Program-made: the position numbers and the translations under genes
The notes under the pieces: generated by a model
Database searches by the model: none
What the model saw: the letters and a program-made list of their open reading frames with translations, nothing else
What the model was told of the DNA's origin: nothing
DNA from: an uncultured Chitinophagales bacterium
GTDB lineage: Bacteria > Bacteroidota > Ignavibacteria > UBA10030 > UBA6906
Assembly: GCA_964550275.1 (NCBI GenBank)
Contig: CAZJYO010000002.1
Coordinates: forward strand, 1-37,186
Direction of reading: 5' to 3'
Length of the DNA stretch: 37,186 nucleotides
In this document: one piece after another, positions 1-37,186 of the stretch
How positions within the stretch are numbered: the stretch's first letter is position 1
Layout of the letters: each line of letters begins with the position of its first letter

Positions 1-30
1 CGTAGAGACGTAGCATGCTACGTCTCTACG
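1..30. repeat. Perfect 30-bp palindrome at the window edge (fold-back / inverted duplication, axis between nt 15 and 16)
   Basis: cgtagagacgtagca|tgctacgtctctacg equals its own reverse complement over all 30 nt and starts at base 1 of the window. Confidence 0.95.
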
Positions 31-117
31 GGTAACCGGTTCAACCACGTTTGCATCCCACCCTCATCTTCAGTAGTTTGAACGCACGAACATTGGGTGA
101 AACACGCAGGGCCGTTC

Positions 118-780
118 ATGAGAATTCTCCTTTTTTCCCTCCTTTCTTTGTTGATTGTTCTACCGCTTGAGGCACAGCAACAGCGGGTCTCCAGCGCGTT
201 CAAAATCGCACGCCTGAAATACTCCGGCGGCGGCGATTGGTACAATGACCCCGGCGCAGAGCCCAATCTGCTGAACTTTGTCCGCCAAACCACCGGCCTT
301 GACGTTGACCCGCGCTATGAATTTGTGGAAATCGCCAGCGAAAACTTCTTTTCCTATCCATTCCTCTTTATTACAGGGCACGGGAATATCGTCCTGGCGG
401 AACCGGAAGTCCGGCGGCTCCGCACCTACCTCGAGAACGGCGGATTCATTTACATTGACGACGATTACGGTATGGATAAAGCCATCCGCAGAGAACTCAG
501 GAAAGTTTTTCCGGAGAAAGAACTTGTGGAGATTCCATTCAGCCATGGTATTTATCACAACCAGTTCGATTTTCCCAACGGCCCACCCAAAACACACAAA
601 CACGATGAAAAACCATCGCGCGGGCTCGGGCTTTTTCATAACGACCGGTTGGTGTTGTTCTACACGACAGAATCAAACCCCAGCGACGGCTGGGTTGATA
701 CACACAACGACCCTGAAGAGAAACGAATTGAGGCGCTCCGGTTCGGAACGAATATCATTGTGTGGGCGTTGACGAATTGA
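118..780 (+). CDS. DUF4159 domain-containing exported protein
   Basis: ORF 97..780. The ATG at 118 gives a clean signal peptide (MRILLFSLLSLLIVLPLEAQ). Motifs RLKYSGGGDWYNDP, YPFLFITGHG and YLENGGFIYIDDDYG are typical of DUF4159, a family found with Bat/MoxR-type clusters. Confidence 0.8.
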   Translation: MRILLFSLLSLLIVLPLEAQQQRVSSAFKIARLKYSGGGDWYNDPGAEPNLLNFVRQTTGLDVDPRYEFVEIASENFFSYPFLFITGHGNIVLAEPEVRRLRTYLENGGFIYIDDDYGMDKAIRRELRKVFPEKELVEIPFSHGIYHNQFDFPNGPPKTHKHDEKPSRGLGLFHNDRLVLFYTTESNPSDGWVDTHNDPEEKRIEALRFGTNIIVWALTN

Positions 781-851
781 TATAACCAGCGTAATCGAAG
801 GCGGCAAGAAGGTTTTACAGAAAGCACTCACCCTCAGTAGTCGGAGACTCA

Positions 852-2390
852 ATGTCCGAACAACCAGCAAGAAAGAACCTCTTTAACCGATCTCTTGATT
901 TTGTCGAGAAAGTCGGGAATGCCCTTCCGCATCCGGCAACACTGTTTGCCCTATTTGCCGCGACGGTGGTTGTCGGGTCGGGAATTGTCGCGTTGCTCGA
1001 TTTTACGGCAATGCACCCGAGCACAGGGAAACCGATCGCACCGGTGAGTCTGCTGAACGCAGACGGCCTTCGCCGGATCGTTACCTCCATGGTCTCGAAC
1101 TTCACGGGGTTTGTTCCTCTCGGCACCGTGCTTGTGGCGATGCTTGGTGTTGGTGTTGCAGAAGGGTCGGGGTTGTTGACTGCGGCGTTGCGGGCGTTGG
1201 TGCTTTCAGCTCCGCGCAGATTCATTACGGTCGTTATTGTGTTCGCGGGCGTCATGTCCAACGCCGCTTCTGAAGCGGGCTACGTGATTCTTATTCCATT
1301 GGGCGCGGTGATCTTCCTTGCTTTTGGCCGTCACCCCATTGCCGGACTCGCGGCGGCGTTTGCGGGAGTATCAGGCGGTTACAGCGCGAACCTGGTCCTC
1401 GGCACCGTGGACCCGCTGCTGGCGGGAATAACGGAAGAGATGGCAAAGATTATCAACCCCGAATACAGGGTCAACCCCGCGGCAAACTACTACTTCATGG
1501 CCGCGTCCACGTTCCTCATTACCATCCTTGGGACGTTTGTCACCGAGAAGATTGTGGAGCCGCGACTGGGAACGTACACCGGCGACGAAAAGGGGATCGG
1601 GATGGAACAACTGAAGCTGGAAGAACGCCGCGGGCTCAAAGCCGCCGGGGCGGTTCTTCTGCTCTGCGGTGTCTTGCTTGGCCTGGCAACAATTCCCGAA
1701 GGAGCTGTTCTACGGAACCCCGAAACCGGCGACATTCTTCACTCTCCTTTTCTGAACGGCATTGTCACGATCATTTTCATGGTGTTTCTGTTGCCGGGGA
1801 TTGCCTACGGCCTGGCGACGAAATCACTGCGGAATGACTCCGCCATCATCAACTTCATGGGCAAATCCATGGGCGGACTCAGCGTCTATATTGTGCTGGT
1901 CTTCTTTGCCGCCCAGTTCGTCGCGTACTTTCAGTGGACAAATCTTGGGCTGATTACCGCCATTAAGGGTGCAGAACTGCTCAAATCGGTCGGGCTCACC
2001 GGTATCCCGCTCATTCTCAGCTTTATTGTTGTTGCCGCGCTGATGAATTTGTTCATGGGAAGCTCCTCGGCAAAATGGGCCGTCATGGCGCCAATTTTTG
2101 TTCCGATGTTCATGTTGCTGGGCTTCACGCCGGAACTAACGCAGGCCGCATACCGCATTGGAGACTCGGTGACGAACGTTGTCACACCGATGATGTCCTA
2201 TTTTGCCCTGATCATTGCGTTCTCCCAAAAATACGCGAAAGATGCGGGCATCGGCACTATCATTGCAACAATGCTTCCCTATAGTATCGTATTCCTGATT
2301 GGGTGGTCCCTGTTCCTTGTCGCCTGGGTGAGTCTCGGCATTCCGGTTGGTCCTGGCGCCGGGTTGTATTTGGGGAATGAACATGAGTGA
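852..2390 (+). CDS. abgT: AbgT family (p-aminobenzoyl-glutamate type) transporter
   Basis: 512-aa polytopic membrane protein. The N-terminus [26 protein letters not shown] is characteristic of AbgT/MtrF. GGAG lies 5 nt upstream of the ATG. Confidence 0.85.
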
Positions 2391-2400
2391 CGGCCGGGGT

Positions 2401-2477
2401 ACACAACGACCCCAAGAGAACGGCCTGAGGTACTCCGCCTCGGAACGAACATCATTGTGTGGGCATTGACGAACTAA
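2401..2477 (+). pseudogene. Relic copy of the DUF4159 gene 3' end (direct repeat of nt 702-780)
   Basis: About 80% nucleotide identity to 702-780 with two 1-nt indels. The last 15 codons still read LRLGTNIIVWALTN-stop, against LRFGTNIIVWALTN-stop in the intact gene. Confidence 0.85.
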
Positions 2478-2479
2478 GC

Positions 2480-5400
2480 ATGCAGACGGAACAGACACAC
2501 ATATCTATCCTCACGCGTCTCGCCGCGGCAAGAACGCGCGATATGAAAATTTCCCTGCTCACCGGCGCGCTTCTTTTTCTTGTCATCAGCGGCGTGATGG
2601 TTATCCTTGTGGTCACCCTTGAAGGCGCGCTGCGATTTGGAATCGCGGGACGTACCGCGCTTTTCTGGTCAACGGTTGTTTTATGTATCGCGTTGTTCGG
2701 CTGGCTCGTTGGCGTTCCGCTTCTGCGGTTTCTGAAAATCGTTCCGCAAGAAACCGATGAGCACACGGCGGCCCGCGTCGGTTCACACTTTCCCCACATT
2801 GCCGATCGCTTGCTCAATACGCTTCAACTGTTCCGCGAGCGGAAAAGCACACTCTATTCGCCATCGCTTGTGGATGCCTCCATTGAAGACGCGGACGCGG
2901 ATATGTCCGGCGTGGACTTTTCCGCGTTCGTTGATACGTCACAAGCAAAACGCACGGCGCGCATCTTCGGCATTGTGGGATTCACCGCGCTCGTTCTTAT
3001 CATTGGTTTCCCGTCGGTGTTTGTTGCCTCAGCGCAAAGACTTCTTCATTACGGAGAGGAATTTGCCGAACCCACACCGTTCAGTTTCGCCGTCGAGCCG
3101 GGAAACGCCGAGGTGGTCAAGGGGCAACCGGTAACCATCAATGTCCGCGTTATCGGGGAAACGAAGGAGCCGGTGCGTCTTCTCAGCCGGCCGCGCGGCC
3201 AGGTCACGTTTGACGATCAGATTCTCGAACGATCCACGGGCGCGGCGCTCAAGCACGAGTTTTCTTCCGTCAAATCATCCACCGAGTACTTTGTGCAATC
3301 CGGCGATGTCCGCAGCCCCGAGTTTACCCTTACGGTTCTGGACAGGCCCGCGCTGAAATCATTGCGGCTTTCGCTCCAGTACCCGGCATATACCAAACTT
3401 GCGCCGAGGGAGCTTGACGAAAACATCGGCGACGTCACAGCTTTGAAAGGAACCCGCATTTCCCTCTCGGTTGAATCCAACAAAGAACTCGCGGAAGTCA
3501 TGATTGTCTTCAATGATTCCACCCGGAAAGCTCTGGATGTGAAGGGTGAGCAAGCCTCAGGATCGATCCCGCTTATGCGGGATGGAACCTATCATGTGTA
3601 CATGCGCGATACCGAGGGATTGACGAACGCCGATCCCATCGAGTACACCCTGCGCGTCACCGCGGACGCATTCCCTGCCGCCGAAATCCTTGTGCCCGGT
3701 CCGCATCTTGACATTGCAGGTGAAGCAAGCCTCAACACGCTTTTCAAAATCACGGATGATTTCGGATTCTCACAACTTCGTCTCGCGTACCGCCTGACGC
3801 AGTCGCGCTATGAACGACCGGCGGAAGAATTCACGACGATTGCGGTGCCGCTGGGTGAGCGATCTTCCACCGAAGAACAAATTCCCTACGTGTGGTCGCT
3901 TGAACCATTGCGCCTCGTGCCCGAGGACGTTGTCAGCTATTACATCGAAGTGTTTGATAACGATCGCGTATCCGGTCCAAAATCTGCACGAAGTGCAACC
4001 CATACGCTGCGTCTTCCATCGCTTGATGAGGTCTTTGCCGATCTGGACAGGGGACATGAGACGAGTCTTGAAAGCATGAAGGAAGCGCTTGAGGAAGCAC
4101 AGGAAGCGAAGAAGGATCTGGATGAACTCCAGCAGGACTTGAGAAAAAATCAGCAGAAGATGGACTGGCAGCAACAGCAGAAGGCACAGGAGCTGGCGAA
4201 GAAATACGAAGAGATCCAAAAGAAGCTGGATGATGTCAACGCGACGGTGGACCGGATGACCGCCGAGATGCAGAAGAACCAGGTGCTCTCCAAGGAGACG
4301 ATGGAGAAATACCAGGAATTGCAGCGGATGATGGAGGAAATGAACTCGCCCGAGTTCACGGACGCGCTGAAGAAACTTCAACAGTCCATGCAACAAATGT
4401 CGCCGGAGCAGATGCGACAGGCATTGCAGGAGTTCAAGTTCTCCGAGGAGAACTTCCGGGAAAGTCTGGAGCGCACGATGAACCTGTTGAAGCGCCTGCA
4501 GATCGAGCAAAAAACAGATGAAGTGGTGAAGCGCGCGGAGGAGATCAAGAACACGCAGGAGGAATTGCAGAAGCAAACCGAACAAACGAACCCGCAGGAC
4601 CGTGATGCGCTGGACAAGCTCGCCAAAGAACAGCAGGATCTGAAGGAACAGCTCGAAGCCCTGGAAAAAGAGATGGCGGGACTCGAGAAGAAAATGGAGG
4701 ACTTTCCCTCCGAGATGCCGCTGGAAGAAATGAGCAAGGCAATGGAGGAAATGGAACAGAGCCAGCTCGATCAGCAGATGCAGGAAATAGCGCAACAGCT
4801 CCAGCAGCAACAGATGTCGCAGGCGATGAAAGGCCAGCGCTCTGCAATGCAAAAGATGGGCTCGATGATGCAGCAGCTCCAGCAGATGCAGAAATCCATG
4901 ATGCAGAACCAGCAACAGCAAGTTTTGAATGCGATGCGCAAGTCGTTGGAGGATATGCTGGAGCTTTCAAAGAGACAGGAAGGATTAAAGAAAGAATCCC
5001 AGTCGCTTGATCAGAACTCTGCCCGGTTCCGCGAGAACGCGCAGGAGCAAATGGACATCATGCGCGATCTTTCGTCGGTGACCCAGGGGCTTTCAGAGCT
5101 TTCACAACGCACGTTCAGCATTTCGCCGGACCTGGGGAAGTCCATTGGCGATGCAATGAGACAGATGGATCAGGCGATGCAGTCGTTGCAACAGCGCAAC
5201 GGCAACATGGCCGGACAGCAGCAGGGCGGAGCCATGGCCTCGTTGAACCAGGCGGCAAGCCAACTGCAGGGCTCGATGAATTCCATGATGCAAGGCGGCT
5301 CATCGGGCATGGGTATGGCGGGTTTCATGCAGCGACTCCAGCAGATGTCATCACAGCAACAGGGCATCAACCAGGGGACGCAAAACCTCGGCGGCATGAC

Positions 5401-5857
5401 GCCGCAACAAGCGGCCGAGATGGGCCGGCTTGCGGGAGAACAGGGCATGGTGCGGAAATCTCTTGAGCAGCTTGCGCGTGAAGCCGCGCAAACCGGTGAC
5501 CTGAGCAAGATGCTTGGCGATCTGAACCGCGCCGCACAGGAGATGCGCGAAGTACAAACCGACCTGGCGCAGGGAAATGTCAATCCGGAAACGCTACGCA
5601 AACAGGAACGCATCCTCTCGCGGCTCTTGGATTCCCAGCGCTCCGCGCGTGAACGGGATTTTGAGAAGAAGCGGCTGGCAGAATCAGGGAAGGACGTACG
5701 CCGGACCGGACCACAGGAACTGAACGCCGCCTCACAGGATCGCGACAGACTTCGCCGCGATCTTCTGAAAGCGATGGAAGAAGGATACTCGAAGGACTAT
5801 CAGGATATTATCCGCAAGTATTTTGAAGCGCTTGAACAGGCGGAACCGAATCGGTAA
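2480..5857 (+). CDS. Large membrane-anchored coiled-coil protein with a Q/M/E/K-rich central region (possibly DUF4175-like)
   Basis: ORF 2459..5857. The ATG at 2480 lies 2 nt after the relic DUF4159 stop. There are N-terminal TM helices, a beta-rich region up to about aa 520, then about 500 aa of heptad-like low-complexity sequence (MQKMGSMMQQLQQMQKSMMQNQQQQ). The C-terminus is ...YSKDYQDIIRKYFEALEQ. Confidence 0.75.
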   Translation: MQTEQTHISILTRLAAARTRDMKISLLTGALLFLVISGVMVILVVTLEGALRFGIAGRTALFWSTVVLCIALFGWLVGVPLLRFLKIVPQETDEHTAARVGSHFPHIADRLLNTLQLFRERKSTLYSPSLVDASIEDADADMSGVDFSAFVDTSQAKRTARIFGIVGFTALVLIIGFPSVFVASAQRLLHYGEEFAEPTPFSFAVEPGNAEVVKGQPVTINVRVIGETKEPVRLLSRPRGQVTFDDQILERSTGAALKHEFSSVKSSTEYFVQSGDVRSPEFTLTVLDRPALKSLRLSLQYPAYTKLAPRELDENIGDVTALKGTRISLSVESNKELAEVMIVFNDSTRKALDVKGEQASGSIPLMRDGTYHVYMRDTEGLTNADPIEYTLRVTADAFPAAEILVPGPHLDIAGEASLNTLFKITDDFGFSQLRLAYRLTQSRYERPAEEFTTIAVPLGERSSTEEQIPYVWSLEPLRLVPEDVVSYYIEVFDNDRVSGPKSARSATHTLRLPSLDEVFADLDRGHETSLESMKEALEEAQEAKKDLDELQQDLRKNQQKMDWQQQQKAQELAKKYEEIQKKLDDVNATVDRMTAEMQKNQVLSKETMEKYQELQRMMEEMNSPEFTDALKKLQQSMQQMSPEQMRQALQEFKFSEENFRESLERTMNLLKRLQIEQKTDEVVKRAEEIKNTQEELQKQTEQTNPQDRDALDKLAKEQQDLKEQLEALEKEMAGLEKKMEDFPSEMPLEEMSKAMEEMEQSQLDQQMQEIAQQLQQQQMSQAMKGQRSAMQKMGSMMQQLQQMQKSMMQNQQQQVLNAMRKSLEDMLELSKRQEGLKKESQSLDQNSARFRENAQEQMDIMRDLSSVTQGLSELSQRTFSISPDLGKSIGDAMRQMDQAMQSLQQRNGNMAGQQQGGAMASLNQAASQLQGSMNSMMQGGSSGMGMAGFMQRLQQMSSQQQGINQGTQNLGGMTPQQAAEMGRLAGEQGMVRKSLEQLAREAAQTGDLSKMLGDLNRAAQEMREVQTDLAQGNVNPETLRKQERILSRLLDSQRSARERDFEKKRLAESGKDVRRTGPQELNAASQDRDRLRRDLLKAMEEGYSKDYQDIIRKYFEALEQAEPNR

Positions 5858-5945
5858 GGCGTGTTTCCGACCGACACGGTTGCTTCTTCCCCTTCCCTTT
5901 TCTAACTTGACGCAGTAAGAATCAACAAGGACACCGGTTCTCTTC

Positions 5946-7118
5946 TTGCGCGCACTCATCAACCGAATTCTCAAAAACCACGAGAGTCACACCCTCGCCG
6001 ATCTCACTCCCGCCGTCTGTACTCATGATCGTATTCAATCGGTTCTTGCCGGACTTGTAAGAAAAAGCAGCGGACTGCTTGCCAGCGAATCTGTGGGCAC
6101 TTCCTTTGAAGGCCGGAGTATCAACCTGGTACGTTGCGGCAACGGGAAAACTCGTGTTCTGCTCTGGTCGCAAATGCACGGCGATGAACCCACCGCCACG
6201 CTCGCGCTGATGGATATTTTCTCTTTGCTCGCGAGCCAGGGAACCCGTTTGTCATACCTTCGAAGTATCCTCGAGAAGTGTACGCTTCTCTTCGTTCCCA
6301 TGTTGAATCCGGATGGCGCCGAAAAGCGCACGCGACGAACAACAACACGCATCGACATGAACCGCGACGCTCGCGCGCTCGTTACACCGGAAGCAAAAAT
6401 CCTCAGAGGCCTTCAGCAGAAATTCAAGCCCGCGTTTGGTTTCAACCTTCATGACCAGGAGCTGAGTTGCGTCGGCGCCACGCCTAAAGTTACAGCCATC
6501 GCGCTCCTCGCCCCTGCACGTGATGTCAAGAAAACCACACCGCCGGTTCGCCGCAAAGCGATTCAAGTTGCATCGTGTATTGCACAGGCATTGTCCCACG
6601 CGGCAAAGGGTCATGTCGCGCGATATAGCGACGCGTTCGAACCCCGCGCGTTCGGTGACAACATGCAGGGCTGGGGAACAAGCACGGTGCTCATCGAATC
6701 CGGTCATTGGCCCGGCGATCCGGAAAAAGTATTTATCCGGCGCTTGAATGTTGTGGCGATTCTTGTTGCTCTCGACTGCATTGCTCGCGGTTCGCTGAAT
6801 CAACTCAACACACAACACTATGACGGTTTGCCGGAGAATGGAAAGAGCATTGTCGATGTGCTCATCCGCAATCTCACCATTCTGCATCCATCGGGAAAAT
6901 CCTTCGCGGCCGATCTTGGTCTCTCTGTCTCCTCGTCGGCGATGTGGAACCGGGGTTTGGACGACGTTGTCATCAAGGAGTTTGGCGATCTCAGCACGTT
7001 TGCGGCATTACACGTTATTGACGGGAAGAACCACGTTGTCCGCTTGGGCGACATTCATATCGATCAGACCATAAAGAAAGACGAGCTTCAGGAAATTCTC
7101 CGGGTAGCCCTTCCTTGA
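5946..7118 (+). CDS. M14-family zinc carboxypeptidase-like protein
   Basis: LLWSQMHGDEPTAT (HxxE zinc motif), FVPMLNPDGAE and IDMNRD. The start is TTG and is uncertain. Confidence 0.75.
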   Translation: MRALINRILKNHESHTLADLTPAVCTHDRIQSVLAGLVRKSSGLLASESVGTSFEGRSINLVRCGNGKTRVLLWSQMHGDEPTATLALMDIFSLLASQGTRLSYLRSILEKCTLLFVPMLNPDGAEKRTRRTTTRIDMNRDARALVTPEAKILRGLQQKFKPAFGFNLHDQELSCVGATPKVTAIALLAPARDVKKTTPPVRRKAIQVASCIAQALSHAAKGHVARYSDAFEPRAFGDNMQGWGTSTVLIESGHWPGDPEKVFIRRLNVVAILVALDCIARGSLNQLNTQHYDGLPENGKSIVDVLIRNLTILHPSGKSFAADLGLSVSSSAMWNRGLDDVVIKEFGDLSTFAALHVIDGKNHVVRLGDIHIDQTIKKDELQEILRVALP

Positions 7119-7143
7119 TATTCCTTCGTGATAGTTGTACATT
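7115..7143 (+). promoter_or_regulatory. Sigma70-like promoter TTGATA-17-TACATT upstream of the ECF sigma gene
   Basis: -35 at 7115-7120, 17-nt spacer, -10 at 7138-7143, about 28 nt before the ATG at 7171. Confidence 0.45.
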
Positions 7144-7170
7144 TCTTCTGTCCCCGAAACCACAAAACCC

Positions 7171-7737
7171 ATGCCCTCAGCAGTAAATCCCAAAGAACAG
7201 GAGTTCAAGCAGGAAGCGCTTCCGCACATGGACGTGCTGTATAACTTTGCCCTGCGCATGACCAATAATGCGGCAGATGCCGAAGACCTGCTTCAGGAGA
7301 CGTATCTTAAGGCATTTCGCTTCTGGGACAAGTATGAACGGGGAACCAACATCCGCGCATGGTTGTTTCGAATCATGAAGAACTCGTATATCAACCGCTA
7401 CCGGAAGGAGTCCAAAGAGCCGGAAACGGTGGATTATGACGAGGTTCAGAATATTTACGCTCCACGGGCTGGCGGGGCCGACGAGAATGATCTTCAGAAG
7501 AGTCTCTTCGGCAACTTGCTTGAAGATGATGTTGCAATGGCGATCGCCGGACTGCCGGAGGAATTCAGGACGGTGGTAATCCTGTGCGACATTGAGGGAT
7601 TGACGTACGAAGAGATTGCCGAGTTTCTCGATATACCGCTCGGTACGGTGCGTTCACGGTTGCACCGCGGAAGAAAGTTGCTCCGCTCGAAACTGATGAA
7701 GTTCGCGCGCGACAAAGGGTATGTGACAGAAGACTAA
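7171..7737 (+). CDS. ECF-type RNA polymerase sigma-70 family factor
   Basis: Region 2 (DAEDLLQETYLKAFRFWDKY...WLFRIMKNSYINRYRK) and region 4 (LPEEFRTVVILCDIEGLTYEEIAEFLDIPLGTVRSRLHRGRKLL). The ORF track starts at TTG 7135. Confidence 0.9.
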   Translation: MPSAVNPKEQEFKQEALPHMDVLYNFALRMTNNAADAEDLLQETYLKAFRFWDKYERGTNIRAWLFRIMKNSYINRYRKESKEPETVDYDEVQNIYAPRAGGADENDLQKSLFGNLLEDDVAMAIAGLPEEFRTVVILCDIEGLTYEEIAEFLDIPLGTVRSRLHRGRKLLRSKLMKFARDKGYVTED

Positions 7738-7777
7738 CACCGGGAACCAATACATGCACATTCGATAAAGGATCGTT

Positions 7778-8620
7778 GTGGATTGCAAAGAATTTCAAGA
7801 GCATGTAACACCGGCGGTTGACAAGCGCCTGACCGGTGAAAAGATGAAGGAGTTCTCGCGGCACGCGGAGCAATGTTCTCCTTGCCGCGCCGAGTATGAA
7901 CTGGAATCCATGACCAGTTCGTTTGTCCGCACACGCCTTCCGATGTCTCCCACACCCGCGCACGTTGCCGCAAGAATTGTTGGCCAAGCGACAGCCCGCC
8001 CGCCAGCAACCCAACCGGAAGCTGCAAGCATGATTCGACGGATTGTGGACTCGATCTATTTCCGGCCGGCGCTCGCGTTTGCCGCCGGCTGTGTCGGCGT
8101 GATCCTTCTTCTGCAACAGCCCGAGCCACACTCAGTAAGCACTGCGTCCCTTGTCCCCGGCAATATCATTCACCAGTCACTGGCAAACTACACAAGAGTA
8201 GCCAACGGCGAGATCATCACTCCGCAATCCCCCGACCAACAGGAAGTCCTTGCGGGGTACAATGGAGGCAAGACGACATTTCCCGTTGTCGTTCCGCGCC
8301 TGAAGAAGTGTGAGCTGCTTGGCGGCACACTGAAAGAGTATGCAGGGCTCACCATGGCGCACTTCGCCTACAAGCATGATACCGGCATCGTGTACGTGTA
8401 TGAGGCATGCTGGAAGGAAGTGCAAAAGGGAGAGAAGATCATGCTTCCCGCCGAGGCGCTGGAAACGCTGAAATCCACCGGATGGTATGCAGAGTCGCAG
8501 CCCAACGGCTGTTCGATTGTTCTCTGGACCAAGAACGACAAGACGCTGTGCTCGGCGGTTTCACGCATGCCCAAGGACGAACTGCTCGCGTATGTTTCTT
8601 CGGTGAACGAAGCGCCCTAA
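7778..8620 (+). CDS. Anti-sigma factor, zf-HC2 (ZAS) type, single-pass membrane protein
   Basis: GTG start with AAGGA 5 nt upstream. H-x3-C-x2-C motif HAEQCSPC at aa 29-36, a TM helix at about aa 95-112, and an unassigned C-terminal domain of about 168 aa. Confidence 0.75.
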   Translation: MDCKEFQEHVTPAVDKRLTGEKMKEFSRHAEQCSPCRAEYELESMTSSFVRTRLPMSPTPAHVAARIVGQATARPPATQPEAASMIRRIVDSIYFRPALAFAAGCVGVILLLQQPEPHSVSTASLVPGNIIHQSLANYTRVANGEIITPQSPDQQEVLAGYNGGKTTFPVVVPRLKKCELLGGTLKEYAGLTMAHFAYKHDTGIVYVYEACWKEVQKGEKIMLPAEALETLKSTGWYAESQPNGCSIVLWTKNDKTLCSAVSRMPKDELLAYVSSVNEAP

Positions 8621-9475
8621 ATGTCCACGTCCCCCAATGCCCCGGCCGCAAAACGATTCATGCGGTTGTTGTGGAAGGGGCTCCCGAGAACTTCTGCGAC
8701 ATTCGATATTGGGAAGCTCATCACCCGGTCGATTCTCAAGCCGGAATCCGGCTCACTCCCGGTTGAAATTCAGCTCTCCGGACACATTCCGATGCGTCTC
8801 GATCTTTCTTCATTCGTTGCCAACGATCTTTACTGCCTTGATGACCACTATGAATCGGTAACGCTCCGGTTGTGGCGCAAGCTTTCCAGGGATGCAAAAG
8901 TTATTCTGGACGTCGGCAGCCATATCGGGACATTTGCGCTTGTTTCCGCGGAAGCAAATTCCGGCGCCCGGATCGTTTGTGTGGAAGCCGATGGAAATAT
9001 CTACAAACATTTGAAATTGCACGCAGAGCGTTATCCCAACATTCTTGCCGTCCAAGCGGCTATTGCCGACAGCTCAACCAGTATGTGGTTTTGTCCGGTT
9101 GGCGGAAATGACGGAGGGGGATTTCTCACAACCACCAAACCCGAAGATAACGCGTGTTATCCCGTCACCACACACACACTGCTGACCGTCTGCCGCGAAC
9201 ACAACGTCGGCTCCATTGATTTGATGAAGCTGGATGTCGAGGGGTTTGAATATGAGCTCCTGACGCGCAACGACGATTTCTTCATGAAGCATTCTCCGAA
9301 ACATTTGCTTGTCGAACTGCGCCGCGATCACGCCGACCCTCAAAAGAGCGATGAGATTTTTGCGGCGATGAAGCGTCGCGGATATGACGCCCGCCGGATT
9401 CAAGGTCTGTATGCCATTCCGTTCGGCAAAGATCACGACCTCGCCAACTGGCACTTCGAGAAAACCCGCGCGTAA
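8621..9475 (+). CDS. FkbM family SAM-dependent methyltransferase
   Basis: VILDVGSHIGTFAL ... IVCVEADG ... LMKLDVEGFEYELL. The ATG directly abuts the anti-sigma TAA. Confidence 0.8.
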   Translation: MSTSPNAPAAKRFMRLLWKGLPRTSATFDIGKLITRSILKPESGSLPVEIQLSGHIPMRLDLSSFVANDLYCLDDHYESVTLRLWRKLSRDAKVILDVGSHIGTFALVSAEANSGARIVCVEADGNIYKHLKLHAERYPNILAVQAAIADSSTSMWFCPVGGNDGGGFLTTTKPEDNACYPVTTHTLLTVCREHNVGSIDLMKLDVEGFEYELLTRNDDFFMKHSPKHLLVELRRDHADPQKSDEIFAAMKRRGYDARRIQGLYAIPFGKDHDLANWHFEKTRA

Positions 9476-9523
9476 GCCCCGGTAGTGTAACAGTTGAAGC
9501 CACTACCTAAACTCCACTTCATT

Positions 9524-9552
9524 TTGACAAACCCCGCGTAACTTGGTATATT
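9524..9552 (+). promoter_or_regulatory. Near-consensus sigma70 promoter TTGACA-17-(TGg)TATATT for lon
   Basis: -35 at 9524-9529, 17-nt spacer, extended -10 TGgTATATT at 9544-9552, about 80 nt upstream of the lon ATG. Confidence 0.6.
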
Positions 9553-9630
9553 GGTTTCAATGTTTTGACATGTGTTGCACGCGAAGCAGCGCACCCGTCA
9601 TTCCCGCTCACCCCGTATCCAAATTGTTGA

Positions 9631-12021
9631 ATGCAGACTGAAACCCATACAGAAGGAACCCACCACCAGCTTGATGCAATTCCCAAGCTGCTTCCCGTTC
9701 TGCCGTTGCGTGATGTTGTGGTGTATCCCTACATGATTTTCCCGGTGCTGGTTGGCCGCGATTCATCGCTACGCGCAGTGAATGAAGCCGTCGAGCGCGA
9801 AAAATATCTCTTCCTTGCCGCGCAGAAAAATCCCGGGACGGAAGAACCGGGCACGGACGACGTGTTCACCGAAGGCACGATTGCCAAGATTGTTCAGGTG
9901 CTCAAGCTCCCCAACGGCCTCATGAAAATTCTTGTGGATGGCGTTGTGCAGGCCAAAGTAAAGCGGTTTGTCCACGCGAAGTTTATGCAGGCGGAGGTGG
10001 AGATTACCTTCGAACCGGCCCCGGTGGATGCCGAACTCGACGCACTTCTCAGGCATACGTCCTCGCTGTTTGCCGAGTATGTTCACCTCAACAGGAATGT
10101 GCCGAGTGAAGTCCTTGTGGCGTTTGAGAACACCAAGGACCCGCGCCGCAAGGTGTTTTATATCGCTTCCAATATTCTTCAGAGCGTGGACGTGAAGCAG
10201 AAAGTGCTCCAGTTGACCAATATCCGCGAGCAGCTGCACGAGGTGATTCGCATTCTCAACGGGGAGAATGACGTCCTGAAGATTGAAAAGGAGATCGACA
10301 CCAAGGTTCACGATAATATCGCCCGCTCCCAGCGAAAGTATTTCATCCAGGAACAGATACGCATTCTTCAGGATGAGCTGGGTGACGACGAGGGCTCTCC
10401 CGAGCTTGCCAAACTCAAGGAAGAAATCAGGAAAGCGAAGATGCCCGCGCCGGTCGAAGAAAAGGCGATGGAAGAATTCAACAAGCTCAAGAAAACGCCG
10501 CCCCTCTCGCCCGAGTCAACCGTTATCCGGAGTTACCTCGATTGGATGATTTCTGTTCCGTGGGAAAAACACACGAAGGACAATCTCAACATTACCCACG
10601 TCAGGCAAATTCTTGATGAAGATCATTTTGGATTGGAGAAGCCGAAAGACAGGATCCTTGAACACATCGCAGTGTTGAATCTTGTCGAGGAAATGAAGGG
10701 GCAGATACTCTGTTTTGTCGGACCGCCCGGCGTGGGAAAAACATCGCTGGCAAAGTCCATCGCGCGCGGGCTCGGGCGAAAGTTTGTCCGTATCTCGCTT
10801 GGCGGCGTGCGCGACGAAGCGGAAATCCGCGGACACCGGCGCACCTACATCGGCGCGCTGCCCGGAAAGATTCTTCAATCGATGAAGAAAGCCGGCGTTA
10901 TTAACCCCGTACTGCTGCTGGATGAAGTGGACAAGATGAGCATGGATTTTCGCGGCGATCCGTCATCCGCGTTGCTGGAAGTGCTGGACCCCGAACAGAA
11001 CGTCGCCTTCAACGATCATTATCTCGATGTTGACTACGATCTTTCAAGCGTCATGTTTGTCACGACAGCAAATGTGCGGCACGCGATTCCTCTGCCATTA
11101 CAGGACAGAATGGAAATTATTGAATTGCCCGGCTACCTGATGCATGACAAGCGTGAGATTGCCCGAAGGCACATCATTCCGAAGCAGCTCAAGGAACACG
11201 GCCTCGAAAATGCAAAAGTGACGTTTGAGAATCAAGCTGTTGACCGCGTTATCAATGAGTACACTCGTGAAGCGGGCGTCCGCAATCTTGAGCGGGAGAT
11301 TGCCACCATTTGCAGAAAGGTTGCGCGGGATGTTGTTCTCTCACGACAGAAGAACGGAAAAAAATCCGCGCCGAAGCCGCTGGTTATTGACACTCAGAAA
11401 GTTGAAGGGTATCTTGGCGTACCGAAGTTCAGAAATCGCAAGAGACCGGAAACCCATCGCGTCGGCTCGGTTGCCGGACTTGCGTGGACGAGTGTGGGCG
11501 GCGAGATTCTCCAGGTTGATGCAACGGTGATGAAAGGTCAGGAGCGTTTACTTCTCACCGGTCAGCTTGGGGACGTCATGAAGGAATCCGCGCAGGCGGC
11601 GTTGAGTTATCTCCGATCAAATGCGAAGAAGCTGAAACTTGACCACGCGTCCTTTAAGGGGAAAGAGATCCACATCCATCTTCCGGAGGGCGCGATTCCC
11701 AAGGACGGACCTTCAGCCGGCATTACCATGGCATTGGCGATGTACTCGGCACTGAGCGGCAAGCCGTTGCGAGCCGATGTCGCCCTTACCGGAGAAATTA
11801 CACTGCGCGGCGAAGTTCTCGCCATCGGTGGATTGAACGAAAAACTTCTCGCGGCACAACGGAGTGACATGAAAAGGGTTCTGATCCCGCAGGAAAACAT
11901 GAAAGACCTCGCGGAAATCCCGGCGAAAGTGAAGGAAGGGCTGACCATCACGCCGGTAAAACGGATTGAAGACGCACTCAAGTATCTGCTGGTACAAGGC
12001 GGCCGTGCAAAATCAAAGTAA
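9631..12021 (+). CDS. lon: ATP-dependent Lon protease (endopeptidase La)
   Basis: 796 aa with an N-terminal LON domain, Walker A GPPGVGKTS, and catalytic PKDGPSAGITM plus a downstream Lys. Confidence 0.97.
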   Translation: MQTETHTEGTHHQLDAIPKLLPVLPLRDVVVYPYMIFPVLVGRDSSLRAVNEAVEREKYLFLAAQKNPGTEEPGTDDVFTEGTIAKIVQVLKLPNGLMKILVDGVVQAKVKRFVHAKFMQAEVEITFEPAPVDAELDALLRHTSSLFAEYVHLNRNVPSEVLVAFENTKDPRRKVFYIASNILQSVDVKQKVLQLTNIREQLHEVIRILNGENDVLKIEKEIDTKVHDNIARSQRKYFIQEQIRILQDELGDDEGSPELAKLKEEIRKAKMPAPVEEKAMEEFNKLKKTPPLSPESTVIRSYLDWMISVPWEKHTKDNLNITHVRQILDEDHFGLEKPKDRILEHIAVLNLVEEMKGQILCFVGPPGVGKTSLAKSIARGLGRKFVRISLGGVRDEAEIRGHRRTYIGALPGKILQSMKKAGVINPVLLLDEVDKMSMDFRGDPSSALLEVLDPEQNVAFNDHYLDVDYDLSSVMFVTTANVRHAIPLPLQDRMEIIELPGYLMHDKREIARRHIIPKQLKEHGLENAKVTFENQAVDRVINEYTREAGVRNLEREIATICRKVARDVVLSRQKNGKKSAPKPLVIDTQKVEGYLGVPKFRNRKRPETHRVGSVAGLAWTSVGGEILQVDATVMKGQERLLLTGQLGDVMKESAQAALSYLRSNAKKLKLDHASFKGKEIHIHLPEGAIPKDGPSAGITMALAMYSALSGKPLRADVALTGEITLRGEVLAIGGLNEKLLAAQRSDMKRVLIPQENMKDLAEIPAKVKEGLTITPVKRIEDALKYLLVQGGRAKSK

Positions 12022-12050
12022 TTGCTGAACCAACAAAGCGAACCCACCCC

Positions 12051-13742
12051 ATGAGCGATTTCATAGTTACCGCGCGCAAATGGCGCCCGCTGTTGTTCGA
12101 AGACGTCGCGGCACAGGACCATGTGACCACAACACTTCGCAACGCGATTGCCGCGAAACGGCTGGCACACGCGTATCTTTTCAGCGGTCCGCGTGGCGTT
12201 GGCAAGACAACAACAGCGCGCATCCTCGCAAAGGCCGTGAATTGTCTTCATCCTGTTGATAACAACCCGGATAACGAATGCAGTAACTGCCGCGAGATTA
12301 CTGAAGGACGCAGTTTTGATGTGCTGGAAATCGACGGCGCCTCCAACAGAGGCATCGAAGAGATGCGCAACCTTCGCGAAGCAGTCCGCTATGCGCCGAC
12401 GCAGGGAAGCTACAAGATTTACATCATTGATGAAGTACACATGCTTACCAAGGAAGCGTTCAATGCGCTTCTCAAAACGCTCGAAGAGCCGCCGCCGCAC
12501 GTGGTGTTCATCTTTGCGACCACCGAAATCCACAAGGTTCCCGCCACCATTCTTTCGCGCTGTCAGCGCTTTGAATTCCACCGCATTGCCATTGAGGAAA
12601 TCACCGGAAATCTCAAAGGCATTGCGGGCAAGGAAAAAATCACGATTGACGAAGACTCCCTGCTTCTTCTTGCAAAGAAAGCAGACGGATCCATGCGGGA
12701 TGCGCAGAGTCTTTTTGACCAGGCGGTTGCGCTTTGCGGGAAGAATGTAACACATCAGAAGCTTCTCGAAGCGCTCAACATTGTGGATCAGGAGTTGTAT
12801 TTCCGCGTGACGGACATGGTGAAGGCAAAAGATGCCGCAGCCGGACTCCAGCTTGTTGATGAGCTTGTCAGTAAGGGGCACGACCTTCGCGAGTTCCTCC
12901 ACGGACTAATCGAGCATCTTCGGAATATCCTCATTGCAAAGACGTCAAAATCCACAGAGCTGATCGAAGCATCAGAAAATTACAGGAAGCGTTACGGGAA
13001 AGAAGCGGAGACATTTTCCACCGCGGATATTCTCCGCTTGTTGCGCCATGTACAGGCGACGGAGAACGCGCTGAAGTACAGCTCGCAACCCCGTTACCGG
13101 CTTGAGGGGGATATTGTGCACATGATCACTACGCACACGGCCCCTGAAGTGGGTGAGCTTCTCCAGCAGATCGACGCGCTGAAAAAAAAACTCGATGAAC
13201 CACAGAAGCTGAATAGTCCTGGCAGCACTACGTATGTAAAGCCCGTTGTTTCCATCCCTGCTGACATGAAGCCGGCAGTAACGAAACCCGCCGCTGTCGT
13301 CAAGGAAGCAGAACCCTTTACACCGAAAAGCATCGCTCCTCAATCTTCCACGCCTGCAAGTCAGCCGCAACAGACAAAAATTATTGAAGGGGAAGTTTCT
13401 TCGCGATGGCCCGAGTTTGTGGGCGAGGTCAGGCGGCAGAGAATTTCTCTCGGCTCTGTTCTTGAGTCAGCATTGCTTCTTGGTGTTTCCGGATCGACAA
13501 TCCGTATTGGATGCGCGAATGATTTCCAGGCATCATCCATCACGCGGAACAAAGAGCTGATTCTTTCCATCATCAACCGGCTGTTCAACGCCAAGGCAAG
13601 AATCGAAGTGGAAATTACTTCCAGCCCGGGGACACTCCAACCCATGACGGGCAAACCCGAAGCGCCCGCCGCCACTGTTTCTGAAGAACACCCCGTTATT
13701 CAAGCGATGATTCGCGAGCTTGGCGCGGAACCGATGGGGTAA
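12051..13742 (+). CDS. dnaX: DNA polymerase III subunit gamma/tau
   Basis: YLFSGPRGVGKTTTARILAKAVNC, a Cys-rich zinc module (CxxC) and IIDEVHMLT. 563 aa. Confidence 0.97.
   Translation: MSDFIVTARKWRPLLFEDVAAQDHVTTTLRNAIAAKRLAHAYLFSGPRGVGKTTTARILAKAVNCLHPVDNNPDNECSNCREITEGRSFDVLEIDGASNRGIEEMRNLREAVRYAPTQGSYKIYIIDEVHMLTKEAFNALLKTLEEPPPHVVFIFATTEIHKVPATILSRCQRFEFHRIAIEEITGNLKGIAGKEKITIDEDSLLLLAKKADGSMRDAQSLFDQAVALCGKNVTHQKLLEALNIVDQELYFRVTDMVKAKDAAAGLQLVDELVSKGHDLREFLHGLIEHLRNILIAKTSKSTELIEASENYRKRYGKEAETFSTADILRLLRHVQATENALKYSSQPRYRLEGDIVHMITTHTAPEVGELLQQIDALKKKLDEPQKLNSPGSTTYVKPVVSIPADMKPAVTKPAAVVKEAEPFTPKSIAPQSSTPASQPQQTKIIEGEVSSRWPEFVGEVRRQRISLGSVLESALLLGVSGSTIRIGCANDFQASSITRNKELILSIINRLFNAKARIEVEITSSPGTLQPMTGKPEAPAATVSEEHPVIQAMIRELGAEPMG
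13182..13198 (+). promoter_or_regulatory. Candidate dnaX recoding site (A9 run with an immediate -1 frame stop)
   Basis: Codons 378-380 are AAA AAA AAA. The -1 frame then reads ACT CGA TGA. The +1 frame reads TCG ATG AAC CAC AGA AGC TGA. Confidence 0.55.
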
Positions 13743-13773
13743 TCAAAGCTGGTCCGCTTCTCACGCGCGGGCT

Positions 13774-13972
13774 CAACACCGACCTTTGGCAATGCCATCC
13801 CTTCGGGAAAGGTCGGTGTTGGACGATGCACCCCAAAGTAGATAGTGTCTCAGCAGCCGAGACATTACCCAAGTACCCTGACTTTCCCCTCGGTCGTCAC
13901 GAACCATTTCGTGACGGAAGCTGTTTTCCAGGCTTGAGCGGCTTGGTCACCAAGTGGTTGTTGACCGCCGAG
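13774..13972 (+). other. Structured non-coding region with four hairpins (function unknown, possible small RNA or processing/termination element)
   Basis: Hairpin 1 is a perfect 14-bp stem at 13774-13787/13808-13821, with a C(UUCG)G-like tip inside its loop. Hairpin 2 is a 6-bp stem at 13846-13864. Hairpin 3 is a 9-bp stem with a 4-nt loop at 13895-13916. Hairpin 4 is an imperfect stem at 13939-13970. No ORF of any size lies here. Confidence 0.45.
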
Positions 13973-14061
13973 CAAAGATCCGCACTGGGCCAAGAGCCAC
14001 CTTGACTTTCACCCCCCCTTTCCCGACTTTTTTATGTGATCATGCAAGAATGGAGAGGGAG

Positions 14062-15085
14062 AATGCGCAATAGTCTTGTTGCTGCTCTGTTGATTTCAAC
14101 CAACGCTGTGGCGGGAACGGGCGTTGCGAAATATGCCGGCGAATTTATGTCGCTCGGCGTCGGCGGCCGGGCTCTCGGAATGGGTGGAGCGTATGTTGCC
14201 CTCGCAAACGATGTCACTGCCGGCTACTGGAATCCCGCAGGACTCGCCTTCATCACGTACCCCCAAATCGCGCTCATGCATGACGAGCAGTTCGGTAGTC
14301 TCGTGAACTATGACTACGGCGCGGCCGCCATGCCCCTCGGTTCCTCTTCCAGTCTCGGTCTCAGCGTGATGCGTCTCGGCGTTGATGATATTCCCGACAC
14401 GCGCAACGCGGGCGTTGATATCAACGGCAACGTCACACACGATCCCAATGAGTTCAGCCGGATTGACCCGAACCGCGTAACCTATTTCAACGCGGCGGAT
14501 TGGGCGTTTTATCTCACCTATGCAAAGAAAGCGTCGGATGAGTTTTCCTACGGTGCGAACGTAAAGCTCATTAGGCGCGACCTTGGGGATAATGGGGCGA
14601 CGGGTGTCGGCTTTGACGTCGGCCTTTGGTACACGCCGATGGAAAATCTCCTGCTCGGTGCAAATGTCCAGGATGTTACCACAACATTCCTCGCGTGGGA
14701 CACAGGAACGAATGAACTCATTTCTCCCACAATGAAAGTCGGCTCAGCATATCTCATTGATGCGTGGGAAGGAAGGTTTGCACCTGCGCTTGATTTTGAT
14801 ATACGGTTTGAAAACAGACAATACGCCTCCACGTTTAATCTTGGTCCCGTGAGTTTCGACATGCACGCGGGACTTGAGTACCAGCTTCGCGATCTTGTTG
14901 CGCTTCGTGTCGGTTACAGCGACGTGAAGCAAGTAACCTTGGGAGCCGGACTTCACCTTCCCAAGTTGAACATCGACTATTCCTTTGCCAAGTTTGACGG
15001 CATCGATCAGCTTGGCAGTACGCACCGCATTTCCCTCATGTTTACTCTCGAGGCCGAGCAATTCAAGCGCGTCCCCGAACAGTAA
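14062..15085 (+). CDS. PorV/PorQ family outer-membrane beta-barrel protein (T9SS-associated family)
   Basis: GEFMSLGVGGRALGMGGAYVALANDVTAGYWNPAGLA is the family signature. The signal peptide is MRNSLVAALLISTNAVAG. GGAG lies 7 nt upstream of the ATG at 14062. The ORF track starts at GTG 14036. Confidence 0.8.
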
Positions 15086-15603
15086 TCCTTCGCGCCACAT
15101 TCTGCTGTTTCCTCCTCGGCCTTGCCGGCTGTTCAAGCTCGTCGCATGTTGCCGAGTACCCTCTTTTTGAACCATATTACACTGCCAACGAGAACGCGTT
15201 TGAATACCGGTTGCCGCAGGGCTGGCTGGATGCTTCCACCTCCGATACCACCAGCGCGTACGCAATATTTCTCGTGCGTCACGACTACGCGGCCTCTCTT
15301 GCCATTCATGAAATCAAACTGGATGAAACTTCGCGGCAAGAACTGCTGAGAGGTGGCACCGAGACGATGTCGGGGCTGGTCGGCTCACTGCACGGAGAAC
15401 AGAAAGGTGGGGAAGAGGTGGATATCGGAGGCGTTCACGGAATAGCATTTGAACCGCAACGCGATTCGCGCGAATACAAAACTCGTGTTGTTGTTTTTGC
15501 GGTGGGTGACCGGTTGTTTGAATCAACTGCGATGGCGAAACCGGGAACCGAAGAGGAAACGTTCGGCGTGCAAAGTGCGGTGTTGCAAGCGATTCGCTGG
15601 TAG
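15061..15603 (+). CDS. Hypothetical lipoprotein with an apparent non-canonical start (ATT 15061 or ATC 15085)
   Basis: The frame is open from 14998. The track starts only at TTG 15211, but the upstream codons encode ...ILRATFCCFLLGLAGCSSS, a signal peptide plus LAGC lipobox. GAGG at 15050-15053 lies 7 nt before the ATT. Confidence 0.55.
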   Translation: MQARPRTVILRATFCCFLLGLAGCSSSSHVAEYPLFEPYYTANENAFEYRLPQGWLDASTSDTTSAYAIFLVRHDYAASLAIHEIKLDETSRQELLRGGTETMSGLVGSLHGEQKGGEEVDIGGVHGIAFEPQRDSREYKTRVVVFAVGDRLFESTAMAKPGTEEETFGVQSAVLQAIRW

Positions 15604-17805
15604 CTACTTTGTTTCCATCACGAAAACGCCGTTCCAATCAGAGGGAGGCGGCTCCTGCTCATACTGCGCGGAACGCTGGATATACAACTGCGCTACCCGA
15701 TCGTACGGGTGCATCGTTCTGATTTCTTCGAACATTCTACGGGCAAGCTCCCACTCTCTCTTCCGATACAGACCAAGTGCTTGATGGAATTGTTCTATTC
15801 TTTTCTCGTGGACAGGGATATCCATCTCTCTGCGGTCATACATCAGTTCGTACACACGCAAGACCTCTGATCGTCCCTTCACGGCAACAAGATCAATTTC
15901 TCTTGCGAGAATTCTGTCCTTCACAAGTTCGTGTGTTCGTTCGCTGACGAGTATTCCCGTCCCGTACATTTTGTTTGCTCCCTCAAGGCGCGATGCAAGG
16001 TTCACGCTGTCGCCTATGACTGTGTAATCAAACTTGCCGACAGCTCCGAGGTTTCCCACAACCATTTCGCCGGAGTTGATGCCGATTCTCACATTCAGGG
16101 TAATGTTGCGGCGCGCATGCCATTCAGCGCGCAGCTCCTGCACGGCCCGTTGCATATGAAGCGCCGCAAGACATGCGCGCAACGCGTGGTCGTTCTGAGG
16201 AATCGGCGCGCCCCAAAACGCCATAATGGCGTCGCCTTCATACTTGTCCAGCGTCCCGTGATGCTGGAAAACAATTTCCGTCATGGTGCTGAGATATTCA
16301 TTGAGAAGCCCGACCAATTCCTCCGGCGGCATGCCCTCTGAAAAAGTGGTAAATCCCTCAATGTCGCTGAACAATGCCGTAAGTTCCTTGCGCTCACCCC
16401 CCAGCTTTAGTTTTTCCGGATGACTGATGAGTTCATCCACAACGGAAGGATGGACATACGTGCTGAACATGGTCTTGATCAGCATACGCTGTTTGCGTTC
16501 GACGACGAAGTGATAGGCCGTGCTCGCACCATATCCGGCGACGATTGCCATTGCCGGCGCGACAACGCTCACCAGGTAGCTGTATTTATTGAACATGACG
16601 AGAGCGAGATAACCGATGATGAACACTTCGGCCGTTGCAAAAAGAAAGCCGTTCAACTCCACCATCACGTGATGTTTCGTGGTTGAACTCTTGAATGCAG
16701 AAGTCACCAGAAACGTGAGAATAGTGAGGAAGATGATTGCCGCTATTTCGGTTGTGGTGGATTGCTTGGTGATAAATTGGTCGCGCAGCACGCTTTCGAT
16801 GAGATTCGCGTGGATTTCCACGCCGTACATGAGGTTATCGCCTTCCTGCTGGCCGCGCGCAAAGGCCACCGGGAAGAGATCATGGTCTTCGGGGACCGTC
16901 GAGCCGATAAGCACAATTTTTCCGGCAAACGTGCTGTCATGAAGCAGTCCGAAGTCGGGATCGCTGAAGGTGTTGATTTCTTCCCCGGTTTCCGCCTCCT
17001 CGTTGGTGATGCACTGTTCATCATCGATTACGTCAACGAACTTAATGCGACGAAATGTTCTGTCCGGTCCGAAGAAGTTGATAGGCATGGATGCAGGATC
17101 ATACTTGGGAATCTCGCGGTCTGCAAAGATGAATTCACCTGAGGAGTTCTCGGCCGTGGTCAGCGCCGGAAACCCGAAGTATTTATTGAGAATGGCGAAA
17201 CCAAACGTTGGGACTCTCAGTCCGGTGTTCGTGCCGAAGAACGGACTGTAACGCCGGTACACACCGTCCGCATCGTTGCGGATGTTGACCAGGCCAATCG
17301 CACTATCGACATCAAAAAAGATATTGCCGAAATTTTCCGTGGAGGTTGTGTGCATGTACAGATCGTGCAGGACCTCTGTTTTCCCGGCGAGGACGGCAAT
17401 GCCTGTTTCGCGGATGGCCGCGCGCAAGGAGTCATCGTTCGCGTGCGCATACACGTCGTTGCCGCCAAGAATCAGATCGAGCCCGACGACGCGCGCGCCG
17501 GCCGCGTGCAAGTTGCGAACCGCATGCGCGTAATATGAGCGCGGCCACGGCCACTTTGCCGGAAGCGATTTGAAGGATTCTTCGGAGATCTCCACGATGA
17601 TGACACTGGCGGAATCCTTGAAGGCAGGATCGGTGCCCCGGGACGCGAAGCGATAGTCAATGGATGCAAGCTCCATCCGTTGGACGATGCCGAGCTTGAG
17701 AATACTCTCTTGCGTCAGAAGAATGACGAGAAGGGAAACACCAAGCGCGAGGGCGACCTTTATTTTCCAGCCGTGTGTTATGCGTCCCGGCCAAGCTGTT
17801 GCCAT
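15604..17805 (-). CDS. CHASE2 sensor domain-containing class III adenylate/guanylate cyclase
   Basis: N-terminal TM helix, CHASE2 (IIVEISEESF...WPWPRSYYAHAVRNLHAAGARVVGLDLIL) and three TM helices. The cyclase core is TALFSDIEGFT...LDKYEGDAIMAFWGAP...RIGINSGEMVVGNLG. The C-terminal tail is TPR-like. Confidence 0.9.
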   Translation of the reverse strand: MATAWPGRITHGWKIKVALALGVSLLVILLTQESILKLGIVQRMELASIDYRFASRGTDPAFKDSASVIIVEISEESFKSLPAKWPWPRSYYAHAVRNLHAAGARVVGLDLILGGNDVYAHANDDSLRAAIRETGIAVLAGKTEVLHDLYMHTTSTENFGNIFFDVDSAIGLVNIRNDADGVYRRYSPFFGTNTGLRVPTFGFAILNKYFGFPALTTAENSSGEFIFADREIPKYDPASMPINFFGPDRTFRRIKFVDVIDDEQCITNEEAETGEEINTFSDPDFGLLHDSTFAGKIVLIGSTVPEDHDLFPVAFARGQQEGDNLMYGVEIHANLIESVLRDQFITKQSTTTEIAAIIFLTILTFLVTSAFKSSTTKHHVMVELNGFLFATAEVFIIGYLALVMFNKYSYLVSVVAPAMAIVAGYGASTAYHFVVERKQRMLIKTMFSTYVHPSVVDELISHPEKLKLGGERKELTALFSDIEGFTTFSEGMPPEELVGLLNEYLSTMTEIVFQHHGTLDKYEGDAIMAFWGAPIPQNDHALRACLAALHMQRAVQELRAEWHARRNITLNVRIGINSGEMVVGNLGAVGKFDYTVIGDSVNLASRLEGANKMYGTGILVSERTHELVKDRILAREIDLVAVKGRSEVLRVYELMYDRREMDIPVHEKRIEQFHQALGLYRKREWELARRMFEEIRTMHPYDRVAQLYIQRSAQYEQEPPPSDWNGVFVMETK

Positions 17806-17817
17806 TGTGGGATCCGC

Positions 17818-20220
17818 CTAGATTCCGTAACGGAGCCGGGTGCTCCAGATAACGTCCGATGAACCGCCGTCCACCCGGTAGTAGCTGAAGTCGAAGAGGA
17901 TGGTAACAGCCTGCATGACCATCCATTCGGTTCCAAACATGATGAGGAGCCGGTCGAAATCGCCGAACGTGGGCGCAAGGGAACCTGAAACAGCAATGAG
18001 GTCAGGCACAATGCCGTACCGTCCGTAAAAGGATAATGTCGTGTAGTCGAATGTGTAGGGAATCTCGTTCAGGTTGAGACTGAAATCGAGTCGAGTTTGC
18101 AGCGGGAAGTCAAACTGTGTTGCAACACCGATCCCGAACGTGTTGTTCTTGATATCAATTTCCCGTACGGAACGATCATCGCGCACGGACGCCGAGTAGC
18201 TTGCATTCACCAGATGGTTCGCCCCATACCTGAATCCATAGGAGGTTTGCAGGAACAGTTTGTTCGTTCTCTCATCAACAACGATGGGATCGGAAAGAGG
18301 AAGATCGTTGTCGTTGGCAAAATATGAGTACCCCGCGGTGAATCCCGGGAACGTCCCGCGCGGATAATAGCTGATGGAAGTGTTGATCGTCGAATACGTG
18401 GTCGTTGCCTGTTTGGTCGCGCTCGTGTTATCGTTCAGCCGTTCATATCCCAGCGTCAGGAACACCTGGTTGTCCACCAGCCGGAGGCGGTCAACAATGT
18501 TGAATCCCTTGATATCCCTTCGCAGGAAGGTCTGTCCGAAAGAATTATATTCAGCCCCGCGGTAGAGATACGTTGCGCGGAACGAGTTTTCTGTCGCATC
18601 CACGGCCACCCCGGTTTCGTAAGCAATGGTCGCCAGTTTCTTCAGTGAAAGCGGACGCAGATTGTCGTTGACAGTGATAAAACCATCCAGAATATCCCGC
18701 GTTCTTTTTATCTCATCGGCGTCATTGGGATACACCGAGTCGATGTATGCGTCCGTGAATGTTCCGCTGGAAATATCCGAGTTGAACGCGCTGAACGCTC
18801 CCTGGCCGAAAAGCTCGACGGTGTTCATAATTCTTGCCGAGAAGTCCGTTCCCAAAACGATATTCTCCTGCGGGCGCACGCCATATTGGATTGAACTCAT
18901 TTCGTCACCCGAGGAAAGCCACGTCAATCCCCAATGCCATTTGCCGGGGTTGCCGACACTCGGACGGATGGCGAAGAGTTTTCTTTCAAATGTTCCATAG
19001 TTGTACTTTCCCCATGTGGTGGCGTCGATGGGTGCATACGCGGCATTCGGATCGCGCTGTTGTTCAATGGCAAGAGTGTCCACGCCGATGACTTCGACGA
19101 GATCACCTTCGACTCCGCGTGCGGTTTGTCCCAAGGTCATGTCAAGGTTGAACGCGCCAAGCATCAAAGTTGAATGGGCACCCCTGACGCGTTTGCCGCT
19201 CAGGACAAGATTGGGAAAAATCGGAAACCCGTCGCCGAACGCCGCCTTCAGCCAGGAGGACTCCACGCCGATATAGTATCTGTTTTGCGGCTGGACATTC
19301 GGGGATTCATCCGACGTAATAAAGAGGTTTGAACGAAGAAGCCAATCTCCCTGATCGGCTTCCACCGCGACTCCGCCGCGGTTATACCACGTTCCCAAGC
19401 CGCCGATACGCTCGAAGCGCGATTCGAGCTGAACGCTCGCGTTTGTGCGCCATGCATCGGCGCCGAGTTGGTCGTTGAACTCCGCAGCGGTTGTGGAAAA
19501 TACGAGACTTGCGCTTCCCGCGTCTTTTCCCTCGTTGTTGAACAGCAGAACCGTAACGACATGCTGGCCCGGTGAGAGCTGGATCGAGAGGTTCGCGGGC
19601 ACACAGGTAATGACGTCCTCGCTGAACACCGCGCCATTGGTGATATCCGTCCCATCCAGAAGGATTCGCGTCGCCCTGAGATTGATGCTTGAGTCAACAC
19701 GCAACAATGAAATCGAGACGACCAGTTCATCTTCAGGGACACTGCTGTATGGGTCGGGACTTAAAAAAAGAACGGATGATTCCGGCGGAGAGTCGGAACC
19801 AATTGCCGTCTGCAGTGTTTTTTGCGGCGGATTCCTGAAAGGGTCGGTTCCCTGGTCAAGCGGATACGCTTCCAGCGAACCGCCGCGCGTTTCCAGGACA
19901 AGGTAGTACTCTACGAAAGGCGGCCTGACAACCGGCGGAGGAATAACTCCGCGGGCGGTATTGCCGCGTAAATCCATTTCCGTGCGCGTGTACTCACTTT
20001 CGTCGAATGGCCGGTACAACAACGTAACAGCGTCGTAGCTTTCCCCGTTGAGCAATGTTGCTGTGATCAGAATTGGCGAGCCGGCGGGAGCCGTTGCCGG
20101 TGCATCGACGATAATGTTTGAAGGAACCTGGGCGTTGAGATTATAGAAAGCCGGGTCCGTGAAAAAAAGAATGGTGCCGGCGAACAGGCACGCGCGCGCT
20201 ATGCGGAAGGGGAGTGTCAT
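17818..20220 (-). CDS. Large exported protein, predicted outer-membrane beta-barrel with an N-terminal Ig-like region (unassigned family)
   Basis: 800 aa with a signal peptide (…FFTDPAFYNLNAQ). The C-terminal two-thirds have alternating-hydrophobic, G/Y/N/D/S-rich composition typical of barrels. It ends 12 nt before the cyclase start. Confidence 0.6.
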   Translation of the reverse strand: MTLPFRIARACLFAGTILFFTDPAFYNLNAQVPSNIIVDAPATAPAGSPILITATLLNGESYDAVTLLYRPFDESEYTRTEMDLRGNTARGVIPPPVVRPPFVEYYLVLETRGGSLEAYPLDQGTDPFRNPPQKTLQTAIGSDSPPESSVLFLSPDPYSSVPEDELVVSISLLRVDSSINLRATRILLDGTDITNGAVFSEDVITCVPANLSIQLSPGQHVVTVLLFNNEGKDAGSASLVFSTTAAEFNDQLGADAWRTNASVQLESRFERIGGLGTWYNRGGVAVEADQGDWLLRSNLFITSDESPNVQPQNRYYIGVESSWLKAAFGDGFPIFPNLVLSGKRVRGAHSTLMLGAFNLDMTLGQTARGVEGDLVEVIGVDTLAIEQQRDPNAAYAPIDATTWGKYNYGTFERKLFAIRPSVGNPGKWHWGLTWLSSGDEMSSIQYGVRPQENIVLGTDFSARIMNTVELFGQGAFSAFNSDISSGTFTDAYIDSVYPNDADEIKRTRDILDGFITVNDNLRPLSLKKLATIAYETGVAVDATENSFRATYLYRGAEYNSFGQTFLRRDIKGFNIVDRLRLVDNQVFLTLGYERLNDNTSATKQATTTYSTINTSISYYPRGTFPGFTAGYSYFANDNDLPLSDPIVVDERTNKLFLQTSYGFRYGANHLVNASYSASVRDDRSVREIDIKNNTFGIGVATQFDFPLQTRLDFSLNLNEIPYTFDYTTLSFYGRYGIVPDLIAVSGSLAPTFGDFDRLLIMFGTEWMVMQAVTILFDFSYYRVDGGSSDVIWSTRLRYGI

Positions 20221-20246
20221 GTCAGGGGATCATGAATTCGTCACAT

Positions 20247-20282
20247 ACACAAAGGCCCCGTAGAAACCTGATCCACAGGGCC
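20247..20282 (-). terminator. Possible weak intrinsic terminator/attenuator between the FecR-domain gene and the barrel gene
   Basis: On the minus strand, ggccctgt-N13-acggggcc forms an 8-bp stem including one G-U pair, followed by tttgtgt. Confidence 0.3.
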
Positions 20283-20334
20283 AACTGCGTCAGCACAGTG
20301 GTGCATGTGCATTCATTCGCATGGGTTCATTGTC

Positions 20335-21042
20335 TTACTTGTAATCGATTCTCAGTTCTTTTCTATTCCCCCGTCCGTCCCGAAATTCAAATTCCAGTTT
20401 GTTGTCCTGCTCCGATTTCCGCGCGCTTTGCATCGCTTCCGCCCGCTCTTCTTCTGTCGAAGGCCTGCTTTCGATTGTTCCATCCGGCCGCGAAATTGCC
20501 GTAAAGCCGGCGCGCACTTCAACAGATTGCGATGAGCGCTGATTGGTGAACTCCACGATCCCCTCGGTGACGATAAGCGTGTCGGAGTCCTCGTGCGCAG
20601 TGAACTTTCCACCGGTCCCCCGAATGGACGCAACTGATGTCGGCGACGTAAACCGGAATTCCTCATCCTGTTTCTGCTTCTGGATGTTGAACCCGACAGC
20701 CCCCTTCTGGACATTCACCGACTTGGAAAACGCGCTGTTCTTGCTTTCACCGGTGACCGTCAACTCGGATTGTTCGCGGACACGGACGAGACTGTTGTCC
20801 TTGAATTTTACCACTGCCACCGACTTGGAACCAGTCTTGACCCTGTCGCCCGATGAAAGGGTTTCGCCGCGCTCGGCCTTTGTCCAATCCCGGTCAACCT
20901 CTTTGTGCTGGACGTCCAGAATCACCTTGCTGACGACAGCCACCGCGGGCCCGGGCGGCACGGCGAAGGTCGTGGTTGCAAACGCCAAAAGCAAAAGAAT
21001 AAGCATCGTCGATTTCATAGGCATGCTCGCTTTCCGGATCAT
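20335..21042 (-). CDS. FecR domain-containing exported protein
   Basis: Signal peptide, then ETLSSGDRVKTGSKSVAVVKFKDNSLVRVREQSELTV (FecR-type beta-sandwich signature). The start overlaps the upstream stop as ATGA. Confidence 0.75.
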   Translation of the reverse strand: MIRKASMPMKSTMLILLLLAFATTTFAVPPGPAVAVVSKVILDVQHKEVDRDWTKAERGETLSSGDRVKTGSKSVAVVKFKDNSLVRVREQSELTVTGESKNSAFSKSVNVQKGAVGFNIQKQKQDEEFRFTSPTSVASIRGTGGKFTAHEDSDTLIVTEGIVEFTNQRSSQSVEVRAGFTAISRPDGTIESRPSTEEERAEAMQSARKSEQDNKLEFEFRDGRGNRKELRIDYK

Positions 21043-22133
21043 TCAAGAACAACAGATGAAATGGTACCGGGGATATCGCGCAACTGCTGAAGGATCGTAA
21101 TTGCCTCGGCGCGGGAAATCGTGGAGCCGTTTAACTGAATAGCGGACGACGTAACCTGGCTGGTACGCAGTTCGTCAATCAAGTGTTTGTAGTCCGGGCC
21201 AAGAACGCGCTCAAGTTCATCCAGAAACTCGTTTGTGGTCTGGGTGTCATCACCGCTGCCGCTACGCACAAGGGTGAACGAACGAATCTCACTCCGGAAC
21301 GGGCGCTGGATACCGCCGGCTTCCACCGGCAACCCTTCAACATACCACACGTAGGTCTGGTTCGACTCAAGGAGCCGCGACCCTGTGCCGGGATATTGAT
21401 AGAGCTGTTCCCGGGTTACAGCTGTGAAATAGGGTACGCCGGACGCCGCTTCCTCGTTGCTTGTTTGCCCGGGCAACCGTTGGAAAATCGAAAGACGCCA
21501 TTCGGGCGCGTCGCCTCTCCATTGAAACACCGGAAACTCGGTCACCAGAGATTCACCGGTGTTGGGAAAAAGAAGATCAATGGAAGAGGGATTCGTCAAT
21601 TCGAGCTGGAACTCGTGGCGCGTAGGTTCACGACCGTCATCGGGGCGCACTTCAAGCGAGAAACGATACATACCTGCCGGCAACAAACCGCTTGGCAAGG
21701 CAATCTCTTCAAGCCGCCGCTTGTGGGCCTCGTTGACAACGTAGTTCCGAGCGAATGCCGGATCTTTCAAATCAAAATTTGTAATGGTGCGCTGTCCGGG
21801 GATGGAAAACGGAGCTGTCTGCAACCCCACGATGCCGGGGAGCTCCTCGCCGGTGGCCAGGGAGATATCAATGCGCATCAGCATGATAGCGTTAACAATG
21901 CTCTGTCCCTCGGTGCTCATGGTGATCGTGAAGATCCACTTGGGGGTTGTCGAGTGGACAAAATCTACGTCGTTTACCGAGTGCGTTTGCGCTGGAGTGG
22001 TTGCCGATTGAACCTGGACAGGAAGCTGGGCTGAGGCCGGAAGCGTTAGCCCGAAGAAAAGCGCGCACAGAAGGGGAAGACGCCAGGAATGGCCGATTGG
22101 CACACAAGTTCTCATCACATCACCTTTCATCAT
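21039..22133 (-). CDS. Exported hypothetical protein (no recognisable family)
   Basis: 364 aa with signal peptide ...LCALFFGLTLPASAQ. Contains an FPVFQW...YVWYV pattern resembling Ig/Fn3-like modules. The exact start is uncertain because there are several N-terminal Met codons. Confidence 0.6.
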   Translation of the reverse strand: MMKGDVMRTCVPIGHSWRLPLLCALFFGLTLPASAQLPVQVQSATTPAQTHSVNDVDFVHSTTPKWIFTITMSTEGQSIVNAIMLMRIDISLATGEELPGIVGLQTAPFSIPGQRTITNFDLKDPAFARNYVVNEAHKRRLEEIALPSGLLPAGMYRFSLEVRPDDGREPTRHEFQLELTNPSSIDLLFPNTGESLVTEFPVFQWRGDAPEWRLSIFQRLPGQTSNEEAASGVPYFTAVTREQLYQYPGTGSRLLESNQTYVWYVEGLPVEAGGIQRPFRSEIRSFTLVRSGSGDDTQTTNEFLDELERVLGPDYKHLIDELRTSQVTSSAIQLNGSTISRAEAITILQQLRDIPGTISSVVLE

Positions 22134-22236
22134 TCCGTGAAAACGATACCAAAACGAACCCTCTGTTGCAAACCTCCGCTAAATATGCCTCACAGTGTGT
22201 GCCGCAAGGGGTTCGGAATGAAAAAGGGGGAAAATG

Positions 22237-23553
22237 CTAGAAATTCACAATGTCATTATAGACGACAAAGACCATGAACGCTATAAGGAGGGCAAAACCT
22301 ACCTTCTGCAGTCCCATTTTTACCTTTACCGGAATTTCCCTTCGGAAGATCCCTTCGTAGACAAGAAACAGGAGGTGGCCGCCGTCGAGAGCAGGGAACG
22401 GGAGGATATTCAACATTGCAAGACTGATACTGAGGAGTGCCATGAAACCAAGATAAGTGATGATGCCAAGTTCGGCGGTTTGTGTTGCCATTTGCGCGAT
22501 CTTAATCGGTCCGCCGACGGATTGCGCGAAGGCAACCCTGCCGGTGATGAGTTGTTTCATTTGATCAACAAACAAACCGATGGCTCCGGCGATGTCGCGG
22601 ACGCCTTTCGGAAATGCCTCCCACAGGGAGTATTGAATTTGGGTTACCGGTCCGTTGTAACGCGGACCGAACGCGATACCAATTCTGCCGTCCTCTGTCG
22701 GCGTCGTTGTTCCGCTCATGGTTGTGTCGTTGCGTCGCCACTCAACAAGCAATGGTTTTCCCGCGCTCGACTTGACAATTTCGCGAAGCTTGAGGTCAAA
22801 CTTCACCTGCATTCCGTTCAGGGAAAGAATGACGTCGTTGGGCTTGAGTCCGAGTTGGTCCGCCGGCTTGCCCGGCTCCACCGTGCTGACGACGATCTCC
22901 GTGTTAACGGGGATGATGCCGAATGCTGTTTCGGTCGGTTCCGGAATGGATGTTCTGGGTATATGGATCGACGTATCGCGTTCACCGCGCTGAACAACAA
23001 ACTGCAAATCATCGCCGAGGTGATCGACGTACACAAGAGTAAGGATATGATCCCAGTGAAGTGCCGGTGAACCATTGATGCTTTGAACGCGATCGCCTGC
23101 CGCCAATCCCCCCAGCGCGGCCGGACTTCCTTCGGCCACGTAACCAATTTCCGTTGTCTCGCGAATGGTTGTGCCCTGAACGTAATTGATACCCCAGAAG
23201 ATGCCGATGGCAAGAAGGATGTTCATAATAACACCAGCCGAGATAACGATCATGCGTTGCCAGATTGGCTTCGATCTGAACTCCCACGGCTCCGGCGGCT
23301 TTGCAAGGTATTCTGTGTCAAAACTCTCGTCAATCATTCCAGCGATCTTGACGTATCCTCCGATGGGAATCCAGGAGATGCAATAGTCCGTTTCGCCGAT
23401 TTGCTTGCCGAATGCACGCGGAGGGAACCCGATGGAAAACCGGTCCACGCGCATACGAAACATCTTTGCCGCAAGGAAGTGGCCAAGCTCGTGGACGAAC
23501 ACCAGGACGCCAAGCGTGACGATGAAATAGAATATCGTTTCCAGAATTTGCAT
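22237..23553 (-). CDS. rseP: RIP (site-2) zinc metalloprotease RseP
   Basis: HELGHFLAAKMF (HExxH), PDZ region, and a C-terminal ILNILPFPALDGGHL motif. Confidence 0.95.
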   Translation of the reverse strand: MQILETIFYFIVTLGVLVFVHELGHFLAAKMFRMRVDRFSIGFPPRAFGKQIGETDYCISWIPIGGYVKIAGMIDESFDTEYLAKPPEPWEFRSKPIWQRMIVISAGVIMNILLAIGIFWGINYVQGTTIRETTEIGYVAEGSPAALGGLAAGDRVQSINGSPALHWDHILTLVYVDHLGDDLQFVVQRGERDTSIHIPRTSIPEPTETAFGIIPVNTEIVVSTVEPGKPADQLGLKPNDVILSLNGMQVKFDLKLREIVKSSAGKPLLVEWRRNDTTMSGTTTPTEDGRIGIAFGPRYNGPVTQIQYSLWEAFPKGVRDIAGAIGLFVDQMKQLITGRVAFAQSVGGPIKIAQMATQTAELGIITYLGFMALLSISLAMLNILPFPALDGGHLLFLVYEGIFRREIPVKVKMGLQKVGFALLIAFMVFVVYNDIVNF

Positions 23554-23561
23554 GAGTGAAA

Positions 23562-24767
23562 TCAGGATAAGTGCGTGGATGCGAGTTGATGCCCGACTCG
23601 TGCCCGCGTATCACGATCGACGCGGATAATGTCTTCGAGGGTCGGGGAAGAAATTGATGAATGCGTCAACAGTGCTTCTTCAATAAATGCCGGTATTGCC
23701 GTGAAAGGAGTTTTCCCGTCGAGGAACATCTGCACGGCGATTTCATTTGCCGCGTTGAGTACCACGGGGGCAGTCCCGCCCGTATTCAACGCCATGTACG
23801 CGAGCGGGAGACAGCGGAATCGGTCCAAGTCCGGCGGATGAAAGGTCAATTCACTCGAAGCAGAAAAATCCATTCTTCTCACTGACGAAGCAGGCCGATC
23901 GGGATACAACAAGGCATATTGAATAGGAAGCCGCATATCAGGAATTCCCATCTGTGCCTTGATGGAACCATCTTCAAATTCCACCATTGAATGAATGATC
24001 GATTGCGGATGAATGACAACATCAATCCCCGCCGGCGGAAGATCAAAAAGCCAGTGTGCTTCCATGACCTCGAGCCCCTTGTTCATCATCGTCGCCGAGT
24101 CAATAGTGATTTTGTTTCCCATGTTCCACGTCGGATGATTCAGCGCCTGGGCAACCGTTACCGTCTCGAGGTGTTCCTGTTGCAGATTGAGAAACGGCCC
24201 CCCCGAGGCGGTGAGGATAATCCGCCGGATGGCAGAGGCGTCCTCTCCGCGCAAGCATTGCAGAATTGCACTGTGTTCGCTGTCGATGGGAAGAAGTGAA
24301 ACGCCGTGCTTTTTCGCTGTACGCGTAACAAGCTCTCCGGCGACAACAAGTGTTTCCTTGTTCGCCAGGGCGATATCTTTTCCGGCTTCCATTGCGGCAA
24401 TGGTCGGTCTGAGCCCGGCGAACCCAACGAGCGCGTTCAGTACAACGTCAACATCTTTTCTTTGGACGATTTCCACCAATCCTTCAACGCCAACGAGGAC
24501 TTCCACGCTTCCGTTGATCATGGGGCGGAGAAGAGACGCGCTTGCGGCATCGGCGACAACAACGCCACAGGGCTCGAACCGTTGTATCTGTTCACACAGC
24601 AAGGGAATGTTCTTGTGGGCGGTAAGGTACGTAACCCGCAGTCTTTCCGGGAAAGCTGCAATCACGTCCAAACTGCTTCTGCCAATAGAGCCGGTGGAGC
24701 CAAGTAGAGCTATGTTGCGAGTGGAGATCAGAGGTCCTTGAGTCGGGTTGTGGGTTGAAAAACGCAC
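23562..24767 (-). CDS. dxr: 1-deoxy-D-xylulose 5-phosphate reductoisomerase
   Basis: IALLGSTGSIGRSSLDV, LANKETLV and NAANEIAV. The ORF extends to ATG 24845, but GTG 24767 gives a normal-length N-terminus. The start is uncertain. Confidence 0.93.
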   Translation of the reverse strand: MRFSTHNPTQGPLISTRNIALLGSTGSIGRSSLDVIAAFPERLRVTYLTAHKNIPLLCEQIQRFEPCGVVVADAASASLLRPMINGSVEVLVGVEGLVEIVQRKDVDVVLNALVGFAGLRPTIAAMEAGKDIALANKETLVVAGELVTRTAKKHGVSLLPIDSEHSAILQCLRGEDASAIRRIILTASGGPFLNLQQEHLETVTVAQALNHPTWNMGNKITIDSATMMNKGLEVMEAHWLFDLPPAGIDVVIHPQSIIHSMVEFEDGSIKAQMGIPDMRLPIQYALLYPDRPASSVRRMDFSASSELTFHPPDLDRFRCLPLAYMALNTGGTAPVVLNAANEIAVQMFLDGKTPFTAIPAFIEEALLTHSSISSPTLEDIIRVDRDTRARVGHQLASTHLS

Positions 24768-24823
24768 GTATGGTTGTATCAAGGTATGGAAACACGCTAT
24801 CCTTCGCAAGGACGAAGCCGCGG

Positions 24824-24852
24824 TTGAACCCCGCACGTATTTCATTTATATT
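24824..24852 (+). promoter_or_regulatory. Sigma70-like promoter TTGAAC-17-TATATT for the TPR gene
   Basis: -35 at 24824-24829, 17-nt spacer, -10 at 24847-24852, about 50 nt upstream of the ATG at 24904. Confidence 0.5.
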
Positions 24853-24875
24853 TTGTTCAAGAGAATTGTGAACAA
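24853..24875. promoter_or_regulatory. Inverted repeat TTGTTCA-N9-TGAACAA (candidate operator) directly after the -10 element
   Basis: 7-bp perfect arms at 24853-24859 and 24869-24875 in the dxr/TPR divergent region. Confidence 0.4.
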
Positions 24876-24903
24876 ACAAAGGGTAACCAACGTTATACTC
24901 ATC

Positions 24904-26751
24904 ATGAGCCGCCGTATCGCCATTCTCATTGCAATAACGCTGTCATCGCATCTGTTTGGTCAAGTGCAGGACCAGCCGGCAAAACTCCGGCTTGGTCAAA
25001 GCTATGAGCAGGCAGGTGATTTTGAGAATGCCGCCCATATCTACCGCCAGTTGTACTCTTCCGACACAACCAATGCAACCTATGCCGAGAATCTTCGCCG
25101 CGCCCTGATGGCGCTGAAGCGCTACGATGAATCAGAAGCACTCATCAGAAGACGCTTGGCACAGTATCCCGCAGATGTCAACCTGCACAACATGCTTGCG
25201 AATGTTTGCTACAAAGCAGGCAAGGAAAAGGAAGCGTTTGGGGCGTGGGATAAGGCCTTGAGCATCGAACCGGCAAATGCAAATGCGTACAGGATTGTCG
25301 CCGCGACGATGATGGAAAACCGCCTGCTGGATAAAACCGCGGAAACGTACCGCCTTGCCCGTGTCCGTTGTAACGACCCGAACCTGTTCACGCTGGATCT
25401 TGCGCAAATTCTTGTTACGTCCCTGAATTACAAAGAAGCAACCCTTGAGTACGTTCACTGGTTGAAGGCCAACCCGAATCAGCTTGGAAATGTGCAAAGC
25501 AGGATGATCGTCATCAGCGGCAAGGAGGAAGGACGTGCCGCCGCGATTGAAGTTTTGAAGCAGGAGATTCGTTCAGACGACAGAGTTCATTTCCAGCGGT
25601 TGCTCGCGTGGTTGTATCTTGAAGGGAAACAGTACACTGATGCATTTGAGGTATACCGTCGCATCGACCGGCTTGCGAATGCGAACGGCGCGGAGATTCA
25701 CGGCTTTGCCGATCGCGCCTTCAAAGATGGTGCATTCGCTGTTGCCGCGCAGGCATTCAAGGAGGCCATCGAGAAACCGGTCAACAACCAGATTATGCCC
25801 TTTGCAAAATACGGATATGCGTCGGCATTGAAGGGAATGCATGCTCATCCCGACAGTTTGGCCGGTCCTGCGCGCTTTGTTACCGCTTCAGAAACCCAGA
25901 CGCAGTACGCCGGCGTGATTTCATCGTTCCGCGAAATCATTGCATCATATCCCCGCACGGAATTCTCGGCACGGGCGCACTATCAAATTGCTTTGCTGCA
26001 GTATGAAAAGCTGTTTGACCTTGACGCTGCTCTTGCATCCTTTACCAGCGCTGAGTCGGAGTTCCCGGGCACCGGAGGCATGCGTTATGATGTTGCCTTG
26101 CGCATCGCGGAAGTTCTCACCGCGAAAGGCGATACCGTCCAGGCTGCGGCGAGATACCGGACTGTGGCCTCGTCGTCCGGCGCAACCCCCGACCAGCAAG
26201 ATGAAGCAACCTATCGCCTTGCCGAGCTGGAGTTTTTTGAAGGTCATTTTCAGGAAGCGCTCGCTTCGCTGAACACCATCACGGTGAATCTCAGCGCGGA
26301 TTATGCCAACGATGCTCTCCAGTTTTTGTCGTTCCTGCAGGAAAACTCCGCCACGGCCGAGCCGGCTCTTCGCGAGTTTGGACGCGCAAGTTTTCTCGCG
26401 CGCCAGCGCAAAATCAGTGAAGCAATTCAAGTGCTTCGTTCAATCCCTGAGCGGTATCGGAATGCACCGCTCGCGGATGACGCACTGTTCACCGTTGCTT
26501 CATTGCAAACCCAAACGCACCAATTTACAGAAGCAGTTGTTTCCTATGAACAGCTTCTCACAAATTTCAAAGAGACCTGCAGTACCTGCGATAAAGCCCA
26601 ATTCGGCATAGCGGAAGTGTTTCAATTCGGGACGAAGGAAAAAGACAAGGCCATTTCGGCATACGAACAACTGTTGGCCGACTACCCCAACTCTCTCATG
26701 ACCGCTCTTGCACGAAAACGAGTACGCGAGCTGAGGGGAGATACGTTGTGA
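24904..26751 (+). CDS. Exported tetratricopeptide repeat protein
   Basis: Signal peptide MSRRIAILIAITLSSHLFGQ, then many TPR-like helical pairs. The ORF track begins at 24748, but the N-terminal extension overlaps the dxr start region. Confidence 0.8.
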   Translation: MSRRIAILIAITLSSHLFGQVQDQPAKLRLGQSYEQAGDFENAAHIYRQLYSSDTTNATYAENLRRALMALKRYDESEALIRRRLAQYPADVNLHNMLANVCYKAGKEKEAFGAWDKALSIEPANANAYRIVAATMMENRLLDKTAETYRLARVRCNDPNLFTLDLAQILVTSLNYKEATLEYVHWLKANPNQLGNVQSRMIVISGKEEGRAAAIEVLKQEIRSDDRVHFQRLLAWLYLEGKQYTDAFEVYRRIDRLANANGAEIHGFADRAFKDGAFAVAAQAFKEAIEKPVNNQIMPFAKYGYASALKGMHAHPDSLAGPARFVTASETQTQYAGVISSFREIIASYPRTEFSARAHYQIALLQYEKLFDLDAALASFTSAESEFPGTGGMRYDVALRIAEVLTAKGDTVQAAARYRTVASSSGATPDQQDEATYRLAELEFFEGHFQEALASLNTITVNLSADYANDALQFLSFLQENSATAEPALREFGRASFLARQRKISEAIQVLRSIPERYRNAPLADDALFTVASLQTQTHQFTEAVVSYEQLLTNFKETCSTCDKAQFGIAEVFQFGTKEKDKAISAYEQLLADYPNSLMTALARKRVRELRGDTL

Positions 26752-28022
26752 AACGCGGAGTCCTTCTTTTGCTGGCATCACTCTTCTTGCTTTCAACGCG
26801 CTCGCCGGGTCAGGACAAGATTCTCATTCCCATGGACCTTCAACAGGCCGATCACCTGAAGGCATACGGTGTTGCGTTCTGGACACTTGCCAAAAATGTG
26901 GAGATCGACTGGCTGTTGAATTACCGGGGCGGTTCGTTCATGATGGACGCGCATGAAATCATCAGAACGGAATGCAGGGTTCGCGGCGTCTCGCATGAGA
27001 TTATTAGCGCGTCCCGCGCAGCCGCAATCTATTCCGAGGTTCAGCAGGAAGACAACAACATGGATGTTGTCCGCTTGGAAAAAGCGCCCCGTGTTGCGGT
27101 GTATGTTCCGCCCGGCTTCCAACCGTGGGACGATGCAGTGACGCTCGCCCTGGAGTACGCCGAGGTTTCTTACACAAAGCTGTGGGACGATGAAGTGATC
27201 CAGGGGAAGTTGTCGGAGTATGACTGGCTGCACCTCCATCATGAGGACTTTACCGGTCAGTATGGGAAGTTTTACGCATCGTTTGCGAATGCGCCCTGGT
27301 ATCTTGAACAACAGGTTATGCAGGAAAAGAAATCGCGTGAGCTTGGCTTCCGGAAAGTTTCCGACCTCAAGAAAGCGGTTGCGCGCACGATCAAGGAGTT
27401 TATCGCTTCAGGCGGTTTCATGTTCTCGATGTGTTCGGCAACGGATACGTACGATATCGCACTGGCCGCGGAGAATACAGACATCTGCGACGTGATGTAT
27501 GACGGCGATCCGCAGGACAGGGATGCGCAACGCAAGCTCGATTTCTCAAAAACCCTCGCGTTCACAGACTTCACGCTTGAGAAGAATCCGCTCCGGTATG
27601 AGTACTCCGACATCGATCAGCCGCCAAGCGACTTACTGGCCATGCAGAACCCAGAAACCGATTACTTTACACTCTTTGAATTCTCGGCAAAGTTCGATCC
27701 CGTTCCCACCATGCTCACGCAGAACCACGTCAATGTCCTCAAGGGATTTCTCGGGCAGACCACTAATTTCAAGAAGAGTCTGATCAAGAAGACGGTGACA
27801 ATCATGGCGGAGAAAGAAGGTGCAGATCAAGTGCGATATCTGCATGGGAATTACGGGAGAGGGACGTTCACTTTTTATGGCGGGCACGACCCGGAGGATT
27901 ATCAGCATGCCGTCGGCGATCCGCCAACGGACTTGACGTTGCACAAGAATTCACCCGGCTACAGACTTATTCTCAACAACATTCTTTTTCCGGCCGCGAA
28001 AAAGAAACAACAAAAAACCTGA
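26748..28022 (+). CDS. Conserved exported hypothetical protein (a family I recall as often mislabelled asparagine synthetase B in Bacteroidetes)
   Basis: Signal peptide, then IPMDLQQADHLKAYGVAFWTLAKNVEIDWLLNYRGGSF. GTGA overlap with the upstream TPR gene. The family name is from memory only. Confidence 0.6.
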   Translation: MKRGVLLLLASLFLLSTRSPGQDKILIPMDLQQADHLKAYGVAFWTLAKNVEIDWLLNYRGGSFMMDAHEIIRTECRVRGVSHEIISASRAAAIYSEVQQEDNNMDVVRLEKAPRVAVYVPPGFQPWDDAVTLALEYAEVSYTKLWDDEVIQGKLSEYDWLHLHHEDFTGQYGKFYASFANAPWYLEQQVMQEKKSRELGFRKVSDLKKAVARTIKEFIASGGFMFSMCSATDTYDIALAAENTDICDVMYDGDPQDRDAQRKLDFSKTLAFTDFTLEKNPLRYEYSDIDQPPSDLLAMQNPETDYFTLFEFSAKFDPVPTMLTQNHVNVLKGFLGQTTNFKKSLIKKTVTIMAEKEGADQVRYLHGNYGRGTFTFYGGHDPEDYQHAVGDPPTDLTLHKNSPGYRLILNNILFPAAKKKQQKT

Positions 28023-28037
28023 TACGGAGGAACCCGC

Positions 28038-28664
28038 ATGAAACGCGCATTGCTACTTTGCTGCTGTTGCTGTCTTATAGTCTTTGGAAGCCAAGCCCAA
28101 TCCGATTTGGGTGTGCGGTTTGGCGTTCAGGGGAATTACGCGAACATCACCATCGAAAGTGTTGATCAGCTTAAGGATGTCTATGGACCGGGATGGGGTG
28201 GTGGAGCCCATATCGACTTCAGCATTCCCATGTTCACATTCCGCCTCAATGGCGATTATCTGGCATTCGCGGCTGATAACGATAAGTTTCGTGACGGGTT
28301 GGCTCTGATCAATGGGGTTCCAGCGTCAGATGTCTCTGTTGAAGGCGGCAGGATTGATATCTTCTCGCTTGCGTTGAACGGCAAGTTTTCCTTCCTGCAG
28401 GGTTTGCCCATCGTATCGCCATATATCACGGGAGGGTTTGGTATGGCAAGACTCACCTTTAATGAAACGAAAGTCACTTATCTGGGCCAGCCACAGGATT
28501 TTCCGGGAACATCCTCCCAAACCAAACCCCAGTTCAACGCGGGTGCAGGAGTGGACGTCAACCTTGTTGGAATTGCCATGTACCTCGAGGCGAAGTATAC
28601 ATGGGTCAGTACAGAGGGGGAGACGAGCACGTATGTGCCCGTTACGCTGGGTGTAACGTTCTGA
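28038..28664 (+). CDS. Small outer-membrane beta-barrel protein (OmpA-like 8-strand/OmpW-type porin family)
   Basis: Signal peptide ...VFGSQAQ, alternating strands, and the C-terminus ...YVPVTLGVTF ending in Phe. GGAGG lies 7 nt upstream. Confidence 0.75.
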   Translation: MKRALLLCCCCCLIVFGSQAQSDLGVRFGVQGNYANITIESVDQLKDVYGPGWGGGAHIDFSIPMFTFRLNGDYLAFAADNDKFRDGLALINGVPASDVSVEGGRIDIFSLALNGKFSFLQGLPIVSPYITGGFGMARLTFNETKVTYLGQPQDFPGTSSQTKPQFNAGAGVDVNLVGIAMYLEAKYTWVSTEGETSTYVPVTLGVTF

Positions 28665-28681
28665 GGAAACGTTGGTAGCCC

Positions 28682-28722
28682 AAAAAGAAAAACGCCCGTC
28701 GAAGTTATCGGCGGGCGTTTTC
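28682..28722. terminator. Bidirectional rho-independent terminator between convergent genes
   Basis: aaacgcccg-N13-cgggcgttt forms a GC-rich stem. It is flanked by an A-run on the left and a T-run on the right, so it reads as stem plus tttttcttttt on the minus strand. Confidence 0.8.
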
Positions 28723-28744
28723 ATTGTTGCTCTGTCGAGCAGAG

Positions 28745-30670
28745 TTACTTCACAAGCGCCATCTTCTTGATCTGGCTGAACACCTGCTGACCCGGTGCCG
28801 CGCTGACCGTCAAGCGATAGAAGTACAAGCCGCTGGCAACCGCAAATCCTGACCGGTCTTTGCCGTTCCACTGTACGGTATGTGTCCCTGCCTCCAATTC
28901 CCCATTCACAAGCGCTACGACTTCCTGGCCGATGAGATTGTAGATGACGAGGGAAGCCGCACCGGCAACAGGTAAACTGAAACTGATGGAGGTTGTCGGG
29001 TTGAATGGATTGGGATAGTTCTGTTGCAATGCAAACGTAACAGGCGTGCTTCCCGATTCAACATCCAGGACCACGGGCGGCGTGATAACGAGGTTGACGC
29101 CTCCGAGTGATTCTGTCGGTTCGTTCAGCATTACAGCAGTCTCATTCGTATTGTATCCTTCCCGAGCAGCAACCACCGTAAGACTGCCGGACGGCAACCC
29201 GGGGATTCGATACGTGCCGGCGGCATCAGTGACGGTATAGCCAAGCACATTGTTTCCCTCAATTGCGTAGACAACCACGCCCTCCATAGGCGCTCCGGTT
29301 TCTGAAAGGATGTTTCCGCCAACGCTCGCAAGTCCGTTGCCGCCAAAGCGTACAACACCGACATCAATTCCCGTGACATTGCCGGCAGCATGTACTGTAT
29401 CGGCATTCTGCCAGTATCTCACGCCATACGCGCCCGCCTTGTAAAAGGCCGGTGCATACTGATGGAACGGGATAGCGAGTACAAAGTAGCGCCCTTCACG
29501 CACATGTTCGATGATGTAATTGCCGAGTGAATCCGTGTGCCCGAACCGCACGCTTCCCGGTCCCGGATGAGGATGAATCGGCAGGAGAACAATGCGCGAC
29601 GGGACTCCTGCATCCAAGGAATCACGAACGCGGCCGGCAACACTATTCTCGACGAGGACACGCGTCGCCAGCGAGAAGTTAATTCCATTCACATCGCCAT
29701 TCACAGCGATGATGTCCGCGGTTGTCGGGTTTGGCTTGTTGTCAAAAAACTCGGGCAGATACCCGTGCTTTGCCGCCATTGCAATGTATGAGCGTCCGGA
29801 GATAACACGTGCATGGTAGTTTCCGAGCGAATCTGTTCTGCCGCGCCACACCACACCGTTTGGATTGTCAGACGCGGAACCATCACTCATGCTTTGGAGT
29901 GTGCGCATAATTGTCACGGAAGCCGCGCGCAACGGCGTTCCCGCTGAATCGGTTACGGTGCCGTTGATGAATGCAAAGGACGGCGGCGCGGGCCGGCTGA
30001 GCCCGAAGTTGGCAATGCTGACCGAACTTTCGGCAACAGCGATGCGCGTTGCAAGAGCCGGATCGGTGACATTATCAAACCACTCCGGACGATAACCCGG
30101 TGTTGCGGGAGAGATAGACGGCTTTTCAGCCCGAACGATGTATGATCCCGTATCGAGTACAGCGGAGTACTGTCCGAGCGAATCCGTGAAAACATATGGT
30201 GCCCATGTTCCAGGTCCGGCCATCCGGAAGAATGAAATCTTCGCGTGTCGGATCGGCAATCCGGTGGAATCATCAACAACGTCACCGGCGATGACGCCCC
30301 GCAACGGCGGCAGGGGAACCGGCGCAGTATAACTCACAACATTGCCCGGAGGGCTCTCGATGATTGTCCCGTTGTTGAAGACCGATGAAGTTACACGGTA
30401 GTAGTAGGTGCTGCCGGGTTGAAGGTTATGGTTGATAAACCATCTCGTCGGTGTTTGGGCCGCAAGCTGGAAATGGCTTGTATCGTGGTGCGAACGGTAT
30501 ACACGGTAGACCCACGGTCCCGTAGGGGCCTGCCACTCCAGCCGCACAGCGCCCATCGGTGCGGGCGATGCCGTGAGATTTGCCGGAATAGGAGGCGGGC
30601 CCTGCGCGAAGGCGCTGACAAGCCCCGACAGGGCAAGCAACAATGCAAGGAAGAGCGAACGAAGTTTCAT
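28745..30670 (-). CDS. T9SS C-terminal sorting domain protein with an Fn3 domain and four carboxypeptidase-regulatory-like domains
   Basis: Signal peptide. Fn3 (PANLTASPAPMGAVRLEWQAP...YRVYRS). Repeated G.V.D..G.P... modules. The C-terminus NYPNPFNPTTSISFSLP...VIYNLIGQEV...GTHTVQWNG...ASGLYFYRL is a type A T9SS sorting domain. Confidence 0.85.
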   Translation of the reverse strand: MKLRSLFLALLLALSGLVSAFAQGPPPIPANLTASPAPMGAVRLEWQAPTGPWVYRVYRSHHDTSHFQLAAQTPTRWFINHNLQPGSTYYYRVTSSVFNNGTIIESPPGNVVSYTAPVPLPPLRGVIAGDVVDDSTGLPIRHAKISFFRMAGPGTWAPYVFTDSLGQYSAVLDTGSYIVRAEKPSISPATPGYRPEWFDNVTDPALATRIAVAESSVSIANFGLSRPAPPSFAFINGTVTDSAGTPLRAASVTIMRTLQSMSDGSASDNPNGVVWRGRTDSLGNYHARVISGRSYIAMAAKHGYLPEFFDNKPNPTTADIIAVNGDVNGINFSLATRVLVENSVAGRVRDSLDAGVPSRIVLLPIHPHPGPGSVRFGHTDSLGNYIIEHVREGRYFVLAIPFHQYAPAFYKAGAYGVRYWQNADTVHAAGNVTGIDVGVVRFGGNGLASVGGNILSETGAPMEGVVVYAIEGNNVLGYTVTDAAGTYRIPGLPSGSLTVVAAREGYNTNETAVMLNEPTESLGGVNLVITPPVVLDVESGSTPVTFALQQNYPNPFNPTTSISFSLPVAGAASLVIYNLIGQEVVALVNGELEAGTHTVQWNGKDRSGFAVASGLYFYRLTVSAAPGQQVFSQIKKMALVK

Positions 30671-30813
30671 TACCGGGACCTTTCAGAATGAATGGTGAAA
30701 ATCGAAGGATTCTTCTTACTTCACTTAGACGGGGAATCAACTCACTGGTTTAATCTGCCAACTGGGGAATTGAAAATCAAGGATAGCGACTTTGAAAAGC
30801 CCAAAATTGACAA

Positions 30814-32316
30814 TTAGGAGTGATTACGGGCAATTGCGAGCACGTTTTCGGGCAGGCATACCTTGCCAATCTCACAATCACGACAATGTTCAGGGAGGCA
30901 ATGATACTTGTAAAGCTGTAATACTCCCTGGTTCATCAGCGCCGATCCGATCGACAGCTTTTTCTTCACAAGTTGTTCCTCAATGATTTTACCGATGCTG
31001 TTCTCCGTTGCCGGAAGGGAGGACAACATTTCGCGTGCTTGCATGCGAAGCAGAGAATCCCGGAATACACGCGCATACAAAAGAAGCACCGGGATGATAA
31101 CATTCACCATCAAGTCGTTAATACGGGAAGCCCCCAATCCTCCTGTTGGCCGTTCCGTACGATTGTCGAAGTGATAGTGGTAATTCCAGAATTCATCGGG
31201 CCGGTAGTCAAACAGTGATTGAATATGCCGGTTCCTTTCCGATGCAGAGAGGTCGTTTACTTTGGCGAGCGAGATCAAATTACGAAAACCGGTTTCGGCA
31301 AAGAGCACAGGAAGCAGATGACAGAATCCCGCGATACGCGCTGTCGGGAAGTTCGCCGGACGCAGCCGAAAGAACCGCCAGTCACCTTGGTGCAGAATCT
31401 GGCCGGTGAACGACGGACGCAATGCTTTCCACAGTTTTCGCAAACCGCGGACTTTGATTCGACTTTCCTTCTCTTTGATGGATGTTGCAGAAGGAAGGAG
31501 ACCGGCGGCCCCGAACAACAACGCCATCATTCGTTCTTTGTCTGAGAGATCAAACCTGCGGAGTGTTGCAAGCCGCGCGGATTGTGCGAGACGAAGAAAC
31601 GGTTCCTGGTTTTTAGCGTATCCCAATCCCTCCATTATTCCTTCATAGAGCAGCTGCTCCCAATGGCGCCTTGGCCGGAAATCCTTTGGTGAATAAAACG
31701 ACGAGGGAGGCGGAATCTCATCGGGGTTGCCGTAGTAACGCGGAAATGGTTCACGTATGACAGCGCGCTCCTCATCAATGAGCGCTTTGAGCCGCTCACC
31801 AAAACGCCGGACTTTGAATTCAATCCGTTCTTCTGCGAGAAGCTCAAGTTTTTGCGCAATGAGGTGTGCCGGAATGCCGTCGTTATGCGCCGCGCATCGT
31901 AATGTTGCCGGAGAGCGTCGCGGCGATTGGATCCATGCCACGTAAGTCTTCAGATCAAGAAACGGATGGAGAACAAGCACCGGAACGGTTCTGCGCGAGG
32001 CGGTGCTTGTGGAATGCTTTTCATCGCCATACGTCATGACGACATGAAGGATAACACGGTTGTAATGAGGGTCGCGGTCGTGGCCGTGCAACGTCCATCC
32101 GGATGCGTCGCAGTGGATTTCAACGTCGCCGAGAAAAAGTGTGTTACCGATGCGGATGCGGGCGTTGGTGAAATCGGGCCCCGCGTCCGTGTTGGGTACT
32201 CCCGGCGAGAGAATGTGAATCCGTTTGCCATCGGCGCTCCTGAGGTTGTCTGCGCTGAACTTCCGGTGTTCCCAGACGTCGCGGACAAATTCCTCGGGGA
32301 CACGCGGCATGTTCAT
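30814..32316 (-). CDS. DUF2851 family protein
   Basis: ILSPGVPNTDAGPDFTNARIRIGNTLFLGDVEIHCDASGWTLHGHDRDPHYNRVILHVV matches the DUF2851 N-terminal signature. ATGA overlap with the pyrF stop. Confidence 0.8.
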   Translation of the reverse strand: MNMPRVPEEFVRDVWEHRKFSADNLRSADGKRIHILSPGVPNTDAGPDFTNARIRIGNTLFLGDVEIHCDASGWTLHGHDRDPHYNRVILHVVMTYGDEKHSTSTASRRTVPVLVLHPFLDLKTYVAWIQSPRRSPATLRCAAHNDGIPAHLIAQKLELLAEERIEFKVRRFGERLKALIDEERAVIREPFPRYYGNPDEIPPPSSFYSPKDFRPRRHWEQLLYEGIMEGLGYAKNQEPFLRLAQSARLATLRRFDLSDKERMMALLFGAAGLLPSATSIKEKESRIKVRGLRKLWKALRPSFTGQILHQGDWRFFRLRPANFPTARIAGFCHLLPVLFAETGFRNLISLAKVNDLSASERNRHIQSLFDYRPDEFWNYHYHFDNRTERPTGGLGASRINDLMVNVIIPVLLLYARVFRDSLLRMQAREMLSSLPATENSIGKIIEEQLVKKKLSIGSALMNQGVLQLYKYHCLPEHCRDCEIGKVCLPENVLAIARNHS

Positions 32317-33146
32317 GGCGTGGGAGCTCCGAAGAACTGTTCCTGTAATGCTTCAATCTGGTTACGGAGGGAATGCGCCGCGGTTCTCGCTGCGCGGGCG
32401 AAATCCTTTCCGCTCGATGCAAAAATCACGCTTCGGCTGACATTGACAATCGCGCCGATCCCATTTTCATTACAACCATATCGCACCGCCGAACGCAAAT
32501 CCCCGCCCTGTGCGCCAATGCCAGGAATGAGAAGTGGTAGTTGGGGGGCAAGTGAGCGAATTTTCTTTAGTTGTGCCGGGTGCGTTGCCCCGACAACAAG
32601 TCCGCAGTTCTTATGTGTGTTCCAACCGCTCACCTTGCAGGCAACATGTTCATAGAGTAACTGCTTTCCGATTTTCAGATGCTGGAAGTCGCGCGATCCG
32701 GGGTTTGAAGTTACGCCGAGAATGAAAACTCCCCTCTGCTTGTATCCGAGAAAAGGCTCCACGGAATCGCGGCCCATGTACGGACTGACAGTACAAGCAT
32801 CAAATTGGAAGTCATCGAATAGAGAGTGAGCATACAGTTCCGCCGTATTGCCGATGTCACCACGCTTCGCGTCGCCGATCGTGAGAATGCCGCGGGGAAT
32901 GTGTTCAAGCGTTTTGTGTATCGTTGTCCATCCGCTTTTTCCCAGAGCTTCATAGAAAGCAAGGTTGAGTTTGTACGCGCACACAAGATCATGGGTGGCG
33001 TCGATGATGCGTTTGTTGAATTCGAGGACGGGGTTGCTTCCCTTCCGGAGGAACGCGGGGATTTTTGTAACATCGGTGTCGAGGCCGATACAAAGCAAAC
33101 TATTGGTGGTATGCTGGATGCCGGAAAGCCGGTTGTAGAATGTCAT
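32313..33146 (-). CDS. pyrF: Orotidine 5'-phosphate decarboxylase (type 2)
   Basis: LCIGLDTD, AYKLNLAFYEALG, TIGDAKRGDIGNTAE and LIPGIGAQGG. The ORF track starts at 33179, but the ATG at 33146 gives the usual N-terminus. Confidence 0.9.
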   Translation of the reverse strand: MTFYNRLSGIQHTTNSLLCIGLDTDVTKIPAFLRKGSNPVLEFNKRIIDATHDLVCAYKLNLAFYEALGKSGWTTIHKTLEHIPRGILTIGDAKRGDIGNTAELYAHSLFDDFQFDACTVSPYMGRDSVEPFLGYKQRGVFILGVTSNPGSRDFQHLKIGKQLLYEHVACKVSGWNTHKNCGLVVGATHPAQLKKIRSLAPQLPLLIPGIGAQGGDLRSAVRYGCNENGIGAIVNVSRSVIFASSGKDFARAARTAAHSLRNQIEALQEQFFGAPTP

Positions 33147-33193
33147 GATCGGTTCTTCGGAATGGGTGAATCGAAACAATTATGCGGGTGTGC

Positions 33194-33217
33194 GAAAAGA
33201 TACCGCAATGGTGCGGG
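33194..33217 (-). terminator. Possible weak terminator after the P460-like gene
   Basis: On the minus strand, ccgca-ccat-tgcgg followed by tatcttttc. Confidence 0.3.
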
Positions 33218-33228
33218 AGAAGCAAGAG

Positions 33229-33768
33229 TCAATCAAACATCTGCCGCTCGAAGGTTCTCACAAAATCATTTTGCGGGCCCTGTTCACGCGCGTGACATCC
33301 TGTGCAGTTTCTTCCGCCGAGCGTCATCGAGATGAATGGTGTTCCGTCGGGGTAAAGTTCCGCCCAAAGCCAGCCGTTGCTCGCGAAGGAAGATGCGGGT
33401 TCTTTGTAGATAACAGCGTAAAGATACGTTGAGTCGCCCTGACGGATTTCCTTGAAGATGATAGATCCTTGAGGAAACGAAGTGCCCGCCGGAAGTCGCC
33501 CGCCGGACAACGCTCCGAACGCTACCGCGTTCATGCTGACGCGTACCAGAGGTTGGTGTGCGGTTGAGCCGTTGAGCGTTCCGCTCGTAACGGAATCCGC
33601 GTTTGGGAACAGCGTGTATGAGCTGAAGGGCTGTTCGACAGTAACGAGCTGGAAGAGATCGGCATCGGACGCAATATGAGGGAGAACGACAACTTCTCCC
33701 CGGTCAACACAGCCGGTCATGATACACAACAGAAGAATGGAACTTCTCAAAGTGGTTGTTTGTCTCAT
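33229..33768 (-). CDS. Cytochrome P460-like heme-binding lipoprotein (single CxxCH)
   Basis: Signal peptide plus lipobox (LLLCIMTGC). NGWLWAELY and C-terminal CTGCHAREQGPQNDFVRTF resemble the P460 / cytochrome c'-beta family. GAGGA lies upstream of the ATG at 33768. The ORF track starts at TTG 33789. Confidence 0.6.
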   Translation of the reverse strand: MRQTTTLRSSILLLCIMTGCVDRGEVVVLPHIASDADLFQLVTVEQPFSSYTLFPNADSVTSGTLNGSTAHQPLVRVSMNAVAFGALSGGRLPAGTSFPQGSIIFKEIRQGDSTYLYAVIYKEPASSFASNGWLWAELYPDGTPFISMTLGGRNCTGCHAREQGPQNDFVRTFERQMFD

Positions 33769-33790
33769 CACATCCTCTTGATGATTCAAT

Positions 33791-35020
33791 TCAAAATTGA
33801 CTCGTATCCCGCCCGAATATGCGTGCTCTGATCCAATCCGTCAACACGGAGAATTTGTTTCTGAAACTGACAATTCTGGAAAGATACGCGGACCGCCAGA
33901 AAAGCCATGTTGTCCACCCCTTGCCTTTATACGTATTAAGGTCGGCAAGAGCACGATTGTTCCCGATGTATGCGAGCATGCCAAGATGAGTGTAAGCGAA
34001 CGGCTCAACGTTCCCGCCGCGTGCATGCGCATTCAAACATTTTCCGAGGTATTTTCCCTGTTGTTGCGCAACCTGTGCCGTGGCAGGAAGCGGTGCATTC
34101 TCGACAACACTACAATCTCCGATCGCGTAAATGCTGTTGTTGCTTTTGGCGCGAAAGAAGCTGTCGACAACAATCCTCCCCTGCTTGTCTTTCTCGAGCG
34201 GAATGTTCTTCACAAACGACACCGGGGCATTTCCCGCTGCCCAAAGCAGCAAGCCGTAATGAATTATTGAATCGTCCGCAAGGGTAAGCGACCGCTCATC
34301 CACGCGTGTTACCGGTGACTTTGCAAGAATACGAATACGTTGACGCCGAAAGATTTCCGTTGCGTAGCGGCGGAGCTTCTCATCAAATGTGCCGAGGATT
34401 TCATTTCCGGCCTCGACAATACTGATGCCGACATCAGCCGAAAGATGAGGATATAACTCCTGCAGGTCATCAAGAAGGAAATCATTTAACTCGGCTGCGA
34501 ATTCGACGCCGGTTGGCCCGCCGCCACAGACGACGAAATGCAGAAGCCGCTGTCGCTCCGCAACGGGAACCCCCGGAAGCGATGCCTGCTCAAAGTTCTT
34601 GATGATTCTTTGACGAAGAATGCTTGCATCACGAAGTTCTTTCAAGAAGAGCGCGTGCCCGGCAACGCCGGGAATGCCGTAGTCATTCGGCATTGCCCCG
34701 ACGGCAATCACGAGAATGCCATACGGCACATCGAATGCCCGCTGATTGGTTGCGCCTTTGCAGTGAACGATCCTCGTGGCAACATCAACCGATTCTGCCG
34801 ACGCATGAAAGAACCGGATGCCTTTGTTAGCGTCGCGTATGGGTTCAATGATACTGCGAAACTCGATGGTGCCTACCGCGGTGCTTGGCAACAGCGGCGT
34901 GAACAGAAAATGGTTGCGCGGACTGACAACGGTGACGTCATAGCCTGACCGAAGATGCTTGATCAGGTTGAACGCTCCGAAGCCGGTTCCCAGAATCAGG
35001 AGTTGTTGCAGTGACGGCAT
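33791..35020 (-). CDS. ndh: Type II NADH:quinone oxidoreductase (NDH-2), FAD/NAD(P)-binding
   Basis: LLILGTGFGAF...VVSPRNHFLFTPLLPS and a second dinucleotide fold VVCGGGPTGVEFAAEL, then IYAIGDC. Confidence 0.88.
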   Translation of the reverse strand: MPSLQQLLILGTGFGAFNLIKHLRSGYDVTVVSPRNHFLFTPLLPSTAVGTIEFRSIIEPIRDANKGIRFFHASAESVDVATRIVHCKGATNQRAFDVPYGILVIAVGAMPNDYGIPGVAGHALFLKELRDASILRQRIIKNFEQASLPGVPVAERQRLLHFVVCGGGPTGVEFAAELNDFLLDDLQELYPHLSADVGISIVEAGNEILGTFDEKLRRYATEIFRRQRIRILAKSPVTRVDERSLTLADDSIIHYGLLLWAAGNAPVSFVKNIPLEKDKQGRIVVDSFFRAKSNNSIYAIGDCSVVENAPLPATAQVAQQQGKYLGKCLNAHARGGNVEPFAYTHLGMLAYIGNNRALADLNTYKGKGWTTWLFWRSAYLSRIVSFRNKFSVLTDWIRARIFGRDTSQF

Positions 35021-35028
35021 GGCATCTC

Positions 35029-35059
35029 AAAAAAAAACCTGACGCCCACACGCCAGGTT
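35029..35059 (-). terminator. Rho-independent terminator after the TPR gene, abutting the ndh start
   Basis: On the minus strand, aacctg-N12-caggtt followed by a run of T. The T tract ends 8 nt before the ndh ATG. Confidence 0.6.
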
Positions 35060-35086
35060 GATGATGAAGCTGTGTGCCTGGATCCG

Positions 35087-36508
35087 CTACCCGCGGATAA
35101 GATTCTTAAACTCCTTGATGGAACGAACACCCGGAAACTCCTGCTCGAAGGTTGCCTTCTTCTCCGGGTCAATCAGAAATGCACTTCGGAGCGCGTCTAT
35201 AGCTTCGAGTGTTCTGTTCAGGACCATGAGCACTTTTGCTTTGCTGTACATCGCGTCCGCGCAAGAGGGTTGTGCTTCTAATGCATGTTCAAATGCCCGC
35301 AGTGATTGTCGGAAGTAGCGTAGCTCGAACAGCGTGTCGCCATAGTCAAGCCAGGCACCATGATTCATTGGCTCAAGTTTGGTCACCACGCGATAACTGA
35401 GAAGAGATTCGCGCAACCGGCCCATGTTATACAGGAGGTCTGCCTTGGCGTACCAAAGCTCCGGATAGTCCTTGCACAGCGTAATTGCCTTGTTGTAATC
35501 GGTTAACGCCTTGCGGTGTTGATTCAGGGAATCATAGCAACTCCCGCGACCGAAGAAAGACTCATAATGGTCCGGATCAACCTTGATTGCCTGGCCGAAG
35601 CACCGTATCGCTTCCTCGTATTCACCGAGTTCTTCAAATGCATTCCCCAAATTGTGCCATGCGGGCACGTCCTTTTCATCCAGTGTAAGTGCTTCGCGGT
35701 AGCAGGCAATCGCATCATGCAATCTGCCCATATTGGCGTACGCGTTGCCTTTGTTGTACCACGCGGCCGGGAAGTTTTCATGGATGGCGAGCGCCGTTTC
35801 GTAGCTTTCAATTGCTCGCGCGTATTGAAACATACGGTTGAGCACTATGCCGCGGTTGTACCACGCGTTGTAGTTGTACGGGTCAAGCGAAAGGTGGTCA
35901 TCGTAGCACTGGAGTGATTCCTCGGGTTTTTCAAGGTAGTCGAAGCAATATCCCAGTTCGTACCATGCGTCCCGGTGGTGCGGGTTCCCATCCAAAATGA
36001 ACCTGAAGATGGCAATGGCTTCCTCGTAGCGCCCTACTTTTTCATAACTGATGGCTTTGTTAAAGAGCGCATCTTCATTTGTCGGGTCGACCTCAAGAGC
36101 ACGCTCAAAACTGGCAAGCGCATCCTCGGTACTGCCCAGATCATCCAGCGCAATGCCCCGGTTCACAAGGGTCTCCGGGTCAACGGGGTTTAATTCGAGC
36201 GACTTGTTGTAGCACTCGACCGCTTCTTCATACTTGTAGAGATTGCTGAAAATAAGCCCCTGACGCTGCCAGGCATCGGCACTGTAGGGAACGAGGGTCA
36301 ACAACTGTTGGCTGAAATGGAGGGCGTCTTCGTACTTTTCATGCTCGACGTAGTATGCGATAATCTCTTCGAGCGCTTCAGTATTGGTGATGCTTCGCGG
36401 TCCATCCTTCATCATGTCCTGATACTTTTGCAACCCGTCTTCGAAGCGTTCCTTCCCCTCGTCTTCCGGCTCGTCATCAAACCCGCCGCTGAAATCAAGA
36501 GTACTCAT
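35087..36508 (-). CDS. Cytoplasmic tetratricopeptide repeat protein
   Basis: 473 aa with an acidic N-terminus and no signal peptide. About 12 canonical TPR units (AWYNKGNAYANMGRLHDAIACYREALTLD and similar). Confidence 0.85.
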   Translation of the reverse strand: MSTLDFSGGFDDEPEDEGKERFEDGLQKYQDMMKDGPRSITNTEALEEIIAYYVEHEKYEDALHFSQQLLTLVPYSADAWQRQGLIFSNLYKYEEAVECYNKSLELNPVDPETLVNRGIALDDLGSTEDALASFERALEVDPTNEDALFNKAISYEKVGRYEEAIAIFRFILDGNPHHRDAWYELGYCFDYLEKPEESLQCYDDHLSLDPYNYNAWYNRGIVLNRMFQYARAIESYETALAIHENFPAAWYNKGNAYANMGRLHDAIACYREALTLDEKDVPAWHNLGNAFEELGEYEEAIRCFGQAIKVDPDHYESFFGRGSCYDSLNQHRKALTDYNKAITLCKDYPELWYAKADLLYNMGRLRESLLSYRVVTKLEPMNHGAWLDYGDTLFELRYFRQSLRAFEHALEAQPSCADAMYSKAKVLMVLNRTLEAIDALRSAFLIDPEKKATFEQEFPGVRSIKEFKNLIRG

Positions 36509-36614
36509 GGATCGTTCCTTTACACGTTGATGAACGCGGCGGCATCTTCATCGTTTGTCCTTGCCGCTGATTTGAAGTAAACCAAAAGGAAATCGGAAGT
36601 CAAGAAGTTGGATT

Positions 36615-36679
36615 CCTCCGTATTTGGGACAACACGCATACCAATGACCAGCGTTTTGGTATTATTGAACCAACGGAGG
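36615..36679. other. Nested double hairpin in a divergent intergenic region
   Basis: Outer 7-bp stem cctccgt/acggagg (36615-21 / 36673-79). It encloses an inner 7-bp stem ataccaa/ttggtat (36638-44 / 36656-62). Confidence 0.45.
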
Positions 36680-36684
36680 TTTGA

Positions 36685-36713
36685 TTGATTTTCAGAACGA
36701 ATCAGAGTATATT
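36685..36713 (+). promoter_or_regulatory. Sigma70-like promoter TTGATT-17-TATATT for yggS
   Basis: -35 at 36685-36690, 17-nt spacer, -10 at 36708-36713. The ATG lies only 17 nt downstream, implying a very short leader. Confidence 0.5.
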
Positions 36714-36729
36714 AACCCCCTGATTTGTA

Positions 36730-37186
36730 ATGATCTCCGAGAATATTGCCCAAATCAGGCGCCGCATGGACAATGCGTGCCAACGCGCAGGGCGCAAACC
36801 GGATGACGTCACACTCATCGCCGTCTCGAAAACATTTCCCGGTGACGTTGTTGCTGGCGCAGTGACATCCGGCGTGCCGGATCTCGGCGAGAACTACGTT
36901 CAGGAAATGATTCAGAAGCGCGCGCTGCTTTCCGATCCCGCAATTCGCTGGCACTTCATCGGACACCTTCAATCGAACAAGGCGCGGCAGATTGTGGAAT
37001 GGGTCACGCTGATCCATTCACTGGAATCCGTTTCGCTTGCAAAAGAGCTTGACCGGCAGGCGTCGAAGGTTGGCAGACGAATCCGGGTGCTGGTTGAAGT
37101 GAATACCACCGGCACGGAATCGCAGTATGGTGTTTCACCGGACAAAACGATTGAGTTTGTGCGCAACCTGCAGGGTTTTCATGGGA
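36730..37186 (+). CDS. yggS: YggS family pyridoxal-phosphate-binding protein (5' partial, runs off the window)
   Basis: My own translation is MISENIAQIRRRMDNACQRAGRKPDDVTLIAVSKTFP...DLGENYVQE...IRWHFIGHLQSNKARQI...IHSLES. It is not in the ORF track because no stop is reached before the window ends. Confidence 0.85.
   Translation, partial: MISENIAQIRRRMDNACQRAGRKPDDVTLIAVSKTFPGDVVAGAVTSGVPDLGENYVQEMIQKRALLSDPAIRWHFIGHLQSNKARQIVEWVTLIHSLESVSLAKELDRQASKVGRRIRVLVEVNTTGTESQYGVSPDKTIEFVRNLQGFHG

Follow-up and report, generated by a model that had tools for sequence, protein, structure and literature searches.

The locus examined here raises a simple question: how did a single transporter gene come to lie between two genes that are usually neighbors, and why is it bracketed by two copies of the same gene end? 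The window, i.e., the whole stretch of 37,186 nucleotides that was analyzed, comes from an uncultured bacterium and carries abgT between a DUF4159 gene and a giant DUF4175 gene. The features on which the argument depends are listed below.

118..780, + strand: intact DUF4159 gene (Pfam PF13709, E 2.9e-61); the open reading frame opens at GTG 97, with an ATG at 118
676..780, + strand: copy A of the repeat, the last ~35 codons and stop of the functional DUF4159 gene, aligning to 2379-2477
781..851, + strand: DUF4159-abgT spacer, its proximal part resembling the spacers of loci L241 and L242
852..2390, + strand: intact abgT, encoding an AbgT-family transporter of 512 aa (Pfam PF03806, E 2.9e-204)
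2373..2385, + strand: putative illegitimate joint of the abgT 3' end with DUF4159, near codon -37 to -38, where AbgT homology ends and DUF4159 homology starts
2379..2477, + strand: copy B of the repeat, a DUF4159 3'-end pseudogene relic (nhmmer E 1.4e-13; blastn against copy A E 7e-17)
2480..5857, + strand: DUF4175 gene, 1125 aa, the native downstream neighbor (Pfam PF13779, E 3.8e-21)

The product of positions 97-780 matches the whole PF13709 domain (206.9 bits) and shares 80% amino acid identity with DUF4159 of locus L001; an exact look-up of the protein returned no record. AbgT matches PF03806 (ABG_transport) over its full length (residues 14-504, 679 bits against a gathering cutoff of 27). 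As originally predicted, abgT is the only gene between positions 781 and 2400, where no transposase, integrase, or terminal inverted repeat was found. An Rfam scan of positions 1-3000 gave zero matches, and a + strand scan for sigma-70 promoters and terminators, ill-suited to Bacteroidota-type promoters, found nothing between the three genes. Insertion of a transposon or IS element was rejected, given the lack of a transposase and of inverted repeats at 781 or 2400, and a repeat of ~100 nt as opposed to a target duplication of 2-14 bp. An integrase-mediated island was likewise discarded, as the insert has no tyrosine or serine recombinase and the repeats, 84% identical and with indels, provide no identical att core.

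The repeated gene end and its decay

The original prediction held that the end of the DUF4159 gene recurs after abgT, and a blastn comparison within the window bears this out: copy A (702-776) aligns to copy B (2401-2473) with 84% identity over 75 nt and 2 gaps (E 7.4e-17), the second-best match having E > 1. The first 6 kb of the window contain no direct repeat longer than the ungapped core (722-776 against 2419-2473; 55 nt, 84% identical), and the longest exact run common to both repeats is 14 nt (ATCATTGTGTGGGC). A profile of DUF4159 DNA, made from the terminal 150 nt of the gene in 78 other genomes with the window excluded, matches positions 2379-2476 at profile positions 39-149 (nhmmer, E 1.4e-13). 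Copy B is a genuine DUF4159 3' end. Of the bounds first proposed for it, 2401-2477, the end stands and the start moves to near 2379, giving a relic of ~98 nt (37 codons) that overlaps the last four codons of abgT and its TGA stop (2388-2390).

Because the repeat starts near 2379, the stop codon of abgT lies in relic-derived sequence. AbgT homology stops at ...GLYLG (2375/2377), DUF4159 homology begins at 2379 by nhmmer, and the protein ends in a non-canonical GNEHE*, compared with GK*, DK*, or ERK* in relatives. The native stop of abgT is gone, and the gene now continues, as a fusion, into DUF4159 sequence at codon about -37.

Frameshifts and a deletion of 5-11 nt disrupt the first half of copy B. 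Its final 15 codons are intact, reading LRLGTNIIVWALTN-stop, and the stop (2475-2477) precedes the DUF4175 ATG at 2480 by 2 nt, as had been claimed. Differences between the two tails had been described as mostly third-position, which holds for all but the stop codon and a single substitution at a first position, TTC/CTC (F to L), where strains are polymorphic. Compared with all relatives, copy A lacks two codons, the frame being preserved (DGWVD--THNDP).

A chimeric junction would have refuted the original prediction, but independent assemblies, drawn from four or more studies, cover both junctions collinearly. Contigs of different runs and studies extend over 676-830, 2039-2423, and 2359-2609, and one 5.5-kb contig, from a ~96% identical strain with the same layout, spans 400-2859 gap-free. 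The window layout is not chimeric. A chimera of two co-occurring strains, with and without abgT, might be suspected from the proximity of the contig end, as DUF4159 lies only 96 nt from the start of the window, which bears an odd 30-nt palindrome; however, it would conflict with the spanning contigs, would not produce common frameshifts in the relic, and is exceedingly improbable. No excised (joined) forms were seen in contigs from other runs, which cannot reveal rare variants.

Strain comparison separates abgT from the relic. In abgT, 14 of the 20 listed differences fall at third codon positions; those in the relic comprise a 1-nt insertion and four substitutions, of which three are nonsynonymous (L>F, T>M, and W>R) and one is synonymous. 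Being frameshifted and differing nonsynonymously between strains, the relic is therefore a pseudogene scar, which has no coding function and is decaying.

Could the relic nonetheless be under selection, whatever its origin? It might provide the translation-initiation context of DUF4175, the second of two options in the original prediction, or serve read-through of the abgT TGA, carrying ribosomes to a stop 2 nt before the ATG. Such a role would suit the intact last 15 codons, a relic that lies in the abgT frame with no stop until 2475, an ancestral stop-to-start gap of 1-5 nt suggestive of coupling, and the lack of a terminator-like site on the + strand between abgT and DUF4175. However, the start region itself varies between strains, at 2479 and through an additional A after 2475, and the T>M and W>R changes lie within the supposedly intact part. 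Relic divergence between strains (3/77 nt) is not clearly below that of the 781..851 spacer (7/71 nt in X4), the fastest-evolving stretch, and the relic RNA fold shows no special or stable structure (z-score 0.10). We consider selection on the relic quite unlikely, and retention for the downstream initiation region finds no support.

Gene order in relatives and the ancestry of abgT

The predicted adjacency of DUF4159 and DUF4175 is borne out by synteny: DUF4175 directly follows DUF4159 in about 70 of 80 related loci, and the three closest relatives (L001, L245, and L246) have the same direct arrangement without abgT. In clade C3, to which the window itself belongs, the gap between the DUF4159 stop and the DUF4175 ATG is 1-5 nt, which the 2-nt gap of the relic matches. 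Among relatives, abgT lies between both genes in clade C1 only, in the order DUF4159-spacer-abgT-spacer-DUF4175 and with no relic (L007, L010, L011/L244, L242/243, L249, and L250/251, plus the rearranged L241 and L247/248). The nhmmer profile found no relic trace in the abgT-DUF4175 spacers of L007, L010, L011, L242, L244, L249, and L250, and DUF4159 fragments do not adjoin abgT in the unrelated contexts L161 and L082. Relatives that have abgT and lack the repeat had been named as grounds for regarding the similarity as coincidental; some exist, but all belong to the donor-type clade C1 and therefore do not make it so. One member of this abgT-bearing clade, L009, has neither abgT nor a scar, and its DUF4159-DUF4175 gap is 22 nt.

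Phylogenetic analysis of AbgT conflicts with that of the flanking genes, in agreement with the claim that abgT was inserted secondarily. Both trees are neighbor-joining with bootstrap, not likelihood-based. In the DUF4175 tree, the window groups with L001 (93%), C1 is monophyletic (100%), and a group of the window with L241 and L242 receives 0%; in the AbgT tree, this last group receives 97% and a C1 without the window 0%. The window AbgT is 88% identical over the whole protein to P0002 (L241) and P0003 (L242), and 90% over gap-free alignment columns, where DUF4175 reaches only 61% with the same two loci. Since AbgT falls in C1 and DUF4175 with the abgT-less L001, abgT arrived laterally, at a homologous site. 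Fourfold-degenerate sites of abgT are saturated relative to its nearest known relatives (33-44% identity); therefore, the real donor is unsampled. The GC3 and codon-usage check suggested at the outset does not mark abgT as foreign: its GC3 of 0.656 is not deviant (range 0.574-0.677, in a comparison of composition and codon usage with 20 other window genes).

Vertical inheritance would place abgT and the duplication in the ancestor of C1, C2, and C3, followed by repeated loss, perhaps via repeat recombination restoring a clean junction, with the relic kept in the window lineage only. Direct repeats would indeed permit precise excision, and L009 indicates that clean loss or replacement occurs inside C1. 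However, abgT would have to have been lost cleanly and independently four times or more (L001/L245/L246, L003/L005, L002, and L009), and a neutral relic of this age would be unrecognizable, since fourfold sites of abgT are saturated even within C1. Together with the placement of the window AbgT inside and not outside C1, and of DUF4175 with L001, this makes vertical inheritance very unlikely.

Origin of the two copies

Clade-diagnostic residues of DUF4159 were defined from three C3 and eight C1 sequences. The window protein is C3-type at 8/8 of these sites, all within the first ~70 of 199 aligned residues. No crossover point was located in DUF4159 by sliding amino acid identity, nucleotide informative sites, or clade-diagnostic residues; because the diagnostic sites are confined to the first third of the gene, a donor tract is undetectable. 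The last 130 residues have no diagnostic sites, the gene is intact and in frame, and C1 donors have DUF4159 beside abgT.

Both copies were aligned to orthologous 3' ends, as had been suggested, and their overall nucleotide identities to the orthologues (62-80%) differ within noise. In the tails, copy A has C1-type states (Ala codon GCG, stop TGA) and copy B C3-type states (GCA, TAA, and a 2-nt gap to the ATG), the diagnostic tail sites being only two, of which one (2465) is polymorphic among strains. The phylogenetic signal of the 100-nt repeat is too small for firm assignment of either copy. Judged by the tail states, copy B would be the native gene end and the tail of copy A donor-derived. 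Together with the position of AbgT in a foreign clade, these states favor acquisition from a relative, the other option of the original prediction.

Alternatively, both copies could be native, the spacer and abgT having been inserted illegitimately at a staggered break or by replication template switching, with a target duplication of ~100 nt and decay of copy B from an identical copy. Copy A is in fact the closest sequence to copy B (74% over 104 nt, compared with 62-72% for orthologues), and both copies have deletions at the same position after GACGGC(T/C)GGG and share an EEKR-like stretch absent from C1 and C3, which could mean native paralogues; the lack of an integrase or transposase would also agree. 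However, differences in the 15-codon tail are almost all synonymous, which fits divergence as coding genes and has, by our own estimate, P of about 0.03-0.09 under neutral decay, and the tails are of different clade types. Furthermore, every known abgT of the clade at this locus is linked to a DUF4159 3' end, and L241 and L242 share a similar ATG-proximal spacer motif: the proximal spacer CGGAGACTCAATG of the window resembles CCGGAGCTCCAATG in L241 and CCGGAGTTTGCATG in L242. Thus, the donor fragment most likely carried that homology, and an origin of both copies from the resident gene is unlikely.

Proposed recombination event and known precedents

On this evidence, abgT was probably acquired laterally from a C1-type relative, anchored on DUF4159, with the resident 3' end left behind as a scar. 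In the uncultivated Ignavibacteriota/Bacteroidota-type lineage of the window, the ancestral order was DUF4159 directly followed by DUF4175, and the donor clade C1 would already have had abgT directly downstream of DUF4159. The incoming DNA would have comprised a 3' part of DUF4159 followed by the spacer and abgT. That leading part may have paired with the resident gene as a homologous anchor, giving the in-frame left junction, and the opposite end, inside the last abgT codons, may have been linked illegitimately to the resident gene at about the 37th codon from its stop. The outcome would be an intact DUF4159, an abgT reading into the relic to a new stop, and a displaced resident 3' end abutting DUF4175. 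Two routes can be envisaged: homology-facilitated illegitimate recombination (HFIR) of a linear fragment, or a single, Campbell-type crossover with a circularized fragment. We infer the direction of the event as well as the exact crossover point and the form of the substrate, linear or circular. Recombination of this type is already known, and the window offers a clear case of it from nature; no new system is involved.

Campbell-type integration of a circular molecule by a single crossover gives the order U-H-X-H-D, in which homology repeats bracket the insert and each copy is a donor/recipient hybrid. The window similarly has direct repeats of the homology segment bracketing its insert. In contrast to such integration, no circular intermediate or plasmid is in evidence, and a RecA-dependent crossover would have to work on a very short and diverged stretch (~100 nt, roughly 75-88% identical).

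HFIR, with one homologous anchor and one illegitimate end, provides a mechanistic precedent (PMC3240628; PMC5361080). It is reported for conjugation in E. coli and for naturally transformable bacteria (de Vries & Wackernagel 2002; Prudhomme et al. 2002; Meier & Wackernagel 2003, cited via PMC5361080; PMC3240628). The window resembles it in having foreign DNA from a diverged relative and no dedicated recombinase gene, and would share with it one homologous anchor and one microhomology-type illegitimate junction. The insert is of other-lineage origin (AbgT in C1, 97%; flanks with C3, 93%). The illegitimate junction of an HFIR product has 0-8 nt of microhomology; here, abgT homology ends at ~2377 and DUF4159 homology starts at ~2379, with a possible GAA(T) overlap read by eye. 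The window case is reconstructed from a natural genome and not observed as it happened. Typical HFIR also replaces or deletes resident DNA, whereas the window keeps ~100 nt of resident sequence as a duplicate; for this, the crossover must lie upstream of the illegitimate joint or the substrate must be circular.

Displaced "orphan" gene 3' ends are known from T6SS effector-immunity, Rhs, and CDI loci (PMC5361080). There too, a pattern inferred by comparative genomics has the incoming module anchored on a conserved upstream gene part and the resident 3' end pushed downstream as a remnant. Those loci are toxin-immunity arrays under diversifying selection, whose displaced parts are often functional immunity genes (PMC5361080); in contrast, the window holds one transporter of housekeeping type as its cargo, and what was displaced is a dead 3' fragment.

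A third precedent is icd/icdC at the attachment site of e14 (and phage 21) in E. coli K-12 (Hill et al. 1989, described in PMC13626634). There, the insert supplies a replacement 3' end so that the gene stays intact, the original 3' end becomes a C-terminal pseudogene on the far side, the copies differ mostly by conservative or synonymous changes, and recombination between them can excise the insert. In the window, the target gene is likewise intact, its 3' end probably supplied by the insert, and a 3' end displaced as a pseudogene, the direction being read from few sites. The e14 prophage measures 15 kb and comes with a site-specific integrase and a defined att core, whereas the window insert is 1.7 kb, carries abgT only, and has no integrase and no identical core of more than 14 nt.

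If acquired in this way, abgT offers a clean and datable trace of how one metabolic or transport gene passes from one uncultivated bacterium to another, diverged one with no mobile-element machinery involved, a conserved gene end having served as the landing pad and the resident end surviving as a scar. Such scars lend themselves to a systematic search, as gene-end fragments that directly precede the next conserved gene, and the search could count homology-anchored gene gains in metagenome-assembled genomes. For annotation, the locus calls for flags on the pseudogene fragment, the non-native AbgT C-terminus, and the break in an otherwise tight DUF4159-DUF4175 pair.

A more far-reaching idea, which we regard as rather improbable, is that the last ~100 nt of DUF4159, the spacer, and abgT form an integrase-free, gene-end-anchored cassette that spreads among Ignavibacteriota via the highly conserved DUF4159 tail as attachment homology. 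Its insertion could be undone, as precise excision would follow from recombination between the two tails. Two hints point this way: the scar-free L009 and the L241 unit, a DUF4159 3' fragment of ~100 nt with abgT and without the rest of DUF4159, whose 5' breakpoint lies within ~18 nt of the 5' end of the window relic.

Gene order and the repeated gene end

The locus comprises three consecutive genes:

97–780 (ORF; ATG at 118), plus strand: DUF4159 gene, the first of the three
852–2390, plus strand: AbgT gene (abgT), the middle gene
2480–5857, plus strand: DUF4175 gene, the third

The original prediction placed a direct repeat of the DUF4159 gene end around abgT, and this repeat is real, being recovered by a repeat finder, blastn, and an independent nhmmer profile. 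Positions 722–776 and 2419–2473 are 84% identical without gaps and form the longest direct repeat within the first 6 kb. In a blastn search against the whole window, 2374–2477 matched 702–776 (84% over 75 nt, two gaps, E 7.4e-17), all its other matches having E > 1. For the nhmmer test, a DNA profile was built on the terminal 150 nt of DUF4159 as found in 78 other genomes; its positions 39–149 matched 2379–2476 (E 1.4e-13). The second copy (copy B, or the relic) is therefore genuinely DUF4159-derived and represents ~98 nt (37 codons) of the 3' end, the counterpart of the end of the functional gene (copy A).

An assembly artefact was ruled out by independently assembled contigs from other metagenome runs. 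Runs on several kinds of metagenome, among them sand, wetland, and bioreactor samples, contain near-identical sequence, and their contigs span 676–830, 2039–2423, 2330–2477, and 2359–2609. In one run (X4), a 5,526-nt contig of depth 13 spans 400–2859 with 108 substitutions and no gaps; thus, a strain ~4% diverged has the same architecture, including the relic frameshifts.

Two features lie elsewhere in the window. Its very first bases (1–30) form a perfect 15+15 nt palindrome (CGTAGAGACGTAGCA and TGCTACGTCTCTACG); because a related strain's contig runs ~2.7 kb further upstream, the palindrome has the look of an artefact of the assembly end, not of a biological feature. The middle of the DUF4175 gene (4770–5360) is a low-complexity region of the sort usual in this protein family, with glutamine-rich CAG/CAA repeat families that are strongly skewed towards purines.

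Synteny in relatives and the source of abgT

The DUF4159 protein retrieved 80 loci, all from Ignavibacteriota/Bacteroidota-type MAGs, and about 70 of the 80 have DUF4175 directly after DUF4159. The same order occurs in the nearest relatives, L001 (80% identical to the window in DUF4159, 67% in DUF4175), L245, and L246 (both 79% relatives), where stop and ATG are 1–5 nt apart; peptidase M14 and sigma factor genes downstream are common to these loci and the window. The ancestral state was DUF4159 directly adjoining DUF4175. In L007, L010, L011/L244, L242/L243, L249, and L250/L251, abgT lies between the two. The L010 match (8714–10232) is in two pieces (query residues 1–60 and 86–507), suggesting a frameshift, local divergence, or a MAG assembly error. 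In L247/L248, DUF4159-abgT is followed by unrelated genes (minus-strand cytochrome P460, thioesterase, and GSDH; L247 905–2600 and L248), and DUF4175 is absent within ~4 kb downstream, so the downstream side of the locus probably also rearranges. L241 keeps just ~100 nt of the DUF4159 3' end (4845–4958), with unrelated genes upstream, then abgT, a 627-nt spacer (6531–7157), and DUF4175; its DUF4159 5' breakpoint falls within ~18 nt of the relic's 5' end, beside a conserved GACGGCTGG motif. No DUF4159 relic follows abgT in the abgT-bearing relatives (L007, L010, L011/L244, L241, L242/L243, L247–L251). AbgT genes of the same clade (84–90% amino acid identity) occupy unrelated contexts in L161 (4001–5800) and L082; in L161, a Tat-signal asparaginase/isoaspartyl-peptidase-like gene comes next, possibly a hint to the AbgT substrate class.

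The DUF4175 tree (NJ, 1,088 sites, 300 bootstrap replicates) groups the window with L001 (93%), a member of its own clade C3 together with L245 and L246, and unites the abgT-bearing genomes and L009 in clade C1 (100%), with 0% for the window plus L241 and L242. The AbgT tree, made from gap-free alignment columns, gives this last grouping 97% and C1 excluding the window 0%. The window's AbgT is 90% identical to those of L241/L242 in gap-free columns (88% over the whole protein; L241 versus L242, 92%), whereas its DUF4175 is only 61% identical (L241 versus L242, 76%). This conflict indicates that abgT came by lateral transfer from a C1-type donor into the lineage of the window, where it landed at the orthologous site, and such a landing argues for homology-guided integration. 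Near the ATG, the DUF4159-abgT spacers of L241 and L242 also have a motif resembling the window's. The original interpretation, a once-adjacent DUF4159-DUF4175 pair into which abgT was inserted, is supported and sharpened. Fourfold-degenerate sites of abgT are saturated against all known relatives (33–44% identical), so the actual donor is unsampled; GC3 and codon usage of abgT are unremarkable, which is what a same-phylum donor would lead one to expect. L009, a C1 member by DUF4175 and DUF4159, has neither abgT nor scar and only a 22-nt spacer (at 8669–8695), indicating clean loss or allele replacement at the same site.

Anatomy of the joints and fate of the relic

The left side is seamless, DUF4159 being intact, in frame, and followed by a C1-like spacer. 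On the right, the relic starts before the abgT stop codon (2388–2390), and AbgT ends in GLYLGNEHE, versus GLYLGK, GLYLDK, or GLYLERK in relatives; hence, abgT has lost its own stop and ends at a TGA that arose within relic sequence (AGC GAC to AG TGA C). The right side has the appearance of an illegitimate joint in which the penultimate codons of abgT meet DUF4159 at about codon −38, perhaps through GAA(T) microhomology. The first half of the relic is out of frame, with two 1-nt deletions and a 5-nt gap relative to copy A (11 nt relative to the family consensus), and its last 15 codons are intact.

A less probable reading takes both copies as native. Over its whole 104 nt, copy B has copy A as its best match (74%), with orthologues only slightly lower (62–72%), and the larger relic deletion coincides with a lineage-specific two-codon in-frame deletion (DGWVD--THNDP) in copy A (685–720), a gap found in none of the other relatives examined. 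Clade-diagnostic residues are confined to the first third of DUF4159 and are all native-type there, so no crossover point was mapped. The relic-DUF4175 junction is C3-type (TAA, 2 nt, ATG; TAA-G-ATG in L001, TAA-T-ATG in L246; the gap is 22 nt in L009), and C1 and C3 differ in the tail at two synonymous-type sites. An Ala codon is GCG in all nine C1 loci and copy A, versus GCA, GCT, and GCA in L001, L245, and L246 and GCA in copy B; the stop is mostly TGA in the C1 loci and TGA in copy A, versus TAA, TAG, and TAA and, in copy B, TAA. This fits a resident copy B tail and a donor-derived copy A tail, on thin evidence: there are just two such sites, and one (2465) is polymorphic. Tail differences would be synonymous because two working genes diverged in separate lineages.

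Strain differences in the relic are L>F (2439), T>M (2446), W>R (2460, in run X2), and one synonymous change (2465); the start region differs at 2479 and has an additional A following 2475. In abgT, by contrast, 14 of the 20 differences listed fall at third codon positions. Folding of the relic RNA gave nothing unusual (z-score 0.10), an Rfam scan of 1–3000 gave no match, and no terminator-like site was found between the genes. Given this drift and these negative results, the relic is judged non-functional. Of the two explanations originally offered for its synonymous-type divergence, derivation from a relative is favoured by the C1/C3 tail sites, and retention as the downstream initiation region has no support, strains differing after 2475 and at 2479. 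Because the relic shares the abgT frame, read-through of the TGA would stop 2 nt before the DUF4175 start; that such read-through occurs is a low-probability idea.

Possible routes of integration and known counterparts

An integrase element or transposon was rejected: there is no recombinase and no inverted repeat, and the identical core never exceeds 14 nt in a repeat of ~100 nt. The pattern matches homology-facilitated illegitimate recombination (PMC3240628) and, for T6SS, Rhs, and CDI loci, the 'sequential displacement' model, by which resident 3' ends are shifted downstream as new modules arrive (PMC5361080). It also matches icd/icdC flanking prophage e14, where, according to PMC13626634 (citing Hill et al. 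1989), the gene receives a new 3' end from the element and its former end persists as a C-terminal pseudogene. The abgT locus adds a new, well-documented case, from an uncultivated lineage, to a known class of recombination scars.

We consider it probable that the event was lateral and homology-anchored and displaced the resident end, whether the substrate was linear or circular. Two known routes lead to such a product. In homology-facilitated illegitimate recombination, a linear fragment would cross over by homology at a point upstream of codon −37 and form the illegitimate joint at the abgT end. Alternatively, the resident tail would recombine by a single crossover with a circularised fragment of tail, spacer, and abgT. 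Single crossovers with circularised fragments yield direct repeats of the homology segment by construction. The circular route would need no coincidence of crossover and joint, would match a DUF4159 of native appearance along most of the gene, and is echoed by L241, which bears just such a unit; it requires recombination over ~100 nt at 75–88% identity, and such events should be rare. That the DUF4159 tail and abgT form a recurrent, reversible, integrase-free cassette seems quite improbable. The abgT-DUF4175 spacers of L241 (6880–6930) and L007 (10380–10425) have in common a hairpin-rich element (…CGGGGCGATGCCCCGACCTGTAATATGTAACGCCTTCGGCGT…), whose inverted GAATCCCTTTCAGGGATT-type arms on both sides suggest a small MITE/REP-like repeat.

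Follow-up and report, generated by a model that had tools for sequence, protein, structure and literature searches.

Known routes to a short DnaX product

Several bacteria produce a short gamma protein in addition to the full-length tau from a single dnaX gene, and the routes by which they do so differ. In Escherichia coli gamma results from a -1 ribosomal frameshift on A_AAA_AAG, a heptamer that is preceded at about 10 nt by an SD-like element and followed by a stem-loop (PMC3711429, PMC5009743). In Thermus thermophilus the route is transcriptional slippage, tau is encoded by a single open reading frame (ORF) that contains a run of nine A's (A9), there are nearby stops in both of the other frames and the ratio of gamma to tau is 1:1 (PMC1088944, PMC5009743; Larsen et al. 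2000 PNAS 97:1683). Thermus dnaX is described as slipping at a run length of nine (PMC1088944, PMC5009743), with transcripts that carry extra bases (PMC5009743). In many bacterial genomes it is likewise at nine nt that selection against A/T runs begins to be seen (PMC1088944). A different arrangement is found in Chlorobium, Flavobacterium, Cytophaga and Coraliomargarita, which have two-ORF (or 'reversed') dnaX genes with an A10 run (Antonov et al. 2013, PMC3711429, Suppl. Fig. S3), in these genes the zero frame stops right past the run and it is tau that needs the -1 frame. In Caulobacter crescentus it is post-translational proteolysis that is used, with DnaX processed by ClpXP (bioRxiv 10.1101/2022.11.10.516041).

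The dnaX gene considered here lies within a stretch of 37,186 nt, which is referred to as the window, from an Ignavibacteria-like host of the FCB group. Its likeness to the Thermus gene is extensive, with tau in a single ORF, nine A's on the sense strand past the clamp-loader core, close stops in both other frames, no ribosomal frameshift stimulators found around the run, and gamma plus tau as the predicted outcome. Judged on sequence features alone, the site agrees with the Thermus type on every count, the differences being that the host is from another lineage and that slippage has been demonstrated in Thermus, whereas here we infer it. With the two-ORF genes the window dnaX shares the superphylum, the position in the gene and the poly-A motif, and it is plainly related to them, but it is not one of them, as its zero frame remains open for 552 nt past the run (to a stop at 13740-13742) and encodes tau, with gamma predicted from the shifted frames. 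The end result predicted for the window, a short gamma from the tau gene, is also that of Caulobacter crescentus, although the ClpXP route needs no slippery run. The mechanism proposed for the window is not a new one, as Thermus already uses it and related phyla have been predicted to do so.

The dnaX gene of the window and its predicted products

The gene was identified as dnaX by its matches to the NCBIfam models TIGR02397 (455 bits, cut-off 250) and PRK05563 (515 bits, cut-off 400), and its product has the Pfam domains DNA_pol3_delta2 (aa 22-178), DNAX_ATPase_lid (aa 184-230) and DNA_pol3_gamma3 (aa 240-373). An orthologue of equal length is 85% identical to it (L161). The match of the C-terminal domain to DnaX_C is weak (E=0.001, 19.5 bits, which is below the cut-off of 26.2), yet it extends over profile positions 10-112 of 113. 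The DnaX_C match is likewise weak in the DnaX proteins of relatives. The features of the gene are collected in Table 1.

Table 1. Features of the dnaX gene in the window, with positions in nt of the window
Feature	Position	Strand	Description and basis
dnaX ORF, with tau as the full-length product	12051..13742	+	563 aa, 62.2 kDa; ORF list, Pfam, NCBIfam equivalogs
Clamp-loader core, domains I-III (aa 1-373)	12051..13169	+	common to tau and predicted gamma; Pfam, structure alignment
Putative slippery run, A9	13182..13190	+	codons 378-380, AAA AAA AAA = KKK, 13182 opens codon 378; sequence
Tau-only Pro/Ser/Thr-rich linker (aa 381-447)	13191..13391	+	no domain match; translation
-1-frame stop, TGA	13196..13198	+	frame reads ...EKKTR then stop; stop ends 8 nt past run
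+1-frame stop, TGA	13210..13212	+	frame reads KKNSMNHRS then stop; stop ends 22 nt past run
Tau-only C-terminal domain (aa 448-546)	13392..13688	+	weak DnaX_C match; Pfam PF20964

When compared with clamp-loader structures (e.g. 1jr3, 3glh), residues 4-362 of the window DnaX align almost one-to-one with residues 3-360 of E. coli DnaX, thus codon 378 corresponds to about residue 376 of the E. coli protein. The run starts four codons past the end of domain III, a short way after the functional gamma core of residues 1-373, of which the pentameric loader in 1jr3 is built. The original prediction had placed the site after the clamp-loader core, at the point where gamma ends in other bacteria. The former is borne out by the end of domain III at aa 373, the latter does not hold for E. 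coli, where gamma has 431 aa (chain 8giy_B) and ends some 50 residues later, making the gamma predicted here shorter by that amount. It is the minimal 1-373 construct of gamma used for crystallisation that the predicted product resembles. As both the linker and the weak DnaX_C region come after the run, a product that ended at A9 would be a minimal gamma. Translation in the -1 frame would give 382 aa (43.0 kDa) with the tail ...LKKKTR, and translation in the +1 frame would give a variant of 386 aa (43.4 kDa) with the tail ...LKKNSMNHRS. It would be appropriate for the gene to be annotated with two products, tau and gamma.

The A9 run and the out-of-frame stops

Positions 13180-13199 of the window read tgAAAAAAAAActcgatgaa, and in the zero frame 13176-13199 is divided into the codons GCG CTG AAA AAA AAA CTC GAT GAA. 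Within the run there is also an A_AAA_AAA heptamer that is in phase, the last base of which is A rather than G. The -1 stop is reached by one extra A in the mRNA or by a -1 ribosomal shift, with the +1 stop reached by one A fewer or by two extra. On re-reading the sequence the placement of the run at codons 378-380 of 563, the positions of the stops and the two peptide tails were all found to be as originally described, as was the description of A9 as the sole 9-nt homopolymer in a coding sequence of the window; the other A9 (35029-35037) is intergenic, falling between the minus-strand ORFs 33791..35020 and 35087..36508. By count alone the run is unremarkable, with four matches to A8 or longer in the window against 3.3 expected in shuffles, and what makes it significant is where it lies and how well it is conserved.

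Conservation in the clade of the window

For the clade to which the window DnaX belongs, a protein search gave 120 clusters at 57-85% identity, which where named are labelled as Ignavibacteria, Ignavibacteriae or Bacteroidota MAGs. The aligned peptide at the site is KKK in 107 of these, KKN in six and something else in the remaining seven. DNA was read for ten members of the clade, with four further loci (L001, L002, L081 and L085) added from genome and metagenome contigs. A run of A9 or A10 is found in 11 of the 13 clade members for which there is DNA, and also in the nearest neighbours L081 and L002.

It is apparent that the nucleotides of the run are kept as well as the lysines. Every KKK in the genes read is encoded by AAA AAA AAA and so forms A9, which in one member (L164) becomes A10 through the next codon, ATC. 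In the eight KKK genes tested all 24 lysine codons at the site are AAA, compared with 42% elsewhere in the same genes (binomial P ~1e-9), and across all long ORFs of the window the frequency of AAA is 0.43. Synonymous sites beside the run are free to vary, and the codon that precedes it, at the position of Leu377, differs among relatives (CTG, TTG, TTA, ATG, TGG). Nine A's are also found where the codons themselves have changed, the KKN member has TTA AAA AAA AAT and L002 has CTA AAA AAA AAG, and in both the third position of the leucine codon supplies one of exactly nine A's, in a shifted codon phase. L002 also has a canonical A_AAA_AAG in phase.

The -1 stop is similarly conserved at the nucleotide level, being 6-14 nt past the run in each of the 13 genes that have one, the two nearest neighbours of the clade included, with the zero-frame residues that lie over it differing between genes (DE, SE, PE, DK, HD, PD). 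The +1 stop is only loosely placed in the clade, at 18-331 nt past the run. The comparison of these sequences shows the A9 run to be under nucleotide-level selection in the clade. Two members have lost the run with no evident substitute, L168 (KAK, GC 56%) and L169 (RQQ, GC 63%), which suggests that gamma made by slippage would be dispensable, or made otherwise, in some relatives.

A wider survey of dnaX loci

The survey drew on contigs of genomes and metagenomes and covered 160 dnaX loci, with codons 330-450 treated as the hinge. The hinge contains 46 runs of nine or more A's, a density of 0.81 per kb that is about 41 times that of A/T runs in the rest of the loci (0.020 per kb), and none of the 160 loci has such a run within domains I-III. 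In single-ORF genes a -1 stop occurs no more than 15 nt from the run in 95% of cases, as opposed to 25% at random positions of the same genes, and a +1 stop occurs no more than 30 nt from the run in 90%, as opposed to 45% in the control. The median stop distance in the controls was 35 nt, compared with 8 and 22 nt at the window run.

The length of the longest hinge A-run per locus is bimodal, with 15 loci at six, 13 at seven, 4 at eight, 14 at nine, 28 at ten and 2 at eleven. The runs of single-ORF genes are spread over the three codon phases (20/15/12), and the peptides that they encode are varied, KKK, EKKK, QKKN, EKKN, LKKK and VKKK among others. As phase and peptide vary and the lengths are bimodal, the conserved entity is nine or more A's and not a peptide or a heptamer of fixed phase. 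A relative labelled Leptospira (L037) has two A9 runs.

On a FastTree phylogeny of domains I-III with 168 rows the runs are strongly clustered, requiring 17 changes against 45 when labels are shuffled. The branches that bear them are those of Bacteroidota/Chlorobi, the Ignavibacteria branches and the clade of the window. No run occurs in any of the 44 rows that make up the branch with Firmicutes-labelled loci, nor in the Nitrospira group. Genes of the two-ORF kind, whose tau is encoded in the -1 frame past A10 or A11, were found at five loci (L040, L047, L077, L124 and L141) compared with 47 single-ORF genes in the sample, the five are nested among single-ORF relatives and require at least three changes on the tree. 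The reading of the site as one of tau/gamma recoding is thus supported by the comparison, as the A-run and the out-of-frame stops recur in close and in distant relatives; their loss from relatives had been named beforehand as the result that would tell against it, and both have been kept.

Transcriptional slippage as the proposed mechanism

On the basis of these comparisons the A9 run is probably a programmed recoding site, at which transcriptional slippage of the Thermus type would yield both gamma and tau. RNA polymerase would realign the nascent RNA on a nine-base rA:dT hybrid, resulting in a population of mRNAs with A9, A10, A11 and A8. Transcripts with A9 (or A12) would be translated into the 563 aa tau with its domains I-III, linker and DnaX_C domain, whilst one extra A would move translation into the -1 frame, where a stop two codons on would release a gamma of 382 aa with little in it besides domains I-III. 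Transcripts with A8 or A11 would encounter a stop seven codons on and give a product of 386 aa. We infer that slippage occurs, that it does so at transcription and not at translation, and that the short product acts as a clamp-loader gamma. Searches for RNA runs with the whole gene and with 191 nt around A9 gave one run of unknown kind, the contigs of which end at 13164, short of A9, and a search with L037 listed no RNA runs.

Slippage fits the data better than its alternatives because of the threshold at nine, the keeping of nine A's across codon boundaries, the enrichment in several phyla of stops in the two other frames and the repeated change of genes from one ORF to two or back. Efficient slippage would lead one to expect such repeated nesting of two-ORF genes among single-ORF genes (PMC5009743). 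The original prediction had offered two mechanisms, slippage as in Thermus and ribosomal frameshifting as in E. coli, and it is the former that is favoured, as no frameshift stimulators of the E. coli type were found.

The alternative that lies closest to slippage is a -1 ribosomal frameshift, or sliding, on the AAA codons, in which tRNA-Lys would slip on A_AAA_AAA and reach the -1 TGA, so that the 382-aa gamma would be made from a homogeneous A9 mRNA. This is the mechanism of E. coli dnaX (PMC5009743), with which the window shares the same gene, a gamma (here predicted) without the C-terminal domains of tau, a prompt -1 stop and a lysine-rich slippery sequence. The heptamer is in phase at the window site, the canonical A_AAA_AAG is in phase in the relative L002, and the main point for a pure -1 event is that in the clade the -1 stop is tightly kept and the +1 stop is not, although the loose +1 stop fits slippage dominated by the insertion of a single A equally well. 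However, the stimulators of E. coli were not detected. There is no stem-loop downstream of the run, where 13191-13250 folds with -5.3 kcal/mol (z=+2.14) and is weaker than 199 of 200 shuffles, and shuffles also outdo every fold computed for segments of 60-111 nt around the run. Two pairings that have the run in their loop, AUCGA/UCGAU and GCUUCUC/CAGAAGC, were considered and dropped as not significant. No SD-like element is found within about 20 nt upstream of the run, the upstream sequence CAGCAGATCGACGCGCTG being without a GGAGG-like element, and the nearest candidate is GGGTGAG (13151-13157), which is about 25 nt upstream and codes for a conserved V-G-E. A search of 12900-14200 against Rfam, including its DnaX frameshift element, gave no match at E<=0.1. 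The sole terminator-like hairpin in 12900-14100 is at 13894-13917, about 700 nt past the run and so not near it, and no tRNA genes are found within the window. The site further differs from that of E. coli in a heptamer that ends in A and not G, in a run that is held at nine or more A's and in a position some 50 codons earlier relative to the domains. In E. coli A_AAA_AAA is reported to be far less prone to shift than A_AAA_AAG (PMC5009743). Seven A's would be enough for a ribosomal shift, yet selection holds the run at nine at the least, lengths of eight being scarce, and compensation over codon boundaries preserves the nine. A mainly ribosomal event is therefore considered an unlikely source of gamma at this site, although with the heptamer in phase ribosomes may contribute.

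It could also be that there is no functional recoding, with KKK a structural motif that ends the helix of domain III, its AAA codons incidental and any slippage no more than tolerated noise. An L-KKK-L peptide is indeed kept in 107 of the 120 clade proteins, a run of A8 or longer is expected in the window by count alone and two clade members have no run. A structural motif would not explain why the lysine codons are 24/24 AAA at the site against a background of 42%, nor the survival of A9 when the peptide changes to KKN, nor the runs of nine or more A's in all phases, with varied peptides, in several phyla and at 41-fold enrichment. It also leaves the conserved -1 stops unexplained, and runs of nine A's or T's in coding sequence are generally selected against (PMC1088944); the absence of any functional recoding is thus thought to be improbable, and more so than a ribosomal shift. 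Homopolymers are prone to sequencing error and are hypermutable in replication (PMC1088944), which raises the question of whether A9 is an artefact of assembly or sequencing, or else a phase-variable tract of DNA in which slipped-strand mispairing toggles dnaX. In Logan the site is spanned by contigs from four metagenome runs of three studies (bioreactor X1, sand X2, and wetland X3 and X5, which are from one study), and all have A9 with no indel at the site, with the limit that such contigs would hide minority variants in run length. Because A9 is found without an indel in four runs from three studies, assembly error was ruled out and the run is genuine DNA. Tau is in frame in every single-ORF relative, which argues against phase variation, and as dnaX is an essential gene its switching on and off is implausible. 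The DNA contigs led to the rejection of both readings, either of which would be extremely improbable as the origin of the run.

Distribution of the single-ORF arrangement

In the loci surveyed single-ORF genes far outnumber two-ORF genes (47 to 5), and it can be suggested, tentatively, that the single-ORF gene with A9 or A10 is the majority and probably ancestral state of dnaX in the Bacteroidota-Chlorobi-Ignavibacteria superphylum, from which single-base changes would have repeatedly flipped genes between a zero frame that encodes tau and one that encodes gamma. If this is so, slippage would proceed at close to 50% in these phyla, where the usual gamma would be a minimal one that stops within a few residues of the end of domain III. 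The single-ORF arrangement is not listed by Antonov et al. (2013) because programs that detect frameshifts cannot find it, and Baranov et al. (2005) noted that slippage sites which truncate the product are hard to detect by comparative analysis (PMC1088944). This difficulty may explain why the in-frame form of the FCB group goes unlisted in the papers cited here. With the dnaX gene of the window the solution known from Thermus would be extended to an Ignavibacteria-like lineage that is uncultured, and the survey shows that in-frame poly-A dnaX genes are common in the FCB group, where they are invisible to surveys that look for broken frames. The loci also provide a natural series, with A9 or A10, with tau in or out of frame and with the run lost, in which it can be asked why bacteria retain gamma.

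Clade members without the A-run

The A9 run of dnaX has been lost from two members of the window's clade, L168 (1001-2638), which has KAK at the site, and L169 (1001-2638), which has RQQ. GC is higher in these run-less members, at 56% and 63% respectively, and no A or T run of at least 6 was found in the hinge (codons 330-450) of either locus. The two are natural comparators that are possibly tau-only, tau being full-length DnaX.

Sequence around and beyond the A-run

The flanks of the A-run are able to pair, AUCGA with UCGAU and GCUUCUC with CAGAAGC, which would place the A-run in a loop, and against shuffled sequences the fold of this segment was no better (z=+1.5). The non-coding gap that follows the gene had no match in Rfam at E<=0.1; it holds a single terminator-like hairpin, followed by a T-rich tail.

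Positions of the features in the window
Feature	Position	Strand	Length
Gene order lon - dnaX - UPF0164/PorV-like	9631-15085
Possible pairing around the A-run	13156-13209
Non-coding gap after dnaX	13743-14035		290 nt
Terminator-like hairpin	13894-13917
ORF beside second A9 run	33791..35020	minus
Second A9 run	35029-35037
ORF beside second A9 run	35087..36508	minus

Gene neighbourhood and other runs

The gene order around dnaX is kept in most of the clade relatives (among L161-L170), with L164 and L166 having a peptidase S9/DLH gene upstream in place of lon. Upstream of dnaX in L170 (1-853) lon is called in two pieces of 663 aa and 186 aa, with Lon_C on the second; either a frameshift or a fault in the assembly may account for this split.

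An A10 run lies far further downstream in dnaX, at codons about 515-567, in L042, L054 and L061 (labelled Trichlorobacter, Nitrospirales and deltaproteobacterium), with a -1 stop 5-11 nt from it, and these runs may be recoding sites at another position in the gene. The second A9 run of the window lies inside the 66-nt gap separating two ORFs, and is an intergenic T9 tract when read on their coding strand.

Follow-up and report, generated by a model that had tools for sequence, protein, structure and literature searches.

The window analyzed here is a stretch of 37,186 nucleotides, within which ORF calling placed four genes, designated A to D, head to tail on the minus strand between positions 15604 and 22133. 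Gene A (21039-22133) encodes a protein of 364 amino acids as annotated, gene B (20335-21042) a FecR-domain protein of 235 amino acids, gene C (17818-20220) a protein of 800 amino acids from an un-named family, and gene D (15604-17805) a protein of 733 amino acids with a CHASE2 domain and a class III cyclase domain. The stop codon of A and the start codon of B share the sequence ATGA at 21039-21042; the spacers between B and C and between C and D are 114 nt and 12 nt. All of these coordinates, lengths, overlaps and spacers agree with a preliminary description of the region, which had read the block as an unexplained, 'Fec-style' relay across the envelope with a cyclic nucleotide as output.

The product of gene A had been described as an exported protein of no family that could be named, and this held: it has no match in Pfam or NCBIfam, and each of its 41 homologues is labelled 'hypothetical'. 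Since Met7 of the annotated ORF is the invariant start across 40 orthologues, the true start is probably the ATG at 22115, giving a protein of 358 amino acids. Following a signal peptide, the AlphaFold2 model (pLDDT 83.6) predicts two beta-sandwiches, at residues ~39-179 and 186-288, followed by a small helical domain at the C-terminus (296-353). Foldseek matched this model only to generic tandem Ig/FnIII folds.

In gene B, the FecR assignment was borne out by a Pfam match (PF04773, 1.7e-11) spanning residues 66-164, which is the sole domain present. The only hydrophobic segment is N-terminal (residues 9-32) and resembles a signal peptide, and neither an anti-sigma domain nor a transmembrane helix or anchor was found with Pfam, NCBIfam or the scan for hydrophobic segments. 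Against the NCBIfam FecR equivalog model the protein scores 15.7 bits, where the cutoff is 385. B is thus predicted to be a small secreted protein with a signal peptide only.

Gene C has no sequence match in Pfam, NCBIfam or PDB, and its family is large, comprising 2112 clusters at 50% identity (E<=1e-3). The AlphaFold2 model (mean pLDDT 81.5, with the barrel part mostly at 85-94) agrees with the earlier suggestion of an Ig-like N-terminal third and a barrel-like remainder. The N-terminal part (19489-20220, minus strand) encodes a signal peptide (residues 1-30) and two predicted Ig-like beta-sandwiches (~36-141 and ~151-244), presumed to be periplasmic; the C-terminal part (17818-19449, minus strand; residues 258-800) is modeled as a barrel of about 26 strands. 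Cleavage was placed before Gln31, a residue that is invariant in 40 sequences. C therefore models as an outer-membrane beta-barrel with a signal peptide, and its Foldseek matches are exclusively large outer-membrane barrels: the FimD/PapC ushers, MtrB and TonB-dependent transporters, with 8-10% identity in each case. MtrB gave the best TM-scores of these (0.43/0.52), within a range of 0.3-0.5 that is generic and in which TonB-dependent receptors were matched equally. The closest structural matches are translocating or sheathing barrels (ushers and MtrB) and not dedicated receptors, which counts against reading C as a receptor. Membership of the chaperone-usher or MtrB-type families was rejected, there being no Usher or MtrB Pfam match and a likeness at the level of fold alone. 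In other bacteria a BamA/Omp85 gene often comes after rseP; this identity was also rejected for C, which has no POTRA or Omp85 (Bac_surface_Ag) match in Pfam and whose N-terminal domains are modeled as all-beta sandwiches and not as POTRA domains.

The domain content given earlier for gene D, CHASE2 followed by multiple transmembrane segments and a class III cyclase, was matched by both Pfam (CHASE2, 1.6e-49, 169 bits; Guanylate_cyc, 3.5e-26, 92 bits) and the pattern of hydrophobic segments. A first transmembrane helix (~14-33) leads into a periplasmic CHASE2 domain (26-364), three predicted transmembrane helices (~365-445), the cyclase domain (473-648) and a helical tail of 75 amino acids. 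The description of this tail as TPR-like was not upheld, as it has no Pfam match in the window protein and its orthologues give faint or weak TPR_2 matches at most; nor did Pfam detect any TPR in B or C. The best solved relative of D is P. aeruginosa CyaB (3r5g, 2.3e-42). Residues D481, K521, D525, R573, T595, N602 and R606 are all present, and the same seven are identical in four Marinimicrobia cassette cyclases. They make up a complete adenylate-type set, consisting of two metal-binding Asp residues, a Lys and Thr pair and the transition-state Asn and Arg, with roles as usually assigned in class III cyclases. In guanylate cyclases, Glu and Cys stand in place of the substrate-specifying Lys and Thr/Ser. 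To judge from its sequence, D is an intact inner-membrane receptor adenylate cyclase of class IIIb-like type.

Within the 114-nt spacer between B and C lies a GC-rich hairpin (20254-20282, minus strand) with a stem of 11 bp, seven of them G-C pairs, and a U-poor tail. In a scan for perfect stems, 16 of the 37 B-C spacers of orthologous loci, the window excluded, contained a hairpin, and RNAfold predicted hairpins with bulges in several more. The stem sequences differ among orthologues and show compensatory changes; in some loci (L026, L028, L032) the hairpin is followed by a tail of T7-8, and it is absent from orthologous spacers of 21-33 nt. The element is a candidate for a partial terminator or an RNA-stabilizing structure within the operon, and a conserved, terminator-like hairpin at this point could mean that the cassette is transcribed as two units.

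Among Ignavibacteria-type genomes, the order A-B-C-D was found in all of the 43 genome loci and in L001-L003 wherever the contig was long enough. The flanking genes, dxr-rseP upstream and PorV-dnaX downstream, are syntenic too and as conserved as the cassette itself, so these loci alone prove little. More telling are the Marinimicrobia-type loci L057-L060, in which a protein of 384-408 amino acids, a FecR protein, a barrel of 903-1036 amino acids and a CHASE2 and cyclase protein are encoded in this same order amid flanks unrelated to those of the window. A aligns over its full length with the gene that opens the Marinimicrobia cassettes (hhalign probability 99.8%, E 2e-28), the B genes of the distant cassettes have 30-34% identity to that of the window, C has 21-29% identity over nearly its full length and D has 28-31% over its full length; by these comparisons all four components are homologous between the two lineages. 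The overlap of the A stop and B start also occurs in L055, L056, L058 and L060, and thus in both lineages. In a metagenome scan, A, B and C were found in order wherever enough sequence was present, and D followed C directly in 15 of 20 informative loci, as it did in four of the six Marinimicrobia-type loci that were looked up (L055-L060). No adjacent CHASE2 gene was found beside A-B-C in L055, L056 and four of the 20 informative metagenome loci. Loci of this kind include L067/L068, L093 and L094, with unrelated housekeeping genes next in line in L067 and L094; the A-B-C triad can therefore exist without D, at least genomically. Because the order is kept in Marinimicrobia-type loci at 21-34% identity and with unrelated flanks, these sequence comparisons support A to D as a real, functionally linked unit across phylum-level lineages.

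FecR genes also occur beside CHASE2 genes far from this group. CHASE2 genes have a FecR gene as their immediate upstream neighbor in Methylocystis, Eleftheria, Leisingera, Phyllobacterium, Ruegeria and S. meliloti. Seven of the proteobacterial plasmid loci examined could be interpreted, and six of them have a FecR gene directly ahead of a CHASE2 gene. FecR and barrel genes do co-occur with CHASE2 cyclases in other genomes. The pairing of FecR with CHASE2 is widespread, and in the literature it appears with histidine kinases of Burkholderia and Pseudomonas (PMC5192318) and in a Campylobacterota cAMP cluster (PMC9239204). The earlier description thus overstated the novelty of the region.

The nearest parallel is in S. 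meliloti, where the CHASE2 cyclases CyaK and CyaD1/D2 genetically require the outer-membrane protein NsrA to perceive their signal, which is external and proteinaceous (PMC7529298, PMC13001267). Directly upstream of cyaK, the nsrA region encodes FecR, TPR and a TonB-receptor-like barrel (Pfam TonB_dep_Rec_b-barrel, 4.3e-8). Both systems thus encode a FecR domain and an outer-membrane barrel directly upstream of an inner-membrane CHASE2 and class III adenylate cyclase, and the two cyclases share the catalytic Lys and Ser/Thr pattern at about 31% identity. However, NsrA fuses FecR, TPR and barrel in some 1200 amino acids, whereas the cassette has B and C as separate proteins and no TPR linker. 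The barrels are unrelated in sequence (hhalign probability 0.8% for C against a 1221-aa NsrA-like protein of Methylocystis), C carries two N-terminal Ig-like domains, A has no counterpart in the region examined upstream of cyaK, and the host is an FCB-group bacterium and not a rhizobium. By analogy, we infer that the cassette works functionally like the NsrA-CyaK pathway.

Other known systems share less with the cassette. The Campylobacterota cluster likewise groups a CHASE2 adenylate cyclase with a FecR-domain envelope protein; it comprises the cyclase, a FecR-domain outer-membrane protein, a TPR protein and a phosphodiesterase, for which a single pathway was proposed from comparative genomics (PMC9239204). 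Compared by gene content, the cassette has neither the cAMP phosphodiesterase nor the TPR protein, but includes A and, as a separate protein, a large barrel. In the operons of Burkholderia ('BiofilmReg') and P. aeruginosa that encode a response regulator, a LysM-FecR protein and a CHASE2 histidine kinase (PMC5192318), a secreted FecR protein is again encoded immediately upstream of the CHASE2 sensor by overlapping or closely spaced genes. There, however, signaling runs through a histidine kinase and response regulator and not through a cyclase, the FecR protein carries a LysM peptidoglycan-binding domain, and no outer-membrane barrel gene is present. In Eleftheria, too, a FecR-domain protein is encoded right ahead of a CHASE2 sensor in this manner.

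On balance, A to D probably form an envelope-spanning signaling cassette of FCB-group bacteria, found in an Ignavibacteria-type lineage and in Marinimicrobia. A relay from the surface or periplasm to a cyclic nucleotide is the most reasonable reading, because D has the features of an intact CHASE2 cyclase. In such a relay, C would be an outer-membrane barrel with some 26 strands, from which two N-terminal Ig-like domains extend into the periplasm, while A and B, as secreted periplasmic proteins that are translationally coupled, would probably work as a pair. The FecR domain of B would act as an adaptor touching the periplasmic CHASE2 domain of D. The trigger would be a change of state at the outer-membrane module, which might bind a cue from the surface or periplasm or undergo an altered occupancy of its barrel. 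B, possibly together with A, would pass this change on to CHASE2, which would then switch D's dimeric class IIIb cyclase domain and so change cytoplasmic cAMP. The protein-protein contacts, the direction of the signal, the cue and a downstream cAMP receptor are all parts of this scheme that we infer. No cAMP receptor is encoded in the window and no phosphodiesterase near the cassette, which counts against the scheme, as do the A-B-C triads without D and the hairpin between B and C.

A different possibility, which we consider unlikely but worth weighing, is that A-B-C is primarily a device for outer-membrane transport, secretion or surface assembly, whose barrel houses or passes a partner such as A, and that D is an add-on monitoring the state of the machine or the envelope and not an external ligand. 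The ushers and MtrB as best structural matches of C would fit such a device, as would the loci in which A-B-C stands without D and the tandem Ig/FnIII-like fold predicted for A, which is shared by many surface and matrix proteins, for example RbmA. Yet the structural likeness of C is generic, extending equally to TonB-dependent receptors, and the cassette has no chaperone, pilin, cytochrome or ATPase genes; partner genes for a chaperone, pilin or decahaem cytochrome were found neither in the window nor in L001-L003 or L055-L060. Against the device also stand the presence of D after C in all Ignavibacteria-type loci and in most of the others, and the generality of the FecR-CHASE2 pairing, which in S. 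meliloti serves signal perception (PMC7529298).

We regard it as most improbable that A to D are a true Fec-type system, in which a TonB-dependent transducer would act on a FecR anti-sigma protein and an ECF sigma factor and the cyclase would merely be adjacent. The cassette does resemble FecA-FecR-FecI in having a periplasmic FecR domain (PF04773) that stands between a barrel of the outer membrane and a transducer of the inner one, and the window contains an ECF sigma and zf-HC2 anti-sigma pair at 7135-8620. That pair (sigma gene, 7135-7737), however, is encoded on the opposite strand at a distance of about 7 kb, with Lon, dnaX and PorV in between, and is absent from the Marinimicrobia cassettes; no ECF sigma factor is found within or adjoining A-D in the window, L001-L003 or L055-L060. 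C has no Pfam match to Plug, STN or TonB_dep_Rec at E<=0.1, its Ig-like domains running straight into the barrel, and B has neither an anti-sigma nor a transmembrane part and falls far below the FecR equivalog cutoff. With no plug or STN transducer, no anti-sigma segment and no cognate ECF sigma, and with cAMP as the predicted output, Fec-type family membership is refuted. Of the relay as first proposed, the linked unit, the outer-membrane barrel and the intact CHASE2 cyclase stand, and the 'Fec-style' label does not. That the four genes are neighbors through inherited synteny alone, without functional connection, is equally improbable: although the whole block dxr-rseP-A-B-C-D / PorV-dnaX is syntenic within the Ignavibacteria-type lineage, this explanation is effectively refuted by the cross-phylum conservation of four families in the same order at low identity among unrelated flanks, and the A/B translational overlap and the recurrence of the FecR-CHASE2 pairing in Proteobacteria also speak against it.

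The signaling cassette favored here is not a new idea, being a split variant akin to the known pairings of FecR or FecR and barrel with CHASE2; earlier work had linked FecR to CHASE2 in Burkholderiales, P. aeruginosa and Campylobacterota. What the present analysis adds is a pair of FCB-group lineages whose FecR protein belongs to a cassette of four genes that also includes an outer-membrane barrel. Since the cassette splits what NsrA fuses, the contacts of B with CHASE2, B with C and A with B can each be tested singly. A and C represent two sizeable un-named families (about 2100 clusters at 50% identity for C) for which domain models could be built and a functional context provisionally assigned.

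The comparisons point to a general rule, that CHASE2 is fed by a FecR-type partner in the periplasm, in many cases one tied to an outer-membrane protein. More tentatively, and as a possibility that we would not call probable, A-B-C may be an unrecognized family of FCB outer-membrane complexes, a barrel of about 26 strands with Ig-like domains and two periplasmic partners, serving as a modular surface sensor, and CHASE2 domains may be receivers for FecR partners that relay outer-membrane events and not sensors of small ligands. CHASE2 is a widespread extracytoplasmic sensor domain for which, to our knowledge, no ligand has been defined; if true, a role as receiver for FecR partners would explain why.

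The four cassette genes all lie on the minus strand of the window, and their ORF positions agree exactly with those in the preliminary description: gene A (21039-22133, 364 aa), gene B (20335-21042, 235 aa; Pfam FecR, 1.7e-11), gene C (17818-20220, 800 aa) and gene D (15604-17805, 733 aa; Pfam CHASE2, 1.6e-49, and Guanylate_cyc, 3.5e-26). The stop codon of A is overlapped by the ATG of B in the sequence ATGA, a 114-nt spacer precedes C, and 12 nt precede D. The true start of A is most likely the ATG at 22115, because 40 orthologues all begin at the residue that corresponds to Met7 of the ORF. Directly upstream of the cassette and on the same strand is dxr-rseP (22237-24845; rseP domains by Pfam). 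In many bacteria bamA comes next after these genes; in the window an unrelated large-barrel gene cluster stands in that place. C was considered as a BamA candidate for this position and rejected, as POTRA and Omp85 signatures are absent. Downstream, on the opposite strand, are a PorV/PorQ-family gene and dnaX. A small plus-strand ORF (15082-15603) converges on the stop codon of D; its listed start is a TTG at 15211, and the frame upstream of this TTG reads ...FCCFLLGLAGCSSS, a lipoprotein-type lipobox, with no canonical start codon 5' to it. This ORF is kept in about half of the related loci at 24-71% identity and has no Pfam match. Outside the cassette, an ECF sigma factor gene (Sigma70_r2/r4_2) followed by genes for a zf-HC2 anti-sigma protein and an FkbM-type methyltransferase occupies 7135-8620 on the plus strand, upstream of lon; the sigma/zf-HC2 pair is syntenic in a close relative (L001).

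None of A, B and C matched a solved structure by sequence. A and C also have no match in Pfam or NCBIfam, and for sub-domains of A none was obtained even at E<=10; C has at least 262 full-length relatives, every one labelled 'hypothetical'. An AlphaFold2 model of C built on 40 relatives (mean pLDDT 81.5) has a signal peptide, beta-sandwich domains at about residues 36-141 and 151-244, and about 26 long antiparallel strands running unbroken from residue 258 to the C-terminus. Foldseek comparison of this model with the PDB returned only large outer-membrane barrels (FimD/PapC ushers, MtrB, TonB-dependent transporters) at 8-10% identity, the best TM-scores being those to MtrB (0.43/0.52). The Ig-like N-terminal third and barrel-like C-terminal two-thirds first proposed for C from the sequence were thus borne out by the predicted fold. 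The barrel falls outside every named family and lacks a plug, an STN domain or a TonB-receptor signature. In the model of A (pLDDT 83.6) a signal peptide is followed by two beta-sandwich domains, and the C-terminus forms a small helical domain; the Foldseek matches of A were generic tandem Ig/FnIII folds only (transglutaminase C-terminal domains, RbmA) and gave no functional lead. One idea is that the C-terminal alpha-alpha-beta-beta-alpha module of A may be STN-like. Both families have an invariant Gln just past the predicted signal-peptidase site (A-x-A/Q), Q36 in A and Q31 in C; an N-terminal Gln after the cleavage site is typical of exported Bacteroidota proteins. B is predicted to be a secreted FecR-domain protein and not an anti-sigma factor, because nothing beyond its single N-terminal hydrophobic segment could span a membrane.

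The predicted D protein consists of an N-terminal hydrophobic helix, the CHASE2 domain, a hydrophobic block that would fit three more helices, and a class III catalytic domain whose nearest solved relative is Pseudomonas aeruginosa CyaB (2.3e-42). No catalytic position has been lost. D481 and D525 would bind metal, K521 and T595 would set base specificity, and R573, N602 and R606 complete the set, these roles being assigned as is usual for class III cyclases. Four very distant cassette cyclases have all seven residues unchanged. The pairing of Lys with Thr is that of adenylate cyclases (class IIIb-like), and the predicted output of D is cAMP. A search across the window for a cAMP receptor or phosphodiesterase gene found none.

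A scan of one genome per species identified 43 related loci, all in MAGs labelled Ignavibacteria or Bacteroidota, and the order A-B-C-D is the same in every one that is long enough. However, these loci alone cannot distinguish function from inherited synteny, since the flanks are equally conserved, with dxr-rseP upstream and PorV-dnaX downstream. Distant relatives were therefore sought. A profile of C, run against 1.84 billion cluster representatives, matched 2112 clusters at E<=1e-3, the most distant at about 25% identity; distant loci were reached with a profile of 23 very divergent C members, which retrieved Marinimicrobia proteins, and with a metagenome scan that used the A family as query. 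Four Marinimicrobia-type loci (L057, L058, L059 and L060) carry a gene for a 384-408-aa protein with no Pfam match, followed by genes for a FecR protein, a barrel of 903-1036 aa and a CHASE2 cyclase, among neighbors quite unlike those of the window (HicAB, a response-regulator-PglZ gene, tsaE and others). The first of these genes is a full-length homologue of A (hhalign 99.8%, E 2e-28), and identities to the window proteins are 30-34% for B, 21-29% for C and 28-31% for D. The A/B stop-start overlap was found again in both lineages. The A-family scan added 50 metagenome loci, in which the order A-B-C held wherever the sequence allows; where the sequence reached past C (20 loci), a CHASE2 cyclase was directly downstream in 15 and not in 4, and 1 was ambiguous. 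The cassette is thus conserved across two phylum-level lineages, both of the FCB group.

The A-B-C triad can also stand alone, as it does in two of the distant loci (L055 and L056) and four metagenome loci. Where the genes following such a triad were examined (metagenome loci L067 and L094), they were ordinary housekeeping genes. The FecR proteins of L055 (6391-7983) and L056 (6416-7978) are much longer, at 520-530 aa, and that of L055 bears DUF5666 repeats; this hints that extra domains on B may take the place of CHASE2 or link the triad to another partner. In locus L086, a gene 1.6 kb downstream of a triad without CHASE2 (6498-7838) encodes a 446-aa fusion of 2Fe-2S ferredoxin, class III cyclase and Rieske domains, an unusual cyclase architecture with a redox cluster on either side.

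Inside the B-C spacer of the window is a GC-rich hairpin of 11 bp (20254-20282, minus strand) followed by a weak U-tract. By a perfect-stem scan, 16 of 37 orthologous spacers, not counting the window's own, contain a hairpin, and RNAfold folds several more into one with bulges; roughly half of the spacers have an equivalent in all. Stem sequences vary between loci, some have T7-8 tails, and spacers of 21-33 nt have no hairpin. The element looks like an operon-internal partial terminator (attenuator) or may be an RNA-stabilizing element; partial termination there would give higher expression of A and B than of C and D. It does not demonstrate that the genes sit on unrelated transcripts. No promoter was assigned, since a sigma-70 scan found 7 sites against 5.5 expected, a background level, and the consensus may not apply to this lineage.

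A tblastn search of plasmids with the CHASE2 region returned 98 records, and in five genera among the annotated examples opened, the gene just upstream of the one for CHASE2 encodes a FecR-domain protein. In Methylocystis a 1221-aa FecR and TPR protein gene overlaps the cyclase gene; in Eleftheria the order is response regulator, LysM-FecR protein and CHASE2 histidine kinase; in Leisingera, Phyllobacterium and Ruegeria a small FecR protein precedes a CHASE2 cyclase. Directly upstream of cyaK on Sinorhizobium meliloti pSymB are FecR and TPR sequences, then a TonB-receptor-like barrel; this region is nsrA. In the pSymB record of strain R11 (L047, 2271-5821) it forms two ORFs, FecR and TPR at 2271-4436 and the barrel at 4895-5821, separated by about 460 nt with no listed ORF of at least 150 aa; nsrA looks interrupted there, unless the gap arose in assembly or annotation. 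NsrA is described as an outer-membrane protein of about 1200 aa with its barrel at residues 600-1200, and together with CyaK or CyaD1/D2 it is required for the cell to perceive uL2, a proteinaceous signal from the plant, and to mount the cAMP-Clr response that results (PMC7529298, PMC13001267). Operons for a response regulator, a LysM-FecR protein and a CHASE2 kinase are known from Burkholderiales and P. aeruginosa (PMC5192318), and a Campylobacterota cluster encodes a CHASE2 adenylate cyclase, a FecR-domain outer-membrane protein, a TPR protein and a phosphodiesterase (PMC9239204).

The preliminary description had proposed a Fec-style relay with a cyclic nucleotide as output, a reading that is supported in part. 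Membership in Fec-type signaling in the strict sense is excluded, as its three defining features, a TonB-dependent transducer with plug and STN domains, a FecR anti-sigma factor and an ECF sigma factor, are all absent from the cassette. A relay to the CHASE2 cyclase is the more probable reading, given the cross-phylum cassette and the NsrA-CyaK precedent. The core of the preliminary reading, in which a CHASE2 cyclase takes its input from an outer membrane and FecR module, describes an already known kind of system, given NsrA-CyaK and the two published comparative studies (PMC5192318, PMC9239204). The resemblance to NsrA is architectural only, and the architecture is what is new: FecR and barrel, which NsrA combines in one protein, are split between B and C; the barrel carries Ig-like domains, with no homology detected between the C family and the NsrA-like protein of Methylocystis (1221 aa; hhalign probability 0.8%); there is one more conserved partner, A, than in NsrA-CyaK; and the cassette occurs in two FCB-group lineages.

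Starting from the parts list, predicted folds and conservation observed here, a route can be proposed whose contacts, direction of flow and cue are inferred from NsrA-CyaK and from FecR-CHASE2 pairing in general. C would be seated in the outer membrane, its Ig-like domains reaching into the periplasm, where A and B would be co-translated partners; B, through its FecR domain, would form the bridge to CHASE2 in D. If the outer-membrane module changed, CHASE2 would take up another conformation and the activity of the dimeric cyclase would change with it. The main rival, which we consider rather unlikely, is that A-B-C serves primarily in transport or assembly and that the cyclase monitors the state of this device, as the usher/MtrB-like barrel of C and the triads without D might suggest. 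That the four genes are neighbors through pure synteny is ruled out by the cross-phylum data. With four separate components, and built around two un-named families, the cassette is a split version of the outer-membrane-to-cAMP pathway typified by NsrA-CyaK. It is a clean system that can be taken apart to learn what CHASE2 domains sense.
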